From: Candidatus Nealsonbacteria bacterium | Lineage (GTDB): Bacteria; Patescibacteriota; Minisyncoccia; Minisyncoccales; JANBVM01 | NCBI GenBank assembly: GCA_047456295.1 | Contig: CP179887.1 | Coordinates: 239,159 to 303,158, forward strand | Length of the DNA: 64,000 nucleotides | Reading direction: 5' to 3' | Part shown: piece by piece, positions 1 to 64,000 of the stretch | Layout of the letters: each line of letters starts with the position of its first letter | How positions within the stretch are numbered: position 1 is the first letter of the stretch | Program-made: the position numbers and the translations under genes | The notes under the pieces: generated by a model | Told to the model about the DNA's origin: nothing | Seen by the model: the letters and a program-made list of their open reading frames with translations, nothing else | Databases searched by the model: none

Positions 1-291
1 TTTTACCAATTTCTTTAACTCTTCCAATAAAACTTGTAAAACTTGTTTTTTGTTATTTTTTGTGTTTGGACCATGAGGAACAAATAAAAAATTCCCTCTT
101 TTTGCCTTAACCTTAATAACCAAAGCAACACCCACCAACCCATCACCTTCATATATACCAAACCTCCAAATCCTATCCCCCATCATCACATTAAACTCTC
201 CCCAATTCCAAGATTGTAAAAATGTTTTTTCCTCACAATTTTTCAAAAAATTCTCCCAAACATCTTTGTTATCTATTTCTCTAATCTCCAT
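1..291 (-). CDS. FemAB-family peptidoglycan interpeptide-bridge aminoacyltransferase, N-terminal part (gene runs off the window start)
   Basis: Manual minus-strand translation from ATG at 291-289 gives MEIREIDNKDVWENFLKNCEEKTFLQSWNWGEFNVMMGDRIWRFGIYEGDGLVGVALVIKVKAKRGNFLFVPHGP... The FLQSWxWGEF N-terminus is typical of FemAB/MurM-type enzymes. The frame is open to position 1. Confidence 0.55.
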   Translation of the reverse strand, partial: MEIREIDNKDVWENFLKNCEEKTFLQSWNWGEFNVMMGDRIWRFGIYEGDGLVGVALVIKVKAKRGNFLFVPHGPNTKNNKKQVLQVLLEELKKLVK

Positions 292-312
292 ATATCTATA
301 AAAATCAAGGCT

Positions 313-1956
313 CTATTCTTCTTTGGACAGGCTAAGCCTGTCCAAACTTTCTTTTGAAATCCTGCCCTCTAAAAGCACCACATCATCTTTTCCAGAAAAG
401 ACCTTTATTGTCTTTACAATTTCTTCTGGGTTTTCAATAAACAGAATTCTTTCTTTTTTCTGGCCTGAACTGATCATCCCTTCTTTTAAATCCTTGAATC
501 TATCTTTTGTGGTAATTATTGCCAAACCACAAACCTCACTAATTTTCCGACCTATTCTCTGGTGAATCTCTCTTGAGGCTTTACCCAATTCAATTAAACA
601 AGGCATAACAATTATTTTTTTAGCCTTCCAGGATTTCAGATATTCCAGATGAGAAATTACACCGTTGGGATTGCTAGAATAAGTGGAATCAATAATATTA
701 AAACCTTTGACTCCCTTTAAAATTTTCATTCCTCCCTGCTCCTGTTTTATCTTTTTACAGGCACTGGAAATCTCTTCCAAAGTCATGCCCAATTCTTTGG
801 CACAACAGGCAGCCAATAAAATATTTTCAACATTTTGAGCTCCAAGCAGATTTATTTTAAAAGAAGCTGAATCTCCATCTTTTGAAAATACCTTAAAAAC
901 AATGTATTCCTTTTCTGTCTTTATGTCTTCTGCCCAGACATCCATTTTTCCTTTGCTGGAACAAAACCTGATATCTTTTATTTTCTGATTGTAATTCTTT
1001 ATTTCAGTCCTCAAATCCTGAATTATCTTATTGTTCCCGTTAAAAATGGCTGTTCCATTCTCAGGCAAGCTCTCTATTAATTCATATTTTGCCTTTATAA
1101 TGTTTTCCAAGGATCCAAAGGTAGCCATATGCTGCTCATTAATGCCTGTTAAAATACCAATCTTTGGTTTTGTCATATCACAAAGCAGCCTTATCCCTCC
1201 CCTGTTATAGGCTCCCATTTCAGCAATAAAGATTTCATGATTTTCATTTAACTCATTTAAAATACAGTAAGATATCCCTATTTCTGAATTCTGATGCTCT
1301 CTGGTTTTTAAAACCCTGTATTTTTCAGACAGGATGGCAACTAAAAACTCTTTTGTTGAGGTCTTGCCGTAACTTCCGGTAATTCCAATGACCAACAGGT
1401 TTTTAAACCTCTGTCTTTTTCTCTTTGCTTTTTCAATAATTTGATTTTTCAATAAAACTGCCAGGGGCTGAAATAATAATACAATTCCTGAAACAATAAG
1501 AGGGGTCAAGATATCAAAAGTTAACAACCAGAAAAAGAATAAGGTTCTGTCCTGAAAAAGGCTTAGAAAATAAAAAACCTCAAAAGCACAAACAGTAGAG
1601 ATTAAAAAGATTGTTTTTTTCGTTAATACAGGTTTTTTTACTTTTCTGGAAACTGAATCCTGAAAAAACTTAATTAATTCAAGGAAATACAGAATGAACA
1701 AAGAAGATATGAAAAGGTTAAAGAAACGAGAATATCTCGCTATGGTGCCTGTAATAAAAATTAAAGCAAGAAAAGACAAGGCTAAAATTATCTTTAAGAT
1801 TAATAACCCGTTCAATAAAAGCTTCTTTCCTTTTTCCGTTCTAAAGTGATCCACAAAGCGACCGATGTGGTACTCTTTCAACTGCCACAAATAAAGCCAG
1901 AACAAGACTGCTTTTGTCTGGCGTAAAAACCAAAGAAAACTTAAAAAATAAATCAT
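313..1956 (-). CDS. murF: Mur ligase (MurF-like UDP-MurNAc-peptide D-Ala-D-Ala ligase) with an N-terminal polytopic membrane domain
   Basis: 547-aa ORF. It has the Mur ligase ATP-binding motif GITGSYGKTSTKEF and central/C-terminal Mur ligase domains. The first ~175 aa are hydrophobic helices instead of the usual cytoplasmic N-domain. Confidence 0.7.
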   Translation of the reverse strand: MIYFLSFLWFLRQTKAVLFWLYLWQLKEYHIGRFVDHFRTEKGKKLLLNGLLILKIILALSFLALIFITGTIARYSRFFNLFISSLFILYFLELIKFFQDSVSRKVKKPVLTKKTIFLISTVCAFEVFYFLSLFQDRTLFFFWLLTFDILTPLIVSGIVLLFQPLAVLLKNQIIEKAKRKRQRFKNLLVIGITGSYGKTSTKEFLVAILSEKYRVLKTREHQNSEIGISYCILNELNENHEIFIAEMGAYNRGGIRLLCDMTKPKIGILTGINEQHMATFGSLENIIKAKYELIESLPENGTAIFNGNNKIIQDLRTEIKNYNQKIKDIRFCSSKGKMDVWAEDIKTEKEYIVFKVFSKDGDSASFKINLLGAQNVENILLAACCAKELGMTLEEISSACKKIKQEQGGMKILKGVKGFNIIDSTYSSNPNGVISHLEYLKSWKAKKIIVMPCLIELGKASREIHQRIGRKISEVCGLAIITTKDRFKDLKEGMISSGQKKERILFIENPEEIVKTIKVFSGKDDVVLLEGRISKESLDRLSLSKEE

Positions 1957-1959
1957 GGG

Positions 1960-2733
1960 TTAATCTTTTAAAAAATTTAAAATAATCCCGGCTAATTTTT
2001 CAGGTGCCTCCAGATGAGGGCTGTGGCCTGTTTTGAGTAATATCTCCAGTCTTGAATTCCTTATTCTTTCTTTGAAAATATGGGCATAATGCATGGAAAT
2101 CATTCTATCTTTCTTTCCCCATACAATTAAGGTCCTTATTTTGATTTCAGATAAATAGGGCAATAAATCCTCTTGTATAACTTTTCTAATTATTTCTTTC
2201 ATAACCCCATTGGCTTTTACATAATCCCTGTTGCGTAAAAAAGTATAAAAGAGATTGCGAGCCCTGTCTTTGAATCTTGTTAAAAACCTGGGAGCAAATA
2301 TCATGTTCCCTATCATGGCTAACCAAAGAATTATTCTTGTCTTTAATCCTGGCTTGGGTTTAATGCCAGCTGGATCACACAAAATTAAAGCTTCAATCTT
2401 TTCAGGATGTCCAACAGCCAGTTTTATTCCCACCCGGCTGCCAAAAGAGTGAGCCACAACAATAAAGGTTTCCAGATTCTGAGATGCAGCAAACCCAATT
2501 GTCCAATTTACATAATCTGCAACGCTCCAGGCTTTTTGGGGAGTTCTGCTTTTTCCAAATCCCGGAAAATCAGGACAGATTACTCTATATCCTTTTTTTG
2601 CCAATATCTCCTGAACCCTTGTCCAGGAAGAGGAAGATCCTCCCCATCCATGCAAAATTAAAATAGCAGGACCTTCACCTGCAACTTTAAAATTAGCTCT
2701 AAGGTTATTGATTAAAACTGCTTTTTCTTGCAT
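1960..2733 (-). CDS. alpha/beta-fold hydrolase
   Basis: 257-aa ORF with an HGWGGS oxyanion region and an AHSFGS nucleophile elbow (GxSxG-like). Confidence 0.75.
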   Translation of the reverse strand: MQEKAVLINNLRANFKVAGEGPAILILHGWGGSSSSWTRVQEILAKKGYRVICPDFPGFGKSRTPQKAWSVADYVNWTIGFAASQNLETFIVVAHSFGSRVGIKLAVGHPEKIEALILCDPAGIKPKPGLKTRIILWLAMIGNMIFAPRFLTRFKDRARNLFYTFLRNRDYVKANGVMKEIIRKVIQEDLLPYLSEIKIRTLIVWGKKDRMISMHYAHIFKERIRNSRLEILLKTGHSPHLEAPEKLAGIILNFLKD

Positions 2734-2747
2734 AGCTAAATAGACTT

Positions 2748-4010
2748 TTAACCAATCTTTTTAAATCTAACATATTTCTGTAAAACCCCTGGCACCTTCA
2801 CGCTTCCGTCCTTTTGCTGGTAATTTTCAATAAGAGGAATTAAAATTCTTGGCACAGCAATACCGGTATTATTCAACGAGTGAACAAATTTAAGCTGACC
2901 GGTTTTTGTCCGATAACGGATATTTAATCTGCGGGCTTGAAAATCAAAAAGATAAGAATCTGAATGGGTTTCTCTGTATTTTTCCTGTGAAGGAACCCAG
3001 ATTTCAATATCATATCTTTTAACCTGACCATCAGCCAGGTCTCCTGCACAACAATTAACCACTCGATAGGGCAGGCCCAGGGCCTGCACAAGTCCTTCAG
3101 AGTTTTTAAGAAGTTGCTCATGCCATCTTATGGATTCATTTTCATTATTTTTGCAAAGAATGACCTGCTCTGTCTGCCAGAATTCATGAACCCGCAGGAT
3201 TCCCCTGGTATCCTTACCATAACTCCCTACTTCTCTCCTGAAGGCCTCAGAAATTCCAACATATTTTTTGGGTAATTCCTCTTCTTTTAGTATTTCATTG
3301 GCATGATAAGCCATTAAGGGAACCTCTGTTGTTCCAGCTAAGAATAAATTGTCATTTGTTTTATAGGTCTCTTTCTTTCCCCTGGGAAACATTCCTGTTC
3401 CAATCATGGCAAATTCTTTTACCATTATTGTTGGTCTAAGGGGACTAAATCCTTTTTTGATCAAGTAATCAAGCGACCATCTTAAAAGAGCCTGTTCAAG
3501 CAAAACAGCTTCATTCTTAATCACATATTGCCTAAATCCACCAATCTTTGCCCCCCGTTTTAAATCCAATAAATCCAAAGATTCCATAAGGGTTATATAA
3601 TCTTTGGGAGGAAAATTAAATTTTGGTGGTTTACCCCAAGACTTAACCTCAACATTATCTTTATCTGCTCTGCCCTCTGGAACATCAAAAGCTGGAGGAA
3701 TGGGAACCTGAAACATCAATTCATTAAATTCCTTTTCAAGGCCTTTTAAAGTTTTTTCCAGTCTGTCGTTGCTTTTATCCAACTCCCTCATCTGTAAGAT
3801 TATTTTCTGTTTTTCTCTCTTATCTTCTGCAGCTGCTATCTGTTTTGAAGCCTTGTTCTTTTTAGCCCGCATGTCTTCCAAAGCTGACAATGCCTCCCGT
3901 CTTTTTTTGTCCACTCTTAAAAGCTTGTCAATATCAACTTTAACCTGTTTTTTTTGACAGCCTTGTTTAACCTTGTCAGGATTTTCCCGAATGAATTTAA
4001 TATCTAACAT
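2748..4010 (-). CDS. serS: seryl-tRNA synthetase
   Basis: 420-aa ORF with an N-terminal coiled-coil arm (MLDIKFIRENPD...) and a class II core (GTTEVPL, FRRE..S.GKDTRG, SLNNTG). Confidence 0.95.
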   Translation of the reverse strand: MLDIKFIRENPDKVKQGCQKKQVKVDIDKLLRVDKKRREALSALEDMRAKKNKASKQIAAAEDKREKQKIILQMRELDKSNDRLEKTLKGLEKEFNELMFQVPIPPAFDVPEGRADKDNVEVKSWGKPPKFNFPPKDYITLMESLDLLDLKRGAKIGGFRQYVIKNEAVLLEQALLRWSLDYLIKKGFSPLRPTIMVKEFAMIGTGMFPRGKKETYKTNDNLFLAGTTEVPLMAYHANEILKEEELPKKYVGISEAFRREVGSYGKDTRGILRVHEFWQTEQVILCKNNENESIRWHEQLLKNSEGLVQALGLPYRVVNCCAGDLADGQVKRYDIEIWVPSQEKYRETHSDSYLFDFQARRLNIRYRTKTGQLKFVHSLNNTGIAVPRILIPLIENYQQKDGSVKVPGVLQKYVRFKKIG

Positions 4011-4012
4011 AA

Positions 4013-5479
4013 CTAAGTTTTAGGTCTCATTGTGGGAAATAATATTACCTCTCTCAAAGAATGGGAATCAGTCAATAAAGCCACCAGTCTGTCCATACCC
4101 ATACCAAAGCCAGCAGCAGGGGGCATTCCATGTTCTAAGGCCTCCAAGAAATCCTCGTCCATTCTTTGAGCCTCTTTGAGTCCTGCCTCATAAAGCTTTT
4201 CCTGCTCCTTGAATCTTTCTCTTTGTTCAATGGGATTATTGAGTTCGGAAAAAGCATTAAGCAATTCCCATCCTGCAACAACCAACTGGAAATTAGCTAA
4301 TTTATTGGGATGTTTTTCCAATGCCTTAGCTAAAGGCTGAAACCCCAGAGGATAGTGGACAACAAAGGTTGGTTGTTGAATCTTTGGCCGGCAAAACTTT
4401 TTGAAAATCTCATCTGCAATCTCTGGTTTGGAAGCTCCCTTCTCAATCACCACTCCCAGTGACCTGGCTTTCTTTGCCAGGGTGTTTCTGTCTATCTCTT
4501 CCAAATCTATTTTTGTCTCTTTTTTAATAACATTAAAAAATTCAATCCTTGGCCAGGGAGTTTTAAAATCAAGCTCTTTGCCTTCATAGGTAATTTTCAG
4601 CTTCCCGAATATATTTTTAAGAATATGATTAAACATTCTCTCGGTCAACTTCATCAGCTCTTTATAATCTGCATAGGCCCAGTAAAATTCAAGCATGGTG
4701 AAATCAGGATTATGAGATCTGTCTACGCCCTCGTTCCTGAAACACTTTCCTATCTCATATATTTTTTCAAACCCTCCCACCAGGAGCCTTTTTAAATAAA
4801 GCTCAAGGGCTATCCTTAAATACATATCAATGTTTAAGGCATTCAAATGGGTCTTAAAAGGCCTGGCCCTTGCTCCCCCGTACAGGTTTTGCAATATAGG
4901 GGTTTCTACCTCCAAAAATCCTTCTTTGTCCAAAAAACTTCTTATTTCCTTGATAATCTTTGAACGAATCTCAAATTTCCCCTTAACCTCAGGATTAAAA
5001 ATTAAATCCAGATACCTCTTTCTGTATCTTTCTTCAATCTCTTTTAAACCATGCCACTTTTCAGGCAGGGGCAGGAGGCTCTTGGTCAGCATTTTAAAAT
5101 CAGCTGCTTCAATTGTCTTTTCTCCTTTTTTGGTCTTAAATAAAATCCCCCTTACTTCCATAAAGTCTCCTATATCGAAATTATCCAGAAAAAATTTATA
5201 TCTTTTCTCCCCCAACCTGTCTTTTTTAAAAAAGGCCTGGATCCTGCCAGTCCCGTCTTCAATATGTAAAAAACTTGACCCGCCGTGAACCCTTAAAAGC
5301 CTGATTCTTCCCGCTAAAACTATTTCCTTTTCTTTACGAGAAAAACCACCAAAACCCTTTAAGGCCTCTTGTATTTTGTGGGTTCTTTTGGTTTTTAAGG
5401 GATAAGCTGAAAACCCGGCACTCTCAATTGCCTTTAATTTTTTAAGTCTAAATTTTCTTATCTTGTCTTTGGTAGCCAT
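4013..5479 (-). CDS. lysS: lysyl-tRNA synthetase, class II
   Basis: 488-aa ORF with an OB anticodon-binding domain and a class IIb core (FLEVETPIL, YLRIALELYLKRL, CFRNEG, GFGMGMDRL). Confidence 0.95.
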   Translation of the reverse strand: MATKDKIRKFRLKKLKAIESAGFSAYPLKTKRTHKIQEALKGFGGFSRKEKEIVLAGRIRLLRVHGGSSFLHIEDGTGRIQAFFKKDRLGEKRYKFFLDNFDIGDFMEVRGILFKTKKGEKTIEAADFKMLTKSLLPLPEKWHGLKEIEERYRKRYLDLIFNPEVKGKFEIRSKIIKEIRSFLDKEGFLEVETPILQNLYGGARARPFKTHLNALNIDMYLRIALELYLKRLLVGGFEKIYEIGKCFRNEGVDRSHNPDFTMLEFYWAYADYKELMKLTERMFNHILKNIFGKLKITYEGKELDFKTPWPRIEFFNVIKKETKIDLEEIDRNTLAKKARSLGVVIEKGASKPEIADEIFKKFCRPKIQQPTFVVHYPLGFQPLAKALEKHPNKLANFQLVVAGWELLNAFSELNNPIEQRERFKEQEKLYEAGLKEAQRMDEDFLEALEHGMPPAAGFGMGMDRLVALLTDSHSLREVILFPTMRPKT

Positions 5480-5554
5480 ATTTTTAATTCTTGAACATAA
5501 AGAATAAAAGATAGAAATTTTCGCCCGCTATTTCTCATTTTATATAATTTTTAG

Positions 5555-7528
5555 CTATTTAGTAAAGTACCAATTTAACACTTCTTTAGCTACCGGGAGG
5601 GCTGCTGCTCTTATACCTTCAACCTCTTCAATCATAATAGTTAAAAGAATTTCAGGATTGTCATAAGGAGCAAAAACTGTCACCCAGTTGTGATAAAGAT
5701 TTTCAGCTGGGGTTTCAGCAGTTCCTGTTTTGGCAGCAGCTGAAACCGGTAAAGAGCTCAGCGAAACTGCTGAAGCATGGGGACTGTTCATTCCAGTTAC
5801 AGCTTGTCGCATTCCCTCTCTTACTATCTCAATATTTTTCAAATCAATGAAATTTTCTCGGATAACTTTTGGTTCTATTTCTTCTACTACTCTCATTGGG
5901 TTTATTGATGCATCAACAATTTGTTTTACAACTTGGGGTTGCAAGAGCTTACCACCATTAGCTATGGGTAAAAAACTGGTAACTACTTCCAAAGGAGTGA
6001 CTAAAAGATAACTTTGACCGATGGAAAGATAATAAGTATCTCCATCCCACCAACCTTGACCCAAAACTCTCTTTTTCCATTCCTTATCAGGAATAAAACC
6101 TGTTGATTCAAATGGAAGAGCAATTCCTGTTTCTTCTCCCCAGCCAAATAACTCTAAATATTGCTTAATCTTGGTAGGACCCAAACCCTTTTGCTCTTCA
6201 TAACCACCGCCAATTTGGTAAAAATAAACATTGCAAGATTCAGCAATAGCTTTTCTTAGGTCAGTCCACCCATGGGTTCTGTCTTCATACTCCCAAATTT
6301 TCTCAGGGTCCCAAAAATCTTGAACTGTAATTTTTCCCTGACAGTTAATTTTTTTGTCAGGACTAATTATTCCTTCCTGCAAGGCAGCTGAAGCTATCAA
6401 GGGTTTGATGGTAGAACCTGTGGTATAACGGCCGGAAATTACACGGTTAAAAAGAGGTTTATCTTCATTGTTCAATATCTCCTCTATCTTCTCTGACTGT
6501 CCCATTGAAAAAGCATTGTTGTCAAAATAAGGAAGGGAAACCAGAGACAAAACTCCTCCTGTTCTTGGATCCAGGGCCACAGCTACTGCTGATTTTGCCC
6601 CCACTATCTGAAGCTCTTTTTCTAACTCCTCTGTGATCTTTTCTTGTAAATCAGAATCCAACCACAGGACCACACTCTTTCCTGATTCTGGAAGAGAGAT
6701 TATTTCTTTTGAGATTATGTTTCCCAGGGCATCTCGTTCAATCCTTATCTTTCCCGGATTTTTCCTTAAAACCTCTTCATAGGATTTTTCAATCCCGGTC
6801 CTGCCCACATAATCTGAAATGGAATAAAATTCAGGGTCTTCTCTTAATTCTTCTTTCCTTATCTTGCCCATATAACCTATCAAATGGGAAAAACCCTGGC
6901 CTTGCCTGTAATCCCTGATTAAATGTTGTTCTATCTCAAATCCGGGGAGTTCTCCAATCTTCGTTTCCAGAATAATCAGTGTTTGATGGTCCAGGTTCTC
7001 AGAAATTAAAACCGCTGAATCTTCCTCTTTTTCAATAATATCTTTGAGAACCTGATAATCCATTTGTAAGACCTGGGAAACCTCCCTTAAAATTTCCTCC
7101 TGTTCTATTTCAGATTGAGGAAGACTGTTTTTTTCACAAACCAGGTCAAAACTTAAAAGGTTAAAAACCATTTGTTTTAAATTGCTATCATATATTACCC
7201 CTCTTTCAGCCTGTATTTTACGCCAAAAATATTTATTTTCATTAGCCTGGGCTAAAAAATTCTCCCCCTCCAGCACCTGAAGCTGAAAGGTTCTCAAAAA
7301 AAGAACACACAGCGCTAAGATTGAAAAGAATAAAAACCTCTGAATGATGTTTTTTAAAAGAGGCACCTCAATCTTTCTCTTTGAAACACCCCCTTCCTCC
7401 TCTCCCCTTTTTGCCAGTCTATCTAAAAGAATCTCATGGGGTTCAATATTCTTTGCAAACCGGAGTTTTAATTTTCTTTTGTTGAAATATCCATCCATTG
7501 TACCACTTTTTTTATATTCTCGGCCCAA
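5555..7528 (-). CDS. mrdA: penicillin-binding protein 2 (elongation-specific transpeptidase)
   Basis: 657-aa ORF with an N-terminal TM anchor, a PBP dimerisation domain and transpeptidase motifs (STIKP = SxxK; KTGTA = KTG). It lies next to mreC/mreD. The true start may be an internal Met. Confidence 0.85.
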   Translation of the reverse strand: MGREYKKSGTMDGYFNKRKLKLRFAKNIEPHEILLDRLAKRGEEEGGVSKRKIEVPLLKNIIQRFLFFSILALCVLFLRTFQLQVLEGENFLAQANENKYFWRKIQAERGVIYDSNLKQMVFNLLSFDLVCEKNSLPQSEIEQEEILREVSQVLQMDYQVLKDIIEKEEDSAVLISENLDHQTLIILETKIGELPGFEIEQHLIRDYRQGQGFSHLIGYMGKIRKEELREDPEFYSISDYVGRTGIEKSYEEVLRKNPGKIRIERDALGNIISKEIISLPESGKSVVLWLDSDLQEKITEELEKELQIVGAKSAVAVALDPRTGGVLSLVSLPYFDNNAFSMGQSEKIEEILNNEDKPLFNRVISGRYTTGSTIKPLIASAALQEGIISPDKKINCQGKITVQDFWDPEKIWEYEDRTHGWTDLRKAIAESCNVYFYQIGGGYEEQKGLGPTKIKQYLELFGWGEETGIALPFESTGFIPDKEWKKRVLGQGWWDGDTYYLSIGQSYLLVTPLEVVTSFLPIANGGKLLQPQVVKQIVDASINPMRVVEEIEPKVIRENFIDLKNIEIVREGMRQAVTGMNSPHASAVSLSSLPVSAAAKTGTAETPAENLYHNWVTVFAPYDNPEILLTIMIEEVEGIRAAALPVAKEVLNWYFTK

Positions 7529-7706
7529 GTTTGGATTAAATCTAATTGAAAACCCTTATCAAACCTGGTTTCTTTAAGTATATCCCAATTTAATTTAAAT
7601 AAAAAGTTCCTCTTTTTTATTTCTGAGCATCCTGCAACAATCAAAGAACATCAAAAAAACAAGGTTTTTAAACCTTGCTCCACATTAAATGAAATATATC
7701 TGGCAA

Positions 7707-7991
7707 CTATTTAATATATTTTTTAAGCACCAGTTTAATGAAAAGAGAAAGAGAAAGACAAATCAAGACATGGTATCCAATGAAATTTTCAGAAAAGATA
7801 TCCAGAAAAAATCCAGCGATAAAACCTGAAAAAATGCCGAAATTATCTTTTTGTCTCTCAGAAAGATTAATCAGCACTATTATGATTAAAAGGAGATTTG
7901 GCAGATAACCAAAAAAATGAACAAAAAAACTGGTCTGGAGCAAGATCAGAAAGTAAGAAAACAGGGTAAAACCTATGAGTTTTTTTATCAT
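7707..7991 (-). CDS. mreD: small polytopic membrane protein, probable MreD
   Basis: 94-aa hydrophobic ORF immediately downstream of mreC and upstream of PBP2. The call rests on position and composition only. Confidence 0.45.
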   Translation of the reverse strand: MIKKLIGFTLFSYFLILLQTSFFVHFFGYLPNLLLIIIVLINLSERQKDNFGIFSGFIAGFFLDIFSENFIGYHVLICLSLSLFIKLVLKKYIK

Positions 7992-7994
7992 TAT

Positions 7995-8861
7995 CTAAAA
8001 CTTAAAATTTGTAATAATAAACACGTAATCCAATTCTCTAATCTCAAAACCAGGTTTGATTTCAGCTTCCTGAAAAGATTTGATGTCTGATTTTCTAATA
8101 TCTTTAATCTCACCCACTAAAAGCCCTTGAGGGAAATTTCCGCCCAAAACACTGGTAATTACCTTATCTCCTATCTTAACTTCCTCTTCCCAAGGAATGA
8201 GATCAAGTAAAAGCTTAAGATTATTGTTTCCTTTTGCCAGACCATAGATTTCCTTTTCAAATATTTCAACGTCAAAAGAACTGTTTTTTGAAGTCAGGAG
8301 CTGAACCTTTGAAACATTATCGTAAACCTCAGTGATTTTACCCACCAAGGACTTTTGCTGGGTAATTACCGGAAAGCCCAGAGATAACCTGTCTCCAGAG
8401 CCCTTGTCAATCATTAAAAAATCCTCAGATATGTCTTTGCCAATTACCTGAGAGATTTTCAAGTCAAACTCCTGTTTTAAGTCCAGGTTCAAGGCTGTCC
8501 TTAAAACCTCGTTTTCTTTCCTTAACTGCTCTATTTCTATGTCTTTAATTATTAATTCCTGATTCTGCAATTCAAATCTTTCATTCTCTTCATTAAATCT
8601 TTTTGCTTCTGATATCGTCTCAAAAAAGTCAGACATTACACTTCCTTCTTTCCAGAACCATGCCTGAACAGGTTCAGATATTGAATAAAAGAAATCTTTC
8701 ATCTGACCTGAAACAGAAGATAGATTTAAAACAAAGAAAAAAATGATTATTAAAACTATTATTATTAATCTTACACTTAAAGAAGGGATTCTATTTGTCC
8801 GGAATATCTTTTTATCTTTTTTATTAAATATCCCAATCTGTTTTTGGTTTAAAAATCTCAT
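7995..8861 (-). CDS. mreC: rod shape-determining protein MreC
   Basis: The ORF-track entry 7995-8981 is trimmed to Met41 (MRFLNQKQ...) because the upstream 120 nt overlap the 5S rRNA. The protein has a TM anchor, a coiled coil and an MreC beta-barrel region (GFPVITQQKSLVGKITEV, GLLVGEIKDI). Confidence 0.8.
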   Translation of the reverse strand: MRFLNQKQIGIFNKKDKKIFRTNRIPSLSVRLIIIVLIIIFFFVLNLSSVSGQMKDFFYSISEPVQAWFWKEGSVMSDFFETISEAKRFNEENERFELQNQELIIKDIEIEQLRKENEVLRTALNLDLKQEFDLKISQVIGKDISEDFLMIDKGSGDRLSLGFPVITQQKSLVGKITEVYDNVSKVQLLTSKNSSFDVEIFEKEIYGLAKGNNNLKLLLDLIPWEEEVKIGDKVITSVLGGNFPQGLLVGEIKDIRKSDIKSFQEAEIKPGFEIRELDYVFIITNFKF

Positions 8862-8867
8862 TGCTTT

Positions 8868-8897
8868 ATTATAACCCAAAGAAAGATATCCAGTAAA
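8868..8897 (-). promoter_or_regulatory. candidate promoter of mreC (TTTACT-N18-TATAAT), with the -10 box only 6 nt from the ATG
   Basis: The minus strand reads TTTACTggatatctttctttgggtTATAATaaagcaATG. Confidence 0.45.
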
Positions 8898-8933
8898 CAG
8901 CGTCAGAATAAACAGCTTTAAGGAAACAAAAAA

Positions 8934-9059
8934 GGCGCTTAAATGGCAACTACCTACTTTTGCGGGAAAACCCACTATCATCGGCCTTGGATTATTTCAC
9001 TTCTGTGTTCGAAATGGGAACAGGTGGAGCAAATCCAGTATAGTCGCCATTAAAACGCC
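8934..9059 (-). rRNA. rrf: 5S rRNA (ends approximate; includes the extended terminal helix)
   Basis: The reverse complement contains GGCGACTATACTGG...CCACCTGTTCCCATTTCGAACACAGAAGTGAAA...GCCGATGATAGTGGG...AGTAGGTAGTTGCC. The terminal helix pairs GGCGTTTTAATGGCGAC with GTTGCCATTTAAGCGCC. Confidence 0.85.
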
Positions 9060-9126
9060 CTTTTTATGAGAATTCAAATTTCAAATCTTAAACATCAAAA
9101 ATTAAACTTTTGTTTCGCAAAATTTT

Positions 9127-12144
<3,018 letters not shown>

Positions 12145-12284
12145 AAAATTCTGCAAAGCAAAATTTAAATTTTTGACTAACGAATATTGACCTTTTCGTT
12201 GAATTTCTTTTTCCTTATTAAAATGTAAGGTTCTTTCCTGTCCTATCTTTTACAGATACTTTAATTAAAGCATCTTATTAAATC

Positions 12285-12306
12285 AAAAAACCGCTTCCAA
12301 AAGCGG
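12285..12306 (-). terminator. intrinsic terminator-like hairpin between the membrane-protein gene and 23S
   Basis: The minus strand reads CCGCTT-TTGG-AAGCGG followed by TTTTTTG. Confidence 0.55.
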
Positions 12307-12486
12307 CTTTCGGTTAAAAGAAAAACTTAAAACCTAACCGCTTTTTATGTAAATCTTTTCTTTCCAGTATTTTTTCTCCATATCTAGCTTAATGTTATCA
12401 AAACAAACATATATGTCAAGGGGTTTCCGAAATTATTCAGAAACCCCAAAACAAGCTTAAAAATTTATTTAAGCTGAGTGAATTCT

Positions 12487-13173
12487 TTATCTCTCTGAAA
12501 ACTTTCTCTTTAACTCTTCAATCATTTTTGCAGCAGCATCTTTTCCTCCCAAACCAAAAGCTAATCCAAAAGCCAGAGAAATCATACCCACAAAACCCAT
12601 AACCAGGGTATTAATGATTGTCGGAGTAATTCCTAATTGAAGCAGGATTGCCAGGCCGGCAAAAACATAAATTGCCCACCTTACTGATGTTCCTAAGAAT
12701 CCTGTATATCCCAGTTCCATCTTTTTTGCTCCAGCCTTGATAACCTTTTCCAGGATATCGGTCAAAATTATCGCCACCACGAAAATGGCCACTGCTACAA
12801 TTAAATTGGGGAGCCAGCCAAGCACATCACTCAAAAAATCAGCAAATTGAACAAAACCTAAAATCTCCACTGAAGCCAGTAAAAACACAATAACTAAAAT
12901 CCATTTACAAATCCCTCCAACAAACTCTGAAGGATTAACCTTTAATTCTGCCTTGGAAAGGGCTTCTCTCCACCCGGTTCTCTCAAAGATTTGATTAAAT
13001 TTCAATCGTTTTAAAATCTCAGCTATCAGTCTTCCCACCCCCGTTGCCACCAACCAACCAATAACAAAAACGATTATTGACCCGAGGAGCCTGGGTAAAA
13101 ACAGCAAAAAACCCTGCCATGTGTTTTGTAATGCTTCAAGGGTAATTGTTGACCAGTCTTTAATCATACTCAT
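12487..13173 (-). CDS. polytopic membrane protein with conserved TM-helix repeats (CmpX/MscS-associated type)
   Basis: 228-aa ORF with repeated hydrophobic helices and an overall pattern like TM_helix-repeat proteins. The family assignment is from memory only. Confidence 0.5.
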   Translation of the reverse strand: MSMIKDWSTITLEALQNTWQGFLLFLPRLLGSIIVFVIGWLVATGVGRLIAEILKRLKFNQIFERTGWREALSKAELKVNPSEFVGGICKWILVIVFLLASVEILGFVQFADFLSDVLGWLPNLIVAVAIFVVAIILTDILEKVIKAGAKKMELGYTGFLGTSVRWAIYVFAGLAILLQLGITPTIINTLVMGFVGMISLAFGLAFGLGGKDAAAKMIEELKRKFSER

Positions 13174-13366
13174 ATAATTAATCTGAATTATATTATCTTA
13201 TTATTATATATGTAATTTGATGTATCGACCTTTAAAACCTATTGATACATTATAGCATTCTGGCAAGCAACAAAAAAGCTTGCTGTGGAAAACTAAAAAG
13301 TGGAATATTCTAAAGATTGCTTGAACATTTTTTGCCGCTTTCGGCGGCGAAAATCCTAAAACAATT

Positions 13367-14593
13367 TTATCCCTTTATTTTAAGAAAATCAATTATAGTG
13401 CGTAAATAAATTTCTGTCACCTGCTTGATGCTATTAAGATATACAAACTCATCTTTTGAATGAACATTTTCGCCATCTGGACCAAATCCGCAAACCGTTG
13501 GAATTCCTCGACCAATAAACATCCATCCATCATTCCAGGGACCGCTTCCTTCTAGCACTGGTTGATGTGCTAAAATTTGTTGAGAATGTTTAGAAAGTAA
13601 TTTAACTATTTCTTCCTCTTGAGATATCTCTACTGCGGGCACAGAAAGAATATCTTTAAGTTTGTATTTGATATTCTTACCAGCTAATTTTTCAGAGATT
13701 AACTGTTTAATTTGTTGGGCAGCATTGCTCGGCAATAATCTGACATCTCCATAAGCCTCACATCTATCAGGAATTAAATTTATTGATTTACCACCAGTAA
13801 TAATAGTAGGAAAAGAAAAAACAGGTTCTCTGTTTGGAAATATTGCTGAAGAACTAAATGGAATCTTTAAATCTTGTAATAATTGTATAATTTTCGCCAT
13901 TTCAGTGATAGCATTTTTACCTTTTTCTTTTTTTTCCCACTCGGAGGTCCCTGTATGAACAGATTCTCCAAAGGTTGTTAGTTTAAATCGATAACCCCCG
14001 CGATGACCAATGCAGATTTTTTTATTTCCCGGCTCGGCAACAATGGCCGCATCTCCTTTTAATCCTTGGTCTAAAAGATATTGGGTCCCATATTTTGAAT
14101 AAGCACCGGGTTCTTCATCAACAACAAAGGTTAAAATTAAATTTCCTTTAAGTTTCAAACCAAGACCAACTAAAGCCTTAGCTACAAAAACAAAAATTGC
14201 AAGAGAGGCTTTCATGTCTGCCGAGCCAACGCCAAACAATTTATTATCTTTTATTTCACCACTGTAAGGATTAAAAGTATAATTTTCTGGAGGAACTATG
14301 GTGTCCATGTGTCCATTCAATATCAATGTTTTTTCGCCATCACCTTTAATTTCACAAATGACATTGGGTCGATTTAAAGAAATCCCCTTGAATTTTGGGG
14401 ATAAACCTATTTCTTCAAGTTTATTTTTTATCAATTTAGCTACTTTCAGTTCAATAGGGGTATCTGATAAAGAATTTTCGGGAGTAAAAGGATTGCTACT
14501 TTTTGTTTTTACTAATTTTTGTAAAAACTTTATTTGTTCATCAAAAATTTTATCTAAAAATAATTTTATTTCATTGTCCAAATTTCTTTTCAT
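13367..14593 (-). CDS. M20-family metallopeptidase/deacylase (ArgE/DapE/CPG2 type)
   Basis: 408-aa ORF with metal-binding motifs (LNGHMDTV, GSADMK, VVDEEPG) and a C-terminal H(S)KDEF. Confidence 0.85.
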   Translation of the reverse strand: MKRNLDNEIKLFLDKIFDEQIKFLQKLVKTKSSNPFTPENSLSDTPIELKVAKLIKNKLEEIGLSPKFKGISLNRPNVICEIKGDGEKTLILNGHMDTIVPPENYTFNPYSGEIKDNKLFGVGSADMKASLAIFVFVAKALVGLGLKLKGNLILTFVVDEEPGAYSKYGTQYLLDQGLKGDAAIVAEPGNKKICIGHRGGYRFKLTTFGESVHTGTSEWEKKEKGKNAITEMAKIIQLLQDLKIPFSSSAIFPNREPVFSFPTIITGGKSINLIPDRCEAYGDVRLLPSNAAQQIKQLISEKLAGKNIKYKLKDILSVPAVEISQEEEIVKLLSKHSQQILAHQPVLEGSGPWNDGWMFIGRGIPTVCGFGPDGENVHSKDEFVYLNSIKQVTEIYLRTIIDFLKIKG

Positions 14594-14720
14594 AAAAATT
14601 TTCTTTTACCTGCCGGCAATATCGGCAGGAAATTAAAAACTAAATTTTAGCTGGAAAATCCCGTTCAATTTTGTCGCCGAGCGAAGCGAAACGACAAATA
14701 ATGGTTTGACTTTTGAAAAG

Positions 14721-14795
14721 TGGTGGACCTGGTGGGAATCGAACCCACGAGCTCCTCATTGCAAATGAGGTGTTCTACCATTAAACTACAGGCCC
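14721..14795 (-). tRNA. tRNA-Ala (anticodon UGC), CCA encoded
   Basis: The reverse complement is GGGCCTGTAGTTTAATGGTAGAACACCTCATTTGCAATGAGGAGCTCGTGGGTTCGATTCCCACCAGGTCCACCA. It folds as a cloverleaf and has the G3:U70 Ala identity pair. Confidence 0.9.
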
Positions 14796-14810
14796 GTTTT
14801 AATAACCCTG

Positions 14811-14882
14811 TGGGCACAGAAGGAGTCGAACCTTCCACCTCTTCTTTATCAGAGAAGCGTTCTACCGCTGAACTATGTGCCC
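14811..14882 (-). tRNA. tRNA-Ile (anticodon GAU)
   Basis: The reverse complement is GGGCACATAGTTCAGCGGTAGAACGCTTCTCTGATAAAGAAGAGGTGGAAGGTTCGACTCCTTCTGTGCCCA. The anticodon loop is CTGATAA. Confidence 0.9.
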
Positions 14883-15445
14883 TGTTTTTCCAACACAAAC
14901 AACTTCTTTGTTATTGGATTGAAGGTTGAAGAAACCTTTTTTTGAAAAACCAACCTCAGCCCCAGCTCTTTAAAAAGATCCTGCCATGCTTTATCTGATT
15001 TAAAACAGGTTTTGTTTCTGTTGCCAAAAATCTTATTAAAAGAAATGCCGTGGAGCTTACAAAATAATCCTGAAAAAAAACCTTCGGCCAGATCTTCGTA
15101 AATTAAAATCTTATCTCTGGTAACCCTTCTGGCTTCTTTTAATAAAGACAAGGGATCCTGGCTGTGGTGCAGCACATAAGTTATTAAAACAGCATCAAAA
15201 TTATTTTCTGGAAAAGGAAGTGATCTGCCGTCAATCTTTTTAAATGGTATGGGAAATATCCTCCTGTCTGTCACATCCACTCCTATTAATTCAGCCTGGA
15301 AAAAATCCTGAAAGGTCTTGGCCACTATTGATACACCGCAACCCACATCAAGAATCCTGGATTTCTTTTCAATAAAACCCTGACAGTCCTGACACATCTT
15401 TTTTGCTGCCCTCTGGTAGATTTTTAAAAAGGCCTGGTAATACAT
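14873..15445 (-). CDS. class I SAM-dependent methyltransferase
   Basis: 190-aa ORF with SAM motif I (ILDVGCGVS). Its stop overlaps the 5' end of tRNA-Ile. Confidence 0.8.
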   Translation of the reverse strand: MYYQAFLKIYQRAAKKMCQDCQGFIEKKSRILDVGCGVSIVAKTFQDFFQAELIGVDVTDRRIFPIPFKKIDGRSLPFPENNFDAVLITYVLHHSQDPLSLLKEARRVTRDKILIYEDLAEGFFSGLFCKLHGISFNKIFGNRNKTCFKSDKAWQDLFKELGLRLVFQKKVSSTFNPITKKLFVLEKQGT

Positions 15446-15972
15446 TACTTTCTTGGTTTTACAAAACTTCCGGTTATAATCTCGGGTATTAATCTTTTAA
15501 GAAAAGCTCCCTTGATTTTAATTGACCTGGCATAATCACCTGAATTAATAATGATGTTTGGTTGATTTAACAGGGATTTATTAACAAAGCTGGGAAAACC
15601 AAACAAATTACCAAATGGAGGGACAGCTCCAATCTTTACCCCTTTAAATCTATTCTTCATTAACCTTTCTGTAACAAATCCAATGCTCTTTACTGAATTC
15701 TGGCCATTTTTCCTGAGCCAGTTATTGATTGTTTTTTTAAATTTATTCTTGTCCAGGTTTTTATTTGCCGGAACCAGCACCACTGCTAAATCACTGTCGG
15801 TCTTTAAAACCAGGGTTTTTCCAATCATGCCTGGTTTCATTTTTAAGGTCTGGGCTTTATCAAAAGCAGTATACACTGTTTTATGTCCTATTATTTCGTA
15901 TTCAACCCTGTTTTTCTCTAAAAGATTAATTATCTTTTTAGAAATTGGCATAATAAAATAATTGTAGGCCAT
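15445..15972 (-). CDS. YbaK/EbsC-type aminoacyl-tRNA deacylase domain protein
   Basis: 175-aa ORF with a pattern typical of the YbaK/ProRS-associated editing domain (IGKTLVLK..., AVPPFGNLFG). Confidence 0.75.
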   Translation of the reverse strand: MAYNYFIMPISKKIINLLEKNRVEYEIIGHKTVYTAFDKAQTLKMKPGMIGKTLVLKTDSDLAVVLVPANKNLDKNKFKKTINNWLRKNGQNSVKSIGFVTERLMKNRFKGVKIGAVPPFGNLFGFPSFVNKSLLNQPNIIINSGDYARSIKIKGAFLKRLIPEIITGSFVKPRK

Positions 15973-15998
15973 ATTGTTGAATTTGACAAGCCAACATC

Positions 15999-16022
15999 AA
16001 AAAACCTGTAAAAAACTACAGG
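15999..16022 (-). terminator. intrinsic terminator directly downstream of the 16S rRNA
   Basis: The minus strand reads CCTGTA-gttttt-TACAGG followed by TTTTTTG. Confidence 0.6.
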
Positions 16023-16151
16023 CTGCTTGATTGAACATTATGTTTCGGTTTCTCAGAGTTGTCCTGGATCAAGATTTTAGGCTCCTTGATCAACACCTTT
16101 AGAGTTAAAACCCAAATTTACGATTTCAACCCTAGTCGACAACTCAAAATA

Positions 16152-17657
<1,506 letters not shown>

Positions 17658-17724
17658 AAAAGAATTTACAGGACAACTCTAAAAAACCGATATTTAATTT
17701 TAACGTACATCTTACTGCGCTTCT

Positions 17725-17753
17725 ATTTTACTCGTTTAAAAGAATCCTGTCAA
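17725..17753 (-). promoter_or_regulatory. candidate sigma-70 promoter of the 16S rRNA gene (TTGACA-N17-TAAAAT)
   Basis: The minus strand reads TTGACAggattcttttaaacgagTAAAAT, about 70 nt upstream of the 16S 5' end. Confidence 0.6.
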
Positions 17754-17829
17754 TATATTGTACTAAATGGGTACATTGGTAACACTTTGTGATGCTTGTA
17801 ATGAAAGTTAATTGGGGTCTCATAATTAG

Positions 17830-18090
17830 TTAAAACTGGACCACATATAGTCCTTTTTCCTCAATCTCCTTTTTCTGTTCAAAATCATCAAGATTAAACC
17901 TTAAAACATATCTCACCTTCTTCCTAATCTCTCTGCCTGTATACTGTTGTGTCTTAGGATCCCATTCTTGTAAAACAAAAATGTCTCCTTCTTTAATATC
18001 AAAATCAGCTAATCTTAATTCAAATCTTTTCTTTCCAGATTTTACTAAATCAAAGAACTCAGGGTAAGTTTTCTTTTTAATTATGGCCAT
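17830..18090 (-). CDS. ASCH/DUF3850-like (PUA-fold) small protein
   Basis: 86-aa ORF. YPEFFDLVKSGKKRFELRLADFDIKEGDIFVLQEWD...YTGREI matches my recollection of DUF3850. Confidence 0.6.
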   Translation of the reverse strand: MAIIKKKTYPEFFDLVKSGKKRFELRLADFDIKEGDIFVLQEWDPKTQQYTGREIRKKVRYVLRFNLDDFEQKKEIEEKGLYVVQF

Positions 18091-18108
18091 GAAATTGATT
18101 TATTTCTA

Positions 18109-18486
18109 TTATCTATTATACCAGTCGTCCTCTTCTGATATCTTTGTGGGATAAAAATCAAGCTGTTCTGGTGGAATATTAAGCCTACTTGCCCCATATT
18201 CTCTTGCTTCTTTCCATGTTGATTCATTATTAGGATCAAGATTAAAAATCTTTTTTTTAAAAATTACGATTAAGGTATTGCCTTCGTCATAGATATGAAA
18301 ATAATAAGGCTTGTCAGTTACCATAGCTTCCTGTATTTTCTTGCTAACTTCCCCCACAGACTCAGGGATTTCAATAATATGCAAATGCCAGTTTTGGCTT
18401 TTTGAAAACTTTGTTCTTAAGATCTTGTAATCTTTTAAGATCTCAGGGTTTTCTAGACTTTCTTCTATGACTATTGAGTGAAACAT
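18109..18486 (-). CDS. hypothetical protein
   Basis: 125-aa ORF with no motif I recognise. It is supported only by length and its compact placement. Confidence 0.45.
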   Translation of the reverse strand: MFHSIVIEESLENPEILKDYKILRTKFSKSQNWHLHIIEIPESVGEVSKKIQEAMVTDKPYYFHIYDEGNTLIVIFKKKIFNLDPNNESTWKEAREYGASRLNIPPEQLDFYPTKISEEDDWYNR

Positions 18487-18728
18487 AGGTTAAATATTAC
18501 TTTTACAGCAACATCCAGATGTTTTTCAGGTAATCTGAGAAAAGAATTTTCCAAACCCTACCCAATGAGAATTATTGTTAATGGATTTACGGAAATCCAT
18601 GAATTCCTCTTTTGTCATTTCAGCCAGAGTTTTCTTCTTCCCTTCTGGAAATTTGTCAAGCCCATTATCTCATCTTCTGTATATATATTTATTCAAAACA
18701 AGAAAGGTCAAAACCTTTCTCGGTTATA

Positions 18729-18800
18729 AGCCGGAGAGAGGAATTGAACCTCCAACCTATGGTTTACAAAACCATTGCTCTGCCATTGAGCTACTCCGGC
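18729..18800 (-). tRNA. tRNA-Thr (anticodon UGU)
   Basis: The reverse complement is GCCGGAGTAGCTCAATGGCAGAGCAATGGTTTTGTAAACCATAGGTTGGAGGTTCAATTCCTCTCTCCGGCT. Confidence 0.9.
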
Positions 18801-18805
18801 TTGAT

Positions 18806-19216
18806 TTATTTCTTGGTGGATTTCTGTATCTCCTCCCAGTAATTATCATTCTCTCTCATCTTCTTTCTGTGTCTGTTCTCCCTTAGTTTTTTAATCCAGT
18901 AAAAGGTTTTTTTGTCGGTCTTTAAAGATAGAATTCTGATCTTTGTCAAAATCTTTTGCAAAAATATATCGTAAGAAAAGTCCTTTAAAGGATTGTTTCT
19001 TTTAATCCTGTTTTTCAATCTCAAAACCAGAGGCTCTTTTTCTTTTTCACCAATATCTTCTGGTAAAGTAATCAAAAGAGGAATCTTCCTGAATATTATC
19101 GTCCCCAGGCCAACCGTGCTGCCAAATAAAATAATCTGAGCAATTATTTCACAGTTCATATTTAATAAACCTTTTAACAATGATATTCTCGCCAAACTTT
19201 GTAATGTATTCTTCAA
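18806..19216 (-). CDS. hypothetical membrane-anchored protein (start uncertain; probably Met20 at 19159)
   Basis: 136-aa ORF with one hydrophobic helix and a basic C-terminus. The 5' part overlaps the tsf 3' end. Confidence 0.4.
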   Translation of the reverse strand: MKNTLQSLARISLLKGLLNMNCEIIAQIILFGSTVGLGTIIFRKIPLLITLPEDIGEKEKEPLVLRLKNRIKRNNPLKDFSYDIFLQKILTKIRILSLKTDKKTFYWIKKLRENRHRKKMRENDNYWEEIQKSTKK

Positions 19217-19595
19217 TTAAATCCTTGATTGTTCTTGTCTGGTCCTTTATCCAGGGCTGTTTGAGAAGGGGTGTCTCTTCATCTGAAAAAGAAGCAATCT
19301 GGAGACATAATTCATGGGCTAATTTCTTAAAACCTTCTGAACGGGCAACAAAATCTGACTCACAGTTAAGTTCAATCATAACTCCCATCTTACTGCCGTT
19401 ATGGATGTAGCTGTCAATCATTCCTTCTCTTGTTTCTCTTTCAGCTCTATTTCGAGCAAAGTCCTGGCCCATTTTTCTCAAAACCTCTCTGGCTTTCTCT
19501 ATATCCCCTCCTGTTTTTTTCAGGGCTTTTTTACATTCTGTTATAGAAACCCCTGTTCTGTTGCGCAGTTGTTTAACTTGATTAATGTCTGGCAT
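19149..19595 (-). CDS. tsf: elongation factor Ts (short form)
   Basis: 148-aa ORF with the UBA-like N-terminus VKQLRNRTGVSITECKKALKKTGGDIEKAREVLRK and the TCESDFVARSE-type core (LNCESDFVARSE). Confidence 0.85.
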   Translation of the reverse strand: MPDINQVKQLRNRTGVSITECKKALKKTGGDIEKAREVLRKMGQDFARNRAERETREGMIDSYIHNGSKMGVMIELNCESDFVARSEGFKKLAHELCLQIASFSDEETPLLKQPWIKDQTRTIKDLIEEYITKFGENIIVKRFIKYEL

Positions 19596-19611
19596 AATTT
19601 AGATAACAATG

Positions 19612-20421
19612 TTATTTTTCTTTTTCTTTTTCTTTTTCCTTTTCTTTTTCTTTTTCCTTATTGGCCTTTTCTTTCGCTTTCAATATCACCTCTTTCACTT
19701 TTTCCAATATATATTTCACTGAACCTAAAGCATCGTCATTAGCTGGTATGGGATAATCAGCTAAGGTGGGATCTGTATCTGTATCTGAAATCCCTATGAC
19801 CTTTATATTTTTTTCTCTTGTTTCTTTTACTGCCAAGGCATCTTTTTTCATGCTCAAAACAAAAACAGCGTCTGGCAATCTCTCTAAATTCCTTATTCCC
19901 CCAAACTTTCTTTCAAATTTTTTCAATTCATGGTCAATTTCAGCCCTCTCTTTCTTTGTGTATTTATCCAGCTCACCCTTGGCTTTTTTCTCTTCCAAGT
20001 CCTTAAAATGACCAACCCTTTTTCTTATTACTTCAAAGTTGGTAAAGGTTCCCCCCAACCACCTCTCACTAACATAGGGAAGAGCACACTCTATGGCAAA
20101 GCCTTTCACCAAATCTTTAGACTGGATTTTTGTCCCCACCACCAGCAACACCTTATTTTCCTTGATTAGCTCTTGTATAAATTCCAAGGCCTCCTTAAAC
20201 TTCTCCTTTGTTTTCTCTAAGTCAATAATGTGAACACTGTTTCTAACCCCATACAAATAAGGTTTCATTTTGGGATGGAATTTTGAGCTCTTATGACCGA
20301 AATGCAGACCAACCTTGGCCATTTCTTCTGTATCAATATCAATATCAAAATCAATTTTCTCTGTGTCTTTTTTTACCATAATAAAAACATTTCCTTGAGA
20401 TAATCTTGAAACTTTTTTCAT
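19612..20421 (-). CDS. rpsB: 30S ribosomal protein S2 with a (KE)n C-terminal tail
   Basis: Contains GLHFGHKSSKFHPKMKPYLYG and VIGISDTDTDP. The C-terminus is KEKANKEKEKEKEKEKEKEK. The start is uncertain (possibly Met15). Confidence 0.9.
   Translation of the reverse strand: MKKVSRLSQGNVFIMVKKDTEKIDFDIDIDTEEMAKVGLHFGHKSSKFHPKMKPYLYGVRNSVHIIDLEKTKEKFKEALEFIQELIKENKVLLVVGTKIQSKDLVKGFAIECALPYVSERWLGGTFTNFEVIRKRVGHFKDLEEKKAKGELDKYTKKERAEIDHELKKFERKFGGIRNLERLPDAVFVLSMKKDALAVKETREKNIKVIGISDTDTDPTLADYPIPANDDALGSVKYILEKVKEVILKAKEKANKEKEKEKEKEKEKEK
19614..19668. repeat. short tandem TTTTTC/TTTTCT repeats encoding the (KE)n tail of S2
   Basis: Visible as tttttctttttctttttccttttctttttctttttcc. Confidence 0.8.
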
Positions 20422-20557
20422 TATAAACTAATTTTAAATATATCATCTTGGTATATTTTTGCAAGTATTAAAACCTCAATTCAGACCAGAAAATACAAAT
20501 AAAAGATTGATTTTTAATAAGAATCTGCTAATATTAATTATTAATTCAGACAAAAAT

Positions 20558-20794
20558 ATGAAAAAAGATATCCATCCAAAATACTACCAAAAGACCAGGG
20601 TAAAATGCGCTTGCGGAAATAGTTTTACCTTGGGCTCCACCCAGGAGTTTATTAAAACAGAAATCTGTTCAAAATGCCATCCTTTTTATACTGGAAAAGA
20701 AAGGGCTCTTGATACCGTGGGTCAGGTTCAGAAATTTAGAAAAAGATTGGAAAAGAAAAAGCAGATTAAAAATGCAAGAAAAAGCAGGAAATAA
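20558..20794 (+). CDS. rpmE: 50S ribosomal protein L31
   Basis: [42 protein letters not shown]. The ORF-track entry is trimmed to the ATG at 20558. Confidence 0.9.
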
Positions 20795-21524
20795 AAAAAA
20801 GGGAGGGGTTATTATTGAAATCAGGGCAGGAACAGGCGGAGAAGAGGCCGCCTTGTTTGCTTTGGATTTATTTAAAATGTACTCAAGATATGCTCAGGAC
20901 CAGGGCTGGAAACAGAAAATTTTAGATTCCCATCTTACCGACCTTGGGGGTTACAAACAGGTGGTGTTTGAGTTAAGGGGTGAGGGCGTGTTTTCTAAAC
21001 TAAAGTATGAAGGCGGTGTCCATCGGGTTCAAAGGATTCCTAAAACAGAAAAGTCAGAAAGAATCCATACCTCAACAGCTTCTGTAGCTGTTTTGCTGAA
21101 ACCGGAAAAAACCAAGATAAATATAAGGAGTGAAGATTTAAAGATTGACTTTTATCGGGCTTCAGGACCAGGAGGACAATACGTGAACAAAAGGGAAACA
21201 GCTGTAAGAATCACCCATCTGCCCACAGGACTTGTTACCACCTCCCAGACTGAAAGGAATCAGCTGCAGAATAAATTAAACGCAATGGCGATATTAGAAG
21301 CCAAGATTTCAGAAAAACAAGAATTTGAACAAATGGAGAAGTTCGGTAAAAAAAGAAAATCCCAGATTGGCTGGGCAAAAAGAGTAGAAAAGATAAGAAC
21401 ATATAATTTTCCCCAAAACAGAATAACCGACCACCGCATTAAAAAAAGCTGGTACAATATTGAAAAGATTATGACGGGAAAATTAGATCCAATTATTAAA
21501 GCCTTTAAAAAGTTAAAGAAATAA
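20772..21524 (+). CDS. prfA: peptide chain release factor 1 lacking the N-terminal domain 1
   Basis: The PKT (PxT-type) tripeptide in [21 protein letters not shown], the GGQ motif ([19 protein letters not shown]) and the C-terminal [12 protein letters not shown] are all present. Alignment to E. coli RF1 from memory begins at about residue 108. The start is taken as MQEKAG and overlaps the rpmE 3' end. Confidence 0.8.
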
Positions 21525-21530
21525 ACAACC

Positions 21531-22928
21531 TTATCTCAAACCGACTGCTTCCTGACATGCAAAGGACATGGAGCCAGAATCAATAAAGGTCTGGTGGCAC
21601 CCGGCAAGATAAAGTACGTTCTTTGCATACCAAGAGCACCAATAATCATTTTTAGGATAACCGCAAAAATAACTCTGGACTGCCTTGTTTTCTGTACCGT
21701 ACCTGTCCAAACCACTCTTTAAATAGAGAGAGGCAGCTAAGGAAGCATCCCTGATGTCCCAGGGATCAGCTGCAGTTCCAGTAATCTGTTCCACTCCTTT
21801 TTTAAACCCGTATTTGGGATGAGCCCAGGTACTGGGAATAAACTGAGCAGGACCCATTGCTCCTCCCCAACCAAAACTCATGGGACAGGAAACCAGGGTC
21901 TGATAAGTATCAAGGGCCAGTCCCTTGGTCTTGTTCAAATCCTCAATGATTTGTAAAAAATAAGGTACATCTCTTGTGGGATTCATTACCCGGGAAATTG
22001 ATCTTCCATTGGAAGCTACTACTCCCTCCCCTGTTGAGGGATTTTTAAGATAACACTGACCAACATTTTTTCCAATACTGGATTCCTGGCTCAAAACTCC
22101 AAGCAAAAGAGCAGCTCGAATTCCTGTGTGAGAAGCAGCGTATTTGGCCACATTCAGGGCTTCCTCATAAGTAACAACCCTTCTGACGCCAATCAACTCA
22201 TAAATCTTTGCTCTAATTTCAGAGGCTTTTTTTTCAGCTGTTTCTTTTTTATTGAGATATTCCTGATATTCAACCTCGGTCAGCTTTAAGAAATAATCTG
22301 TTTGTTTTTTAGTAGTTTCGCTCTTTTGCTTCTGGAGTGTTTTTAACTTAACCACCCTTTCCAAATCTGTCTTTTCTTCGTCTAATAAATTCTTTTGGGT
22401 TTCCAGATTTAACTTCAGGTTTTTGATTTCTTTTAAAAACTCCTGGCTTTTTGAATTTAAGGTTTCCAAAGCAATTAAATTATTAAAAAAATCAGAAAAA
22501 TCATTTTCTGAAAGTAAAATCTCAACAAGAGATTTTTGGTCCTCCTCATAAATGTTTCTCAATATCCCCACCAGTTTTTCCTCGACATCTCCAATGTTTA
22601 AAGAGGTTTTCTCAATTGAAGATTCTGTATCTCCAATTTGGATAGTCAAATCCTTGACCACCAGATTACTCTGGTAAATTTGAAGGTTTAATTTCTCAAT
22701 CTCTTTTCTCAGAATATATATTTTATTTTGAAGGGTCTCCTTTTCCTGTTTGGTTTTTGTAATATCCTTATCATATTGGGCAATCTGCTCTTCTAATTCT
22801 TTTAACTCCTCTTCCAGGGCCTGACGTTCTTGAAGGGAATCTGTTGCCAAACCATGGAAATTTGGAAAAACAAAAGCTAACACCAATAAGAAACCTATAA
22901 GTCTTTTAATAAATTTTAAACTAATCAT
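21531..22928 (-). CDS. secreted coiled-coil protein with a C-terminal lytic transglycosylase (MltB/SLT_2-like) domain
   Basis: 465-aa ORF with a signal/TM N-terminus, ~230 aa of heptad-rich sequence, then LSQESS...GAMGPAQFIPSTW, typical of lytic murein transglycosylases. Confidence 0.65.
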   Translation of the reverse strand: MISLKFIKRLIGFLLVLAFVFPNFHGLATDSLQERQALEEELKELEEQIAQYDKDITKTKQEKETLQNKIYILRKEIEKLNLQIYQSNLVVKDLTIQIGDTESSIEKTSLNIGDVEEKLVGILRNIYEEDQKSLVEILLSENDFSDFFNNLIALETLNSKSQEFLKEIKNLKLNLETQKNLLDEEKTDLERVVKLKTLQKQKSETTKKQTDYFLKLTEVEYQEYLNKKETAEKKASEIRAKIYELIGVRRVVTYEEALNVAKYAASHTGIRAALLLGVLSQESSIGKNVGQCYLKNPSTGEGVVASNGRSISRVMNPTRDVPYFLQIIEDLNKTKGLALDTYQTLVSCPMSFGWGGAMGPAQFIPSTWAHPKYGFKKGVEQITGTAADPWDIRDASLAASLYLKSGLDRYGTENKAVQSYFCGYPKNDYWCSWYAKNVLYLAGCHQTFIDSGSMSFACQEAVGLR

Positions 22929-22965
22929 TCTTGCTAACTTATAATAAGGATTAATTTGCCAAATA

Positions 22966-23670
22966 CTAACTGCTTTTTTTTCCTTTCTCTTTTTTTTCTC
23001 CTGTTTCTCCAGGCTTCTCTGGCTTCTCTGGCTTCTCTGGCTTCTCTTCTGCTGGCTTCTCTTCTGGTTTTTCTTCTGGTTTTTCCTCTTCTGGTTTTTT
23101 CACCTCTTCCTCAACTTTCTCAGGAGCAGAAACAGCAATGACAATTTCTCCAGGTTCCTTTAACACCTTAACGCCTGGTGGGAGCTGGAGATCACCAACT
23201 GAGATATGATCTTCAAAGCTTTTCAGATTCTCTACGTTAACCTTAATATTTTTGGGGAGATCTTGGGGAAGAGCTTTAATTTCAATCTCAGAAATATTCT
23301 TAACCAAAGTACCACCAATATTCTTGACTGCCGGAGCCTCTCCCTCAATAAATATGGAAACCGTTACCTCAACCTCTTCTTTAAGCGGGGGCTGATATAA
23401 ATCAACATGAATTGGTTTTTCTGTTAAAGGATTAGATTGAATGTCATAGATTAACACTAAAAACTTCTCTTTCTGACCTTCAATATTAAGGGAAACCAAA
23501 GAACTTTCTCCTGCTTCTTTGTATACTTTCTCAAATTCCTTTAAATCTAACTCTAAATTTAAATTCTTGATTTTGGGACCGTATAAGATGGCGGGAATAA
23601 GCTCTTTTTCCTTAAGGCTTTTTGTTTTATTTTTAACATCCTTGCGGATTTTAGCTGAAAGAGAATACAT
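22966..23670 (-). CDS. rplY: 50S ribosomal protein L25/Ctc with an acidic PEEK-repeat tail
   Basis: N-terminus LSAKIRKD...IPAILYGPK, a Ctc-type beta-barrel, and the C-terminus EEKPEEKPEEKPAEEKPEKPEKPEKP. Confidence 0.9.
   Translation of the reverse strand: MYSLSAKIRKDVKNKTKSLKEKELIPAILYGPKIKNLNLELDLKEFEKVYKEAGESSLVSLNIEGQKEKFLVLIYDIQSNPLTEKPIHVDLYQPPLKEEVEVTVSIFIEGEAPAVKNIGGTLVKNISEIEIKALPQDLPKNIKVNVENLKSFEDHISVGDLQLPPGVKVLKEPGEIVIAVSAPEKVEEEVKKPEEEKPEEKPEEKPAEEKPEKPEKPEKPGETGEKKEKGKKSS
23012..23100. repeat. tandem 9-nt repeat (ggcttctct x4, then degenerate copies) encoding the L25 tail
   Basis: Read directly at 23012-23047, with decayed copies to about 23100. Confidence 0.8.
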
Positions 23671-23705
23671 GGTTTTTCAAAATATAAGAATTAATGATTA
23701 TATGA

Positions 23706-24644
23706 CTATTTTCCTTTTTCATAAATCTTTAAAGCCTCCTCAACATTTTTACCCTCCACATTTATTGCATATATTGCGTTACACATGGCCACTGCTTGTT
23801 TAAGGCTTTTTTGATGAATATTTCTTCCTGTTGCGCTGCCTGCTATACCAATCTCAATCTGGTCATACAGTCTTTGCAAAAAGGCCTTAACATCTACTGA
23901 AGAACCACCTGCACAAACAACCTTTGTTCTACCTGCTGCCAGCACTGCTTCTTTTAATGCCTCTGTTACGTATTTCCCCTCTTTTTTGGGAGGATTAATC
24001 TTAACAAAATCAGTCCCAAGACAAGCTGCCACTCCTGTTGCTCCTGCAATTAAATGAGCATCTTTTTCATCTTTGACTGCCTTGCCCCTGGGATATATCC
24101 AAAGAACAGTTAAAAGACCGTTTTTATGAGCTTCATATACCATTCTCGAAGCTTCCCTTAACATTTCTGCTTCATATTCACTACCAAGATAAACAGTATA
24201 ACCTACCCCCAATATCTTTAAACCGGAAATCTCCTTAAATTCAATGACTTCTTTAATGTCTGTAATCTTACCATTAAGGGGGTCTCTCTGTTCTGTCTTA
24301 ATAAGATTTGTTTTTGAATTAAGCTTTATCAAGTATTGAATGTTTTTATAATCAGCACCATACTCAGCAATAAGCCCGCGCTGGGTGGCAAACACGCCAA
24401 TCTTGGCATTACTTGCGACACGAAAAAGATGTTCAGGAGAAGCATCATCAAGATGGATTCCTTTTCCATAAAAATCATTATTAAGGTGCTCTATTTTCTG
24501 GTCTCCGGCAAAGAGCATCAATCTTCCAGAGTTCTGGGTCATATCCAGATAATTTTTAATATACCTTGACCGTATCTTTTTAGGAACGTCTGAGGGAACA
24601 ATAACATCTTTTTCTTTTATTTTAAAGTTCCTGGTTTTGTTCAT
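23706..24644 (-). CDS. class I fructose-bisphosphate aldolase, DhnA/FbaB (archaeal) type
   Basis: 312-aa ORF in the DhnA-family pattern (FAGDQKIEH, GTDFVKINPP with the Schiff-base Lys, GRNIHQ). It sits next to fbp. Confidence 0.75.
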   Translation of the reverse strand: MNKTRNFKIKEKDVIVPSDVPKKIRSRYIKNYLDMTQNSGRLMLFAGDQKIEHLNNDFYGKGIHLDDASPEHLFRVASNAKIGVFATQRGLIAEYGADYKNIQYLIKLNSKTNLIKTEQRDPLNGKITDIKEVIEFKEISGLKILGVGYTVYLGSEYEAEMLREASRMVYEAHKNGLLTVLWIYPRGKAVKDEKDAHLIAGATGVAACLGTDFVKINPPKKEGKYVTEALKEAVLAAGRTKVVCAGGSSVDVKAFLQRLYDQIEIGIAGSATGRNIHQKSLKQAVAMCNAIYAINVEGKNVEEALKIYEKGK

Positions 24645-24667
24645 AGTTTTTTATTTGTTATTAATAT

Positions 24668-25552
24668 TTATTGTTTTAATGTTTTTTCCAATGTTTCAAT
24701 AAGGTCTTTATTTCCAACATAGGTGGGAGTCCTCTGCTGTAAAGATTTATATTCTATGTCCAATATAGACTTTTTCCCGTTGGAGGAACGACCGCCAGCC
24801 TGTTCAACAATAAAAGAAATGGGGTTTGACTCTGAAACCAATCTAAGCTTGCCTTCTGGTTTATTTACCAATGATGGATAGGCAAAGATGCCACCGTAAT
24901 GCAGGATTTGATTGAAATCACCAACAAAAGAACCGCCGTATCTCAATTTATAACCTTTTTGTTCCACTCCTTCAACAAATTCTTTAAACCCAGCAAGCCA
25001 ATCCCTTCTTAACCCACCTGCACTATACAGTTTTCCTTTTGTAGGAAGTTTTATATTCTGGTTTGTTAAAATAAACCCTTCATTGGTGAGCAAGAACTCA
25101 TGAACACCTTTTTTAGTTGCATAAACCAGGGTATCTAAGGGACCGTACAGCATATACAGAGCAGCTTTCTGATTCATTCCTGGGGTAGGAAAGTCTTTCT
25201 TATATATTCCGATTATCGTACCAACCAGATTATTGCTTTCTATGTTTGAAGAACCATCCAAGGGATCAAGGCTTATATTAAAAATTCCATTCTTACTTAT
25301 CTTAACAACATCAGCCTCTTCTTCAGAAACCAGCGTCTTTACCAAACCTGTTTTTTTGAGTTCTTGTATTATAAATTGATTTGCCCACTCATCCACAACC
25401 AACTGAATCTCTCCAAACACATTCTTCATGGTTGTCTTGCCTCTTCTGTAAGGAAGTTCTCTTCTTATCAACTCACACATCTTACTTATTTCAAAAATCA
25501 AAGAGGCTAATTTTTTATCTAAATTTTTTAACAAATGTTCTTTTAACAACAT
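24668..25552 (-). CDS. fbp: fructose-1,6-bisphosphatase class 1
   Basis: Contains LDPLDGSSNIE, GGIFAYP and FIVEQAGG. Confidence 0.9.
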   Translation of the reverse strand: MLLKEHLLKNLDKKLASLIFEISKMCELIRRELPYRRGKTTMKNVFGEIQLVVDEWANQFIIQELKKTGLVKTLVSEEEADVVKISKNGIFNISLDPLDGSSNIESNNLVGTIIGIYKKDFPTPGMNQKAALYMLYGPLDTLVYATKKGVHEFLLTNEGFILTNQNIKLPTKGKLYSAGGLRRDWLAGFKEFVEGVEQKGYKLRYGGSFVGDFNQILHYGGIFAYPSLVNKPEGKLRLVSESNPISFIVEQAGGRSSNGKKSILDIEYKSLQQRTPTYVGNKDLIETLEKTLKQ

Positions 25553-25681
25553 AATGTTTTTGAAGGTTATTTTTTTGACCTTTTTCTTTTTACCTTTCTA
25601 CGAAATAATTCATTTACTTTAACATGAACTATATTATTATTTTTCAAAAAATCGTAAGTATTTATTTTCATGTGAATCTAT

Positions 25682-28048
25682 CTATTTTTTCCTTTTGGTT
25701 AACGCCAAAATTGTTGGGATCACAGAATCCGGATTTACAGACAGAGCTTCTATTTTGTGGTTAATCAAAAATCTAGCGAAATCAGGCATAGAAGCAGCTT
25801 CACCGCAAATTCCAATATATTTTTTCCTTTTCCTGCATTCAGCAATAACCTGTGCTATCAACTTTTTTACAGCTTCATTTCTTTCATCTCCTATATGAGC
25901 TATGTTAGCACTATCTCTATCCATGCCTAAAGTCAATTGGGTCAGGTCGTTTGAACCAATACTCATGCCGTCGAATATTTCCAAGAATTCCTTTGCCAAA
26001 ATTACATTAGAAGGAATCTCACACATAACAATGACTTTCAAGTTGTCCCTGCTTTTCTTCAATCCATTCTTGGCCATTAAATCCAATACTTTTTTCCCTT
26101 CCTGGACTGTCCGGCAGAAAGGAACCATTACCCAGATGTTTTTTAAACCAAATACCTCTCTGGCTTTTTTAATAGCCTGACATTCCATTTCAAAAGCAGG
26201 CCTGAATTTTTTATCGTAATACCTTGAAGCTCCCCTCCACCCCAACATGGGGTTGGCTTCTTTGGGTTCAAACTCCTCTCCTCCTATTAAGGCTGCGTAT
26301 TCATTGGTTTTAAAATCAGATAATCTGACAATAACTTCTTTGGGATAGAAAGCTGCTGCAATCTGAGAAATACCTTCTGCCAATTTATCAATAAAATATT
26401 TCTTTTTATCTTTATATCCGACGGTTAATTTATCGATTTCAGACTTTATCTTCTTATTCTTTATTTTCTTGTAATAATAAAGGGCCAAAGGATGGATTCT
26501 TATCTTTTCTGCTATTATAAATTCTTCACGAGCTAAACCAACTCCATCTGCTGGCAAAAAGGAGGCTTTGAAAGCTATTTCTGGAGCCCCTAAATTTAAA
26601 ACTATTCTTACTGGCAGTTTGGGAATTTTCTTTAAATTATACTTTTTAATTTTAAAAGGTACTTTTCCTAAAAAGATCCTACCTTTAGTACAATCTACAG
26701 TAACCTCCTGGTTTGTTTTTAATACTTTTGTCGCGCTTTTGGTACCTACAATACAAGGAATACCAAGTTCCCGGGAAATAATAGCTGAGTGACAGGTCTT
26801 GCCTCCTTCATCAGTTATAATAGCTGAAGCCATAGTCATAATTACTGTCCAATCAGGGTCGGTCATTCTTGTTACTAAAACTTCTCCTTTTTGAAACTGA
26901 CTGATTCTGGAAACACTGGGAATGACTTGAATCCGTCCCTGACCGATTTTATTTCCGATTCCAATACCGGTTAGAAAAGGCTTTTTTTTGGTTTTAATTT
27001 CATACTCTTCATAGGTTTTCCCAGTCTTAGGAGCATGAACGGTTTCGGGACGAGACTGAACAATAAATAACTCATTCAATCTTCCGTCTTTTGCCCACTC
27101 AATGTCCTGGGGGAATTTGTAGTGGTCCTCAATCTGGCAAGCCCATTTTGCCAAGGTTAATATTTCTTTGTCGGTTAAAGAAAATTTCAATTGGTCTTTT
27201 TGAGAAACAGCAGTCACTTTAAGACCGCCTGTTTTATTATAAATATATTTTCTGGTTTTTCTTCCTAAATTCTTGATAATGATAGATTTGTATCCTTTTT
27301 TCAAGGTGGGTTTGAAAATGTAAAATTCATCAGGGGTAATCTTTCCCTTAACAATCAATTCCCCTATTCCAAAAATGGAATTTATTAAAACCACATTCTT
27401 AAAACCTGTTTCAGTATCTAAAGTGAATATCACCCCAGAGGAAGCCAAATCTGACCTGACCATTTTTTGTATTCCCACAGACAGGGCAATTGTTAAATGA
27501 TTGAATCCTTTTTCTTCTCGGTAAGAAATAACCCTGTCGGTAAACAGAGAAGCCATGCATTTTTTTATGGCTTTTAATAATTCTTTTTCACCCTTGACAT
27601 TTAAATAGGTTTCGTGCTGACCGGCAAATGAAGCTGTTTTTAGGTCTTCGGCAGTTGCTGAAGAACGAGCAGCTACATCAATATTTTTCTGTCCATATTT
27701 TCTTGATAATTGCCTGTAGTTTTTAATAATTTCTCTTTTTAAATCTTCTGGAAATTTCCCTCCTAAAATAGCTTTACGGGAATTCCTCCCAGTTTTTTTC
27801 AAGTTTTGTAAATCTCCAGGATTAAATCCTTGAAAAATTTTCTTTAGTTTTTTGTCAATCTTGTTTTGTTTCAAAAAATACCAGAAAGCCAGGGATGTCA
27901 AAACAAAACCATTGGGGACGTTTATTCCTTTTCTGGTTAATTGAGAATACATCTCTCCCAAAGAAGCATTTTTCCCGCCAACCAAAAGACTATCTTTTTT
28001 TGAAATATCTCTTAACCAAAGAATGAATTTTTTTGGTTTTTCAGTCAT
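25682..28048 (-). CDS. ppsA: phosphoenolpyruvate synthase (pyruvate, water dikinase)
   Basis: 788-aa ORF with GGKNASLGEM, the phosphohistidine region TDEGGKTCHSAIISRELGIPCIVG, and a PEP-utilising C-terminal TIM domain (GSNDLTQL). Confidence 0.9.
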   Translation of the reverse strand: MTEKPKKFILWLRDISKKDSLLVGGKNASLGEMYSQLTRKGINVPNGFVLTSLAFWYFLKQNKIDKKLKKIFQGFNPGDLQNLKKTGRNSRKAILGGKFPEDLKREIIKNYRQLSRKYGQKNIDVAARSSATAEDLKTASFAGQHETYLNVKGEKELLKAIKKCMASLFTDRVISYREEKGFNHLTIALSVGIQKMVRSDLASSGVIFTLDTETGFKNVVLINSIFGIGELIVKGKITPDEFYIFKPTLKKGYKSIIIKNLGRKTRKYIYNKTGGLKVTAVSQKDQLKFSLTDKEILTLAKWACQIEDHYKFPQDIEWAKDGRLNELFIVQSRPETVHAPKTGKTYEEYEIKTKKKPFLTGIGIGNKIGQGRIQVIPSVSRISQFQKGEVLVTRMTDPDWTVIMTMASAIITDEGGKTCHSAIISRELGIPCIVGTKSATKVLKTNQEVTVDCTKGRIFLGKVPFKIKKYNLKKIPKLPVRIVLNLGAPEIAFKASFLPADGVGLAREEFIIAEKIRIHPLALYYYKKIKNKKIKSEIDKLTVGYKDKKKYFIDKLAEGISQIAAAFYPKEVIVRLSDFKTNEYAALIGGEEFEPKEANPMLGWRGASRYYDKKFRPAFEMECQAIKKAREVFGLKNIWVMVPFCRTVQEGKKVLDLMAKNGLKKSRDNLKVIVMCEIPSNVILAKEFLEIFDGMSIGSNDLTQLTLGMDRDSANIAHIGDERNEAVKKLIAQVIAECRKRKKYIGICGEAASMPDFARFLINHKIEALSVNPDSVIPTILALTKRKK

Positions 28049-28055
28049 AATTTTG

Positions 28056-29978
28056 TTATGCTTTGGACAAAATTCTCTTTCTTATCTCATCTATACATTC
28101 AGGATTAGCTAGGGCTGAAAGATCCCCTAAGGGTTCATCTGTAAACAACCTTTTTAAAATTCTTCTCATAATTTTACCGCTCCTTGTCTTTGGAAGGTCT
28201 TCAACTAAATAAATCTCCTTTGGTTTAACAATAGGTCCAATCTCTTCTCTAATCTTTTTTATTAATTCTTTTTTCACTTTCTCTAAGGACATTTTTTTCT
28301 TTAAAACTACAAAGACTATAGGTACTTCTCCTTTTATCTCATGTGGCACTCCCATCACTGCACATTCAATAACATTTGAATGTTTTGAAAGTATATTTTC
28401 TAACTCCCCGGTAGATATCCTATGTCCCGCTACTTTAATAACATCATCAACCCTTCCTACAATTCTAATTAAGCCGTTTTTATCTTTATAAGCAACATCA
28501 GACGTAAAATAAATTTTATTTCCGTACTGACTCCAGTATGTTTTTTTATATTTCTTTGGATTCTTGTAAATTCCTCTTAACAATCCAGGGGCAAAAGGTG
28601 GAAGCATTACTAAATTTCCTTCTTTATTTACGGGCAGGGAGTTACCCTTCTCATCTAAAATATCAAATTTTATTCCTGGAAAAGGTAAACCAGTAAAAGC
28701 AGGTTTGAAAGGACCGACACCCGGCAAAGAAGTAATTAAGATTCCGCCTGTTTCAGTCTGCCACCACGTATCAACTAAAGGACATCTCCCTTTTCCAACT
28801 TTTTGGAAATACCAGTGCCAGGTAGCTTCATTAATTGGTTCACCAACTGAACCTAAAATTTGTAAACTTTCAAATTTGTATTTTTTAGAAATTTTACCAT
28901 TATATTTCTCAAACATTCGAATTGCGGTAGGAGCAGTATAGAAAGTTGTTACTCCATATTTTTCAATGATTTGAGCCCACCTGTGGGGATTTGGCCAATC
29001 CGGCGCTCCTTCAAATATCAAAAAAGTAACTCCATTAAGTAAAGGCGAGTAAACCCCGTAAGTATGGCCTGTCGCCCAACCAACATCAGCCATACACCAA
29101 AAGATATCTTCATCTTTAAAATCAAACACCCATTTACCCGTAATGTAAGCTTGAACGGTATAACCTCCGGTAGTATGAAGAATTTGTAAATACTGACCGG
29201 CAGTTCCACTTTCAGTTAAAATAAATAAAGTGTCTTCTGAATTCATTACTTCTGGTTTGCATTCATCTTTTTCCTTCTCAATTATGTCTTTCCACCATAA
29301 ATCTCTATTCTTTTTCCAGGAAATTTTATTCCCAGCTCTCTTTACCACTATTACTTTTTTTACCCTTGTCCCTTTTATCCCTTTGTCAACCGATTGTTTC
29401 AAATGAATAATCTTACCCCTTCTATAATAACCATCAGCTGTAATTAATATTTCAGCTTTTGTGTCTTGAAGCCTTATCTTTAAGGCAACTGATGAAAAAG
29501 CAGAAAAAACAACAATGTGGATAGCTCCGATTCTGGCACAGGCCAGCATTGAAATTACCACCTCTGGGAGCATTGGTAAATAAATTCCCACCCTGTCTCC
29601 TTTCTTAACCCCCAGTCGTTTCAAGGCATTGGCAAGTCTATTCACCTCTCGATATAAATCATAATAAGTTAAAATTCTTGATTGTTCTTCTAATGGTTCA
29701 GGTTCCCAGATTAAGGCAACCTTGTTTTTCCTTTCTTTTAAATTTCTATCTAAAGCATTCTGGGTAATATTTAATTTCCCTCCCACAAACCATTTAAAAT
29801 AGGGCGGCTGGTGGATAAAGGTTTTTTTAGGAGATTTAAACCAAAGAATTTCTTTGGCTAATTCTCCCCAGAATTTAATTGGATTCTTGCCACCTTTAAT
29901 ATAAATGCTGTTGTTTTTCACCCAGGCTTTGTTTTTTAATTCTTTACCCGGATAATACAGCTTGTTTTTCTTCAGCAT
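28056..29978 (-). CDS. acs: acetyl-CoA synthetase (AMP-forming) family protein
   Basis: 640-aa ORF with ..ILHTTGGY.., WWQTETGG, YFTSDVAYKDKNGLIRIVGRVDDVIKVAGHRI and PKTRSGKIMRR. The AMP-binding P-loop-like motif is atypical (see findings). Confidence 0.85.
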   Translation of the reverse strand: MLKKNKLYYPGKELKNKAWVKNNSIYIKGGKNPIKFWGELAKEILWFKSPKKTFIHQPPYFKWFVGGKLNITQNALDRNLKERKNKVALIWEPEPLEEQSRILTYYDLYREVNRLANALKRLGVKKGDRVGIYLPMLPEVVISMLACARIGAIHIVVFSAFSSVALKIRLQDTKAEILITADGYYRRGKIIHLKQSVDKGIKGTRVKKVIVVKRAGNKISWKKNRDLWWKDIIEKEKDECKPEVMNSEDTLFILTESGTAGQYLQILHTTGGYTVQAYITGKWVFDFKDEDIFWCMADVGWATGHTYGVYSPLLNGVTFLIFEGAPDWPNPHRWAQIIEKYGVTTFYTAPTAIRMFEKYNGKISKKYKFESLQILGSVGEPINEATWHWYFQKVGKGRCPLVDTWWQTETGGILITSLPGVGPFKPAFTGLPFPGIKFDILDEKGNSLPVNKEGNLVMLPPFAPGLLRGIYKNPKKYKKTYWSQYGNKIYFTSDVAYKDKNGLIRIVGRVDDVIKVAGHRISTGELENILSKHSNVIECAVMGVPHEIKGEVPIVFVVLKKKMSLEKVKKELIKKIREEIGPIVKPKEIYLVEDLPKTRSGKIMRRILKRLFTDEPLGDLSALANPECIDEIRKRILSKA

Positions 29979-30072
29979 AATATTAAGTATACCTTAATTA
30001 AAAAAACGAGGCAAAACCTCGTTAAAATCAATATTCATTCTCAGTAAAATGAATAAAATATTCATCTTAACC

Positions 30073-31095
30073 TTAAAGCTTCCTGGCAACAAATTCCACA
30101 AAATCAGCTAATCTGCAGGCATAACCATATTCATTATCATACCAGGCTATAATCTTCACCAGATTGTTCATCACTTTTGTCGAAAGGGCATCAACAATAG
30201 CTGAAAAGGGATTTTTAATATAGTCTGAAGAAACCAAGGGAGCATCTTCCACCCCTAAAATTCCCTTTAATCTTTTTGTTTGAGAAGCTTTTTTAAAAAC
30301 ATAATTCACTTCCTGGGTAGTTGTTTCTTTCTCCACCCTGCATACCAAATCCACAATAGAAACAATGGGGGTGGGCACCCTTAAGGCTATGCCGTCTAGT
30401 TTTCCCTCTAGCTCAGGTATTACCTTGCCGATTGCCTTAGCCGCCCCAGTAGTGGTGGGAATGATATTTAAGGCAGCAGCCCTTCCCCGTCTTAGGTCGC
30501 TATGGGACATATCCAGAAGTCTCTGGTCATTGGTATAAGAATGAACCGTGGTCATAAAGCCCTTGATAATCTTGAAATTTTCATTCAATACCTTAACTAT
30601 GGGAGCCAAACAGTTTGTGGTACAAGAAGCCATATCAAAAATATCATACTCCTTGCAATCTAATTTATCTTCGTTAACCCCTAAAATAAAAGATGGAATC
30701 TTGTCAGGGGTCTTTGAGGGAGCAGAAATTACTACTTTTGCTGCACCAGCTGTTAAATGTTTTTTGGCATTATCATAATCTCTGAAACGACCCGTGCACT
30801 CCAAAACTATGTCAATTCCCAGATCCTTCCAGGGTAGTTTTTCAGGATCCTTCTCAGCAAAGACTCTGATCTTGGCTCCTTTATGATTGCCATCAATTAA
30901 GAGCTCTTTCCCGCTAAATTTAACAGGTTTTTTATAAAGCCCGTAAATAGAATCATATCTCAAAAGATGGCTCAGGGTTTTAGGATCAGTCAAATCATTA
31001 ATGGCCACCACTTCTAAATCAGGGCGCTTTTCTAAAAGCTTACGAAAAGTAGCTCTTCCGATTCGACCAAAACCATTTATGGCAACCTTAATCAT
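30073..31095 (-). CDS. gap: glyceraldehyde-3-phosphate dehydrogenase, type I
   Basis: Contains INGFGRIGR, the catalytic SCTTNCLAP, and WYDNEYGY. Confidence 0.95.
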   Translation of the reverse strand: MIKVAINGFGRIGRATFRKLLEKRPDLEVVAINDLTDPKTLSHLLRYDSIYGLYKKPVKFSGKELLIDGNHKGAKIRVFAEKDPEKLPWKDLGIDIVLECTGRFRDYDNAKKHLTAGAAKVVISAPSKTPDKIPSFILGVNEDKLDCKEYDIFDMASCTTNCLAPIVKVLNENFKIIKGFMTTVHSYTNDQRLLDMSHSDLRRGRAAALNIIPTTTGAAKAIGKVIPELEGKLDGIALRVPTPIVSIVDLVCRVEKETTTQEVNYVFKKASQTKRLKGILGVEDAPLVSSDYIKNPFSAIVDALSTKVMNNLVKIIAWYDNEYGYACRLADFVEFVARKL

Positions 31096-31171
31096 AAAAC
31101 CTAAGATATAAAAAAATAAAACCTAAAAACCTTTTAAATACTTCCTGTTTCAGGATTCCAGTTTCTTGAAC

Positions 31172-31417
31172 TTATTCCTTGATGTTTAACAGCTGGGAAA
31201 TTTTTTCCTTGTCAAACCCTATTACAATTTGTCCCTCTACTTCTATTACCGGCACTCCCATCTGTCCTGATTTTTCAATCATCTCTTTTCTTCCCTTCTC
31301 GTCTTCTGCCACATTGATTTCCTCAAAATCAATGTTGTGTTCCTTTAAAAAATCCTTTAAGGAAGTGCAGTAAGGACAAACTGGGGTACTAAAGACTTTA
31401 ACCATATTTTTGTTCAT
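31172..31417 (-). CDS. glutaredoxin-like protein (NrdH/YruB type)
   Basis: 81-aa ORF with a CPYC active site and GVPVIEVEG. Confidence 0.8.
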   Translation of the reverse strand: MNKNMVKVFSTPVCPYCTSLKDFLKEHNIDFEEINVAEDEKGRKEMIEKSGQMGVPVIEVEGQIVIGFDKEKISQLLNIKE

Positions 31418-32475
31418 TTACACTCTCCTCCACTCGAGGTTCCCTCTTCTAAACCAAATCCCGAGGAAAAAGCAGTATCAGAAAGGGTCTGGGAACATTC
31501 CTCAGGTGAAGAATTAAAGGCTTGACAAATAATCTCTTTAAATTTCTCTGGAGAACGGGGGTTTACCTGTACTATTTCATCGTTAATTACAACAGTTGGA
31601 GAACCTCTCACCCCATATTTCTGATTGAGGTCACTATGGACATCAAATTTAGGAAAGTTTCCATTCAGCCACGTATTTTTGTCTTCGTACTGACTGTAAA
31701 TATTATACTCTTTGTCTGTAGCTGTCATACAGTCGCTAATATTTGACTTATTTATACCTGATTTTTGAAGGCATTCGTCAATGTGTGACTGAACACAATT
31801 AGCCATTTTTACCCTATCTCCTTGAAATTCTTGATAAAATTTTGAGCTACAACTCTCCATCCCCGGACTAGCAATAAAACAGCTTAGATAATTACTGTAT
31901 TTCTCCTTCTCTTTTTCCTGTATGCAATACTGTCTTAAGTTTTCATCAATTTCGTGCTTTTCATGCATTATGTAATTTACAAAATAAATACCCATCTGGG
32001 CTTTTTCTTTCAGTAAATCGTAAACCGGTAAAAACATCTTTTGAGCCTGGAGACCGGAGGGACAATAAGACATTATAAAGAGTTTTGCATCAGGTATTTC
32101 CCTTTTGGAAATCTCTTTTTCATCACCAGTTTCATTTTGGATATTGGTTTCAAGGGTTAAATCATAACCTTCGGGAAACAAATATTTCCCATCTTTACTA
32201 ACGTAAGAGTCGTATTCAATCTCCCCTATCTTAAGACGGATTTTATAAATTTCACCTTCATCAACAATATTCACCAAAGAAGCTGTAATGCCTTGCTGTA
32301 AAACATTATCCAATTTATTAATAAAATCAATGGAAATCTGACCAACTTCCTGGGCTGACAATAAATTCCCCTGAGAAGTATTGTTCTTGGTCTTAATTAA
32401 GTAAGCAGAAACACCTGCTACAATTACAATAATAACAATCCCTGTAATTATTAATTGTTTTGAGTCTTTAATCAT
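31414..32475 (-). CDS. membrane-anchored thioredoxin-fold (DsbA-like) protein
   Basis: 353-aa ORF with an N-terminal TM helix. The thioredoxin-like region has CPSG in place of CxxC and a cis-Pro loop, GVRGSPTVVIND. Confidence 0.5.
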   Translation of the reverse strand: MIKDSKQLIITGIVIIVIVAGVSAYLIKTKNNTSQGNLLSAQEVGQISIDFINKLDNVLQQGITASLVNIVDEGEIYKIRLKIGEIEYDSYVSKDGKYLFPEGYDLTLETNIQNETGDEKEISKREIPDAKLFIMSYCPSGLQAQKMFLPVYDLLKEKAQMGIYFVNYIMHEKHEIDENLRQYCIQEKEKEKYSNYLSCFIASPGMESCSSKFYQEFQGDRVKMANCVQSHIDECLQKSGINKSNISDCMTATDKEYNIYSQYEDKNTWLNGNFPKFDVHSDLNQKYGVRGSPTVVINDEIVQVNPRSPEKFKEIICQAFNSSPEECSQTLSDTAFSSGFGLEEGTSSGGECK

Positions 32476-32496
32476 ACATTTAAAATATCACAATTT

Positions 32497-32709
32497 TTAT
32501 TTTTTGTAAATTTCATTTAGTTCTTTAAGCATATCTTTAAGGTTAATTTTATACATCTTACAAATATCCCCTATCTTTAACTTTTCCATCTCTAATTTAG
32601 CAAAAGGACAGGTCAAACAAGGTAGATTATACTTTGCTAAGATTTTATCAGCCTGGGGTATCTTTAAAATTTCTGCCAGGCTTGTATCTTCGCTAACTTT
32701 AGGTTCCAT
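32497..32709 (-). CDS. DUF1858-type small redox-disulfide domain protein
   Basis: 70-aa ORF. The LPCLTCPFA pattern resembles the hybrid-cluster-protein-associated disulfide domain; the assignment is from memory. Confidence 0.5.
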   Translation of the reverse strand: MEPKVSEDTSLAEILKIPQADKILAKYNLPCLTCPFAKLEMEKLKIGDICKMYKINLKDMLKELNEIYKK

Positions 32710-32736
32710 AAATTCTAATAAGGAAAATAATCTTTA

Positions 32737-33495
32737 TTATGTTGCCAGCCAACCGCCATCAACTATTATTGTGGAACCTGTAATATATGAGGATCTATCT
32801 GAAGCAAGAAATAAAACCGCATTTGAAACTTCTTCTGGTTTGCCTATCCTGTGCATTGGAATTCTGGCTAATGTCCCTTCCATTGTTTCTGGGTCTTGTT
32901 CTGAAGAAGCCATCATTGGAGTATCAATAGCTCCTGGAGCAATGGCATTAACCCTGATATTAAAACTGGCTAATTCCAGGGCAAGGGCTTCTGTCATTGC
33001 CACTATTCCTCCTTTTGAAGCAGAATAATGAACAATGTTTGGAAAACCAACCCCCATCCCTCCCATTGCTATGGAAGTTATATTGACAATTACTCCTGAT
33101 TTTTGTTTTACCATTTCTTTGGCACAGGCCTGGGCGCATAAAAAGTATCCTTTCAGATTAACGCTTAACGTCTTATCCCAGTCTTGTTCTGTTAATTCTA
33201 AAAAAGGTTTGAACTGTAAAATTCCAGCATTGTTTACCAAGATGTCTATTTTTCCAAAAACCTCTATTGTTTTTTTAACCATTATATCTACCTGTTCTTT
33301 TTTGGTCACGTCACATTCAACTGCCATTGCCTCTCCTCCTTGTTTTTTAACTTCTTGTACCACTTTCTGGCAGCCTTCAAGAGAAATATCAGATATAACT
33401 ACCTTGGCTCCTGCTTTAGCCAGGGTTAAGGCATGGGTTCTTCCCATTCCCCTTCTCCCGCCAGTGATGATTGCTACCTTGTTTTTTAAATCCAT
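32737..33495 (-). CDS. short-chain dehydrogenase/reductase (FabG-like)
   Basis: Contains TGGRRGMG (TGxxxGxG), NNAG, the YSASK catalytic motif and PGAIDTPM. Confidence 0.85.
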
Positions 33496-33771
33496 ATAGA
33501 TATGTGTGTTTTAAATTTATTTTAAACAACCTTTGATTTATTATATATTTTTTAGACAAACATTAAAAGTTCTGGTTTAAAAATCAACAATCCTCCCAGA
33601 ACAAAGATTAATATTCCTCCAATTAAGGTGCTCCAATAGTTATATTTTTCACTAAAACCTATTTTACTTAAAGCAAAAAATGCCAGAGAAAAGATTCTCT
33701 GGTTATTCCAAGGAAAAAGAAAATGATTAAAAACAATAAAATAATTTTTCTCATTTTTAAAAACAGTATTT

Positions 33772-34941
33772 TCATAATACCTCATCTATTAATAATATAA
33801 AGGCATTATTAAGGGCTTTATTGATTAATTTCTTACAATTCAGTTTTTTTTCTGCAAGCTTTACCTGTTTTAAATCAGCCCTTGTTTCTGGATAACGAGG
33901 TAAAAATCTGGTGCAGCAATCCTGGTAAGGTAAAATGGAAATATTAAAGGTTCCAATGTCTTTTGCCCTGGCTATTATTTCTTCTTTGTCATGACATATC
34001 AATGGTCTCAGGATGGGAATCTTTGATGCTTCAGCTACAGCTTTTATATTTTCCAGGGTCTGGGAAGCTACCTGACCTACGCTCTCTCCAGTAACAAGGG
34101 CTAAAGCTCGTTCTTTTCTGGCAATCTCCTGGCTGATAAGCAGCATAAACCGCCTATAAAGAATAACCCTTAGTTTAGACAGTGTGTTTAAAAGAATTTC
34201 TTTCTGGATGTCAGCAAAAGGAATCAAATAAAGTTTTGAGTTAAATTGAAATTTATTCAAAACCTTAACAATTCTTTTGGTTTTTTCAATAGATGCCTTG
34301 TCAGTATAAGGATGAGCGTGAAAATGAACAAAGATTACCTTAATGCCCCTTTTCATTGCAAAAAAAGCAGCTACCGGTGAATCAATGCCGCCCGAAAGTA
34401 AAACTACTGCTTTTCCGCTTACTCCCAAGGGCAGTCCCCCTCTTCCTTTAATCTTTAATGAATACAAGAAAACATATTTTTCTACTATTTCAATAAAAAG
34501 ATTTACTCCTGGTTTTTTCAAATCAACCTTTTTCTTTAGTTTTTTAACAATGAATTCTCCCACCTTTTCATTAACCTCAGGAGAGGTGAGATGGAATTCC
34601 TTTTTAGATCTCTGGGTTGAGATTCTAAAACTCTTGAATTTCTTTGTTTTTAAAATCTCAAAAGCCTTTTTTTTAATTATCTCAATCTTCTGTTCACAGC
34701 TATGAGCAAAAGCAAAATAAACAATACCAAAAACATTTTTTAAGGCTTCCTTAATTTTCTTTTCTTGCCTAACTCCTTTCTTACTCACCCTTACAATTAT
34801 CCTGCCTGAAATTCTCTTTACAAAATCAAAAGAGTCTTTGGGTAAAACCCTTTTAATGTTTTTGACCAATCTTTCTTCAAAAAACCACCTGTTTTTTCCT
34901 TTCAATCCTATTTCATGATAGTGACAAATAATATAGTCCAT
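33772..34941 (-). CDS. thiI: tRNA 4-thiouridine synthase ThiI
   Basis: 389-aa ORF with a THUMP-like N-terminal half and the PP-loop LLSGGIDSPVAA. Confidence 0.85.
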   Translation of the reverse strand: MDYIICHYHEIGLKGKNRWFFEERLVKNIKRVLPKDSFDFVKRISGRIIVRVSKKGVRQEKKIKEALKNVFGIVYFAFAHSCEQKIEIIKKKAFEILKTKKFKSFRISTQRSKKEFHLTSPEVNEKVGEFIVKKLKKKVDLKKPGVNLFIEIVEKYVFLYSLKIKGRGGLPLGVSGKAVVLLSGGIDSPVAAFFAMKRGIKVIFVHFHAHPYTDKASIEKTKRIVKVLNKFQFNSKLYLIPFADIQKEILLNTLSKLRVILYRRFMLLISQEIARKERALALVTGESVGQVASQTLENIKAVAEASKIPILRPLICHDKEEIIARAKDIGTFNISILPYQDCCTRFLPRYPETRADLKQVKLAEKKLNCKKLINKALNNAFILLIDEVL

Positions 34942-34943
34942 AT

Positions 34944-36062
34944 CTAATTAAAGCTGATTACCCCTCCTCCTAAAACCTCTGTGTTTTTATAAAAAACAGC
35001 TGACTGGCCAGGGGTTACTGCCCTCTGGGGTTTTTTAAACCATACCCTGTATCTTGCACCTTTTATTCTGGAAACAACACCTTCATAAGGTTTATGTCTG
35101 TATCTGATTTTAACCTTTACCTTTATTGGTAAATTAAGAGGGGTTCCAGATATCCAATTGACGTTTTTGAATATAAGCTCTTTTTTATATATATCTTTTT
35201 CATTCTTGGTAACAATCAAAACATTCTTTTTCAGGTCTTTATTTAAAACATAAAAAGGTCCTCCAGGAAGCCTTATTCCCTTTCTTTGACCTATGGTGTA
35301 AAACCACAGTCCTTCATGCTTGCCCATTACCTTTCCTTTGTTATCAATGATTTTCCCTGGTTTTGTCTTTAAATGCTGTTTTAAAAAATCATTTGTTGTT
35401 GTTTTAACAAAACAAACCTCTTGAGACTCTGGAACATTAAAAACAGGTAGTTTAAACTTTACAGCCATTTTTTTAACTTCGGTCTTTGTATACCCTCCAA
35501 CCGGAAACAGTATATGATTTAACTGCTTCTGGTTAAGTTTCCATAAAAAATATGACTGGTCTTTGTTTCTGTCTTTTGATTTTATTAATTTAATCCCCTG
35601 TCTCCCTTCTTTCAAACAGGCATAGTGACCTGTGGCAATAAAATTGGTATTAAAAGCCAAAGCTTTTTTCAATAACAATCCAAATTTTATTTCTTTGTTG
35701 CAGATAACACAGGGGTTGGGAGTCCTGCCTGCTTTATACTCTTTTAAAAAATAATCAACGATTTTCTTTTTGAATTCTTTTTCAAGTCTTAAAACATAAA
35801 AGGGAATCCCCAGTTTTGAAGCTATTAAACGGGCTCTTTTCTCAGCTTCCAAAGAACAACATCTATTCCATGTTTTAAGTGAGCTATTTTTTGAAGAACC
35901 TGACCAAAACTTCATAAATACACCGATTACCTCAAAATCGCCTGTTTCTTTTAAAAGGGCGGCTGCCACCGAGGAATCAACCCCGCCTGACATGGCACAA
36001 ATGACTTTTTCTTTTTTCTCTAAGGGTTTTAAATTATATTGACTCTTTAATCTTCTCTTCAT
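34944..36062 (-). CDS. mnmA: tRNA-specific 2-thiouridylase MnmA
   Basis: Contains the PP-loop AMSGGVDSSVAA, TPNPCVICNKEIKF and DQSYFL. Confidence 0.9.
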   Translation of the reverse strand: MKRRLKSQYNLKPLEKKEKVICAMSGGVDSSVAAALLKETGDFEVIGVFMKFWSGSSKNSSLKTWNRCCSLEAEKRARLIASKLGIPFYVLRLEKEFKKKIVDYFLKEYKAGRTPNPCVICNKEIKFGLLLKKALAFNTNFIATGHYACLKEGRQGIKLIKSKDRNKDQSYFLWKLNQKQLNHILFPVGGYTKTEVKKMAVKFKLPVFNVPESQEVCFVKTTTNDFLKQHLKTKPGKIIDNKGKVMGKHEGLWFYTIGQRKGIRLPGGPFYVLNKDLKKNVLIVTKNEKDIYKKELIFKNVNWISGTPLNLPIKVKVKIRYRHKPYEGVVSRIKGARYRVWFKKPQRAVTPGQSAVFYKNTEVLGGGVISFN

Positions 36063-36571
36063 TTTTTCAGTATCTTTTTTTCTAAGTCGGTATATTCCTT
36101 ATATCTTTTTTCAATTATTTTTAATTCCTTTTGTATTCTTTTGTGTTTTAATTGAAGTTCTTTTGGTATTTCTTTTTCATTCTTTGATAAATAATCATAG
36201 ATTGCTTCAGCCAGGGCATCTACAGCCAGCATAGAACAATGAAGTTTTATGGGAGGCAATCCTCCTAAGAATTCAACAATCTCTTTTTTATCAATCTGCA
36301 GTGCCTTTTCCAGGGTTTTTCCCTTTGCCAAATCTGTAATAACACTGCTGGTGGCCAAGGCTGCCACGCAGCCGAAAGTTTCAAAACTTATTTTTTTAAT
36401 TATGTCCTTTTTTTTCTTATCTATCCCAACCTTAATATAAATCCACATTACATCTCCACATAAAATATTCCCAACCTTTCCAACCCCGTCAGGGTTCTTG
36501 AGCCTTCCGAAATTGTGAGGATTCCTGAAGTGCTTAATGACTTTTTTTGTATAATGTCCTATTTTGTTCAT
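36059..36571 (-). CDS. iscU: Fe-S cluster scaffold protein (IscU/NifU N-terminal type)
   Basis: Contains HFRNPHNFG, GNILCGDVM, FGCVAALATSS and LHCSMLA. Confidence 0.85.
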   Translation of the reverse strand: MNKIGHYTKKVIKHFRNPHNFGRLKNPDGVGKVGNILCGDVMWIYIKVGIDKKKKDIIKKISFETFGCVAALATSSVITDLAKGKTLEKALQIDKKEIVEFLGGLPPIKLHCSMLAVDALAEAIYDYLSKNEKEIPKELQLKHKRIQKELKIIEKRYKEYTDLEKKILKK

Positions 36572-37743
36572 TTTTTAAAAGGTGAAATCTTTCTTAGTTT
36601 TTTAATAATAGGAGGTAAAATCTTCAACACATAATCTATCTCTTTTTGTTTTGTCCATCTGCCCAGGGTCAATCTTAAGGAACCGTGTATCTGATGGGGT
36701 TTCAATCCAATGGCAGAGAGCACATGACTGGGTTTCAATTTAATGGAAGAACAGGCTGAACCAGTTGATGCTGCCACACCCAAGAGGTCAAGCTGAATCA
36801 CCATGGACTCCCCTTCAATAAAAGAAAATGCAATATTGACATTGTTTGGTAATCTTTTTTTAGGATGACCGTTAAGAAAAGAGTGTTCTATTCTTTCAAG
36901 TATCCCTGAAATTAGTTTATCCCTCAGCCCTGAAAGTCTTTTGCTTTCTCTGTTCATTTCCTTTTTGCAAATCTGGCAGGCTTTGGCAAAACCAACAATG
37001 CCAGCTATATTAACCGTGGAAGACCTCAATCCAAATTCATGACCTCCACCGTGTAAAAGAGGCTCAATCCTGGTTCCTTCTTTTACAAACAAACAGGCTG
37101 CTCCCTTGGGTCCGTACATTTTATGAGAGCTGGCTGTCAACAAATCTATATTCATTTCATTGACATTAATGGGAATTTTGCCAAAGCTCTGGGCAGCATC
37201 TGTATGGAAATAAACCTTGGCTTTACGGCAAATAGCTCCAATTTCTTTAATGGGTTCAATGGTTCCTATCTCATTGTTGGCATGCATGACAGAAACCAAA
37301 ACAGTATCTTTTCTGATTAAGCTTTTCACCTCTTTTAAATCAATCAAGCCATATTTATCAACCTTTAATCTACTGACCTCAAACCCCTGCTTTTCCAACC
37401 ATCTGGCGCTCTCCATAATGCAGGGATGTTCAATGGGAGAAATGATGATATGACGCCCTTTGTTTTTATTGGCAAAAGCTATACCTTTTAAAACCAAATT
37501 ATTGCTTTCAGTAGCTGAACCAGTAAAAATTATTTCTGTGCTTTTGGCATTTATTAAACCAGCCACCTCTTCCCTGCTTTCTTCCAAAGCCAACTTTGCT
37601 TTCTGACCAAAACCATGCAGAGACATGGTGTTTCCAAATCTCTCATAAAAATAGGGCATCATTGTTTTTACAACCCGAGTATCAACCGGCGTGGTGGCTG
37701 CATAATCTAAATAAATTTTTTTCTTTTTTGACATAATTTTCAA
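36568..37743 (-). CDS. iscS: cysteine desulfurase (NifS/IscS type)
   Basis: Contains the PLP Lys motif SSHKMYGPKG and the catalytic loop SGSACSS. Confidence 0.9.
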   Translation of the reverse strand: MKIMSKKKKIYLDYAATTPVDTRVVKTMMPYFYERFGNTMSLHGFGQKAKLALEESREEVAGLINAKSTEIIFTGSATESNNLVLKGIAFANKNKGRHIIISPIEHPCIMESARWLEKQGFEVSRLKVDKYGLIDLKEVKSLIRKDTVLVSVMHANNEIGTIEPIKEIGAICRKAKVYFHTDAAQSFGKIPINVNEMNIDLLTASSHKMYGPKGAACLFVKEGTRIEPLLHGGGHEFGLRSSTVNIAGIVGFAKACQICKKEMNRESKRLSGLRDKLISGILERIEHSFLNGHPKKRLPNNVNIAFSFIEGESMVIQLDLLGVAASTGSACSSIKLKPSHVLSAIGLKPHQIHGSLRLTLGRWTKQKEIDYVLKILPPIIKKLRKISPFKK

Positions 37744-37749
37744 AAATTA

Positions 37750-38166
37750 TTATTTAATTAAATCAGCTAAAGTTATTGAATTTAGGGTAGCATTCAAGCT
37801 ATCTTGAATCTTTTGCCAGACATTAATTGTTTTACAATTCTTCCTATAAGGACAATTGTACCTTTGTTTCTTTTCTTTAGCTATACATCTAACAGGAGCC
37901 ATTGTTCCTTCCAAAACCCTTATTATCTCACCTGCCTTAATCTTTCCAGGTGAACGGAGTAAAAAATACCCTCCCTGGACTCCTCTCTTTGAGCCCACCA
38001 ATCCTTTTTTTTCTAATCTTGAAATTATTTTTTCCAGATAATCAAAGGATATCTTTTCCTTTTCAGAGATTTCCCTTAAAGAGCATACCTTATTCTTTTT
38101 TCTAAAAGCTGCTGCCAAATACACCATAGCCCGCAAACCATATTGGGATCTTTTGGAAATTTTCAT
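37750..38166 (-). CDS. Rrf2-family transcriptional regulator (IscR-like)
   Basis: Starts MKISKRSQYGLRAMVYLA with a wHTH fold. It heads the isc/thiolation gene string. Confidence 0.85.
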   Translation of the reverse strand: MKISKRSQYGLRAMVYLAAAFRKKNKVCSLREISEKEKISFDYLEKIISRLEKKGLVGSKRGVQGGYFLLRSPGKIKAGEIIRVLEGTMAPVRCIAKEKKQRYNCPYRKNCKTINVWQKIQDSLNATLNSITLADLIK

Positions 38167-38248
38167 ACTTAACAGATGATTAATTATTAAAAACCGACAA
38201 TTACAGTCGGTTTTAATATATCAAAAAGTAAATTGTGGTGTCAATACC

Positions 38249-38431
38249 CTATTTTTCTTTCTCAATTGCTCCGTAAGGACACAGGGTTTCACCACCGCAT
38301 TCCTCTACCTTGTCTGAATTAATAATCTTTGATTTGCCATCATCATTCCAATCAGCCCCCTCAGGACAGGTAGTAATACAAACCCCGCAACTGATACATT
38401 TTTCTTTGATGACTTTGAATTTTACAGCCAT
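38249..38431 (-). CDS. small 4Fe-4S ferredoxin
   Basis: 60-aa ORF with CISCGVCITTCP plus a C-terminal Cys. Confidence 0.75.
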   Translation of the reverse strand: MAVKFKVIKEKCISCGVCITTCPEGADWNDDGKSKIINSDKVEECGGETLCPYGAIEKEK

Positions 38432-38536
38432 ATTTTTGACATTGTTATTTATTTTATCAAACCTTTATTAATGTATTATCTATTGGTTCCCCCAACCATT
38501 AACAATGATTATATCAAAACTAAACCTAAATACAAA

Positions 38537-39751
38537 TTAACATCTTCGTTTATGTTTCTTTATAAGCCTTAAAATCTTTGACATTAAATCCACTTGTTTT
38601 ATCTTGCCCAGTTTCCCTTTTTTACAAGCTCTCTCTGAAAACCTTTCCACAGAATCTGGTCCTGTTCCATAAATTAAAAGAGGGATGGGGTTCTTACAGT
38701 GTCTTTTTAATAAAGAACAGGTGGAGTGATCAGCTGTTACAACAATTAAGATATGTTTGAGACCCAATAAAGGCTTCATGTTTTTATCAATCTTTTCAAT
38801 AAAATCTCTCTTTCCTGAAAAGTTGCCGTCTTCAGCCAAACTATCTGTAGCTTTAATATGTAAGAACACAAAACCATAATTTTTCAAAGCCTTTTTTGCA
38901 GTCTGAATCTTTCCCTTAAGGTTGGTGGATACAAGGCCGTTGGCTCCTTTCACCTTGATTAATTTCATTCCCAGGGCTTTGGCAATCTGTTGGTAAAGAA
39001 TCTTTCCTGCAATACAACAAGCCTTAAAACCGTATCTTTTCTTAAAAGAAACAAGTTTTTGAGGAGAACTGGCACCCCTGACTAAAATATAGTTAGCTAC
39101 AGGAAGACCTAATTTTTTTCTTTTTTTATTTAAAGGATGATTTTTTAAAATCTGATGACTCCTCTTTAAAAACTCATTTAAAATACCAGCAGTAAAAGCA
39201 GATTTTGAGCTCTTGTCCAAAGGAATAATTTTTTTAACCCTTTTGCCCAGTGTTGAATAAAAAGGGTCGCCATCTGAAATCCTGCAACTTAAATTCTTTC
39301 CCCGCAAGATTATACCCAGTCTGTGTTGCCCGGCTGGCTTTATCAAAACCTTTACATTGTTTATTTTAATTCCATTTAAAGATTTTATCAAAGACTTGGT
39401 GTTTTGAATCCTGCCTGCCCGTCGGTCAATAATATTGAAATTCTTATCTACAGTACTAAAGTTGCCCCGCAAAGCAACATCCCCAGACCTTACTTTCATT
39501 CCAGCTCCTCTGACTGTAAATATTCCCCGTTTAATTGTTAAGGCCTTGGGATGGTAGCCGAACAAGGAAAAATGACCTTCTTCTGAAGTAGGAATGGCTG
39601 CGGTATAACAAGGTTCCATTAAACCTGTTATTCCCTTTTTGGCCAAATAATCCAGATGAGGAGTTCTGGCTTTTTCCAGAGGGCTTTTATTGCCAAACTG
39701 CTTTATTCTTTCGTCTCCCAGACCATCAAGAACAATAAAGAGTATGTTCAT
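38537..39751 (-). CDS. apgM: cofactor-independent phosphoglycerate mutase, archaeal type
   Basis: Contains MNILFIVLDGLGD, a metalloenzyme-superfamily pattern, and VTADHST. It overlaps eno by 4 nt. Confidence 0.85.
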   Translation of the reverse strand: MNILFIVLDGLGDERIKQFGNKSPLEKARTPHLDYLAKKGITGLMEPCYTAAIPTSEEGHFSLFGYHPKALTIKRGIFTVRGAGMKVRSGDVALRGNFSTVDKNFNIIDRRAGRIQNTKSLIKSLNGIKINNVKVLIKPAGQHRLGIILRGKNLSCRISDGDPFYSTLGKRVKKIIPLDKSSKSAFTAGILNEFLKRSHQILKNHPLNKKRKKLGLPVANYILVRGASSPQKLVSFKKRYGFKACCIAGKILYQQIAKALGMKLIKVKGANGLVSTNLKGKIQTAKKALKNYGFVFLHIKATDSLAEDGNFSGKRDFIEKIDKNMKPLLGLKHILIVVTADHSTCSLLKRHCKNPIPLLIYGTGPDSVERFSERACKKGKLGKIKQVDLMSKILRLIKKHKRRC

Positions 39752-41031
39752 AAGCCCAATTCTTGTTCAATCTTTAACAATCTGTTATACTTTGCCACCC
39801 TTTCTCCCCTGGCTAAAGCTCCTGTCTTGATAAAATCAGCCCCAAGACCCACTGACAGATCAGCAATAAAATCATCATTTGTTTCCCCTGACCTGTGGGA
39901 AACAATTATTTTCCAACCAAAATCTTTTGCCAACCCTGCAGATTCAAGAGCTTCTGAGACTGTTCCTACCTGATTTATCTTCAAAATCATGCTATTTACA
40001 GCCTTTTTTTCTTTTGCTTCTTTTATCCTGTCTGGATTGGTAACCAGAAGGTCATCCCCTATCACCAAAATCTTTTCACCCAATTCCTTTGTAATCTGTT
40101 CAAACCCTTCCCAGTCATCTTCTGAAAATGGATCTTCCAACCCTGCAACAGGATATCTTGAAATTAAATTTAAATAATATCTTATTAAACCTTGTTTTGT
40201 AAAAATACCAAACTGCATTTTATACTTCCCGTCTTTAAAGAATTGGGAAGCAGCTACATCTAGAATAATTTTGATTTTGTTTTCATATCCTATTTTTCTG
40301 GCAGCTCCTAAAATCAATTCAATAGCTTGTTCAGGAACTATAAGGGGCGGGGCAAATCCTCCTTCATCCCCTAAATTTGTGGCTTGCTTTCCATATTTCT
40401 CCAATAAGAGATCTCTTAACTGATGATAAATTTCTGCACCTATCTGGAGATTCTTTGAAAAAGATTCTTCCTCAGGTGCTATCATGAATTCCTGAATGTC
40501 CAACCTGTTTCCTGCGTGCAACCCTCCATTAATGACATTGAACAAAGGAAAGGGTATTTTATAATCCCTGTCTGGTATGTTATGTCTGCTTTTAAAAATA
40601 TCCCTTATATACTCAAAGAGTTTTAATTTTCTGGCTCCAGCTCCGGCCCGACAAACAGCCAAAGAAACAGCGCAAATAGCATTTGCTCCCAAACAAGACT
40701 TATCCTTTGTACCATCTAATTCAATCATTAAATCATCAATCTCTTTTTGCAGGGTCACATCCCTTCCTTTAATCTTTGGACCAATAACTTCATTTATATT
40801 CTTTACTGCTTTTAAGACCCCTTTTCCAAAATATCTCTTTTCTCCATCCCTTAACTCTACTGCTTCATATTTTCCCCTGGAAGCTCCAGAGGGTACAGAA
40901 GAATGAAACACTCCTGCGTCTGTCTTTAAATCAACCCCAATGGTGGGATTACCCCTTGAGTCTAAAATCTCTCTTGCTTTTATTTCTTTAAGCCTGAAAG
41001 ATTTCCTTATTTTTTTTGATTTTAAAACCAT
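39748..41031 (-). CDS. eno: enolase
   Basis: Contains ILDSRGNPT, SGASRG and SHRSGETND. Confidence 0.95.
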   Translation of the reverse strand: MVLKSKKIRKSFRLKEIKAREILDSRGNPTIGVDLKTDAGVFHSSVPSGASRGKYEAVELRDGEKRYFGKGVLKAVKNINEVIGPKIKGRDVTLQKEIDDLMIELDGTKDKSCLGANAICAVSLAVCRAGAGARKLKLFEYIRDIFKSRHNIPDRDYKIPFPLFNVINGGLHAGNRLDIQEFMIAPEEESFSKNLQIGAEIYHQLRDLLLEKYGKQATNLGDEGGFAPPLIVPEQAIELILGAARKIGYENKIKIILDVAASQFFKDGKYKMQFGIFTKQGLIRYYLNLISRYPVAGLEDPFSEDDWEGFEQITKELGEKILVIGDDLLVTNPDRIKEAKEKKAVNSMILKINQVGTVSEALESAGLAKDFGWKIIVSHRSGETNDDFIADLSVGLGADFIKTGALARGERVAKYNRLLKIEQELGL

Positions 41032-41960
41032 TATTTTGTATTTTTTAAATAATCAAAAACAGACAAAGCTGCTTTTGATCCCTGGCCGGCAGCAATTACA
41101 ATCTGTTTGAATCTTCCTGCAGTTACGTCACCTGCTGCAAAAAGACCTGGAGTCTTTGTCTGACAGGTCTCAGGGTCAATCTTTATCTCATCTTTTTCAT
41201 TAAAATCCACCAAATCCTTAATAAATGAGGTGGCGGGTTGTGACCCTATTTCCACAAAAATACCTTCCACAGACAGGGTTTTATCTTCCTTGGTTTTTCT
41301 GTCTTGATAAACTATTGAATTAACAAATGTATCTCCTTTAATTTCTTTTAAAAGGACATTTGTTATTATTTCAGTCTTTCCTCCTTTTTTAACTATTTCC
41401 TGATTCTTGGAATCAGCTTTAACTTCTGAACCGTATTCCAAGATATATATTTTTTTAGCTATACTATTTAAAAACTGGGCTGTTTCAAAACCAGAATTTC
41501 CTCCTCCAATCACAGCTACCTCTTTACCAGAAAACAAAGGACCATCACATACTGCACAATAACTTACGCCCTTTCCTATGAATTCTTTTTCTCCAGGAAC
41601 CTCCAGGGGCCTAGGATCAGACCCTGAAGCAATGATAACTGTCTTACTTTCAAACTTGTTTTTATTACTGGTCCAAATAAAAAAAGAGTTATCAATCTTT
41701 TTCATCTTAGCTACCTCATCTCGCTCTATATCAATGGTTTGTTTCCTTAAGTGTTTTTCAAATCTTTTGATTAAATCCAGTCCTGAAATTTCCTCAAAAC
41801 CAGGATAATTTTCAATAGCTACTGCTTTCTTTGCCATCTGTCCTCCAAAGTCTTTACTGATTAATAAGGTCTTTAATCTCTGCCTGGCAGCATAAATACC
41901 GGCTGTCATTCCAGCCGGTCCCCCGCCAATAATGATTAAATCGTAAACCATATCTTTCAC
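41031..41960 (-). CDS. trxB: thioredoxin-disulfide reductase
   Basis: Contains GGGPAG, the redox centre CAVCDG, and GGGNSG. Confidence 0.9.
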   Translation of the reverse strand: MKDMVYDLIIIGGGPAGMTAGIYAARQRLKTLLISKDFGGQMAKKAVAIENYPGFEEISGLDLIKRFEKHLRKQTIDIERDEVAKMKKIDNSFFIWTSNKNKFESKTVIIASGSDPRPLEVPGEKEFIGKGVSYCAVCDGPLFSGKEVAVIGGGNSGFETAQFLNSIAKKIYILEYGSEVKADSKNQEIVKKGGKTEIITNVLLKEIKGDTFVNSIVYQDRKTKEDKTLSVEGIFVEIGSQPATSFIKDLVDFNEKDEIKIDPETCQTKTPGLFAAGDVTAGRFKQIVIAAGQGSKAALSVFDYLKNTK

Positions 41961-41989
41961 GTTTTCTTTAAGCTTCCTATTAAAAAGAT

Positions 41990-42859
41990 TTAGTGTAAGA
42001 CCTCGGGAATGGCTTTTATTACTTCTGTAGCCAATAATCCCTCTTTCATTTTTTGAGCTGCCATTTCCCCTGCCTTGCCATTAATAAAGGCAGCAGCCTG
42101 GGCAGCAACAAAAGAATCAATACCCCTGGCAAGCAAGGCACCGCAGATTCCAGCCAATGTATCACCTGTTCCTCCCACCGACATATAGGGGCTTCCGCTC
42201 TTATTTAAGGCTACTTCCTTGCCGTTAGAAATAATGTCTGGTTTTTCTTTGAGCAAGATTGTTGTCTGAAGACGTTCAGCTTCCTGTTTTACTGCTTTTA
42301 TCTTTTCTTCATAAGGAAGCTTATAAATTTCTCTTTTTGTCAAAACAAAGAATTCGTAGCTATGGGGGGTGATTAGAAAATTCCTTCCTGAAACAATCTC
42401 AGGTTTTTTTCCTAGAGCATGGATGGCGTCAGCATCAATAACAGCTGGTATTGAAATTCTTTTAAGATATTCCAGGATTACTTCCTGGGTTTCTTTGCTT
42501 CTGCCTGTTCCGCCGCCAATAACCACAGCTGTATTTCCCCTGGATACGGTCTTTGCTGATTCTGTCATTGAAATTAAGGTAGCTAAATGTTTCTTTTCCA
42601 ACCATTTACCTTCCAGGGGATAGGCTGCCATATCAGGGGAAAAAGAAGCAATGATGTCAGCTGCTCTTTTTGGGGCAATAATGTTTACCATATCCACCCC
42701 TGAGTTAAAGGCTGCCATAGCAGAAAGGGCTGGTGACCCTGAATAAAATTCAGATCCCCCAATCACCAACAACAGTCCAAAGTCATATTTTCGGCGATAA
42801 ACGCCTTTTTTCCTTTCCTCAAAAATATCTTTTAAGATTTTTTTGTCTACTTGAATCAT
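41990..42859 (-). CDS. nnrD: ADP/ATP-dependent NAD(P)H-hydrate dehydratase (YjeF C-terminal family)
   Basis: Contains GGSEFYSGSPALSAMAA and GGTGDTLAG. The start is trimmed to Met25 to remove the overlap with ftsZ. Confidence 0.8.
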   Translation of the reverse strand: MIQVDKKILKDIFEERKKGVYRRKYDFGLLLVIGGSEFYSGSPALSAMAAFNSGVDMVNIIAPKRAADIIASFSPDMAAYPLEGKWLEKKHLATLISMTESAKTVSRGNTAVVIGGGTGRSKETQEVILEYLKRISIPAVIDADAIHALGKKPEIVSGRNFLITPHSYEFFVLTKREIYKLPYEEKIKAVKQEAERLQTTILLKEKPDIISNGKEVALNKSGSPYMSVGGTGDTLAGICGALLARGIDSFVAAQAAAFINGKAGEMAAQKMKEGLLATEVIKAIPEVLH

Positions 42860-42885
42860 AAAATTATCTTTGTTAAATTTATTTA

Positions 42886-44187
42886 TTAACCTTGATTCAT
42901 TTTCTTCTTTAAGAAGCTTGGGGTTTCCCAAAATTTCTCCTTGGATATTATTTCAGCCTCTTCTCTCTCTTTGTCTTTTTTAACCTCCAGAGCATTCTTT
43001 CTAACCCTTATTCTTTCCTTTTCTTTTTTTTGTATTGGCACAACCTTTTTTAAAGAAACAGGGGGATTGGATTGAGAAACCTTAACCTTTATCTTTTTTT
43101 GCTTTACTTTTTTTCTTTTTATTTTACTCACCTTTTTTGGTTTCTTTTTAGGTTTTTTAAAAGTTTTCTTTTGACTGCATCCTGTAGCCAATAAGGTCAC
43201 CTTTATTTTTGAATTTTTTTTAACACCGGAAATCCCGAAGATAATCTTTGCCTCTTTGTGAACCCGACCGGAAATAACCCTGGAAACCTGATCAACCTGG
43301 GTCAAAGAAAGGTTTTTCTGACCTGAAATGTTAAGCATGACTCCCTTGGCCCCATCAATGCCATAAAGGTACAAAGGGGAATTTATCACCTTTTCGATGG
43401 CTTCCTTATCTTCTTTTCCTATCTCAATGGAATTTAAATAAGTCAACCTTCCCCTCCCCTCAAATATGGTCTTTAAATCAGCAAAATCAATATTTATTAA
43501 CCCCGGGGCATAGATTATATCAATCAAACTCCGAATGGAATCTGCCAGCTTCTTATTAATTGCAGAAAGGGCTTTTTTAAGAGGAGCTGTCCTTTCTATG
43601 ATTTGAAAAACTCTTTCATTGGGAATAATGGAAAAGGCATTCAATTTTGTCTTTACCTTTTCCAGAGATTTTCTGGCAATATCCATTTTCTTTTCGCCCT
43701 CAAACTTAAAAGGAAGGGTGAAGATACCATATGTTAAATTTCCTAAATCTTTTGATATCTTGGCAAAAATAGGGACAGCTCCAGATCCCAATCCTCCTCC
43801 CAAACAAACAATTAAAATAACAAAGTCCTGCTCTTGTAATATCTTTTTTATCCTTTGTTTTTCTCTTCTGGCAGCTTCCTCACCTAACTCAGGATTCATG
43901 CCTGTTCCCAGTCCATGGGTTAAATCCTGACCAAAATGAAATCTTGTGACTTTTGCTGAAATCCTTCTCAAGGCCTTGGAATCAGTATTGGCAGCAAAAA
44001 AAGAAGCCCTTTTCACCCTCTGGGCTATCTCAGAAACTATTGAACCTCCTCCACCTCCAATTCCAACCAATAGAACCTTTATCTGTTTAATTTTTTTAGG
44101 TTCTTTTTTATCAACCTCCTTTTTCTTTCTGGCAATGCGTCTACGAAATACTCTTTTTCTTGCTGATTTTTTCTTCTTTTTCCTCAT
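42886..44187 (-). CDS. ftsZ: cell division protein FtsZ with Lys/Arg-rich N- and C-terminal extensions
   Basis: Contains VGIGGGGGSIV, GLGTGMNPELG, and GGGLGSGA (the tubulin signature). Confidence 0.9.
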   Translation of the reverse strand: MRKKKKKSARKRVFRRRIARKKKEVDKKEPKKIKQIKVLLVGIGGGGGSIVSEIAQRVKRASFFAANTDSKALRRISAKVTRFHFGQDLTHGLGTGMNPELGEEAARREKQRIKKILQEQDFVILIVCLGGGLGSGAVPIFAKISKDLGNLTYGIFTLPFKFEGEKKMDIARKSLEKVKTKLNAFSIIPNERVFQIIERTAPLKKALSAINKKLADSIRSLIDIIYAPGLINIDFADLKTIFEGRGRLTYLNSIEIGKEDKEAIEKVINSPLYLYGIDGAKGVMLNISGQKNLSLTQVDQVSRVISGRVHKEAKIIFGISGVKKNSKIKVTLLATGCSQKKTFKKPKKKPKKVSKIKRKKVKQKKIKVKVSQSNPPVSLKKVVPIQKKEKERIRVRKNALEVKKDKEREEAEIISKEKFWETPSFLKKKMNQG

Positions 44188-44265
44188 TATTTAAGTATAA
44201 GACTTTAAATAAAAGAGGTCAATTAAAACACAACTGGGTTATTGGACAATGTTAAAACCTGTTTG

Positions 44266-44820
44266 TTAAGCAAGATATACACTTAACAACTTTCTCCAGG
44301 CCTCATAAAGAGGGGTAATTTCTTTTTGTAGTTCTGGAAATAAACCAACATCACGATAGTCTCTTTCAAGTTTGGCAATAATAGAATCTTTTGGCATAAA
44401 CGAAAACATAACTATATAGGCAATATCAGTCATGTGGCTTGTTGAATCAGCGGCTGCCAAAATCTTAGCTTCTAAGGTTTCTGGTTGAACATCCCTACAC
44501 CTATGAGCTCTTATACAATGGGCAACTTTTTCAATCTTCTCAGGCGCTACTTTTATTTGAGAGAGAAAACGCCTGGCTTCAACTTCAGATTTAACAGCGT
44601 GGTCAACATTCTCTTCTCCAATTGCCCTACCTATATCATGAAGCCAAACAGACAATAAAACTATTTCTTTATCTGCTTCAGGATAGTTTTCTAAAATTCT
44701 TTCAGCCCACTTTTTAGCTTCACTAACATGTCTTGGAAGGTAAGGGTATACAGAACAGCTTCTGTTTTCAAAAGTTTTCAAAAAATGAGATTTTGCTTTG
44801 TTTATAATTCCATTTAACAT
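44266..44820 (-). CDS. HD-domain phosphohydrolase
   Basis: 184-aa ORF containing WLHDIGR and other His/Asp residues. Confidence 0.75.
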   Translation of the reverse strand: MLNGIINKAKSHFLKTFENRSCSVYPYLPRHVSEAKKWAERILENYPEADKEIVLLSVWLHDIGRAIGEENVDHAVKSEVEARRFLSQIKVAPEKIEKVAHCIRAHRCRDVQPETLEAKILAAADSTSHMTDIAYIVMFSFMPKDSIIAKLERDYRDVGLFPELQKEITPLYEAWRKLLSVYLA

Positions 44821-44827
44821 GCTTCAA

Positions 44828-44911
44828 TTCTACCAAAAAATCGTCCCAGGCAACAGACATGGGGACGATTTTCACCGTCTGGGGATCTTGGACGATGTTA
44901 GAATCTGTTTG
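44828..44911 (+). repeat. intergenic inverted-repeat element, copy A (84 nt)
   Basis: The sequence is ttctaccaaaaaatcgtcccaggcaacagacatggggacgattttcaccgtctggggatcttggacgatgttagaatctgtttg. The termini TTCTACC and GTTAGAA are inverted repeats. The inner arms are ATCGTCCC, GGGACGAT and GGACGAT. Confidence 0.85.
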
Positions 44912-45087
44912 CTACTTCAAAATAACTAATCCTCCAATTATACGTTTATCTTCAAATCCTTTCCCTTTTATATCCACATCTTCTACCTTTGGATCTACTT
45001 TTACCAGCCATTTAAATTCAACCGGTTGTATCTCTAAAAAAATCTATACCAGTTTCTTGAGCTCTTCAAGAAGAACTAAAGATTCAT

Positions 45088-45375
45088 TTAGAGAGACACA
45101 CACTCGCTTCCATTAAAGCATTTATCAGGTCCGCAGTCGCAAATGTTCACCTGATGACTATTTTCTGGTGAACAACCGCAGGGGCCAACAAGACATAGAT
45201 TAGGAAAATCACCAGTTGCTTTACAACATAATGATGTGGAGACTTGTCCTCCAGAGTCTATACAAGCTTTTTCTATTTCAGTTAACTCTTCGGGTGTTAT
45301 CGCTGACTGATAAATCCAGTAACCTACTCCCACAACAACAATTATAATAATGAGAGCAATTATTGTTTTAGACAT
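45088..45375 (-). CDS. small membrane-anchored Cys-rich protein
   Basis: 95-aa ORF with an N-terminal TM helix and 10 Cys in the ~60-aa C-terminal part. Confidence 0.5.
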   Translation of the reverse strand: MSKTIIALIIIIVVVGVGYWIYQSAITPEELTEIEKACIDSGGQVSTSLCCKATGDFPNLCLVGPCGCSPENSHQVNICDCGPDKCFNGSECVSL

Positions 45376-45459
45376 ATTATTTTTAAAAATTTATATTACG
45401 ACCTTTTTATTTTAACAACAATTTTATGAAGAATCGATGAACTTATTAAATCATTATCA

Positions 45460-45543
45460 TTCTACCAAAAAATCGTCCTAGGCAACAGACATGGGGACGA
45501 TTTTCACCATCTGGGGATATTGGACGATGTTATAACCTGCTTG
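45460..45543 (+). repeat. intergenic inverted-repeat element, copy B (84 nt)
   Basis: By my hand alignment it has 6 mismatches to copy A over 84 nt. Confidence 0.85.
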
Positions 45544-45565
45544 ATAGAGATAATTGGTGTTTAAA

Positions 45566-46165
45566 TTACCACTTCAATAAAAATTCGTGATATTCGTCAC
45601 CTCTATAAACACATTTTGTTTCTTCAGAAGTTACCTTACTTCCAACTATCATTTGGATTATAGTAGGAATAGAACCCCTGAGAATTTGACAGTGAAGTGG
45701 ATGAAACTGGAAATTTCTCACCCTAAAAATTATATGTCTTTTTTCCTCGTCAATTTCCACTACTTCAATATCTCCAAGTGTAAAATATCTTCTCCACATC
45801 TCTGGACCTTCTTTCGACACCCTTTCAAGTGAAACGAAATACTTCATAAAAAGTCTAATAATTAAAGAAAGTTTGGCGTGAAACCTTCCCATTTCCTGAA
45901 ACTTTTTGTCATCGTAATTAAAAAGTCTCTTAATAGCTAACAAGATAACAGCTTCTACTCCAAAAGGATAAAGAGTCGTTGCTTTTACTTCTCTGAATTT
46001 TATTGGGTAGCCAAGTCCTGTCATTGTATCTTCCAATTTCTTCAATCCCTCCTCGCCTTCTTCTTTAAGAATAAACTTTCCGTGGGTCTTTATTCCTGTT
46101 CCTTTTACTTCCCCTTTAAGTTTCATTAATTCATCAAATTCCTGTTTTGAAATTATTTGTTCCAT
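45566..46165 (-). CDS. hypothetical protein
   Basis: 199-aa ORF with no motif recognised with confidence. Confidence 0.5.
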   Translation of the reverse strand: MEQIISKQEFDELMKLKGEVKGTGIKTHGKFILKEEGEEGLKKLEDTMTGLGYPIKFREVKATTLYPFGVEAVILLAIKRLFNYDDKKFQEMGRFHAKLSLIIRLFMKYFVSLERVSKEGPEMWRRYFTLGDIEVVEIDEEKRHIIFRVRNFQFHPLHCQILRGSIPTIIQMIVGSKVTSEETKCVYRGDEYHEFLLKW

Positions 46166-46215
46166 ATTATTTCATAATACTATAAAACCTGGCAAGAGCA
46201 AAGCTCTCGGGCAGC

Positions 46216-46249
46216 ATCTGGGCTGGTTAGACACAGTTAGAATCTGGTT
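46216..46249 (+). repeat. intergenic element, copy C (right-hand core only)
   Basis: atctgggctggttagacacagttagaatctggtt shares the CTGGG..(T)TAGAC/GGAC..GTTAGAATCTG core with copies A and B. Confidence 0.6.
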
Positions 46250-46313
46250 CTGGAGGGGGTTTTTTGCTTTTGAGACATTATACTTATTAACCCAAAAGGG
46301 TGAATTAAAAAAG

Positions 46314-47054
46314 TTATTTTTTCGCCTTAATCAAAAATCTTGTTGTTTTAAAAACGAGTTTACTTCCTTTATTAAGTTTATTCTGCAAACCCTCTAAAAC
46401 AGGTAAGTATTTATCAACATTAAAACCTTTTACAATCCAAGGTATAACCTTTAAAGAATATACAATAGCGCCAACATCCTTAAACTTTGTTTTACCTGAC
46501 CATTCTTTTGCTTGTTCTATTTTAAACCCAACTCTCTCTAAATTATTTCTAGCTATTTTAGGAGTCCACCCTTTAGTTTGTGGTTCAATATTAAACTCCT
46601 GAACTAAATCTTTTAAATTATCTCCGCCAACTTGTTGAGTTAAAAAAATCCCACCCCCTTGAAGTACTCTGAATACCTCTTTCTCATTATAAAAGCTGTG
46701 CCGACTTAATACTAAATCAAACTCTTTATCAGCAAATGGTAACTTCCCTGATTTATTTGTTTTGACAACTTCAATGCCTAATGGGGTTAATTTTTTTCTC
46801 GCTATTGGTACATTAAGTGAATAACTCTCTGTAGCAAATGTGTGTTTAGAAAAAGGCCCAAATGATGAAAAAGCTTCTCCTCCGCCAGTTCCTATATCCA
46901 ATACTGCTGTTGCTTTTTTAATCAAGTTTTTCGCTTCCTTTTCGTAATTCCAGGGAGGTTTTTCAACTTTTAATCTGTCTTTAATATACGAAAAATCCCA
47001 GCCGCTGAATGGTGTCTGTTCGTCTTTTTTCCATTGAGAATATAAATTATTCAT
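46314..47054 (-). CDS. class I SAM-dependent methyltransferase
   Basis: 246-aa ORF with motif I, VLDIGTGGGE. Confidence 0.8.
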   Translation of the reverse strand: MNNLYSQWKKDEQTPFSGWDFSYIKDRLKVEKPPWNYEKEAKNLIKKATAVLDIGTGGGEAFSSFGPFSKHTFATESYSLNVPIARKKLTPLGIEVVKTNKSGKLPFADKEFDLVLSRHSFYNEKEVFRVLQGGGIFLTQQVGGDNLKDLVQEFNIEPQTKGWTPKIARNNLERVGFKIEQAKEWSGKTKFKDVGAIVYSLKVIPWIVKGFNVDKYLPVLEGLQNKLNKGSKLVFKTTRFLIKAKK

Positions 47055-47061
47055 AAATCAA

Positions 47062-47144
47062 TTTTACCAAAAATCGCCCTTTTAGGCGATTCTCGAACCG
47101 AGCTCAAGATGGCTGCGAACCGTGGACAGAGTTTGAATCTTTTG
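47062..47144 (+). repeat. intergenic inverted-repeat element, copy D (83 nt, diverged)
   Basis: The sequence is ttttaccaaaaatcgcccttttaggcgatt...cgtggacagagtttgaatcttttg. It has the same length and the same terminal and inner-arm layout as copies A and B. Confidence 0.65.
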
Positions 47145-47301
47145 ATTAGGTGCAAAACAGCTTATTCCTGTTCCTGTTTATTTCTCATTAAATATACCCA
47201 GGCCTTTTTCTAGCACTTATTATGGAGGTAGCGCCTTCAAGGTGCAAATAGCTAAAGCACTTTCACAGACTTCAACCTGCCTGATATAATGAAGAAAACC
47301 T

Positions 47302-48264
47302 ATGTTAATTACAGAAATAAATATTAAGTTGAAGGCTGGGAATGGCGGGAATGGAAAAGTTTCTTTTTATAAAAGAAGAAGAGGCCCAGATGGAGGTAAT
47401 GGAGGAAAAGGCGGCAGTATTTTTATTACCTCTACTTCAGATATTTACGCTCTTTCTAATCTTTCAAAAAGCACCAAAATCAAAGCAGAAAACGGTCAGC
47501 ATGGAATGTCAAATAAAAAAGCTGGTAAGTTTGCTGAGGATTTAGAAGTTAAAGTTCCTATTGGGACTATTATTACTGATAAGAATTCTAAAGAAGTTTT
47601 TGAAGTGGCTGACAAAGACTATCGTTTTCTCTTGTGTCAGGGAGGACGGGGCGGTAAAGGCAACTGGGAATATCGTTCTTCTAGAAATACTACGCCGATG
47701 TATGCCCAAAAGGGTTTTGAAGGCCAGGAAAGAGATTTATATATTAATCTTAAGCTTATTGCTGACTATGGGTTTATCGGCTTCCCTAACGCTGGTAAAA
47801 GCAGCTTGCTTAAAGAGATAACAAACGCTAATCCAAAAATCGGCGATTACCCTTTTACTACCCTTGAGCCTAACTTAGGAGAATTAGAGGGTAAAATTAT
47901 TGCTGATATTCCAGGACTTATAGAAGGGGCTTCTAAAGGAAAAGGTTTAGGGGTCAAATTTTTAAAACATATTGAAAAAGTTTCACTCTTATTTCATTGT
48001 CTTTCTTGTGAACTTAAAGAGCCTGAAAAAAGCTATCAACAAATCAGGAACGAGCTAAAGAGTTATGATCCAAAATTATTAAAGATACCGGAAATTATTC
48101 TTCTTACCAAAACAGATTTAAAATCAGAGAAAGAAGTTAAGTTAAGTCTTAAGGTTTTGAAAAAACTGAAAAAACAAATATTGCCCGTTTCTATTCATGA
48201 TTGGGATAGTTTGGAAAAACTAAGAACCTTTATTTTAAAATCTTTTACCTCGGTGAAGCGATGA
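47302..48264 (+). CDS. obg: GTPase Obg
   Basis: Glycine-rich Obg fold (GGNGG..GGKGG), G1 GFPNAGKSS, G3 DIPGLIEGA, G4 TKTD. Confidence 0.9.
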   Translation: MLITEINIKLKAGNGGNGKVSFYKRRRGPDGGNGGKGGSIFITSTSDIYALSNLSKSTKIKAENGQHGMSNKKAGKFAEDLEVKVPIGTIITDKNSKEVFEVADKDYRFLLCQGGRGGKGNWEYRSSRNTTPMYAQKGFEGQERDLYINLKLIADYGFIGFPNAGKSSLLKEITNANPKIGDYPFTTLEPNLGELEGKIIADIPGLIEGASKGKGLGVKFLKHIEKVSLLFHCLSCELKEPEKSYQQIRNELKSYDPKLLKIPEIILLTKTDLKSEKEVKLSLKVLKKLKKQILPVSIHDWDSLEKLRTFILKSFTSVKR

Positions 48265-48300
48265 GCCCGAACGATAGCGAGTGGTTCGTTGTTGGGAATC

Positions 48301-48324
48301 GTGGACGACATTAGAACCTATTTT
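48301..48324 (+). repeat. intergenic element, copy E1 (right-hand core; a full-length copy might start at TTTTACC, 48244-48250, inside the obg 3' end)
   Basis: The core reads gtggacgacattagaacctatttt. Confidence 0.5.
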
Positions 48325-48361
48325 ATAACTAAAAAAGAAGGTTTTGAGATACCGATTTTGG

Positions 48362-48386
48362 CTGGACGAGGTTAGAGTCTGTTTAG
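48362..48386 (+). repeat. intergenic element, copy E2 (right-hand core)
   Basis: The core reads ctggacgaggttagagtctgtttag. Confidence 0.55.
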
Positions 48387-48457
48387 TAGAGGTTTTGGAA
48401 TAAAAAAAGTTCACCTTTATTCAAGATGAACACATTATTATTTATAAAATCTAAAAT

Positions 48458-48889
48458 TTACACTATAAAAGTAGGGTGATTCTTACCAATAGCTTCTAAC
48501 AATTCTTCTGTTTGTTTTTTCCATCTTGAATCAAATTCCTCTAACGACTCTGACTCAAGACAATTCAGCGCCTCCTTTTTATCAAGAAATAAAGCAGCTA
48601 TAGGAGATGTTTTTCCTCCCCAAGAAGAAATATTTACTTGCATAGCTCTTTGAGTCCGCTCCGGAGCCCCTGTCCAAGGAGAATAATCCTCAGAATATAG
48701 TATTATTCCCATTTCTGTAATGCCAACTAAATGACCTCCAAGAAGTCTACTTCCAATAGGAATACCGCTTTCACCTTTAAGTGCAATCTTCTCAATAATG
48801 GGGATGCCATCTTCATCCTTTCTATCTGTTACGTGGTAAACAGACTTCATAGTAACTGCAAAAAACTCACTAATAACCTTTTCTTTCAT
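48458..48889 (-). CDS. hypothetical protein
   Basis: 143-aa ORF with no recognised motif. A candidate TTGACT-N16-TAATAG promoter lies upstream at about 48930-48957. Confidence 0.5.
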   Translation of the reverse strand: MKEKVISEFFAVTMKSVYHVTDRKDEDGIPIIEKIALKGESGIPIGSRLLGGHLVGITEMGIILYSEDYSPWTGAPERTQRAMQVNISSWGGKTSPIAALFLDKKEALNCLESESLEEFDSRWKKQTEELLEAIGKNHPTFIV

Positions 48890-48988
48890 AATTTTCCCTC
48901 AGTCCTTTATTTATTAAAAGACCTATATTTCTATTAGCACAACTAAATGAAAAGTCAAGACCCGAGCTCTTGGCTCGGGCTTCAATAA

Positions 48989-49059
48989 CTGCGGGGCTAG
49001 GACTCGAACCTAGATTACGAGTGCCAGAAACTCGAGTGCTACCATTACACCACCCCGCA
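48989..49059 (-). tRNA. tRNA-Gln (anticodon CUG)
   Basis: The reverse complement is TGCGGGGTGGTGTAATGGTAGCACTCGAGTTTCTGGCACTCGTAATCTAGGTTCGAGTCCTAGCCCCGCAG. It has the U1:A72 pair and G73 typical of tRNA-Gln. A hairpin terminator follows at 48961-48979. Confidence 0.8.
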
Positions 49060-49062
49060 AAA

Positions 49063-49971
49063 TTAAATCTCCAAATATTTTCTAATAGCTACGCTGCTTG
49101 AAATTATTCCCAGTCCAATTCCAGTAGCAAACTGAATTAAAAGTAAACTCTGGAAATTCTCAACAAATAATTCAAATAAATTAAGACTGAAAAAGAAACT
49201 TGAAATCCTGGGGCTCAAAAACAGACAGACTGCACTGAAAACCAAAAGAGAAATGAAGCCTGCCAGAACTCCGCAGATTGCCCCCTGGACCAAAAACGGT
49301 CCCTGGATAAACCAGTTTGAAGCGCCAACAAGCCTTTGAACCTTAATCTCTTTCCTTGAATTATAAATTGAAAGCCTGATGGTATTGAAGGTAACAGCAA
49401 TTGCCATGATTATCAAGACTACGGAAAGGAAAATAAATATATTAATGATAACAGAGCTTAAAGAAGAAATTCTTTCAATCACTGATTTTCTTTGATAATA
49501 ATCAATCTTTTCAATAAAACTCTCAAACTCAGGGTTTTCCAAAAAACCAAAAACCTTTCCGTATTGACTGGGTTCCCAGGCCTCGATATTCAAGGAAGCT
49601 AAAAAAGGATTCCTTCCCAACTCTTCAATCGACTCTATTAAAACAGGTTCCTGTTCGTGTCTTATAATAAAGTCTTGCAAAGCCTGTTCAGGGGAAACAT
49701 ACTCTATATCTTTTACCTCAGTAAACTGAGAAATTTCTTCTTTTATACTTAAAATATCTTTTTCTGTCACCTGTTCTTTGAAATAAACCGATATGTCAAT
49801 CTTTTCCTGAATGGCTGAAACCACAAACTGACTTATGTCCTTGAAAAGAAAGAGTGAGCTAACCAGCATAACAGCTAAAAACAAAACAAAGATGGTAGCT
49901 ACCACCGTCTCTCTATCACGGAAAAAACTCTTCCAGCCTGAATAAAATATTCTTTTAATTAAGGTAAACAT
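49063..49971 (-). CDS. ftsX: cell division permease-like protein FtsX
   Basis: 302-aa ORF with four TM segments and a large first periplasmic loop. It is directly downstream of ftsE. Confidence 0.85.
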   Translation of the reverse strand: MFTLIKRIFYSGWKSFFRDRETVVATIFVLFLAVMLVSSLFLFKDISQFVVSAIQEKIDISVYFKEQVTEKDILSIKEEISQFTEVKDIEYVSPEQALQDFIIRHEQEPVLIESIEELGRNPFLASLNIEAWEPSQYGKVFGFLENPEFESFIEKIDYYQRKSVIERISSLSSVIINIFIFLSVVLIIMAIAVTFNTIRLSIYNSRKEIKVQRLVGASNWFIQGPFLVQGAICGVLAGFISLLVFSAVCLFLSPRISSFFFSLNLFELFVENFQSLLLIQFATGIGLGIISSSVAIRKYLEI

Positions 49972-49977
49972 AATAAT

Positions 49978-50676
49978 TTAAAGTATGAATCTCCCTCTTT
50001 TTCTGTCTCTTATTACCCTCCCGTTCTCTAAGGTAATCACTCTTTTTTTCAACCTGTTAATTGTTTCTTTATTATGGGTGGCCAAAATAACAGTGGTGCC
50101 CATTGCCTGAATTTTAAGCAACAACTGTATTATTTCCAAGGTATGATAAGGATCAAGATTGCCTGTGGGTTCATCAGCCAAAATAACATTCGGGCGATGG
50201 ACCAGGGCTCTGGCAATAGCTACCCTCTGCTTTTCTCCTCCTGAAAGCTCTGCTGGAAAATTATTTGCTCTTTCACTCAATCCCACAATCTCCAAAACCT
50301 TGGGTACATCCTTTTTGATCTCTTCATCTGAAGCTCCAATTACTTCCAACACATAAGCTACATTATCATAGGCAGTCTTGGAAGGAAGCAATTTATAATC
50401 TTGAAAAACAGCCCCCATCCTTCTCCGAAGCTCAGGCAATTCTTCCTTTTTCAATCTATGGATATCTCTTTTTTCAAAAAAAACTCTGCCAGAGCTGGGT
50501 TTTTCCTCAACCAACAGAAGCTTTAATAAGGTTGTTTTTCCAGCGCCTGACTTGCCGGCAATGGAAACAAACTCTTTTGGTTGAATCTCAAAAGATACAT
50601 TTTCCAATGCTATGATAGGTTTTAATTCAAGAGAATGGGGAGGATATATCTTGCTAATGTTTTTAAAATTAATCAA
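49978..50676 (-). CDS. ftsE: cell division ATP-binding protein FtsE (apparent TTG start)
   Basis: Walker [13 protein letters not shown] signature LSGGEKQR, Walker [12 protein letters not shown]. Confidence 0.9.
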
Positions 50677-50740
50677 TTTAGGTTTTAGGGTTAATGTCTA
50701 AGCTCAAGGGTCCAAGAAATGGACGCTAATAACCCAGACA

Positions 50741-51806
50741 CTAATCACCTAGTCTAATTTCAGCTTCAATAAATTGATCGATTTGACCGTCTAACACCTT
50801 TTCAATACCAGTGGCTTCTACCCCTGTCCTGAGGTCTTTTACCAGTTTATAGGGATGAAGTACATAACTCCTTATCTGGTTTCCCCAGCTGGCTGAAACC
50901 TTTTTTCCCTTTACCTCAGTCATTTCCTTTTGATGACTCTTTTGATAAAAATCGTAAAGTCTTGAATAAAGTATTTCCATTGCTTTTTTTCTGTTCTGGG
51001 CCTGGGATCTTTCTGACTGGCAGGAAGCTACAATGCCTGTTGGTATGTGCCTGATTCTGACTGCTGTCTCTCTCTTGTTTACATATTGACCCCCAGGACC
51101 TGAAGCCCGGTAAAAATCAATCTTTAAATCATCTGATTTAATATTTATATCTTCCTGGGACGGATCCTGGATTCTAGGAACTACCTCCACTAAGGCAAAA
51201 GATGTATGGCGAAGATTCTTTGATGAAAAAGGAGAAATCCTGACCAATCTGTGCACTCCACTCTCATTTTTCAAAAAACCGTAGGCAAAGAGTCCTTTAA
51301 TCTCCAAGGTTACTGTCTTTGTACCAATTCTTCCTTCAGGTCCTCCACCCTCGCCAAAAGACTGATGTAAAATATCAACCTTAAATCCCTTTATCTGACA
51401 ATACCTTTCATACATTCTCAAAAGCATGGTTGTCCAATCCTGGGCATCCTGTCCTCCTGCCCCGGCATAAATGGATAATACAGCTTCTTTTCTGTCATAT
51501 TTTCCTGAAAAGAAGACTTCTTTTATTTTCCTTTTCAACCTCTTCTCCAGTTGATTTATCTCTTTCTGACTGTCTGCCTTCTCTATCTCTTTTTTTAAAT
51601 CATCAAAACTGCTTATCTCCTGGTTTAACTGATTAAATTCCTGGGAAATCTTCACCGCCCTTTTCTTGTCCTGCCAAAGATCAGGATTTTGAAGTTCTTT
51701 CTCTAATTCTTTTAATCTCTTTTTCTTTTTTCCAACGTCAAAGACGGTCCTCGAGATTGAGGAGTTTATTCTTTAAATCTTCAATTTTCTCAGAAATAAT
51801 CTTCAT
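50741..51806 (-). CDS. prfB: peptide chain release factor 2, requires a programmed +1 frameshift
   Basis: Frame 0 runs from ATG at 51806 for 22 codons (MKIISEKIEDLKNKLLNLEDRL) and ends at CTT TGA C. The +1 frame continues DVGKKKKRLKELEKELQNPDLWQDKKRAVKISQEF... into the 304-aa track ORF. GGQ is present, and RF2 is assigned by overall similarity. Confidence 0.9.
51737..51743 (-). other. RF2 autoregulatory +1 frameshift site CTT TGA C
   Basis: The minus strand reads CTCGAGGACCGT CTT TGA C. The slippery CUU plus an in-frame UGA is identical to the classical prfB site. Confidence 0.85.
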
Positions 51807-51921
51807 GCTAAATAGATTATATAACAAATTCTTCAAAAATAAAAGGGCTTTTATGAGCCAGTATTACAACATATTGGGTTGATTATTTGTTATAAGAAAG
51901 TATAAACCTTATTAATATCAA

Positions 51922-52203
51922 TCAATCTATCCTTATTATCTTGATTGCCTTGCCTTTTATTAAGGCTTCACTAACCTTTCTATAGGCTGAAGATAAGATT
52001 CTTTGAAAAGTGCTCTGGGAGGTTTTCATTTTTTTGGCACAGTCAGTCTGGTCTAAATTCTTAATATTCTTCAATCTCAAGGCTTCCACCTCTTCAGTTG
52101 TTAATTCAACCACTTCCAAAAACCTCATTGGCACACCAAGAGGTTTAAAATAAGTTACATCTGGATTAAATCTGATTCTTCTGCAAAGCCTTGGTCTTAC
52201 CAT
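51922..52203 (-). CDS. DUF134 (UPF0251) small DNA-binding protein
   Basis: MVRPRLCRRIRFNPDVTYFKPLGVP...LTTEEVEALRLKNIKNLDQTDCAKKMKTSQSTFQRIL matches my recollection of the DUF134 pattern with a sigma region 4-like HTH. Confidence 0.7.
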   Translation of the reverse strand: MVRPRLCRRIRFNPDVTYFKPLGVPMRFLEVVELTTEEVEALRLKNIKNLDQTDCAKKMKTSQSTFQRILSSAYRKVSEALIKGKAIKIIRID

Positions 52204-52289
52204 AATTGAAATTATTAAAAATTAATGATATTTTATAAATAAAGAAGGCTTCCCAGCCCTTTAAAAAGGGCTGGGTTCTCAACCTTCTT

Positions 52290-52559
52290 TTATTTTTTAG
52301 TCCTTAGTTTAGCCAGGCGTTCTTTAATACCTTTTAATTCATCTTCTAAAAGTTCAGCTTCTTCTCTTAATATTTCAGTCTCTTCTTTTCTGGTTATTTT
52401 GGGTTCATATGGACCATAACCCCAGAATCTACCCCAGCCACGACCACGACCACGACCCCAACCTCTACCCCCACCCCAACCCATTCCGCCACAAGGACCC
52501 CATCCCCAACCAGTGCCTGGACCAAAACCTAAAGGACCTGTTCCGTCAAATCTTGGCAT
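52290..52559 (-). CDS. DUF5320-like protein with a Gly/Trp/Arg-rich N-terminus and a coiled-coil C-terminus
   Basis: Starts MPRFDGTGPLGFGPGTGWGWGPCGGMGWGGGRGWGRGRGRGWGR, followed by an EE/KL-rich helix. This family is commonly paired with DUF134 (from memory). Confidence 0.6.
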   Translation of the reverse strand: MPRFDGTGPLGFGPGTGWGWGPCGGMGWGGGRGWGRGRGRGWGRFWGYGPYEPKITRKEETEILREEAELLEDELKGIKERLAKLRTKK

Positions 52560-52620
52560 GTTTTTTTTACAGTTAAATAATTATTTGATAGGATCGACCT
52601 TTTAATTAATGTCTATTATG

Positions 52621-52649
52621 AATATATACCCATAATAAAGCTTTGTCAA
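52621..52649 (-). promoter_or_regulatory. candidate promoter (TTGACA-N17-TATATT) for the DUF5320/DUF134 pair
   Basis: The minus strand reads TTGACAaagctttattatgggtaTATATT. Confidence 0.55.
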
Positions 52650-52845
52650 GTCCTAATTATCTACAACTAAAGCCAGAGAGAAAAACTCTCGGGCTACAAA
52701 CTCCCCAACTCGGTCTGGAATCCTAATTTTAAGAGAAAATCGGGCGATTTTGAGGAGTTTTAAAAACGCCCCTCGGTCTTCCTTCGCCAAGGCTTCAGAC
52801 GGATAAATCGGAGCTTTTTTTCGGAAAATGAGACAGTATAGAAAG

Positions 52846-52879
52846 TAATAAAAAGAGGTTAGAAAAAAATTATCTAACC
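52846..52879 (-). terminator. hairpin terminator after the helicase gene
   Basis: The minus strand reads GGTTAGA-taattttttt-TCTAACC followed by TCTTTTTATT, starting 6 nt after the stop codon. Confidence 0.5.
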
Positions 52880-52884
52880 TATAC

Positions 52885-55800
52885 TTATTTATATTTTTGG
52901 ATATCTTCCAACTCTGCTTGAACCTTTTTGATATTCTGGTCAGTATTATACATCTCTCGACTTACACTTTCTATCTTTCCCCAAGTCTCATTGATGGTCT
53001 TTTTTAATTTTGATATAAAACTCCGTTTCTCATTAATCCAACCTTGAACTTCCTCTGGATCATAGGCGTCTCTTTTTATATCTTCGCATTCTGAAATCTC
53101 TCCTTCCACCTTTTCAATAAGACCTTTATTTTTGTCCAATGTGCTATTCCATCTATCTATATTATCTTGATCGCGCATCATATCTTCTTGTAACTCATAT
53201 AAATATTCTTCTTTTTTCCGCCGTCTTTCTTCAATAACTTCTCTAGAAACTAATTTAAGAAATCCTGATTCGGGGTCAACTTTTGATACATTCAATAAAA
53301 GTTCTTCTCCTTCAGATGGAATACCTATTGACTGGTCTAAATCCGTGCCGAAAGCAAATGCAGAAGTGCCGTCTTCAAAAACCATATCTATTGTATCAAT
53401 GTTTTCGCCTGTCTCATCATAAATAACTTTTTCTACAATTCCCGTAATTGAATCTCCTTGGTTTAAACTTGATAGTCTTTCTTTAAGTTTTAAAGAAACG
53501 ATTTTAACGTCGAAGCAATATTGCCAAGAATGTCTTTTTATGAAATCAGCAATCTCTGGACGGACACGCCATTTTAAATATTCAATACAGAAAGGAGTAA
53601 ACAATTCACCTTTATCAATATCGTATTCCCAATCCCTGGGTTTTGTTTTATATTCTTCCTCTGTGAGATTAATTGATATTTTATCTCTTTCATATCGTTT
53701 AGATGAAAGTTTAACTATAATTTCTTGACCAATTTTGAGATTATCAATTTCTCCTCTGATTAAATATTTTTTATCAATGACAGTTTCGAAACTATGAACC
53801 ACCCCTAGTTCTCTGGGAACAACGACCGTAATTCTTTCTTCCCTGATATCTTCTATGTATCCTTTTAGATTAACCCTATTAATCCTGCTATCATTATTGA
53901 ATATCTCTTTTTTAATTTTTTTCAGGTCCTGGATAATCCGATCAATATTACTTAATTTAGGACAACCTGCTCTATTAAAATCTTTTATGACAAGGTCCAA
54001 TGTTTTTCCTTCGATTCTTTTTAAGCCCGGACCAAAATAAGAAAGACTCATTTCAGCCATCTCTACCGGAATTTCAAATCCATCTTCTGTCACAGCTATA
54101 ATCCAACCACTCTTTCCGTTAGGGTCTCGATTTACTTGATTTATCTTTACCTTGAGATATTCTCCTTTTTTCTCAACTAATCTTTTTCCTTCAATAAAAG
54201 AACTTAAAATAGCTAAAGGTTCACCGTCTTTTTCTATCCATCCGACAATTCTAGCTGGATTACTCCTTTTTTCACTAATCCATATGCCTTCAACAGGGTA
54301 TAATAATTTTTCTTCAAGTAAAAGCTTGTTTTGGAAAGATATCTTTGTCCTGCTGAATTTCGGACGTTCATCTATTGCAGTAAGAATCCTCCTGTACCCT
54401 ATTATAACTGGTGAAGGAGTTTCAATAACTTTCTCTAAATAATACCTTCCGTTTTCTTCTTTCGCATAAACTAAACTGTCAACTGGAAATTTCTGGTCAA
54501 TAAAAAGATCTATGTTTTCCTTGGTTGAAATTTCATCAAACGTCTGAACCGTAAAGGAAGCTGTCGGCAAAAATAATAAATCACCATTAAATACAACTTT
54601 TTTTTCAGTGGCTGCTGTTATAATCGCTCTTTTTCTTTCTTTCCAATTACCGGCACAATGTGGAGAAATCATTCCTATTTCACTTTTTCCTTTTACAGGA
54701 TAAGAAATTACTTCTCCCTTATTTAAATCTACTAACTTCTCCGGCCAAACGACGGGCATTAAAGAACGAACTTTATCAAGCAAACCTATATTAACCTTTC
54801 GACTTTCAGCTTTTTTTGTTTTTTCTCTAAAGCTCTCGATAAACTCATCTGTATCAGAAATAATCTTTTCTAAAATATTACGATTAACAAAATGATATCT
54901 TACCCATTCCCTACCCTTATTCCTAAAGCATAAAGATAGCTTTATTATTAAATCCAAATCATCTCTGCATCCTATTTTCAGACCCTGCTGAATTGCATAG
55001 ACTCTTGCTTTAGTTACAGCTGTCCATCTCTCATCCCAGATTAAAAGACCGTGATAAATATCATATAATTCTGCTCCTGTTCTAATTTCTTCTTCGCAAG
55101 CCGACAATAAAGCAGTCATTGTTTCTGGCAAACAATTTTGTTTCTCTGCCAACTGAATCAAAGCGACCTCATAAGATGGCCTTGGAATATGGAATATTTC
55201 AAGAACTTTATCTGTGACATCTCCTTTATTATCAATGAATTTCTCTCTTTTGGTGGCTCTAGATGACCTTTCTATCTCTAGATTTAACTCTCCTCCGGGA
55301 GACCCGACCCAAGGGATTCTTTCGGTTATACCAGCTGCTTTTAAGGTTAGTAAAGGATCGTCAAGGCAACTCCTGAAAATTTCTGGTCGCGTATATTCAT
55401 TAAACTCTTCTTTAAATATTTCTTCCGAATAAAGGCAATAAACATATCCTTTCTGAACTCTGCCAACTCTTCCCCATCTCTGCTTACAGCCAGCTTTGCT
55501 ATGATGCCTTGCTGACAAAGAAGATATTTCAGTCTCTGGATCCCATTGAGATTCTTTTATGTAACCAGAATCTATTACATACACAACATCGTCTAATGTA
55601 TGCGAAGTTTCAGCGATATTAGTGGTAATTAAAACCCTTCTATTCTCTCCTTTTTGATTAAATCTTTTAGCCACTGCCTTTTCGCCTAATCGGCTGTAAA
55701 TCGGGATAACGGGGATTGAATCTTTTGGATCTATTATTTTTTTTCTCTCCTTAATTAATCTGTAACTCTTCTCAATTGTTGATTCTCCTTGTAAAAAGAT

Positions 55801-56877
55801 TAAAATACTTCCTGTTTCAGTTTCCTTTAAAAACTTCGTAGTAAATTCTGTCACTGTTTCCGCTAATTCATGCCTACTGGGAGGACTCTTTTTATCCTGC
55901 CAAAATTTCTCTCTTTTTTCTTTATTTGAACAAAGCCAACAATCGCAATTCTCAATCGATCCGCCTTTCCAAAAATGGGGCCCGCAGTAATTTTTTTCTT
56001 CTTTCAATGTCTCGGAAAGATCAAAAACATCAACAGATATGCCTTCTTTCTGAAAAGTTTCTTTAAATTCATCAACATTGATAGTAGCTGAAGAAACAAT
56101 AAGCCGTAATTGGGGATGCTTAAGTAACTCATTTTTCAAAAGCATTAATATGGTATCAATATTACAGGTTCTTTGATGGGCTTCGTCTACCATAATCAAA
56201 CTGTATTGACATAAATGACCGTCTCTTATCCAATTTCTTAAAGAGCCATCGGTAACAATTACTCCTAAGTTTTTACGGTCATATCTTTCATCTCCCCTGT
56301 GACGAAGACCAAGAAGCTCCATTTCTCCTATCCCAGAACCACCTAAAAGTTTTTCACCGATTGTTTCGGGAATCCTTTCAACTGCTGAACTCAAGGGCTG
56401 CGTTTGGATAAATTGACCCTGGTGTAGCAAACGTTCAGTGAAATCTCCCGCGTAGTCTAAAGGCGCTAAAATTAATCTGTAAGGGATAAAAGTTGACTTA
56501 CCTGTTCCTGTCGGACTAGCTAATACCACCACCTGGTTTTTATCAAGCTTTTCATAAAGTTCCAGGATATGTTCATCTGTAATTCTAATTTTCATCTCGG
56601 TTTTTTCTATTTCCTTTTTGTTTATCTCTGGATTTCGCTCTCCATGAAAAGTATAAGAATCGTTAGACAAAGAGAAATTCATAAAAAGAATTTCTCCTAA
56701 CTCTATCCCAAAATAAGGGAGTTCAATATCTCTGACATCTTTTTTATGGTCTTTCCTGTGTTTTTTACATCTCTCTGGTATACTTTCTCCTCTTTCTGAC
56801 ATCAGATCATATACTTCTTTCGAAAATTTAAATTCTTCTCCACAATCTTTACATATATATCTAATTTCATTTACCAT
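52885..56877 (-). CDS. giant DEAH/RHA-family (HrpA/DHX-like) helicase with an N-terminal zinc ribbon and a ~780-aa C-terminal extension (OB/S1-like repeats, terminal coiled coil)
   Basis: Motif I ASPTGTGKST (about 56490-56525), II MVDEAH (56176-56193), III SSAT, V TNIAETSHTLDDVVYVIDSG, VI QRWGRVGR. An HA2-like PEIFRSCLDDPLLTLKAAGI follows. The N-terminus has CKDCG...RCKKH. The C-terminus has several S1-like segments and EE/KK-rich heptads. The start is taken as ATG at 56877, 5 nt after AGGTGA; the track ORF extends to GTG at 56886. Confidence 0.8.
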   Translation of the reverse strand: MVNEIRYICKDCGEEFKFSKEVYDLMSERGESIPERCKKHRKDHKKDVRDIELPYFGIELGEILFMNFSLSNDSYTFHGERNPEINKKEIEKTEMKIRITDEHILELYEKLDKNQVVVLASPTGTGKSTFIPYRLILAPLDYAGDFTERLLHQGQFIQTQPLSSAVERIPETIGEKLLGGSGIGEMELLGLRHRGDERYDRKNLGVIVTDGSLRNWIRDGHLCQYSLIMVDEAHQRTCNIDTILMLLKNELLKHPQLRLIVSSATINVDEFKETFQKEGISVDVFDLSETLKEEKNYCGPHFWKGGSIENCDCWLCSNKEKREKFWQDKKSPPSRHELAETVTEFTTKFLKETETGSILIFLQGESTIEKSYRLIKERKKIIDPKDSIPVIPIYSRLGEKAVAKRFNQKGENRRVLITTNIAETSHTLDDVVYVIDSGYIKESQWDPETEISSLSARHHSKAGCKQRWGRVGRVQKGYVYCLYSEEIFKEEFNEYTRPEIFRSCLDDPLLTLKAAGITERIPWVGSPGGELNLEIERSSRATKREKFIDNKGDVTDKVLEIFHIPRPSYEVALIQLAEKQNCLPETMTALLSACEEEIRTGAELYDIYHGLLIWDERWTAVTKARVYAIQQGLKIGCRDDLDLIIKLSLCFRNKGREWVRYHFVNRNILEKIISDTDEFIESFREKTKKAESRKVNIGLLDKVRSLMPVVWPEKLVDLNKGEVISYPVKGKSEIGMISPHCAGNWKERKRAIITAATEKKVVFNGDLLFLPTASFTVQTFDEISTKENIDLFIDQKFPVDSLVYAKEENGRYYLEKVIETPSPVIIGYRRILTAIDERPKFSRTKISFQNKLLLEEKLLYPVEGIWISEKRSNPARIVGWIEKDGEPLAILSSFIEGKRLVEKKGEYLKVKINQVNRDPNGKSGWIIAVTEDGFEIPVEMAEMSLSYFGPGLKRIEGKTLDLVIKDFNRAGCPKLSNIDRIIQDLKKIKKEIFNNDSRINRVNLKGYIEDIREERITVVVPRELGVVHSFETVIDKKYLIRGEIDNLKIGQEIIVKLSSKRYERDKISINLTEEEYKTKPRDWEYDIDKGELFTPFCIEYLKWRVRPEIADFIKRHSWQYCFDVKIVSLKLKERLSSLNQGDSITGIVEKVIYDETGENIDTIDMVFEDGTSAFAFGTDLDQSIGIPSEGEELLLNVSKVDPESGFLKLVSREVIEERRRKKEEYLYELQEDMMRDQDNIDRWNSTLDKNKGLIEKVEGEISECEDIKRDAYDPEEVQGWINEKRSFISKLKKTINETWGKIESVSREMYNTDQNIKKVQAELEDIQKYK

Positions 56878-56928
56878 TTTCATCACCTAGTTTTTTCAAT
56901 AAATATTTAATTTTAAATAACTATTTTT

Positions 56929-56956
56929 AATCTAATCTTTTTTTGGTTTCTGTCAA
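56929..56956 (-). promoter_or_regulatory. candidate promoter of the helicase gene (TTGACA-N16-TAGATT)
   Basis: The minus strand reads TTGACAgaaaccaaaaaaagatTAGATT. Confidence 0.45.
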
Positions 56957-56976
56957 ATAGAAATGAATTTTCAAAT

Positions 56977-57003
56977 AAAAAAGTGGCTTATTTTTAAAGC
57001 CAC
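56977..57003 (-). terminator. intrinsic terminator after the 1,007-aa gene
   Basis: The minus strand reads GTGGCTT-taaaaat-AAGCCAC followed by TTTTTTATTTG. Confidence 0.65.
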
Positions 57004-57029
57004 AATATAATTTAATATTTATTTTTTAT

Positions 57030-60000
57030 TTAGTACCATTCTGAAGCTTCACCATAATAATTATTTCTTATTCCACCAAGTCCTTCTTTTTCTATTGTGT
57101 TTTTTCTTAACCTTGCGCTGATTATCCTCGGTTTCACTACCAACTGGCCTCGATATTTCCTTAAAAGTTCGATTACTGCCCGAAAGGCTCCGACAGCGGC
57201 TGGCGTAAGTCCGGTAGATAAATATATATCTAGCTCTAATCCGTCCCAGTATTCATTTTTCATTTCCGGCCTCCTTATTAATAATGCTCTGAAACTAAGA
57301 CTTAAGTCTTCTTCTTCAACCTCTTTCCTTAACAGCTTAATGATTTCTTCTATCTGTGAGTATACTTCCCTGAAAGCAAATTCTTGCTGATCGGCTGAAG
57401 TTTCTTTTCTCTGTATTTCTACATTTCGGATTAAGGACATTTCAGTAAAGTAATCTACCTCCATATGGCGTAGAGAAACAAGAGATAAGGGCAAGTAATA
57501 GAACTTGCCGGACGGCCTTTTTATTTCCGGAAAGGCAAATAACGAAAGTGGCTCTTCTTGCGTACCGTCGCCATAAGCAACTCTAAGCATTATTTCTTTT
57601 TTTATTTCTTTGCTCTGGTAAAGATAATCTCTGATTCCCTCTACAAAAACATGAGAACGAATTGAATTCATACTTAATGGAGTATTATTCTTTAAAGAAT
57701 CGATAGCTCGACTATGAAGTCTGTCTATTTCTCTTCTGCTACTTATATATTGTTTATCCTTCTTCCTTTCATTTATCGCTAAATGAATTCTTTCTATTAA
57801 TTCTGAAGGGAGCTCGGCCTGTTCTTTGATTTCAGGAGTTTCTAAAATGAGTTCTATGGGTAGAGGTTTCCAAGGTGGATTTATCACCACTATTCCTCCT
57901 TGAACTTCTTCTAAGACTGAGAGTAAATTTGTGTTTTTAATCTTTTTCCGAAATTCCGGTATTTCTGTGGGTCTCACGTATGAAAAAGTTATACCTTGGT
58001 AATCTGAATCTTCTATTTTCAAAGCGTTTAATAAATCTTCGGCTTCTTTATCTTTAAATTCAGCTATCACTGTATAATTCTGAAAAGCTTCTCTTTCTAC
58101 CACTTCGCAGTTAAAAGCGAAATCTTTTCTATACCTGTTTATATCTACTTTTTTAGTAATTAACCTGCCAAAAGTTCTTGCGTCTGTAGAAGCGTTTCGT
58201 AGTCCACTGGGCTTTTTCCATCCCTCTTCTGGAACCTCAATAATCCAAAGCTCCAATGGAGCTCTTCTCTGAGGAAAGTGCCTCATATTCCTTGTACGAT
58301 TCATTCTTTTTTGCACTTCTTCATCTAAAAGAAGATACATTCTGGTCGGAGCAAATAAAATATGCATTCCCTCTACTGTTTCAGATACTTTTACTAAATT
58401 TTTTATTTCTCTTAATATCTTTTCTGGATTCTTATCTTTGTAAATAATATTCAGCATTAAGGTATTAATCATTTCATTGCTTAACAAAAGACAACGAGTT
58501 TTAACTTCCATCTCACAATCCAGCAGCATTTTAACATTATCTTCAATCCATGTTTTATCGTATTCAGGGTCAGCTGAAAATCTTGGTTTTGAAAGTAAAA
58601 TAACTGGTTCTTCTGCTTCTACCCATTTTTCAGATTTATCTATAGTCCAAGACGGCGGAATGCAAAATCTCTGATTACATTTCAAAATCCAAAACTTTTC
58701 TTTTGGCTCCAAATAACATCTTGCTTTTACTTTCTCTATTTCTTCAACAGATACGCCCCCTGTGATATAAGCCATAATTGCCTGCCGGAATCTTGTAGCT
58801 AATAAAGCCGATCTGCCATAATTAAATGATTCTGAATAAAATAATCTATTTTCAGGCAAGTCAGTTCCTAAAATAATGCCTTCGGGCCTTGGAGCATTGA
58901 GAAAAAGCCAAATCACTTCTTCTCTTGTCCATATGCCTTTGCATATTGCTTCTGCAATCATTTCCCTGCTTAGATAACCGGCTTTTTCAAGCTCTATAAT
59001 CTTTTCCTCTATTTCAGGAGACAGATCAAGTAAAACAAAATATAATTTTACCCCTTCTTCATGAAAAATTATTCCTTTTTCAGCCTCTTTAAAATTAATA
59101 CCGTATTTTTCAGCTATCTCTAAAATTTCTTTGGGAATCTCTCTTGGAGCCCTTTTCTCTCTCATCTTCTTAAATTCTTCATGAACTTTGCCATTTATAT
59201 CCTCTCTTATATCCTTGGTAAAGATAATATTCAAAGAGCCGCTGTAATCCCGGGCTCTGCTAAACATTTCATTAACTAATATTCTCACTGCGCTTCCATC
59301 TTTAACAAGCCCTGGCTGGTCAAAGGTATAAAATTCATCTACTTCTAAACAGGCTTTAAAAAAATCATACCTGAATGCGCCCAAAGCTATTATATAATCT
59401 TTAACCCTGCTTATTACTGTTCTCCACTGCCTGATTCCTTTTCCTCTGCCCTCTTCTGCCTCTTTTTGGCGATTTCTCACTTTATTCCAGGCAACAGCAA
59501 GTCTCCTTGATATTTCTTGATGATGTTTAATCCAGTCATTGAAAAATCTCGGCTTCATTTTAAGGAATTCTAAGAATTCTTTTCCTGTCAAATCAACCTC
59601 CACTAACGGAACATCTTTTTTTGTTGCTTTCTCCAAGTCTAAACATAGAGCCCTATTCTTATCAATAGATATAGCTACTAATTTGTTTGATAAATCAGGT
59701 CTTTTTGTCCTTAAAATCTGGGTTGTCTCTAGGACTGACGTCTTTACTTCTTTTGTTGGAGTACCTGAAATATTAAATCCATCTATTATTGCTGAACCTT
59801 CTTCTAAAAGAAATTGACGGTAGGATTGAGGAAATTGTAGCCCAAGAATTCTTTCAAAGAAATCTATTTCTTTAAGAAATCTCTCTTGTTCTATTTTTAT
59901 CAACTGAAGTCTCCTCTTTTTCTCTTCCTTTACCCATTCTGGAAGAGAAATTCCTTCTTTTTTAAGATAATTGCGGTAACAATTATTACAGATAAAGTCT

Positions 60001-60053
60001 TTAACTTTTCTTTTCTTTTTTCCACAAATTGGACATTCTAAATTAGCATTCAT
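57030..60053 (-). CDS. 1,007-aa protein: N-terminal zinc ribbon + SUKH (SMI1/KNR4)-like domain + ~840 aa of unrecognised sequence
   Basis: CPICG..(13)..CNNCY at aa 7-25. FERILGLQFPQSYRQFLLEEGSAIIDGFNISG (aa ~65-96, nt ~59559-59873) fits the SMI1/KNR4 N-terminal pattern. A perfect SD, AGGAGGTG, lies 6 nt upstream of the ATG. Confidence 0.75.
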   Translation of the reverse strand: MNANLECPICGKKKRKVKDFICNNCYRNYLKKEGISLPEWVKEEKKRRLQLIKIEQERFLKEIDFFERILGLQFPQSYRQFLLEEGSAIIDGFNISGTPTKEVKTSVLETTQILRTKRPDLSNKLVAISIDKNRALCLDLEKATKKDVPLVEVDLTGKEFLEFLKMKPRFFNDWIKHHQEISRRLAVAWNKVRNRQKEAEEGRGKGIRQWRTVISRVKDYIIALGAFRYDFFKACLEVDEFYTFDQPGLVKDGSAVRILVNEMFSRARDYSGSLNIIFTKDIREDINGKVHEEFKKMREKRAPREIPKEILEIAEKYGINFKEAEKGIIFHEEGVKLYFVLLDLSPEIEEKIIELEKAGYLSREMIAEAICKGIWTREEVIWLFLNAPRPEGIILGTDLPENRLFYSESFNYGRSALLATRFRQAIMAYITGGVSVEEIEKVKARCYLEPKEKFWILKCNQRFCIPPSWTIDKSEKWVEAEEPVILLSKPRFSADPEYDKTWIEDNVKMLLDCEMEVKTRCLLLSNEMINTLMLNIIYKDKNPEKILREIKNLVKVSETVEGMHILFAPTRMYLLLDEEVQKRMNRTRNMRHFPQRRAPLELWIIEVPEEGWKKPSGLRNASTDARTFGRLITKKVDINRYRKDFAFNCEVVEREAFQNYTVIAEFKDKEAEDLLNALKIEDSDYQGITFSYVRPTEIPEFRKKIKNTNLLSVLEEVQGGIVVINPPWKPLPIELILETPEIKEQAELPSELIERIHLAINERKKDKQYISSRREIDRLHSRAIDSLKNNTPLSMNSIRSHVFVEGIRDYLYQSKEIKKEIMLRVAYGDGTQEEPLSLFAFPEIKRPSGKFYYLPLSLVSLRHMEVDYFTEMSLIRNVEIQRKETSADQQEFAFREVYSQIEEIIKLLRKEVEEEDLSLSFRALLIRRPEMKNEYWDGLELDIYLSTGLTPAAVGAFRAVIELLRKYRGQLVVKPRIISARLRKNTIEKEGLGGIRNNYYGEASEWY

Positions 60054-60104
60054 TTATTACACCTCCTAATATTTAGTTCTAAAAGAACTTTATTAACTAT
60101 TTAT

Positions 60105-60163
60105 AATATATTTAATAATAGTTTTTTGTCAAATTTGCGTAAAATTGTTTTTTAGGTTATAGT
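60105..60163. promoter_or_regulatory. back-to-back divergent promoters between the 1,007-aa gene (-) and the sigma-like gene (+)
   Basis: Minus strand: TTGACA (60132-60127)-N16-TATATT (60110-60105). Plus strand: TTGCGT (60135-60140)-N17-TATAGT (60158-60163), then 8 nt to the ATG at 60172. A palindrome AGTTCT-aaa-AGAACT at 60075-60089 lies in the minus-gene leader. Confidence 0.5.
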
Positions 60164-60171
60164 GATTTATT

Positions 60172-61026
60172 ATGTCTAACAAGAAGATAAAAAAAGATAA
60201 AAAGGATATAAAAAAGAAAGTAAAAGAAGCGACGGAAGAAAAATTAAAACGGGGAATTCAGCAAACTAAACAGCTTCAACAATATTTGAAAAAAATCGAC
60301 AAAATTCCTCCTCTTTCACCAAAAGAAGAAAATAAGTTATGGAAAAAAATAAAAGAAAGAGAAGGTGATAAAAAATTAGAAAATAAGATTTTAAAAGCAA
60401 ATTTAAAACTGGTAGTTTCGACTGCCAAAAAAATCATTAAAAGACCCGATATTAGAGCTCGCTTTACACTTTTAGAGCTAATTTCAATAGGTGAAGAGAG
60501 TTTGCGAGCTACAATTAAAGTTCATAGATGGCACTGGGAAGAAAGAAAAAAGAAATTTTCTTTCTATGTTACTTATGGTATAAAGGGAGATATTTTTCGG
60601 AGTCTGATGGTCAAAGAGCGGAAAGAATACGAAAAAAATATTTTTAGCCCTGACGAAAAAAAAGAACTATTGCTTTACGGAGAAAAAGATGGGAAAGTTG
60701 ACTTAATCGCTAAAATTTATCACAGGGATAAAAAAATAATAATCAAAGCTAAAAATCTTAAGGCGGGAGAAGAACTTTTAAAAGAAATAAATCAAGCACT
60801 TCAAAAAGAAAAATATTTCTCAATTCCTTGGCACGAAGAAAAAAATGGGATAATTTCCTATGGTTTTTTGTTAAAAAAATTAGGAGATCAGGGCTTCCTT
60901 GAAGTTTTAAGAGCTGAATTTCGTGAATATAAAAGCCTTGCTCCCGGGACTGAAGGTGTATTAGCGAATAAAAAATTTAACAGATATAAAATTAAACCCA
61001 ATCTATCACGAATCATTTATAAGTAA
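60172..61026 (+). CDS. sigma-70 region 1.2/2-like domain fused to a C-terminal domain of unknown function (no regions 3 or 4)
   Basis: YLKKIDKIPPLSPKEENKLWKKIKE..GDKKLENKILKANLKLVVSTAKKI aligns to the sigma-70 consensus YLKEIGKIPLLTxEEE..GD..A...LIEANLRLVVSIAKKY. The 2.2-2.4 equivalent, LELISIGEESLRATIKV....KFSFYVTYGIKGDIFRSL, is diverged. Aa ~165-284 are paralogous to the next ORF. Confidence 0.65.
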   Translation: MSNKKIKKDKKDIKKKVKEATEEKLKRGIQQTKQLQQYLKKIDKIPPLSPKEENKLWKKIKEREGDKKLENKILKANLKLVVSTAKKIIKRPDIRARFTLLELISIGEESLRATIKVHRWHWEERKKKFSFYVTYGIKGDIFRSLMVKERKEYEKNIFSPDEKKELLLYGEKDGKVDLIAKIYHRDKKIIIKAKNLKAGEELLKEINQALQKEKYFSIPWHEEKNGIISYGFLLKKLGDQGFLEVLRAEFREYKSLAPGTEGVLANKKFNRYKIKPNLSRIIYK

Positions 61027-61042
61027 GACTTAATAATGATTT

Positions 61043-61071
61043 TTGTCAAATTTTTATTTTTATTGTATAAT
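61043..61071 (+). promoter_or_regulatory. candidate promoter (TTGTCA-N17-TATAAT), 10 nt upstream of the ATG at 61082
   Basis: The plus strand reads TTGTCAaatttttatttttattgTATAATtatcctgcctATG. Confidence 0.55.
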
Positions 61072-61081
61072 TATCCTGCCT

Positions 61082-61456
61082 ATGAATAAAAAAATAAAAA
61101 AACTTAGATTATATGGAGAAAAAGATGGTCTCAAGGGTTTTATTGCTGATATTTATGTAAAAAATAATAAATTAATCGTAGAAAGTGAAAATAAAAAGGT
61201 GAAAAAAGAGCTTTTTGAGGAAATAAACAAAGAAATTCAGAAAGGAGAAGCTTTCCGTATTCCTTATACAGAACACACTGGTAGAACTATTGAAGAAGGT
61301 GTTTTACTTCAGAAAATAGGAGATTCAAAATTCCTTGAAGCTCTTGAGGCTGAATTTTGGAAAGTTATTGGTTTAGGAGATATGGGTAAATTTGGAAATA
61401 AGAAATTTGGCGGATATGAAATTAAAGCCTACAAATCAAAAATTATTGAGAAATAA
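61082..61456 (+). CDS. 125-aa protein, stand-alone paralogue of the C-terminal domain of the sigma-like protein
   Basis: LRLYGEKDGLKGFIADIY...FRIPYTEH...LLQKIGDSKFLEALEAEF...GNKKFGGYEIKAYKSKII aligns with LLLYGEKDGKVDLIAKIY...FSIPWHEE...LLKKLGDQGFLEVLRAEF...ANKKFNRYKIKPNLSRII in the 284-aa protein. Confidence 0.7.
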   Translation: MNKKIKKLRLYGEKDGLKGFIADIYVKNNKLIVESENKKVKKELFEEINKEIQKGEAFRIPYTEHTGRTIEEGVLLQKIGDSKFLEALEAEFWKVIGLGDMGKFGNKKFGGYEIKAYKSKIIEK

Positions 61457-61492
61457 TTGTTGATTTGAAATTTAACATTCAAAGAATTTTAT

Positions 61493-61520
61493 ATAAAAAA
61501 ATACCACTTAATAGAAGTGG
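61493..61520. terminator. bidirectional hairpin terminator between convergent genes
   Basis: CCACTT-aatag-AAGTGG is flanked by an A-run on the left of the plus strand, which becomes a T-run for the minus-strand gene. Confidence 0.55.
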
Positions 61521-61525
61521 CGTTG

Positions 61526-62464
61526 TTATTGTTCAGAAATATATTTATTCAGAAAGTCTTCCATTTCCGGGCAAACTTTTACCAAACCCGTATCCCAAGC
61601 AGCAATATTCTCAGCAATGAATTCTGGATCCGAAAAAGCTGATTCTTTTGGAATATCTCCAGAAAGACATTCTCTTGCGACTTGACTGACGGGGCCAGGG
61701 CCGTCTAATTGTTTTTCACAAACTTTTTCCCATTCAGTTAAATGGTCATCAAAAAAGATTTTTGCAAACTCGCTTGGTTTACTTAAAGATTTACTTTTAA
61801 AAATATTAAGATGACACAATTCATGTGTTATTCTCCATTGAGTCTGTTTCCCCCGTGGAAGTTTTCCTTTTTCGTTTTGATAAACATGAATAGTTCTAGA
61901 AAGCTCTGGTTTTTCTTTAAGTGTTTCTTTATTTAAGACATCTGCTTTTGTTATAGTTCCTTTTTTCGTACCAGGTTTTTGATTACTAATAAATATTATC
62001 TTATCTACCACTTCTATATCTCTAAATCTAATTGAAAGTTTACTGTTATATAGCGCAGTCATCGCATCCTTGATTTTTTCCTCTATATTATCTATTCTTT
62101 CTAAGGTAATTATGTCTTTAATTCCTGTTACTGCTGGCGTATTAAAAATCTCAAATTCTTTCATACCTAATCCTGTTCCTATTTTATACATTTCTTGATA
62201 TTCTGCTTCAGTTGGCTTAACTTCCAAATCGAGTTTTTCGATATCTGTTGGTTCACGACCTTCTTGTTCTATTCTCTGAATTAATTCTCCTCTGGCTTTT
62301 TCTACTCCTTCTTCTTTAAGTTCAATTACTCTTTGTTTTATCGTTTCTCTTACTTTCGGCATCACTTCCTTCAGCATCTCAGGATCTGGCTGAGAGAATT
62401 TTCCTTCTCTTGCTTGTTTTAATAACTCATCGTCTCTATCATTGGGAACATTTGTACATCCCAT
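61526..62464 (-). CDS. HExxH-motif protein, putative zinc metallopeptidase (family unassigned)
   Basis: 312-aa ORF with WRITHELCHLNIF at aa ~221-233. No signal peptide or TM segment. An SD-like AAGGAG lies 11 nt upstream of the ATG. Confidence 0.55.
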   Translation of the reverse strand: MGCTNVPNDRDDELLKQAREGKFSQPDPEMLKEVMPKVRETIKQRVIELKEEGVEKARGELIQRIEQEGREPTDIEKLDLEVKPTEAEYQEMYKIGTGLGMKEFEIFNTPAVTGIKDIITLERIDNIEEKIKDAMTALYNSKLSIRFRDIEVVDKIIFISNQKPGTKKGTITKADVLNKETLKEKPELSRTIHVYQNEKGKLPRGKQTQWRITHELCHLNIFKSKSLSKPSEFAKIFFDDHLTEWEKVCEKQLDGPGPVSQVARECLSGDIPKESAFSDPEFIAENIAAWDTGLVKVCPEMEDFLNKYISEQ

Positions 62465-62526
62465 TTTTTATCACTCTCCTTTTATGGTGTATGTAGTATA
62501 TATTTTATTTTTAATTTTCTGTATTC

Positions 62527-62555
62527 AATTTAAGATAGTAATTTTACTTTGTCAA
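62527..62555 (-). promoter_or_regulatory. candidate promoter of the HExxH gene (TTGACA-N17-TAAATT)
   Basis: The minus strand reads TTGACAaagtaaaattactatctTAAATT. Confidence 0.5.
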
Positions 62556-62567
62556 CAAACTACAAAA

Positions 62568-62622
62568 CCCGGGCCTGTGGCTCGGGCTTCAAAAACTCCG
62601 GCGGTAGGATTCGAACCCCAGG
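62568..62622 (-). pseudogene. tRNA 3'-half-like remnant (Gln-like) with its downstream terminator hairpin
   Basis: ggctcgggcttcaaaaactccggcgg (62579-62604) differs at 3 of 26 positions from the hairpin and tRNA 3' end at tRNA-Gln (48972-48997). The T-arm-like GGTAGGATTCGAACCCC cannot form a proper T stem, and no 5' half is present. Confidence 0.5.
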
Positions 62623-62683
62623 CAAAACAGACTATCTTATTTAGTATATACGCCCGAATAACAAGCTAAACTCTTTTTATCTA

Positions 62684-62755
<72 letters not shown>

Positions 62756-62765
62756 AAAAAGGTTA

Positions 62766-62837
62766 AGCGGCAGATGGGATTTGAACCCACGGCCTTCTCC
62801 TTGGGAAGGAGACATTCTACCACTGAACTACTGCCGC
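62766..62837 (-). tRNA. tRNA-Gly (anticodon CCC)
   Basis: The reverse complement is GCGGCAGTAGTTCAGTGGTAGAATGTCTCCTTCCCAAGGAGAAGGCCGTGGGTTCAAATCCCATCTGCCGCT. Confidence 0.9.
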
Positions 62838-62857
62838 ATGTTCGTTATAAGATATCT

Positions 62858-63268
62858 CTACCACTGGATTACCCTCGCTAATAAATCTTTGATTTTTTCC
62901 AACAACATTTCTGAAAAACCCTGACCTGACACTAATCCTTCTTTTTGAACTTCAGCAGGAGGTATAACCACAACAGGATTCTCTCCTTCTTTTACATATC
63001 CTTGTTCTCTGGCTTTTTCCTCCCAATAACTTTCTTTTTCTGTTTGAGAGATTCCGGCTTCTAATCTCTGTTTTTCATCCTCTAAAATCTGAATTTCTTT
63101 TTCAAAAGACTCAATTTTTTCAGCCAACTCTGTTCTCTTTTCACTTATCTTAAAAAGAGAAATCCCTAAAAAGCCAATTAAAAATAAAATCAGAAGGTAA
63201 AATATAACCTGAAAAATAAATCCTTCTTTATATCGCTTCTTTTTTTGTCTTTTAGATTTTGTTATCAT
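62858..63268 (-). CDS. ftsB: septum formation initiator (FtsB/DivIC-like)
   Basis: A basic N-terminus, a single TM helix, then a coiled coil (EKIESFEKEIQILEDEKQRLEAGI). The start is trimmed to Met17. Confidence 0.65.
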   Translation of the reverse strand: MITKSKRQKKKRYKEGFIFQVIFYLLILFLIGFLGISLFKISEKRTELAEKIESFEKEIQILEDEKQRLEAGISQTEKESYWEEKAREQGYVKEGENPVVVIPPAEVQKEGLVSGQGFSEMLLEKIKDLLARVIQW

Positions 63269-63425
63269 GCAATAGTAGAGAAAAATTTCATTTACATGAA
63301 AAAAATAAAGTCTCAAAAAATATTCAGGTTCATCTGGCTCAGCCTTGTAATCATGGTGGTTTTAAGCATGATTATTCTTTTACTGCTTCCCCTGTTTTAA
63401 ATACTAATAAAGTTTTTAACCCTTT

Positions 63426-64000
63426 TCAACTCCTAAACATCTCTAAAAAAACCTTGGAGGGAATATGAACCACTCCTTTTTCTTTTAATTTCTTTTTCCC
63501 TTTTTTCTGCCTTTCTAACAATTTTCTTTTTCTTGTAACGTCACCTCCATAAAGAGGAGCTGTTACGTCCCGCCTCCTTGCTTTTATTGTTTCCCTGGCA
63601 ATAATCTTGCCTGAAATTGCTGCCTGAATAGGAACGGTGAAAAGCTGAGGTGGCAGGATTTCCTTTAGCTTTGAAACGATTTTCTTTCCTTCTTTGAAAG
63701 CTCCTTCCCTGTCTACAATCTTTGAAAAAACATCTTCTTTTCTGCCTGCAATCAAGATGTCCAGTTTAACCAAATCCCCCACCCTGTATCCTAAAGCCTC
63801 ATAATTCATGGAGGCAAACCCCTGACTGACTCCTTTAAGCTGGTCAAAGAATCCCACAATTATCTTTCTTAAAGCAACCTCATAAATCAAAAGAGATTTT
63901 TCCCTGCTGAAATATTTGGTCTCAACATGTTTTGCTTTCAAATGTTTTAAAATCTCTAACACCCCTCCCAGATAATCAACAGGGGTTATAACCTCTATCC
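63426..64000 (-). CDS. lepA: elongation factor 4 (LepA), C-terminal part (gene runs off the window end)
   Basis: Contains the LepA-specific C-terminal domain: ...SQGFASMNYE..GYR..DLVKLDILI.G..VD.FS.IV.R..A...G....KLKE.IP.Q.F..PIQAAI..KIIARETI.A.RKDV. Confidence 0.85.
   Translation of the reverse strand, partial: IEVITPVDYLGGVLEILKHLKAKHVETKYFSREKSLLIYEVALRKIIVGFFDQLKGVSQGFASMNYEALGYRVGDLVKLDILIAGRKEDVFSKIVDREGAFKEGKKIVSKLKEILPPQLFTVPIQAAISGKIIARETIKARRRDVTAPLYGGDVTRKRKLLERQKKGKKKLKEKGVVHIPSKVFLEMFRS

Follow-up and report, generated by a model that had tools for sequence, protein, structure and literature searches.

A run of same-orientation repeats separates single, functionally unrelated genes in this genome, which raises the question of what the repeats are and how the genes between them came to be there. 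A sequence-only reading of the window (the whole 64 kb stretch of DNA analyzed here) had described an ~84-nt inverted-repeat element and weighed two explanations, an integron attC site and a terminator/promoter unit. Our analysis indicates that the repeats are probably attL/attP-like junctions that arose by tandem integration of large serine recombinase (LSR) elements at the end of a tRNA-Gln gene.

Repeats and genes between tRNA-Gln and ftsZ

The following features make up the locus:

42886-44222, minus strand: ftsZ with its promoter, conserved, closing the variable interval on the far side
44266-48889, both strands: the whole set of inserted modules (ORFs, Pfam)
44266-44820, minus strand: HD hydrolase, module gene
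45088-45375, minus strand: Cys-rich protein of 95 aa, module gene
45566-46165, minus strand: 199-aa protein, module gene
46314-47054, minus strand: SAM methyltransferase, module gene
47302-48264, plus strand: Obg, module gene
48458-48889, minus strand: 143-aa protein, module gene
48960-48980, minus strand: intrinsic terminator of tRNA-Gln (terminator scan)
48988-49060, minus strand: tRNA-Gln(CTG) (ARAGORN, Rfam), its 3' end alignable with the motif copies
49063-49971, minus strand: ftsX, conserved, flanking tRNA-Gln on the near side

Seven copies of the repeat, rather than the six first counted, were located on the plus strand within 4.2 kb (44.2-48.4 kb), and none in the remaining 60 kb of the window:

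44227-44264, plus strand: copy Z, newly found; core 44243-44264
44827-44914, plus strand: copy A, full element; core 44889-44910; includes the HD-gene -10 box (44827-44835, minus strand), a terminator hairpin (~44836-44873) and an acceptor-like box (44879-44888)
45459-45546, plus strand: copy B, full ~88-nt element; core 45521-45542
46212-46249, plus strand: copy C, degenerate; core 46228-46249
47062-47144, plus strand: copy D, degenerate; decayed core 47123-47144
48286-48323, plus strand: copy E1; core 48302-48323
48350-48386, plus strand: copy E2; core 48363-48384

The right-hand core, TGGACGANGTTAGAAYCTGTTT, gave five plus-strand matches at ≤ 3 mismatches, all within 44243-48384, against a chance expectation of 0.00 (100 shuffles), and the clustered element is therefore real. 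The degenerate cores of C and D can both be aligned with the other copies, and A and B share 92% identity across 88 nt. E1 and E2 form a tandem doublet, 61 nt apart; doublets of this kind, with a period of 57-61 nt, were seen at three other loci. The conserved core consists of TGGACGA-N-GTTAGAAYCTGTTT and a short left box. Its spacer is a single base (TGGACGA-N-GTTAGAA) and not the two bases initially given, a pattern that had 0 matches. Copy Z begins one base past the stop codon of the HD gene, between this stop and the ftsZ promoter, and its acceptor/trailer part (CCCAGTTGTG) is similar to the end and trailer of tRNA-Gln (CCCGCAGTTATTG); it is the outermost junction, adjoining the ftsZ promoter. 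One contig of an independent assembly terminates inside copy A.

Comparison with relatives revealed that the order FtsE, FtsX, tRNA-Gln, variable interval, FtsZ is kept, while the length of the interval itself varies between ~0.4 and 6 kb and its genes are unrelated, with wholly different content. Across 80 related ftsZ loci the module genes of the window were absent from this interval, apart from one homologue of the 199-aa protein in a different context. The 199-aa gene is 88% identical at the nucleotide level to a gene of a Nealsonbacteria genome, where it lies in another neighbourhood, again adjoining the motif. Strains that are 96-99% identical diverge completely just beyond the motif and terminator. 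One relative (L183) has an 'empty' interval without the motif, which indicates that the motif arrives with inserted DNA; its ftsZ promoter shares the architecture of the window's (TTGACC-17-TATACT, 6 nt upstream of the ATG). We found no two near-identical strains set apart by a single module whose junctions fall within the motif, and hence no direct record of an excision or integration event. This variability, together with the recombinase link described below, supports the earlier proposal that the repeats bound small, unrelated and exchangeable genes as site-specific recombination sites. No recombinase is carried by the modules between the repeats; Pfam analysis of ~26 window ORFs found no LSR gene and no integron integrase or tyrosine recombinase, in agreement with the reported absence of intI. 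The normally essential obg lies inside the interval in an orientation opposite to the other modules, which counts against the origin proposed here. As a whole, the stretch resembles the gene-capture hotspots found in many ultra-small Patescibacteria.

Composition of the repeat

When read in the gene sense (minus strand), the core consists of a constant half-site, AAACAGGTTCTAAC.TCGTCCA, joined to sequence from the adjacent tRNA gene, namely its acceptor end and trailer. Each junction is a composite of four successive parts: this half-site of ~22 nt; ~12-15 nt that reproduce the end of the upstream tRNA gene (here tRNA-Gln), from acceptor and discriminator into the trailer; an intrinsic terminator of the tRNA-trailer type; and an extended -10 promoter, 6-8 nt upstream of the ATG with which the next, leaderless gene begins. 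The acceptor-like box changes with the local tRNA (Gln, Asn, Ser-GGA and Tyr across genomes) while the 22-mer remains constant, and for 32 of the 43 tRNA genes in motif loci both side and strand are as predicted. On the left, conservation stops abruptly and at the same position in more than 100 copies. No conservation was seen in the DNA beyond the acceptor box on that side, and a full second enzyme half-site is thus not evident; many copies, C and D among them, are degenerate and may be dead. The terminator of tRNA-Gln is the prototype of the hairpins within the repeat elements, and at other loci a homologous tRNA trailer and hairpin precede the motif copies.

The left half of the element is composed of hairpins and T-runs followed by -10 boxes with a TG extension, 6-8 nt ahead of ATGs. 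The second explanation considered at the outset, a terminator followed by a -10 box and a leaderless gene, describes this half correctly and fails for the rest of the element. A -10 box exactly 6 nt before the ATG was found in copy A (HD gene) and in copy D, which holds the box TGGTAAAAT (minus strand, ATG of the methyltransferase 6 nt on), a terminator hairpin and a tRNA-Gln-type acceptor box, GCTGCGAACCG; for copy B the next ATG is 84 nt away. The sequence TTCTACC, once taken for an attC outer box, was rejected as such: it is the -10 hexamer in the promoter of the following gene.

Outer and inner inverted repeats had also been described. Copies A and B do fold as a long imperfect hairpin, but this is not a property of the family: across 123 copies, nothing within 140 nt was complementary to any part of the motif, neither an R''/L'' partner nor any hairpin potential was detected, duplex energies equaled those of shuffles, and TCGTCC occurred upstream in just three. 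The motif showed no covariation, no match to an Rfam family and no complementarity to rRNA.

Distribution of the motif and its link to serine recombinases

A GTDB scan revealed 118 motif loci, mostly in Patescibacteria, many of whose contigs contain same-strand arrays with up to 10 copies per 8 kb, a pattern far beyond chance. The motif lies 0-100 nt past stop codons and ahead of terminators, and the gene on its CTGTTT side is convergent in 107 of 128 cases, with the stop codon at a median distance of 28 nt. Genes that obey this orientation rule are mostly stand-alone enzymes (NUDIX, HD, HAD, deaminases), and modules regularly consist of a promoter, a gene and a site and nothing more. The 22-mer is near-invariant across phyla. 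No recurring tyrosine integrase was present among 819 ORFs called in motif loci or, by Pfam scan, among 120 motif-adjacent ORFs.

At two loci (L066 and L039), LSR genes with Resolvase, Recombinase and Zn_ribbon_recom domains end inside the motif, and at L039 a truncated LSR pseudogene adjoins it; at a third locus an LSR homologue ends in the 3' end of a tRNA. We surveyed the C-terminal tails of the best 120 of 2697 LSR homologues. Most of these 120 stop at ...LLRG or continue as ...LLRDLDSNQD..., the translation of a tRNA's reverse complement, while ~18 of them read ...LLRxLDDVRT..., the translated motif; in these ~18 the constant 22-mer matches the coding 3' end of the LSR gene exactly. The family is common in Patescibacteria, its 3' ends reading into either a real tRNA or the motif. 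At the DNA level, one LSR junction adjoins tRNA-Trp, another a tRNA with a group I intron, and four others carry motif variants. In LSRs from outside the Patescibacteria the LDDVRT tail is kept as protein with different DNA, which points to an origin of the sequence in the recombinase gene. The genes nearby are typical of mobile elements (TrwB/VirD4-like, Replic_Relax, primase, toxin-antitoxin). Small Phage_integrase ORFs were seen in two LSR neighbourhoods. At one locus a motif 8 kb upstream of the LSR is related to the site at the LSR end, and the two are not clean hybrids of each other.

In the motif, 5 nt more separate the block TT(A/C)GAACC from the shared TGGA than in the tRNA T-loop. 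In serine integrases, the motif bound by the zinc-ribbon domain is shifted by 5 bp between attP and attB (PMC3783163); a distance ~5 bp greater from the presumed crossover in the motif than in the tRNA is the attP-versus-attB geometry of these enzymes.

Proposed origin and alternative explanations

In the mechanism that we propose, attP would overlap the 3' end of the recombinase gene itself, encoding ...LLRxLDDVRT, and attB would be the 3' end of a tRNA gene, with the crossover probably in or beside the acceptor part. The half-site and acceptor parts would then form an attachment-site junction of the attL type, a host tRNA arm joined to the element's P' arm and nearly an attP. As the P arm of the element would mimic the tRNA end, integration would restore the tRNA and leave it open to repeated hits, and successive insertions may stack downstream of the tRNA, each leaving one junction in the same orientation. 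For the window, the proposed target is tRNA-Gln(CTG), with the whole array directly downstream and in the same direction. Single-gene modules that lack a recombinase may be non-autonomous cassettes that such an LSR integrated in trans, or what is left of larger LSR-integrated elements that decayed later.

The sites resemble those of large serine integrases of the A118/LI, phiC31 and Bxb1 type (attP, attB, attL, attR) in being asymmetric, ~40 bp long and non-folding, in the 8-9-bp block whose distance from the centre is 5 bp greater in the element site than in the host site (PMC3783163), in lying beside and partly inside the recombinase gene, and in the Resolvase, Recombinase and Zn-ribbon domains of the enzyme. 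In contrast to those systems, the host target is a tRNA gene 3' end mimicked by the element arm, so that attR resembles attB and attL resembles attP; arrays occur between single genes without a recombinase, and neither dyad symmetry nor a central dinucleotide is identifiable. As in tRNA-linked genomic islands formed by tandem accretion, the array directly follows a tRNA gene, the repeats are co-directional with the tRNA and include its acceptor end and trailer, and the interval is hypervariable between relatives. However, the usual islands use tyrosine integrases, are kilobases long and encode their own integrase, whereas the modules here are single genes of 0.4-1 kb and the repeat adds a constant element-derived 22-mer conserved across phyla. 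In composite islands of the staphylococcal cassette chromosome (SCC), which occupy the 3' end of rlmH, Ccr serine recombinases move the cassettes. There, too, serine-recombinase sites of one orientation delimit successive cassettes, some recombinase-less, stacked at one chromosomal site, although the recombinase subfamily differs, the target is a protein-coding gene end and not a tRNA, the cassettes are much larger, and no sequence relationship exists.

Among the alternatives, it is unlikely, though well within consideration, that the LSR-made repeats are pure fossils and the modules decayed remains of large elements, with nothing still mobile. The degenerate copies C and D, the window ORFs without a recombinase, the LSR pseudogene at L039 and the unconserved left half-site would fit such decay; the sharp left boundary shared by more than 100 copies, the near-invariant 22-mer, the similarity of A and B, the regular promoter-gene-site modules and the presence of the same gene beside motifs in different genomes and neighbourhoods argue against it. 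Considerably less probable is the same island logic driven by tyrosine integrases, with the serine recombinase link secondary (LSRs also target the sequence). These enzymes are the usual tRNA-targeting ones and the classic makers of tRNA-linked tandem islands with direct repeats, and the Phage_integrase ORFs mentioned above would suit them. The identity of the 22-mer with LSR coding ends in ~18 of the best 120 homologues, the 5-bp offset, a serine-integrase signature (PMC3783163), and the ORF scans of motif loci speak for a serine enzyme instead. We consider it very improbable that the repeat is a host element (a portable terminator/promoter, REP-like repeat or 3'-UTR RNA signal), kept for expression and exploited by mobile elements. 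Its position between stop codons and terminators, its genuine terminator and promoter half and the stand-alone enzymes beside it are compatible with this role, but the motif is missing at ~45 other gene boundaries of the window, mostly of the same strand and promoter style, it lacks RNA structure, its variable arm copies the local tRNA, and both the empty interval of L183 and the protein-level conservation of LDDVRT speak against it.

An attC array, i.e., folded single-strand hairpins used by a tyrosine integron integrase, is scarcely credible despite the same-orientation repeats between single genes, the closeness of GTTAGAA to the R' consensus GTTRRRY and the R''-L''...L'-R'-like hairpins of A and B, given the folding results, the left TTCTAYC box that is a -10 hexamer, the cross-phylum sequence conservation, the location within serine recombinase 3' ends, the tested window ORFs and the left arm derived from a tRNA acceptor end. 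The ~84-nt repeat is not an integron site. Integrons and the LSR-derived array preferred here share small unrelated single-gene modules between same-orientation recombination sites; here, conservation is in sequence and not in a hairpin structure, the linked enzyme is a serine and not a tyrosine recombinase, each module has its own promoter and terminator in place of a common Pc promoter, and a tRNA gene takes the place of attI as the anchor of the array, making it integron-like in outcome, not in mechanism.

Repeat copies and junction anatomy

The window has a GC content of 36%, of the Patescibacteria type, and holds an rRNA operon, ftsZ, ftsE/X and glycolytic genes. The core of the repeated element, TGGACGANGTTAGAAYCTGTTT, has five plus-strand matches at three or fewer mismatches, all within 44243-48384, with 0.00 expected from shuffled sequences; the degenerate cores of copies C and D also align with the remaining copies, and copies A and B share 92% identity across 88 nt. 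The repeat described in a sequence-only reading is real and non-random, but the six copies claimed become seven, as copy Z had been overlooked:

Copy Z, 44227-44264, plus strand, seventh copy, between the stop of the HD hydrolase gene and the ftsZ promoter

The spacer within the core, given there as two bases, is one base. A dispersed repeat of the REP or MITE type was rejected because the copies are localised to one 4.2-kb stretch of the 64-kb window, lie on a single strand and are non-palindromic. The same sequence in an independent public assembly (L119, equal to window 38258-44876; L-numbers denote loci or contigs compared from other genomes) terminates inside copy A, and therefore the repeats break short-read assemblies.

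Across the motif-bearing loci, the gene on the CTGTTT side lies on the strand opposite to the motif in 107 of 128 cases, its stop at a median distance of 28 nt, while the other side usually leads to the start of a co-oriented gene at a median of 101 nt. In the sense of the genes, the order is gene and stop, AAACAGGTTCTAAC.TCGTCCA-N5-CGGAGC, hairpin and T-run, TGnTAnnAT, 6-8 nt and ATG. When the minus strand was folded, copies A, B and D formed stems of 7-11 bp followed by TTTTT(T)GG; a simple terminator scanner missed A and B, whose loops are longer than the 8 nt it allows, and D (loop of ~4 nt) was unlisted too. TGGTAGAAT and TGGTAAAAT are -10 hexamers located 6 nt before ATG, and TTCTACC, earlier taken for an attC-like outer box, behaves as the -10 hexamer of the following gene. 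The left half of the element has the features of an intrinsic terminator and a sigma-70 promoter, and the proposal that transcription is terminated and then restarted at each boundary is borne out, by hairpins with T-runs and by -10 boxes before ATGs, for this left half only.

The genome context fits the restart. In many genes the ATG is preceded, at 6-8 nt, by a -10 hexamer; examples are ftsZ, the HD hydrolase and methyltransferase genes, 31414-32475, 30073-31095 and 28056-29978. Shine-Dalgarno sequences are rare. The 16S rRNA 3' end (window 16152-16200, minus strand) is GGAUCACCACAUUUU, without the CCUCC anti-Shine-Dalgarno. This organization suggests that leaderless translation is widespread in this genome.

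Alternative readings of the core

The attC or integron reading of the repeat was not supported. Copies A and B do fold as attC-type inverted repeats, but they are the only ones, and the 123 copies show no family-wide excess of complementarity; within 105-140 nt on either side of these copies no partner complementary to the core or left box was found, energies and counts being those of shuffles. Compared with the attC core sites RYYYAAC/GTTRRRY, GTTAGAAC/T carries a purine where the final Y is expected; TTCTAAC is present upstream in 6 of 123 motif copies, and the TTCTAYC box acts as a -10 hexamer. No Phage_integrase domain was detected in the 26 window ORFs tested or in 120 motif-adjacent ORFs. 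No copy had an Rfam match, either at gathering thresholds or at E<=10, mutual information revealed neighbour effects only and no paired columns, and complementarity to 16S, 23S and 5S rRNA was no better than that of shuffles. Lacking a complementary partner, an Rfam match and paired columns, the core is thus not a structured RNA, and not a hairpin of the attC type either.

A general gene-boundary signal was rejected, as the motif is absent from the remaining ~45 gene boundaries of the window. A plus-strand promoter, with TGGACG as -35 and NATRRA as -10, was rejected because the key final T of the -10 box is not conserved. The motif does not encode a small peptide or an ordinary gene 3' end, since only genes for large serine recombinases (LSRs) read into it. 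RNase P RNA, prompted by a G+C-rich stretch left of the motif in the viral contig L120, was also rejected, the L120 candidate having no Rfam match and no similarity to other loci. Compared by eye, dif/Xer, a rolling-circle nick site, boxA and sigma-54 did not fit.

Motif distribution and links to tRNA genes and serine recombinases

The conserved core is best explained, from sequence comparison, as putative serine-recombinase attachment-site junctions left by tandem integration at tRNA-Gln. When one genome per species was scanned for the exact pattern, the motif was located at at least 118 loci, mainly in Patescibacteria (Saccharibacteria, Nealsonbacteria, Levybacteria, Colwellbacteria and others), with a few from other phyla. 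Viral contigs gave only one exact match. The consensus derived from the flanks is GCTCCG-N5-TGGACGA-N-GTTAGAACCTGTTT-N-AT. By profile search, same-strand arrays of 10 (L049), 8 (L081 and L088) and 6 copies (L118) were detected, spaced at 0.4-2 kb, with tandem doublets like E1/E2 in some loci. LSR attachment sites have two half-sites around a central dinucleotide and span ~40-50 bp. The conserved block of the motif spans ~36-38 bp, in which one half-site is clear and the other arm is kept only to the tRNA end; no dyad symmetry was found across it.

The doublets, comprising E1/E2 of the window and those of L049 (3.7-7.3 kb), L083 (0.4-0.7 kb) and L025, have a period of 57-61 nt and a recurring linker of ~33 nt, and they may be 'empty' sites or bare attP-length units. 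One singlet in L049 resembles a doublet collapsed via recombination between its two cores.

In 80 related ftsZ loci the order FtsE, FtsX, tRNA-Gln(CTG), variable interval, FtsZ and carbohydrate kinase is conserved, and the window array fills exactly the tRNA-Gln-to-FtsZ interval, downstream of tRNA-Gln (48988-49060). tRNA-Gln stands ahead of the variable interval in 11 of 14 related loci checked, and 32 of the 43 tRNA genes in motif-bearing loci are on the predicted side and strand. Almost no tRNAs lie within 400 nt of the motif; the relevant tRNA stands at the array's head, at a distance of 0.6-4 kb. In its variable arm the motif reproduces the local tRNA, whether Gln, Asn, Ser or Tyr, from acceptor end through discriminator to trailer. 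The arm matches tRNA-Asn in L118, L069, L038 and the LSR junction of L109, tRNA-Ser(GGA) in L108 and L098, and tRNA-Tyr in L073. The terminator of each junction likewise corresponds to the tRNA's own trailer terminator, the pair compared being the tRNA-Asn trailer of L118 and the left flank of the motif in L024. Co-directional repeats downstream of a tRNA gene, a tRNA 3' end within the repeat and variable content, as in tRNA-linked hotspots, were all found.

Table. tRNA-Gln 3' ends and the corresponding motif arms
Locus; tRNA-Gln 3' end; motif
L159/L175; ...GGTTCGAGTCCAGGCCCCGCAGCA; ...GGTTCTAACGTCGTCCACGACCCGCAGCA
L194; ...CCCCGGAAC; ...CCCCCGGAAC
Window copy Z; CCCGCAGTTATTG; CCCAGTTGTG

Within the window, the tRNA-Gln 3' end with its terminator (48956-49010) is 82% identical to 62563-62617 (repeat family D6), which has no ARAGORN tRNA call and lies ~65 nt from tRNA-Thr(CGT) at 62684-62755.

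The LSR, with Resolvase, Recombinase and Zn_ribbon_recom domains, is the only recombinase that recurs in motif loci, the other recurrent neighbours being housekeeping genes. Its ORF terminates inside the motif in L066 and L039, and in L109 a homologue has its end within the 3' end of a tRNA, which is read there on the opposite strand. The family comprises 2697 homologues at E<=1e-30, many named Parcubacteria, Minisyncoccia or Paceibacterota. Among the best 120 of these 2697, most C-termini end ...NPxLLRG or extend as ...LLRDLDSNQDTxLQRxxSYH, a tail that corresponds to translation of a tRNA in reverse complement (GGATTCGAACC = DSN); in ~18 of the best 120 the tail is ...LLRxLDDVRT..., the translated motif. 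The DNA at the junctions bears out both kinds of tail: the LSR gene is followed by tRNA-Trp in L203 and by a tRNA carrying a group I intron in L204, while its 3' coding end is formed by the motif in L216 and L215 and by variants of it in L209 and L211. The genes neighbouring the LSR are typical of mobile elements. The motif lies beside or within LSR genes, as an attachment site does. Two LSR loci, one on a 4.2-Mb contig, retain the LDDVRT tail at the protein level without a DNA motif match; this conservation despite DNA divergence points to the recombinase gene as the likely source of the DNA motif. None of the 26 window ORFs tested by Pfam is an LSR gene. In L218 a canonical motif is located 8.1 kb upstream of the LSR gene, whose own end bears a related but different site.

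The group I intron of L204 (5639-5880; Rfam RF00028, 92 bits) interrupts a tRNA targeted by the LSR of a viral contig, and because of it ARAGORN missed this tRNA. In L213 (16.5-21.6 kb), on a 4.2-Mb contig, the LSR lies within a defence and mobile-element island with a CBASS-like cluster (SMODS, SAVED, bacHORMA_2, Cap8), RelB/ParE and a tyrosine integrase.

The geometry of the two sites is that of attP and attB. The tRNA reverse complement reads acceptor-TGGA-TTCGAACC and the motif reads acceptor-TGGA-cgatg-TTAGAACC (..TGGAcgatgTTAGAACC), with the common block TT(A/C)GAACC 5 nt further out in the motif than in the tRNA. In serine integrases, the distal recognition block, bound by the zinc-ribbon domain, is 5 bp nearer the centre in attB than in attP (PMC3783163), and a displacement of ~5 bp is what separates tRNA and motif. 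The predicted assignments below follow from this offset and rule.

Table. Predicted attachment sites
attB; tRNA 3' end; upstream tRNA gene
attP; motif-bearing 3' end of the LSR gene (tail LDDVRT); ~18 of the best 120 of 2697 homologues
attR; tRNA body with the LSR end attached (tail LDSNQ...); majority, integrated state
attL; P' arm of the element attached to the host tRNA arm; motif copies in arrays

In the proposed mechanism, the P arm of the element would imitate the tRNA end, and because of this mimicry the tRNA would be restored on integration. A restored tRNA could probably be targeted again, and this would account for junctions being stacked on its downstream side. Modules without a recombinase would be non-autonomous cassettes that are mobilised in trans, or else what is left of decayed elements.

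Two damaged copies may hint at the crossover or at secondary insertions: in L121 (~870-960) a ~30-nt insertion splits one motif copy exactly between ...GGTTCTAACATC and GCGTCCAGG..., and in L007 another copy is cut off directly after TTAGAA. L105 (1357-6364) has a tandem duplication, 98.7% identical, of a 2.5-kb segment with four ORFs and one motif; its boundaries are not at the motif, and it is uninformative.

Probable exchange within the interval and a possible cassette system

The HD hydrolase, Cys-rich, methyltransferase, Obg and 143-aa genes are absent within ±10 kb of ftsZ in the 80 relatives, and hence from their tRNA-Gln-to-ftsZ interval, which ranges from ~0.4 kb (L183, without the motif) to ~6 kb and contains unrelated genes. 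When L165 was compared with L170, and L124 with L122/L121, the ftsZ side was 96-99% identical and divergence was complete just past the motif and terminator. As to gain or loss of single genes precisely at element boundaries in siblings, proposed as a check, content does differ at the junction, but no single-module indel was seen between near-identical strains. The 199-aa gene has 88% nucleotide identity to a gene beside rarA, flanked by motif copies, in a complete Nealsonbacteria genome; a 90-aa protein common to both genomes, presumably core, is only 70% identical. Motif-adjacent genes are mixed stand-alone enzymes (NUDIX, six times, HD, HAD, deaminases, Ham1, methyltransferases and a restriction enzyme), with no recombinase among the 120 motif-adjacent ORFs.

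On this reading the array belongs to an already-known type, in which a site-specific recombinase integrates DNA at tRNA genes, and its outcome resembles that of an integron. It is conceivable, and we put it forward tentatively as somewhat on the improbable side, that the arrays are a working LSR-driven gene-capture platform, a functional counterpart of integrons in Patescibacteria, in which an LSR encoded elsewhere inserts, excises and exchanges single-gene cassettes at tRNA-Gln, -Asn, -Ser and -Tyr genes across phylum-level lineages. Each non-autonomous cassette would then consist of a constant P' half-site, a tRNA 3'-end mimic with terminator and its own leaderless promoter.

Patescibacteria have tiny genomes with few recognised mobile-element systems, and much of their gene content was apparently acquired horizontally. 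No description of the motif or of LSR cassette arrays in this group was found in the literature searched. For a class of integration hotspots, the junctions offer a concrete mechanism defined by sequence as well as a marker to search with (the 22-mer and tRNA arm). The cargo of these hotspots includes toxin-antitoxin pairs as well as small accessory enzymes (NUDIX, HD, HAD, deaminases, methyltransferases). Should the modules without a recombinase prove to be mobilised in trans, they would form a cassette system like that of integrons but based on a serine recombinase. The predicted sets of cognate LSR, attP and attB (tRNA end) are of interest as genome-engineering tools. Annotators should be aware that assemblies break at these repeats and that none of the labels attC site, terminator motif or RNA gene applies to them.

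A 75%-identical homologue of the 199-aa gene in L134 (4426-5220) lies in an apparent operon without the motif, the next gene's ATG following within a few bases of its stop; this operon may represent the original setting of the cassette gene before its capture. The normally core gene obg (47302-48264) is in opposite orientation within the variable interval, a position it does not have in the 80 related loci. The rRNA operon of the window is also interrupted (12140-16152): a peptidase M20 gene (13367-14593) and a mechanosensitive-channel-like gene (12487-13173) lie between tRNA-Ala/Ile (14721-14882) and 23S (9129-12140), and a methyltransferase gene and a YbaK/tRNA-editing-domain gene lie between 16S and tRNA-Ile.

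Follow-up and report, generated by a model that had tools for sequence, protein, structure and literature searches.

In a genome of Candidatus Nealsonbacteria bacterium, a gene encoding a large DEAH/RHA-type helicase (here called H) belongs to a multigene cassette that has spread horizontally and is found in dozens of unrelated microbes. The analysed window comprises 64,000 nt (GCA_047456295.1, CP179887.1 positions 239,159 to 303,158, forward strand), and the whole cassette occupies positions 52885-62464 within it. Because H shares the cassette with a SUKH-domain protein (P) and with swappable toxin-like genes, it appears to serve in a conflict system and not in housekeeping. Our favored interpretation, held with moderate confidence, is that the cassette is a previously undescribed system of intracellular conflict, for defence or addiction, and that H is its constant motor, which engages RNA. 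None of the cassette components matched a defence system in PADLOC, and the label of defence therefore rests on guilt by association.

The H gene lies on the reverse strand, as do all of the domain coordinates given for it below. The uninterrupted open reading frame covers 52885..56886 and reaches a GTG at 56886; however, an SD-like AGGTGA was seen by sequence inspection 6 nt ahead of the ATG at 56877, and the H orthologues begin at the Met of this ATG, which is also where the alignment of orthologue P0001 starts. For these reasons 52885..56877 (1330 aa) is the best gene model, as a previous sequence-only reading had proposed. Residue numbers are counted here from the GTG at 56886, and numbering from the ATG is obtained by subtracting 3.

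By its motifs and its matches in the PDB, H is an enzymatically intact DEAH/RHA-type SF2 helicase. The RecA1 domain (residues ~105-280; 56047..56574) carries motif I (PTGTGKST 125-132, with K130), motif II (DEAH 234-237) and motif III (SAT 266-268), while the RecA2 domain (residues 336-499; 55390..55881) carries motif V (TNIAETS, in TTNIAETS 421-428), motif VI (QRWGRVGR 469-476) and a DEAH-type hairpin region; every motif that had been quoted as evidence of a complete DEAH-family set was thus found. These core motifs are intact in 25/25 aligned family members, bar one DECH. A phmmer search of PDB sequences returned Prp2, Prp43 and DHX8 at E values of about 1e-45 to 1e-41 and HrpA at 1e-35, the alignments spanning H residues ~110-591 at a level far above chance. 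Across RecA1, RecA2 and the winged helix, the best matches were to Prp2, Prp43/DHX15, Prp22/DHX8, Prp16 and DHX36 (E 1e-45 to 1e-37).

Among the NCBIfam models, those for HrpA and HrpB matched H best, but at scores far under their equivalog cut-offs (182 bits vs 722 for HrpA, and 141-147 bits vs 546-1053 for the HrpB models). When the profile of the tail beyond the OB domain was compared with the PDB, ribosomal protein bS1 was the only significant match and the HrpA C-terminal region was never matched. An identification of H as HrpA or HrpB was rejected on these grounds, in line with the sequence-only reading, which had H departing from both; neither an end-to-end alignment of the tail with the DUF3418/OB region nor a set of universal single-copy orthologues was found, the family being rare and patchy. 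HrpA, a ribosome-collision rescue helicase, begins with a three-helix bundle and also contains a beta-meander/HB2/DUF3418 region comprising two alpha+beta domains and the Hook (PMC11419001). Like HrpA and HrpB, H is bacterial and continues its DEAH/RHA core into a long C-terminal region that presumably directs the motor to its target (PMC11419001); in place of the HrpA domains, it possesses a zinc ribbon, an array of S1-type barrels and a helical hairpin, and its family is patchy rather than widespread.

The N-terminal zinc ribbon or treble-clef-like module (residues 9-50; 56737..56862) had been recognized earlier as a C-x2-C...C-x2-H pattern, and its ligands C12, C15, C40 and H43 are kept in 24/24 full-length relatives; the last position is Cys in many of them, so that the family pattern reads CxxC...Cxx[C/H]. 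The corresponding Pfam match, to the treble clef zf_Tbcl, is weak (E 0.005). An insertion between RecA1 and RecA2 (residues 281-335; 55882..56046) contains H304...C314-x-C316-x2-C319, a possible second metal site. The four residues are conserved in 11/25 relatives, which constitute the subfamily of the window copy, and are missing from the distant subfamily.

A confident AlphaFold model of residues 500-1333 (pLDDT 84.8, pTM 0.73) contains a winged helix, a helical ratchet, an OB domain, four further beta-barrels, one small alpha/beta unit and two terminal helices of ~55 residues. The winged-helix domain (residues 500-600; 55087..55389) has Foldseek matches to DEAH helicases, and the HMMER alignment with Prp2 extends into it, to residue 591. 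The HA2-like helical ratchet (residues ~618-715; 54742..55035) was assigned from the model and from Foldseek matches; many other large helicases also match the tail profile in this region (positions 20-135), and one relative has a weak Pfam HA2_C match there. The DEAH-type OB domain (residues ~716-785; 54532..54741) is a five-stranded barrel in the model. A Pfam search of H gave no OB_NTP_bind, HA2 or DUF3418 match, and Foldseek aligned the tail with Prp43, Prp2 and DHX36 over ~290-360 columns, an extent compatible with the winged-helix/ratchet/OB span. What had been described as an HA2-like helix following the core is therefore a complete winged-helix/ratchet/OB module. Likewise, the barrels and hairpin of the formerly proposed 780-aa tail stand, but ~285 aa of it belong to the standard DEAH/RHA auxiliary module.

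Beyond this module, the model places barrel A at residues ~800-898 (54193..54489), barrel B at ~905-982 (GEYLKVKINQVNRD...; 53941..54174) and barrel C at ~1000-1075 (LKIGQEIIVKLSS; 53662..53889), followed by a small alpha/beta linker domain with a conserved RHSWQYC motif (residues 1076-1140; 53467..53661) and by barrel D (residues 1141-1216, GDSITGIVEKVIYDE...; 53239..53466). Barrels B, C and D correspond to the three segments that had been quoted as S1/OB-like. Barrel D is by sequence profile a bona fide S1 domain: the tail profile matched bS1 in the PDB at this location (E 4.6e-9, 1.6e-6 and 9.6e-6), hhalign assigned 58% probability to its match with an S1 reference, and relative P0066 passed the Pfam S1 threshold at the same position. 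Barrels A-C are S1/OB-like by their modeled fold alone, with weak sequence signals. In the hhalign profile comparison, no S1 signal was found for barrel A, which orthologue P0001 lacks altogether (a ~100-aa alignment gap), and barrel B matched barrel D weakly (E 0.002); barrel C has weak profile matches to the S1-type protein GSP13 and to mL105. The top Foldseek match of the whole tail was bS1 (9gut_B; 554 columns, E 8.7e-11), although H differs from bS1 in having its barrels appended to a helicase and a clear S1 signature in barrel D only. The final ~110 aa, noted earlier as charged heptads, form a two-helix, coiled-coil-like hairpin in the model (residues 1217-1333; 52888..53238; helices 1215-1271 and 1277-1332) with weak SMC/ASRP matches, and some orthologues carry Pfam-detectable S1 and KH domains instead of this helical tail. 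Together with the S1 domain, these orthologues make the RNA-handling role suggested by the sequence-only reading a reasonable one. Eukaryotic DEAH/RHA helicases have the same winged-helix/ratchet/OB module by fold, and DHX8/Prp22 likewise joins a DEAH core to an S1 domain; H differs from them in its multiple, C-terminal S1-type barrels, its zinc ribbon, Cys-rich inter-RecA insertion and terminal helical hairpin, the lack of an evident G-patch partner, and its prokaryotic setting in a cassette with a SUKH-domain protein.

Within the window, H is preceded by P (57030..60053, reverse strand), which comprises a zinc-ribbon-like N-terminus, a SUKH domain (residues 61-150; Pfam SUKH_5/SUKH_6/SMI1_KNR4 matches) and ~850 aa of uncharacterised domains; its structure model scored a pLDDT of 87 and a pTM of 0.83, and 50 homologues were found. 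On the forward strand, gene C1 (60172..61026) encodes a degenerate sigma-70 region-2-like N-terminal part and a ~120-aa C-terminal domain, and gene C2 (61043..61456) encodes a stand-alone copy of that C-terminal domain belonging to the same cluster, with the direct repeat D2 (37 nt) lying between C1 and C2. The window C1 itself has no Pfam match but clusters with proteins matching Pfam Sigma70_r2 and r1_2. Gene N (61526..62464, reverse strand), which had no Pfam or PADLOC match, encodes a shared N-terminal module (MGCTN...; E 3e-24 with the N-module HMM) and an HExxH toxin-like domain whose histidines (H214, H218) are invariant in alignment A7. A second copy of the N-module was not found in P or H with the same HMM, and no att-like repeats were found around the window copy of the cassette.

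Comparison of 39 non-redundant loci showed that H follows P directly on the same strand in 24 of them, often 13-50 nt apart or overlapping, and lies near P on the opposite strand in 4. An open reading frame with the N-module is located upstream of P in 25 loci, giving a four- to five-gene cassette in the order N, small gene, P, H. This order is kept even in the distant H subfamily (29% identity), where P is split into two genes. The N proteins are short (213-372 aa) and share the ~50-aa N-terminal module, followed by a variable toxin-like C-terminus (LHH nuclease, HExxH and others). The small gene is variable as well, and is apparently cognate to its N gene: a SUKH immunity protein is paired with LHH and a sigma-70 region-2-like protein with HExxH (LHH and Sigma70_r2 being Pfam assignments), in addition to others. 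In L015 and L016, the N/small-gene pairs form tandem arrays of two or three. The sequence-only reading took H to be an independent transcription unit; on that view it would be a stand-alone RNA helicase with irrelevant neighbors. The window does have a 146-nt gap between P and H in which pattern scans and the sequence indicate a terminator-like hairpin plus T-run (57003-56983) and a promoter-like TTGACA-16-TAGATT (56956-56929; reverse strand); yet the recurrent close adjacency to P contradicts such independence, and we consider that reading highly improbable.

The H family yielded 36 cluster representatives at E<=1e-30 and 36-68 overall among 1.84 billion, with source names including Nealsonbacteria and Harrisonbacteria (CPR bacteria), Atribacteria, Thermotogae, WS2 and a Thermococci archaeon. 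This rarity and scatter over unrelated phyla speak against one alternative, that H is a housekeeping RNA helicase, namely an analogue acting in ribosome rescue or in rRNA and mRNA processing where HrpA is missing, with its bS1-like barrels docking to ribosomes or mRNA. The DEAH/RHA core and the bS1-like tail suit such a role, as do translation and division genes near the window copy (RF2, FtsE/X, Obg, LepA) and NusA and trigger factor adjoining H in L006, and the C-terminal extension of HrpA can recruit that motor to ribosomes (PMC11419001). However, H lacks the HrpA C-terminal region, sometimes resides on conjugative or integrative elements, and almost invariably comes with a SUKH-domain protein and toxin-like genes, neither of which a core translation factor would need; a housekeeping role thus seems quite unlikely. 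Enrichment of defence or mobile genes in the flanks of the loci is no more than modest, and many flanks are of housekeeping type, which weighs against a defence role; several copies adjoin conjugation genes, serine recombinases, a TrwB/TraG-type coupling protein, DUF2958, rve integrases or restriction-modification genes, and a WYL-domain gene adjoins the L010 copy. H might accordingly be a helicase that serves mobile elements in maintenance, replication or anti-defence and merely travels with a toxin-immunity addiction module. We regard this uncoupled association as distinctly improbable, given that the P-H pair, mostly with N, is retained where the flanks are purely housekeeping, that the gene order persists in the distant subfamily, and that the window copy is not bordered by att-like repeats and H has no matches in IMG/VR viral contigs or BFVD.

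Secreted polymorphic toxins are typified by toxin and immunity pairs whose N-terminus is constant, so an export role for the cassette is conceivable: P and H would recognize the N-module and load the toxins into an export route such as a type IV secretion system or pilus encoded elsewhere, and the small genes would confer classical immunity to the toxins of sister cells. We know of no role in protein export for any RNA helicase, and this counts against the proposal. The cassette occurs in an archaeon as well as in bacteria whose envelopes differ greatly, which also argues against reliance on one secretion apparatus, and secretion genes were not found near most loci. In favor of export, genes for type IV secretion pilins or coupling proteins are located near L009 and L010. 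The exchangeable toxin-like C-termini behind a constant module, the adjoining immunity-type genes, the tandem pairs and the succession of LHH nuclease and small SUKH genes do resemble the polymorphic toxin-immunity systems in which Tox-LHH occurs with Imm-SUKH (Zhang et al. 2012, PMC3482391). They differ in that the toxin-like proteins are short, that no signal peptide, known trafficking domain, RHS or filamentous haemagglutinin repeats, or membrane-spanning hydrophobic segment was found in any cassette component, and that the cassette adds a large SUKH protein and a DEAH helicase, both constant, cytoplasmic and absent from that description (PMC3482391). On balance, delivery or processing of exported toxins appears rather unlikely.

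The intracellular conflict cassette that we favor has conceptual relatives in Hachiman and Mokosh, two-component anti-phage systems in which a constant NTP-driven nucleic-acid motor is joined to a toxic effector. To our knowledge, such systems do not use the DEAH/RHA class and lack immunity-type genes, both of which the cassette has, and its components match no PADLOC model. The N-module also resembles the effector-associated adaptor domains, short N-terminal adaptors on variable effectors (Kaur et al. 2020, PMC7159879), but the second adaptor copy was not found in P or H. Under the conflict-cassette interpretation, the cytoplasm is the predicted location of all the products. If H works as Prp43, DHX36 and HrpA do, it would engage a single-stranded 3' tail and draw the nucleic acid 3'->5' through a tunnel that lies between its RecA domains and the winged-helix/ratchet/OB module. 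Some DEAH/RHA enzymes act on DNA too, but we infer that the substrate of H is most likely RNA, which its barrels, including S1 domain D, would capture in single-stranded form. The terminal helical hairpin would be suited to dimerisation or partner docking, and P may act as a SUKH-domain scaffold of ~1000 aa. H would thereby sense a target RNA or remodel it, and would act with P to control the toxin-like effector.

The helicase gene H of the window, a stretch of a Candidatus Nealsonbacteria (CPR) genome, lies in an unbroken ORF at 52885..56886 (-), within which the start chosen in the sequence-only reading (52885..56877, 1330 aa) gives the best gene model because the ATG at 56877 has an SD-like AGGTGA six bases 5' and the alignment with the closest orthologue begins at that Met; residue numbers are counted here from the GTG at 56886. 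All of the DEAH-family motifs claimed for H were recovered, namely PTGTGKST (motif I, residues 125-132), DEAH (motif II, 234-237), SAT (motif III, 266-268), TTNIAETS (motif V, 421-428), and QRWGRVGR (motif VI, 469-476), and they are intact in 25 aligned relatives. Against PDB sequences (phmmer), H matched Prp2 (E 1.8e-45), Prp43 (2e-43), DHX8 (~4e-41), and HrpA (~3e-35) over residues ~110-591, corresponding to RecA1, RecA2, and the winged helix; the RecA2-side alignment, with the motif V-VI hairpin region included, covers residues 335-591. Pfam detected DEAD and Helicase_C only. The predicted N-terminal ribbon is also borne out, with the ligands C12, C15, C40, and H43 found in 24 of 24 full-length relatives (position 43 being Cys in many), and an insertion between the RecA domains carries H304...C314-x-C316-x2-C319, which is kept in the subfamily of the window (11 of 25 sequences).

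The tail of H was modelled with AlphaFold2 (residues 500-1333, input of 27 family sequences), yielding a confident model (pLDDT 84.8, pTM 0.73) in which a winged helix (500-600), a helical ratchet (~618-715), and a five-stranded OB domain (~716-785) are followed by barrel A (~800-898; absent from the orthologue P0001), barrel B (~905-982), barrel C (~1000-1075), a small alpha/beta unit (1076-1140), barrel D (1141-1216), and two long terminal helices (1217-1333). A Foldseek comparison of this region with the PDB, as the sequence-only reading had suggested, had ribosomal protein bS1 as its top match (9gut_B, 554 columns aligned, E 8.7e-11), followed by dozens of DEAH/RHA helicases over ~290-360 columns, including Prp16, DHX36, Prp2, Prp43, DHX15, and MLE (E about 1e-7 to 1e-6). 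The winged-helix/ratchet (HA2)/OB module is present by fold, with domain assignment in this part resting on the secondary structure of the model; the HA2 and OB_NTP_bind Pfam sequence models had no match in H. By its motifs, core similarity, and auxiliary module, H is a member of the DEAH/RHA (SF2) family. The proposal that the protein departs from the bacterial plan beyond its core was only partly right: the front of the tail is a standard DEAH/RHA auxiliary module, whereas an S1 domain, three S1/OB-like barrels, and the hairpin are added to it.

A profile of the post-OB region (residues 786-1216, nine family members) was searched against the whole PDB and returned bS1 chains only (4.6e-9, 1.6e-6, 9.6e-6, and weaker), all at barrel D, apart from weak matches to GSP13 and mL105 near barrel C. 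In local hhalign, barrel D aligned with an S1 reference at 58% probability, and the other barrels gave weak matches only. The S1 Pfam model (PF00575) did not match the window protein by itself. Of the S1/OB barrels that had been claimed, barrel D is a true S1 domain, recognised via the family profile, whereas barrels A-C are S1/OB-like by fold only. The term 'S1 repeats' was dropped in favour of one S1 domain plus S1/OB-like folds, barrel D alone reaching a moderate score in barrel-barrel and barrel-S1 hhalign comparisons. Some orthologues terminate in Pfam-detectable S1 and KH domains in place of the helical hairpin. Overall, H combines an intact DEAH/RHA motor with accessory domains of RNA-binding type.

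Upstream of H lies the partner gene P (57030..60053, -, 1007 aa), which encodes a SUKH/SMI1-KNR4 domain at residues 61-150; no family matches were found for the remaining ~850 aa. The model of P was confident (pLDDT 87.3, pTM 0.83), and fold matches beyond the SUKH domain were marginal, namely to a GNAT-like unit and, at E 2.8e-4 with a low TM, to a Cap4 SAVED/CARF receptor. A CBASS Cap4-like receptor (nuclease plus SAVED), a type that pairs the SAVED fold with a cognate nucleotide cyclase in its operon, was considered for P, which may have a catalytic or ligand-sensing role. Within P residues 1-~700 (window 57954-60053), a zinc-ribbon-like CPICG...CNNCY motif starts the protein ahead of the SUKH domain, and an invariant D219...E237-x-D239 cluster lies in an alpha/beta domain. 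Fifty P homologues were found, from sources named as Nealsonbacteria, Harrisonbacteria, Atribacteria, Thermotogae, WS2, and one Thermococci archaeon, among others. The locus set comprised 49 P-carrying loci and the window (39 non-redundant) and was analysed with our own ORF calling, phmmer, and clustering.

Upstream of P, these loci encode proteins of 213-372 aa (class N) whose N-termini share a module of ~50 aa (MGC.N..D.DD..L.EA..G); the module HMM found one such ORF in 25 loci, including 61526..62464 of the window (E 3e-24). The C-termini vary, with a Pfam LHH nuclease in 8-9 loci, an HExxH motif in the window type, and several unassigned domains. The window protein (61526-62464, -, 312 aa) carries the shared module (MGCTNVPNDRDDELLKQAREG...) and has an invariant H214-E-x-x-H218 and a conserved downstream 'AE' motif; proteins of this type also occur in L015, L016, L029, L034, L046, and L001. 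It had no Pfam or PADLOC match, and its C-terminal domain looks like an undescribed zincin-type toxin domain. A variable small gene sits between N and P, represented in the window, by clustering, by 60172..61026 (+) and 61043..61456 (+). Beside LHH, this gene encodes a ~180-aa SUKH protein, an established toxin/immunity-protein pairing (PMC3482391); beside HExxH, its product resembles sigma-70 region 1.2/2 (Pfam Sigma70_r2, E down to 2.8e-17); in other loci, the small gene encodes a protein of another kind without a recognised family. Two or three N/small-gene pairs stand in tandem in L015 and in L016. By gene content, these genes have the variable C-termini on a common N-region and the adjacent cognate-type gene of polymorphic toxins. 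A search for a second N-module copy in P or H, as expected of a homotypic adaptor, found no match, and a 65-aa N-module profile searched against 5.8 billion proteins, a query too short for a database of that size, returned one 62-aa fragment only.

The sigma-70-like proteins, seen in the window and in L015, L016, L029, L034, and L046, mostly lack region 4 and are often encoded on the opposite strand and as tandem pairs. In the window copy, region 2 is degenerate and the C-terminal ~120-aa domain is duplicated as its own ORF. These proteins could confer immunity by mimicking the target, or could bind RNA polymerase. A further protein of ~450 aa (B) is encoded 3' of H in eight loci (L004:10476-11831, L011:9032-10432, L014, L016, L019, L022, L023, and L044) and has an invariant H..F-D-x-D...D-H-H near its N-terminus and a C-terminal Cys cluster; the window has no B gene after H. 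A resemblance of B to DHH phosphoesterases was noted by eye only and was set aside, with no match in Pfam or PDB profile searches.

The cassette extends to distant relatives of H. The helicase P0078 (29% identity) lies behind a P split into two genes (HMM E 3e-82 and 2e-64), ahead of which a 305-aa protein (L050:510-1427) begins with MSVGCNLLLTEQDQQQIEAS (MSVGCN), an N-module-like start that nevertheless falls under the HMM threshold. Because the split P and the MSVGCN protein lie upstream of so distant a helicase, the cassette characterises the whole H family. The 305-aa protein also has a precomputed weak Pfam match to CARD_2, a hint of a death-fold-like adaptor.

An unlikely alternative is that H is a housekeeping analogue of HrpA. 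The HrpA equivalogs TIGR01967 and NF008348 match H at 182.5 and 161.5 bits vs. cut-offs of 722.75 and 1400 and within residues 110-530 only (NCBIfam), and the HrpB equivalogs TIGR01970 and NF008662 score 141.5 and 146.9 bits vs. cut-offs of 546 and 1053; judged by these scores, H is in neither group. HrpA comprises an N-terminal three-helix bundle, RecA1/2, wHTH, HB1, OB, beta-meander, HB2, and a DUF3418 region of two alpha+beta domains and a Hook (PMC11419001), a plan that H is unlike at both ends. Pfam found no DUF3418-type C-terminal region (alpha+beta-1, alpha+beta-2, Hook) in H, and the residues 786-1216 profile did not match the HrpA C-terminal region in the PDB, where full-length HrpA is included. 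Searched exhaustively over 1.84 billion cluster representatives, an HMM of the H tail matched 200 proteins at E<=1e-3, of which 68 remained at <=1e-10 and 36 at <=1e-30. The weaker matches have only the ratchet segment in common. The near-uniqueness of the tail in a word-indexed search (one homologue) was discarded as a low-complexity coiled-coil word artefact, given the 200 proteins of the exhaustive search, and a GTDB genome scan that found one locus relied on two exact peptide patterns and is no measure of rarity. Since the C-terminal region of HrpA is unmatched and homologues of the tail are few, neither of the refuting outcomes named in the sequence-only reading, an end-to-end DUF3418/OB alignment and a set of universal orthologues, was seen. 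In the place of a phylogeny with HrpA, HrpB, and DHX proteins, the comparison uses the equivalog scores and the PDB bit scores. That H is a stand-alone gene, encoded as an independent transcription unit, is very unlikely. A separate or attenuated transcript is possible in the window because the 146-nt P-H gap contains a hairpin followed by a T-run (57003-56983) and a promoter-like TTGACA-16-TAGATT (56956-56929), both pattern matches only. The comparative data indicate that P and H function together. In 24 non-redundant loci, P is followed at once by H in the same orientation, often after 13-50 nt or with an overlap; in 4 loci, H lies on the opposite strand 1.8-4 kb from P; H is absent from 3 loci with sequence available, in one of which P is truncated.

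The toxin-like gene content would also fit a less likely reading of P and H as export machinery for polymorphic toxins. In polymorphic toxin systems, a trafficking domain is part of the type (Zhang et al. 2012, PMC3482391), whereas the cassette proteins are without one: hydrophobicity scanning and Pfam found no secretion or trafficking determinants (signal peptide, LXG/WXG, RHS, PrsW, and others), and no cassette protein has a membrane-spanning hydrophobic segment (maximum Kyte-Doolittle 19-residue score 1.29). The flanking genes are heterogeneous, and some of them fit an unlikely reading of H as an unrelated mobile-element helicase. The flanks of L010 include TrwB/TraG, DUF2958, PD-(D/E)xK, a serine recombinase, and WYL, those of L011 include NYN and a serine recombinase, and that of L004 a large DEAD/MZB helicase, while recombinases, integrases, restriction-modification genes, and NUDIX recur among the 146 flanking genes surveyed. 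The flanks of L006 and the window consist of housekeeping genes, and no further conserved cassette neighbour was found among the 146. H itself is an obligate genomic partner of the SUKH-domain protein P, and the two are linked to exchangeable toxin-like genes with a common N-module and cognate-looking small genes, in a patchy spread over several bacterial phyla and one archaeon.

The architecture of H and the cassette are very probably as described here. No defence model of PADLOC-DB 2.0.0 matched P, N, the small genes, B, or the split P, and H gave weak generic Cas3 helicase matches only (E 2e-5). Literature searches on SUKH with DEAH or other helicases, HrpA-like defence, and Patescibacteria polymorphic toxins found no account of the cassette, which is not mentioned in the two most relevant comparative papers (PMC3482391, PMC7159879); nor do the libraries and literature searched contain a description of the accessory architecture of H. 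By analogy with solved relatives, the H motor would move 3'->5' along single-stranded RNA caught by the S1 array, with the hairpin and zinc ribbon serving assembly. A plausible reading, held with reserve, is that the assembly acts in defence or addiction by linking an RNA signal to the control of a toxin-like effector. That the entire cassette represents a new conflict system is a realistic prospect, though less likely than not; such a system would be intracellular and occur in CPR bacteria, Atribacteria, Thermotogae, WS2, and some archaea. Tentative, too, is a joint reading in which H, with its bS1-like RNA-capturing array, would be a sensor or motor for foreign or aberrant RNA and would, via the SUKH-domain scaffold P, license exchangeable effectors docking by the common ~50-aa N-terminal module. 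The window effector would then be an HExxH peptidase restrained by sigma-70 region-2 mimics, which would imply a host sigma factor or RNA polymerase as its target.

Several further features were observed around the cassettes. In the Atribacteria locus (L004:14373-16888 and L005), two uncharacterised genes (447 and 774 aa) and then a 1621-aa DEAD/YjiV_N/Helicase_C/MZB helicase lie 3' of the cassette and may constitute a second, adjoining conflict system. Directly 3' of H in the window (51922-52559, -) are an 89-aa DUF5320 protein, very rich in Gly, Trp, and Arg at its N-terminus, and a 93-aa DUF134 protein; neither is kept beside the cassette in other loci. The RF2 gene prfB (50741-51810, -) has a classical programmed +1 frameshift at about 51743, where the short ORF MKIISEKIEDLKNKLLNLEDRL ends CTT TGA C and continues in +1 into a 304-aa ORF (50741..51655). 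CPR genomes have been reported to carry split rRNA operons of the kind seen in the rRNA locus of the window (8941-17657, -), where about 4 kb separate the 16S (16152-17657) from the 23S gene (9129-12140, followed by 5S), and this spacer holds four ORFs (12487-13173, 13367-14593, 14873-15445, and 15445-15972) and two tRNAs. A 26-nt stretch (62856-62881), just past the adjoining tRNA-Thr and tRNA-Gly genes and within the start of a DivIC-like ORF, is 73% identical to their 5' part, which could reflect either the remains of a tRNA or chance. A recent integration event in the window was considered and rejected, att-like direct repeats being absent beside the tRNA genes, as was a viral origin, with P relatives absent from IMG/VR and no BFVD match.

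DEAH/RHA helicases have been much studied in eukaryotic splicing and ribosome biogenesis, whereas in bacteria, to our knowledge, hardly any are known beyond HrpA (ribosome rescue) and HrpB. The H family represents a third prokaryotic DEAH/RHA lineage with its own targeting modules, and the linkage of such a helicase to a toxin-immunity-type cassette is undescribed in the defence-system models and literature searched. The HExxH and sigma-region-2-like pairs would separately point to a toxin that attacks the transcription machinery. Were the cassette to serve defence or addiction, it would add an RNA-translocating DEAH motor to prokaryotic immunity, give the little-understood SUKH domain a concrete partner outside secreted-toxin immunity, and provide a testable conflict system in CPR bacteria, whose accessory biology is largely obscure.

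Follow-up and report, generated by a model that had tools for sequence, protein, structure and literature searches.

Shine-Dalgarno-type leaders on a three-gene conflict-type cassette in a Parcubacteria genome whose 16S rRNA tail lacks CCUCC

Loss of the anti-Shine-Dalgarno (anti-SD) motif in part of the Parcubacteria is already published. Tsurumaki et al. 2022 (RNA 28:1041; PMC9297842) described this loss for a Parcubacteria subgroup, with a detection of the motif of 48% in the Parcubacteria, such that SD helices are presumably not formed. The host considered here is of the same kind, i.e. a member of the CPR/Parcubacteria with a 16S rRNA 3' end without CCUCCU. Genes that keep an SD, residual pairing with the AUCACC segment and the prfB gene were not treated in that study; all three are covered here. 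Another comparison is provided by the Bacteroidia, whose ribosomes are SD-blind and whose rpsU gene and prfB frameshift site still have an SD (Fredrick laboratory; PMC13000453, PMC10798248). There, as here, an SD-poor genome holds very few genes with strong SD-like leaders. However, the anti-SD of the Bacteroidia is present but sequestered, whereas here its core is mutated. Their SD-bearing genes are core genes and autoregulated, whereas here they belong to an inserted cassette, and their prfB keeps the SD, in place of which a hairpin is found here.

In many archaea the SD normally takes the form GGUGA(U), which pairs with AUCACC. The archaeal 16S tail also carries CCUCC, and the GGUGA(U) motif is used genome-wide. 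The leaders described below share with them the GGUGAU motif and its short spacing (~4-5 nt) to the start codon, but our host retains AUCACC alone and has the motif in a single cassette. Bacteria truly without an anti-SD are rare and constitute natural experiments on the purpose of the SD interaction. The present locus offers concrete test leaders, namely three genes led by SD-type motifs in a genome otherwise without them.

The host 16S rRNA tail

The window, a stretch of 64 kb out of a 689 kb genome, belongs to a metagenome-assembled genome (MAG) of Candidatus Nealsonbacteria (Parcubacteria), a tiny bacterium that is uncultured. This affiliation is the depositor's label; proteins are identical to those of the NCBI MAG of that name. 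The window contains one 16S rRNA gene (16152-17657, minus strand; Rfam RF00177, 1434.6 bits), which is full length (model positions 1-1533). In the tail alignment its 3' end (16152-16165) reads GGAUCACCACAUUU compared to the consensus GGAUcACCUCCUUu: CCACA stands in place of the anti-SD core CCUCC, and AUCACC is kept. The SD sites of the cassette therefore find no complementary CCUCC core in the resident 16S rRNA, which bears out the claim of the first-pass annotation that GGAGG has no partner in the host tail. The identical tail was found in L001, a relative with ~90% 16S identity that is labelled Saccharibacteria.

The ~50 core genes of the window have AT-rich leaders without SD motifs, and the nearest relatives are SD-depleted (1 of 93 genes). 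With leaders that are AT-rich or very short and CCUCC gone from the 16S rRNA, the host would initiate translation essentially without SD pairing.

A conflict-type cassette in a tRNA-adjacent insertion

By synteny with eight relatives we located an insertion of ~10.9 kb between tRNA-Thr(CGU) and prfB that starts directly 3' of tRNA-Thr (tRNA-Gly(CCC) and tRNA-Thr(CGU), 62684-62837, minus strand). In the eight relatives it is missing and prfB follows tRNA-Thr within ~0.2 kb, while the window and the relative L004 carry ~10.9 kb at this place. The conserved tRNA-adjacent site is thus either occupied or empty, as for a genomic island. Inside the insertion lie, by synteny, genes for DUF134 (52203-51922) and DUF5320 (52559-52290) proteins on the minus strand. 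A 284-aa sigma-70-like protein (regions 1.2-2; 60172-61026, plus strand; NCBIfam RpoD/RpoS 6e-12, below cut-off) is encoded in a hypervariable part of the island, next to a 137-aa ORF (61043-61456, plus strand; 124 aa if started from ATG 61082).

The SD-bearing genes form a three-gene conflict-type cassette of a polymorphic effector, a SUKH protein and a DEAH helicase, all on the minus strand. The first gene (61526-62464) encodes a 312-aa effector-like protein whose N-terminal module (MGCTNVPNDRDDELLKQAREGKFSQPDPEMLKEVMP) is conserved and whose C-terminal domain varies, carrying HELCH (HExxH) here. Despite 98% identical flanks this C-terminus is swapped in L004, and in L093 an LHH nuclease domain stands at the same position. 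Such a neighbour protein with a constant N-terminus and swappable C-terminal domains conforms to polymorphic toxins, its toxin activity being putative; it had no Pfam or NCBIfam match and no secretion or trafficking domain (LXG, RHS, etc.). The second gene (57030-60053) encodes a 1007-aa protein identical to NCBI XOB40718.1 (a Candidatus Nealsonbacteria MAG), with an N-terminal SUKH (SMI1/KNR4) domain (Pfam SUKH_5/6, with SUKH_5 at 2e-9; PDB YobK at 7.7e-8 with the family profile). The third gene (52885-56877) encodes a 1330-aa DEAH-box (HrpA/Prp43-like) helicase with a zinc-ribbon-like segment at the N-terminus (Pfam DEAD/Helicase_C; NCBIfam HrpA 9.6e-54, below cut-off; PDB Prp43/DHX/HrpA 1e-45 to 1e-35).

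The locus resembles tRNA-adjacent islands in its insertion 3' of a tRNA and in a sub-region that is hypervariable between 98% identical strains. It resembles SUKH immunity and polymorphic toxin loci in the conserved N-terminal effector module, the swapped C-termini (HExxH, LHH) and the adjoining SUKH domain. It differs from both in that Pfam and NCBIfam searches revealed no integrase or recombinase domain in the island, no att-like or flanking direct repeats were found there, and a recognised secretion or trafficking domain is missing. In addition, unlike in SUKH immunity loci, the SUKH domain here forms the N-terminal part of a 1000-aa protein, and the DEAH helicase invariably comes next. The cassette is not represented in PADLOC. 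Its homologues are patchily distributed, as is typical for island cargo, over Atribacteria, Thermotogae, Thermococci, WS2 and Harrisonbacteria MAGs, where they carry ordinary GGAGG/GAGG SDs.

Leaders of the cassette genes

The three SD-like sites were found on the minus strand where the first-pass annotation had placed them. In front of the helicase gene, AGGTGA (56883-56888) is followed by TGAAA and ATG 56877, such that AGGTGAT (56882-56888) ends 4 nt before the start codon and its GGUGAU can pair with AUCACC of the host tail over 6 bp. ATG 56877 is the true start, since stop codons precede the corresponding ATG in sister loci. The site of the SUKH gene, AGGAGGTG (60060-60067), is followed by TAATAA and the ATG at 60053, i.e. 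at a spacing of 6 nt. It matches the canonical tail over 8 bp; its GGAGG cannot pair with CCACA, and contiguous pairing with the host tail is limited to the 4 bp of GGUG:CACC. This site is identical in L004 and reads GAGGTGA in the sister locus L005. For the effector (HExxH) gene the site is AAGGAGAGTGAT (62470-62481), in which AAGGAG (62476-62481) lies 11 nt before ATG 62464 and GTGAT (62470-62474) 5 nt before it; it is identical in L004 and corresponds to AAGAGGTGAT in L005. The helicase GGTGAT had been considered the sole site still able to pair with the host, which does not hold, since GTGAT of the effector leader and GGUG of the SUKH leader also pair with AUCAC(C).

With the AUCACC segment alone available, the cassette leaders form 4-6 bp at -5.9 to -9.2 kcal/mol. 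The 6 bp helicase duplex reaches -9.2 kcal/mol with the host tail compared to -9.8 kcal/mol with the canonical one; the L005 effector and the helicase of the sister locus L006 give -9.1 kcal/mol each and the HExxH gene of the window -7.3 kcal/mol. The values of the window's helicase and HExxH genes are stronger than those of any core gene in the window.

We compared the duplexes with the canonical tail for 55 starts. The four best belonged to the HExxH (-15.1 kcal/mol), SUKH (-14.1), glutaredoxin (-12.2) and helicase (-9.8) genes; just 3.4% of the window's arbitrary ATGs reach -9.8 kcal/mol. Purine-rich GGAGG-like motifs 4-12 nt upstream of the start thus occur above chance: at least three of five island genes would be found with P = 3.6e-4 against arbitrary ATGs, and island and core duplexes differed with p = 0.003 (Mann-Whitney). 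Core starts were not enriched for SDs, since 2 of 50 reached -8 kcal/mol compared to 7.3% of arbitrary ATGs. The sole core exception is glutaredoxin (31172-31417), whose GGAGGAGAGTG lies inside an upstream ORF; ~0.7 such matches are expected by chance. GTGAT at 3-6 nt from the start was found in 6 of 864 scanned genes, four of them island genes of the window, L004 or L005, i.e. core genes make essentially no use of GGUGAU.

Convincing SDs are lacking in four of the seven island genes. No SD-like leader precedes DUF134, DUF5320 or the 137-aa gene; the last of these has TTGTCA-N17-TATAAT 10 nt before ATG 61082. For the 284-aa sigma-70-like gene the SD status is ambiguous, because AGTGAT in front of it shares bases with a probable -10 box that lies 8 nt ahead of the ATG (TTGCGT-N17-TATAGT). 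The proposal that SDs are a feature of island genes is therefore too wide and can be kept for the three cassette genes, with glutaredoxin as the core exception. SD status alone, proposed as an independent mark of foreign origin, is unclean evidence of foreignness, because four of the seven island genes have no convincing SD, and SD-led genes of more distant SD-poor relatives include the grpE-dnaK-dnaJ operon.

SD-like leaders are kept in sister copies of the cassette at 92, 68 and 61% protein identity. Core genes without SDs accompany the copy at 68% (L005), the sole sister locus that holds core genes (L006, at 61%, has none); the SD-independence of L005 is judged from these core-gene leaders only. 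The AT-rich subfamily (window and L004, L005, L006) provides seven readable leaders from three independent lineages, and the SD-like duplexes of these leaders are all at least as stable as -9.6 kcal/mol. Every helicase leader (three lineages) and every effector leader (two lineages) has GTGAT 4-5 nt before the ATG, with variable bases immediately upstream of it (AG/GA/GT and GAGA/GAG, respectively). The seven outgroup loci have GGAGG/GAGG SDs and no GTGAT. The conserved leader element is (G)GUGAU, 4-5 nt from the AUG and complementary to the kept AUCACC. Its excess conservation appears modest, because the whole leader is about as conserved as coding DNA (73-78% column identity), and GTGAT could simply be inherited, as the three cassette lineages share ancestry.

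Each cassette gene has its own conserved promoter-like TTGACA-N16-18 element and a leader of ~44-56 nt, whereas the outgroup cassettes are tight operons. The elements, all on the minus strand, are TTGACA-N17-TAAATT for the effector gene (62527-62555, leader ~56 nt), TTGACA-N16/18-TATATT/TATTAT for the SUKH gene (60103-60132, ~44 nt) and TTGACA-N16-TAGATT for the helicase gene (56929-56956, ~45 nt), the last with a TTGACA that is invariant in four genomes. A terminator-like hairpin with a T-run (56983-57003, minus strand) between the SUKH and helicase genes indicates that the cassette genes are separate transcription units.

Origin and possible function of the leaders

We favour, at about even chances, the reading that an old mobile cassette resides in an SD-less host and that its leaders keep (G)GUGAU as short SD sites on the resident ribosome. 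A mobile three-gene conflict cassette, now inside the ~10.9 kb island 3' of tRNA-Thr, would have brought SD-type leaders as a legacy of its past in SD-using organisms. It was probably no fresh arrival, having resided and diversified in an AT-rich lineage whose core genes, as far as they are visible, are SD-less, and in which its operon would have been split into three units with a promoter each. Of the extended SD, its 3' half (G)GUGAU would have been retained 4-5 nt upstream of the AUG. Because this half can pair with AUCACC in the 16S tail in the same geometry as an ordinary SD helix, the cassette leaders most likely still act as SD sites of 4-6 bp; we infer from the sequences that this pairing takes place and is relevant to translation. 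The shared ancestry of the three lineages, the contiguous pairing of the SUKH leader over 4 bp only and the core genes without GGUGAU weigh against the overall reading. Should AUCACC work as an anti-SD, hardly any gene outside the cassette makes use of it.

The first-pass annotation had instead explained the SDs, apparently useless with the resident ribosome, by their recent arrival from an SD-using donor (bacterium or phage); in this view they are non-functional and have yet to decay, which we consider rather unlikely. A foreign origin as such is supported by the tRNA-adjacent insertion missing in eight relatives and by the patchy cassette that carries canonical SDs elsewhere; GC3 (0.18-0.28 vs 0.32 ± 0.04) and the tetranucleotide correlation (0.90-0.94 vs 0.95-0.98) of the island genes deviate mildly from the core, and the unpairable GGAGG of the SUKH leader would suit a relic. 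Recent import is made less likely by synonymous codon usage inside the core distribution (z of -0.3 to +0.7), by SUKH and helicase genes whose 96% identity to L004 is close to that of the flanking core DNA (98%), by the operon rebuilt as promoter-driven units, and by SD-like leaders kept in the sister copies at 68% and 61% identity, the former next to core genes without SDs. No relatives of the SUKH cassette protein were found on viral contigs, and the missing integrase and att repeats likewise speak against it. That the sites are useless is opposed by the ability of GTGAT to pair with AUCAC(C).

Conservation of the purine-rich motifs for a reason other than the 16S rRNA, as a binding site of a cassette or host regulator or as a leader RNA element controlling the conflict genes, would fit the leader conservation between the window, L005 and L006 that extends beyond the SD, as well as the RNA helicase in the cassette and the sigma-like protein in the island. 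It is nonetheless improbable: position (4-9 nt before the AUG) and sequence are exactly SD-like, in other hosts these genes have conventional SDs, and folding of the leaders is weak (-2 to -6 kcal/mol) and shows no clear structure. An artefact from chance purine runs, wrong starts, a chimeric contig or a 16S pseudogene could be suspected, given that just three to four genes are involved and that one core gene also has a chance SD-like run. This is very improbable and already largely refuted by the statistics against arbitrary ATGs, by starts confirmed in sister loci, by the same arrangement in L004 and in the independent Logan assembly L003, and by a full-length 16S gene whose tail is shared with L001.

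The sister copies keep only that half of the motif which the mutated tail can bind; together with the three genes of the window, their leaders could serve to test mRNA selection by a truncated tail. SD-based start prediction and heuristics that equate an SD with a foreign gene are expected to behave oddly in such CPR genomes. A further-reaching idea, possible though doubtful, is that GGUGAU:AUCACC survives the loss of CCUCC as a private initiation channel almost only for a mobile conflict cassette, and that core functions in need of an anti-SD were rewired, e.g. by a cis hairpin in prfB that mimics the SD helix.

The prfB gene forms the right-hand boundary of the island. From its ATG (51806-51804, minus strand) a short ORF1 leads to the +1 frameshift site CUU UGA C (51743-51737) that characterizes RF2 genes. 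At the usual position of the internal SD, upstream of the shift site, we observed a hairpin UCCUC/GAGGA (51763-51748). An internal SD ~3 nt upstream of the shift site that pairs with the 16S anti-SD was not found, the host tail being without CCUCC. The hairpin points to a way of replacing an SD-dependent recoding signal after the loss of its ribosomal partner, and its covariation shows independently that the lineage has been SD-independent for a long time: GAGGA is the 3' arm, and the variants GCGGA, ACGGA, AUGGA and GAGC were found in its place.

Shine-Dalgarno-like sites and the 16S tail of the host

Upon re-reading the sequence we found three Shine-Dalgarno (SD)-like sites on the minus strand, exactly where the first-pass annotation had placed them. 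They precede the genes of a three-gene cassette. For the 1007-aa (SUKH) gene the site AGGAGGTG (60060-60067) is located 6 bases upstream of the ATG, and for the 312-aa gene with an HELCH motif (HExxH or effector gene) AAGGAG (62476-62481) is located 11 bases upstream. In case of the helicase, AGGTGA (56883-56888) lies 5 bases upstream of the third in-frame start candidate of the ORF. This ATG (56877) is the actual start, because sister loci carry stop codons 5' of the equivalent ATG.

The window contains one rRNA operon. Its 16S rRNA gene (16152-17657, minus strand; full length, Rfam 1434.6 bits) ends in GGAUCACCACAUUU where the aligned bacterial consensus has GGAUcACCUCCUUu. The anti-SD core CCUCC is changed to CCACA and AUCACC is retained. 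The tail is the same base for base in L001, a related genome with ~90% 16S identity; the altered tail, being common to both, is therefore old, inherited and no sequencing error. In a pattern scan covering one genome per GTDB species, the GGATCACCAC tail matched only two species representatives, L001 and a Nostoc. The latter was rejected as a second case of the host-type tail, since it reads CCACC and is unrelated: one 16S copy of Nostoc sp. 106C (L002 464-520) ends in GGATCACCACCTTA, with CCACC replacing CCTCC, and may represent a variant operon or a sequence error. A subgroup of Parcubacteria without anti-SD motif has been described, with motif detection of 48% in Parcubacteria (Tsurumaki et al. 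2022, PMC9297842). As this loss is already published, the unpairing 16S of our host adds a further case to a known phenomenon. The 1007-aa protein matches XOB40718.1 residue for residue; the latter comes from a Candidatus Nealsonbacteria MAG with a contig of 689,429 bp, and our conclusions are drawn from 64 kb of these 689 kb.

The rRNA operon (8941-17657, minus strand) is interrupted by protein-coding genes. Its order is 16S, YbaK-like tRNA_edit (15445-15972), methyltransferase (14873-15445), tRNA-Ile, tRNA-Ala, M20 peptidase (13367-14593), MS-channel-like protein (12487-13173), 23S and 5S. L001 partly shares this layout at ~70% identity; the peptidase is absent. Its 16S contains a CPR-type insertion of ~860 nt (2111-2973) that is missing from the 16S of the window.

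At 55 gene starts, the duplex energy of the preceding 20 nt was scored against the canonical tail and against the host tail. Nearly all leaders were AT-rich and scored between 0 and -5 kcal/mol. The four best duplexes with the canonical tail belonged to the HExxH gene (-15.1 kcal/mol), the 1007-aa gene (-14.1), a glutaredoxin gene (-12.2) and the helicase (-9.8). The level of -9.8 was reached by 3.4% of 1460 arbitrary ATGs in the window and by three of five island genes (P = 3.6e-4; island versus core, Mann-Whitney p = 0.003). SD-like sites were not enriched at core starts, where -8 kcal/mol was reached by 2 of 50 versus 7.3% of arbitrary ATGs. The strong duplex of glutaredoxin stems from a GGAGGAGAGTG run within the overlapping upstream ORF; about 0.7 core starts are expected by chance at -12 kcal/mol, and the match needs no special explanation.

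The sites had been considered unable to pair with the resident tail, the helicase site excepted. For GGAGG this holds. GGUGAU, however, is the complement of the retained AUCACC, so that the claim fails once the entire sites are considered. With the host tail the helicase leader forms 6 bp at -9.2 kcal/mol, nearly equal to its -9.8 with the canonical tail. It is not the only pairable site, since 5 bp (GUGAU) are formed by the effector leader of the window and 4 bp (GGUG) by that of the SUKH gene. Host-tail energies of the helicase and of the HExxH gene (-7.3) exceed those of all core genes in the window. In the sister cassettes L005 and L006 the effector and the helicase leader, respectively, reach -9.1. 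At 4-5 nt, a GUGAU takes the position that a GGAGG has at 8-9 nt, the usual geometry of an SD. Two wider SD schemes were rejected: UGUGG/GUGG, as a compensatory SD complementary to the new tail, had no positional enrichment upstream of 864 genes, and GGUGAU, as a clade-wide SD, occurred at 3-6 nt in only 6 of the 864.

The insertion between tRNA-Thr and prfB

A first metagenome search took the helicase as its only query; the peptide patterns selected were of low complexity and no match was confirmed. A second scan, based on LepA, provided 80 related loci of together about 1 Mb. In the eight relatives examined the gene order is LepA, DivIC, tRNA-Gly, tRNA-Thr, prfB, ftsE, ftsX, tRNA-Gln, with a gap of only ~0.2 kb between tRNA-Thr and prfB. 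At the same place ~10.9 kb are found in the window (~51.9-62.68 kb) and in its close relative L004. Seven genes lie on this island: DUF134, DUF5320, the helicase, the 1007-aa gene, a 284-aa sigma-70-like gene, a 137-aa ORF and the HExxH gene.

Between window and L004, identity amounts to 98% in the flanking DNA and 96% in the 1007-aa and helicase genes. Despite this similarity of the strains the segment at 60080-62596, which adjoins tRNA-Thr, is hypervariable and replaced in L004 (3455-7608): L004 encodes an additional CpXC-SUKH protein (778 aa), in place of which the window has the sigma-70-like gene and the 137-aa ORF. The effector kept its leader and first ~36 residues (85% DNA identity), with its C-terminal domain swapped. 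The 284-aa protein (60172-61026, plus strand) resembles sigma-70 regions 1.2-2 (RpoD/RpoS, 6e-12, far under the family cut-offs), and its gene is probably expressed from a near-leaderless transcript. Domain and repeat searches found neither an integrase nor att repeats at the island. At the end of the DivIC gene 26 nt (62856-62881) resemble the neighbouring tRNA genes (73% identity to tRNA-Thr 62733-62758); either a remnant of a tRNA or chance could explain this.

The 1007-aa protein has scattered homologues, in MAGs that bear the labels Thermococci, Thermotogae, Atribacteria, WS2 and Harrisonbacteria. Where contigs provide flanks, the helicase follows the 1007-aa gene, a ~230-330-aa gene usually precedes it and a ~450-aa gene is often found 3' of the helicase. 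Further neighbours include Mrr, a methylase, a DrmA-like helicase, recombinases and transposases. The 1007-aa protein carries an N-terminal SUKH domain (Pfam; YobK match), and the helicase is of the DEAH/HrpA/Prp43 type. The ~300-aa proteins have a common N-terminal module of ~35 aa (MGC.N...DD...GK..PDP) and unrelated C-terminal domains, several with HExxH and one (L093) an LHH nuclease; a constant module with unrelated C-termini corresponds to a polymorphic effector architecture. The domain content and gene neighbourhood thus suggest an uncharacterised conflict or defence cassette. It is absent from PADLOC, which returned only a weak Cas3-helicase similarity, such that a known defence system was rejected. 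A phage origin was likewise discarded, the SUKH protein having no relative on IMG/VR viral contigs. A PHROGs scan, which covered SD-bearing genes of the related loci L031 and L082, gave generic matches only.

Insertion and horizontal mobility of the cassette support the foreign origin proposed earlier. A recent import is not supported by codon usage, which is host-like: synonymous codon choice of the island genes lies inside the core spread (z of -0.3 to +0.7), the short 137-aa ORF being an outlier towards the host-like side. GC3 of island genes is below that of the core (0.18-0.28 versus 0.32 ± 0.04), and their tetranucleotide profiles correlate with the core at 0.90-0.94, compared with 0.95-0.98. 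This composition fits a long residence or an exchange between similar AT-rich hosts and does not match a recent transfer from a donor of the Atribacteria or Thermotogae kind.

Cassette leaders in related copies

In seven outgroup loci the cassette forms a tight operon with 8-50 nt separating most genes, which carry ordinary GGAGG/GAGG sites and never GTGAT. The copy of the window belongs to an AT-rich subfamily with L004 (92% identity), L005 (68%) and L006 (61%), the next homologue being at ~50%. The L005 cassette resides in another context, 3' of AlaRS, among core genes that judged from their leaders lack SDs; L006 contains cassette genes only. Within the subfamily each cassette gene has its own conserved, sequence-predicted TTGACA-N16-18 promoter and a leader of 45-56 nt, with a predicted terminator at least once between genes. 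SD-like duplexes of -9.6 kcal/mol or better are formed by each of the seven leaders that can be read, which come from three independent lineages (the L006 SUKH leader falls in a scaffold gap and was left out). Invariant is a GTGAT placed 4-5 nt ahead of the ATG. It is contained in the AGGTGAT, GAGTGAT or GTGTGAT of the helicase leaders and in the GAGAGTGAT or GAGGTGAT of the effector leaders; the SUKH leaders have GGTGT or GGTGA.

How these sites came to persist can be read in several ways. That they are useless debris of a recent import, as initially suggested, is not the best reading. We favour, with middling confidence and on the basis of three independent cassette lineages, that they are a legacy which the cassette kept, and probably cut back to the part that can still pair (GUGAU), while residing for a long time in a lineage without anti-SD. 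That they are non-functional relics appears less likely: in favour of it, GGAGG finds no partner in the host tail; against it, SD-like leaders persist in the sister copies at 68% and 61% identity. Quite improbable is a motif kept for a different function; leader RNA structure as an explanation gave weak folds and nothing decisive. To an artefact we assign little probability, as the tail is identical in L001 and the same arrangement is seen in L003, an independent Logan assembly.

Start signals in the wider clade and the prfB hairpin

SDs are scarce in all 80 LepA loci, whose median duplex energies lie between -0.2 and -4.9 kcal/mol, compared with -6.5 to -9.3 in loci that use SDs; in the nine loci with the most similar LepA (74-77% identity), a single gene out of 93 attains -8. 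More distant relatives, whose 16S tails may still contain CCUCC, possess gene clusters with textbook GGAGG at 6-8 nt, encoding NUDIX, deacetylase, thiamine-binding and small uncharacterised proteins. In the otherwise SD-poor L082 (LepA 55% identical) such sites are found at 5-7 nt before grpE, dnaK, a DUF7544 gene and dnaJ (12623-18370). Given this selective use on a core stress operon, SD presence alone is no mark of foreign DNA here. Sporadic SD-like leaders of core genes are not kept among orthologues. Within the set of 864 genes, an SD-like leader precedes 19% of those without homologues in other loci versus 2.7% of widely shared ones, a contrast of little weight because all loci are LepA-centred and the former class does not equal 'foreign'. 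As a proxy for foreign genes it was rejected, since it mixes true accessory with merely non-syntenic genes such as grpE-dnaK-dnaJ of L082. In three SD-poor relatives (L066 7149-7460, L061 3909-4223, L062 2735-3049) a 103-104 aa protein without Pfam match is encoded beside LepA on the other strand, and its gene has retained a strong SD (TAAGGAGGTGATTT / TTAAGGAGAAACTT).

In the window and the 80 loci, -10-like hexamers, often TGnTAnAAT, are found 6-8 nt before the ATG of operon-first genes (in the window e.g. upstream of the genes at 44266-44820, 46314-47054, 42886-44187 and 28056-29978). Their count over 455 such genes has a peak at 6 nt of 21 versus a background of ~5. Part of the transcriptome is therefore probably leaderless, and the sequences suggest that leaderless mRNAs are frequent in the clade.

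The gene bounding the island, prfB, has the classic ORF1 and CUU UGA C +1 shift site. Within 51737-51806 (minus strand) a hairpin UCCUC/GAGGA ends 4 nt before CUU, where E. coli has its internal SD. Experiments have shown that hairpins placed upstream can stand in for the internal SD duplex during frameshifting (PMC6321510); a 2025 survey of prfB frameshifting (PMC12421855) mentions neither such hairpins nor CPR bacteria. The hairpin appears to imitate the SD:anti-SD duplex in cis and is independent evidence of life without CCUCC pairing. In the window and the relatives L012-L066 its length is 5-6 bp. Compensatory changes maintain the helix in a set of 30 distinct relatives (UCCGCC/GGCGGA, UCCGUC/GACGGA, UCCAU/AUGGA, UCCGCA/UGCGGA), some of which alter both encoded amino acids, e.g. 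CUC to CGC with GAG to GCG; a subgroup has a shifted GCUCA/UGAGC helix. Overall 88% of the hairpin cells are paired versus 25-57% in register-shift controls, and double changes occur in 26 cells versus 9.4 ± 2.0 in shuffles, none of 500 shuffles reaching the observed value.
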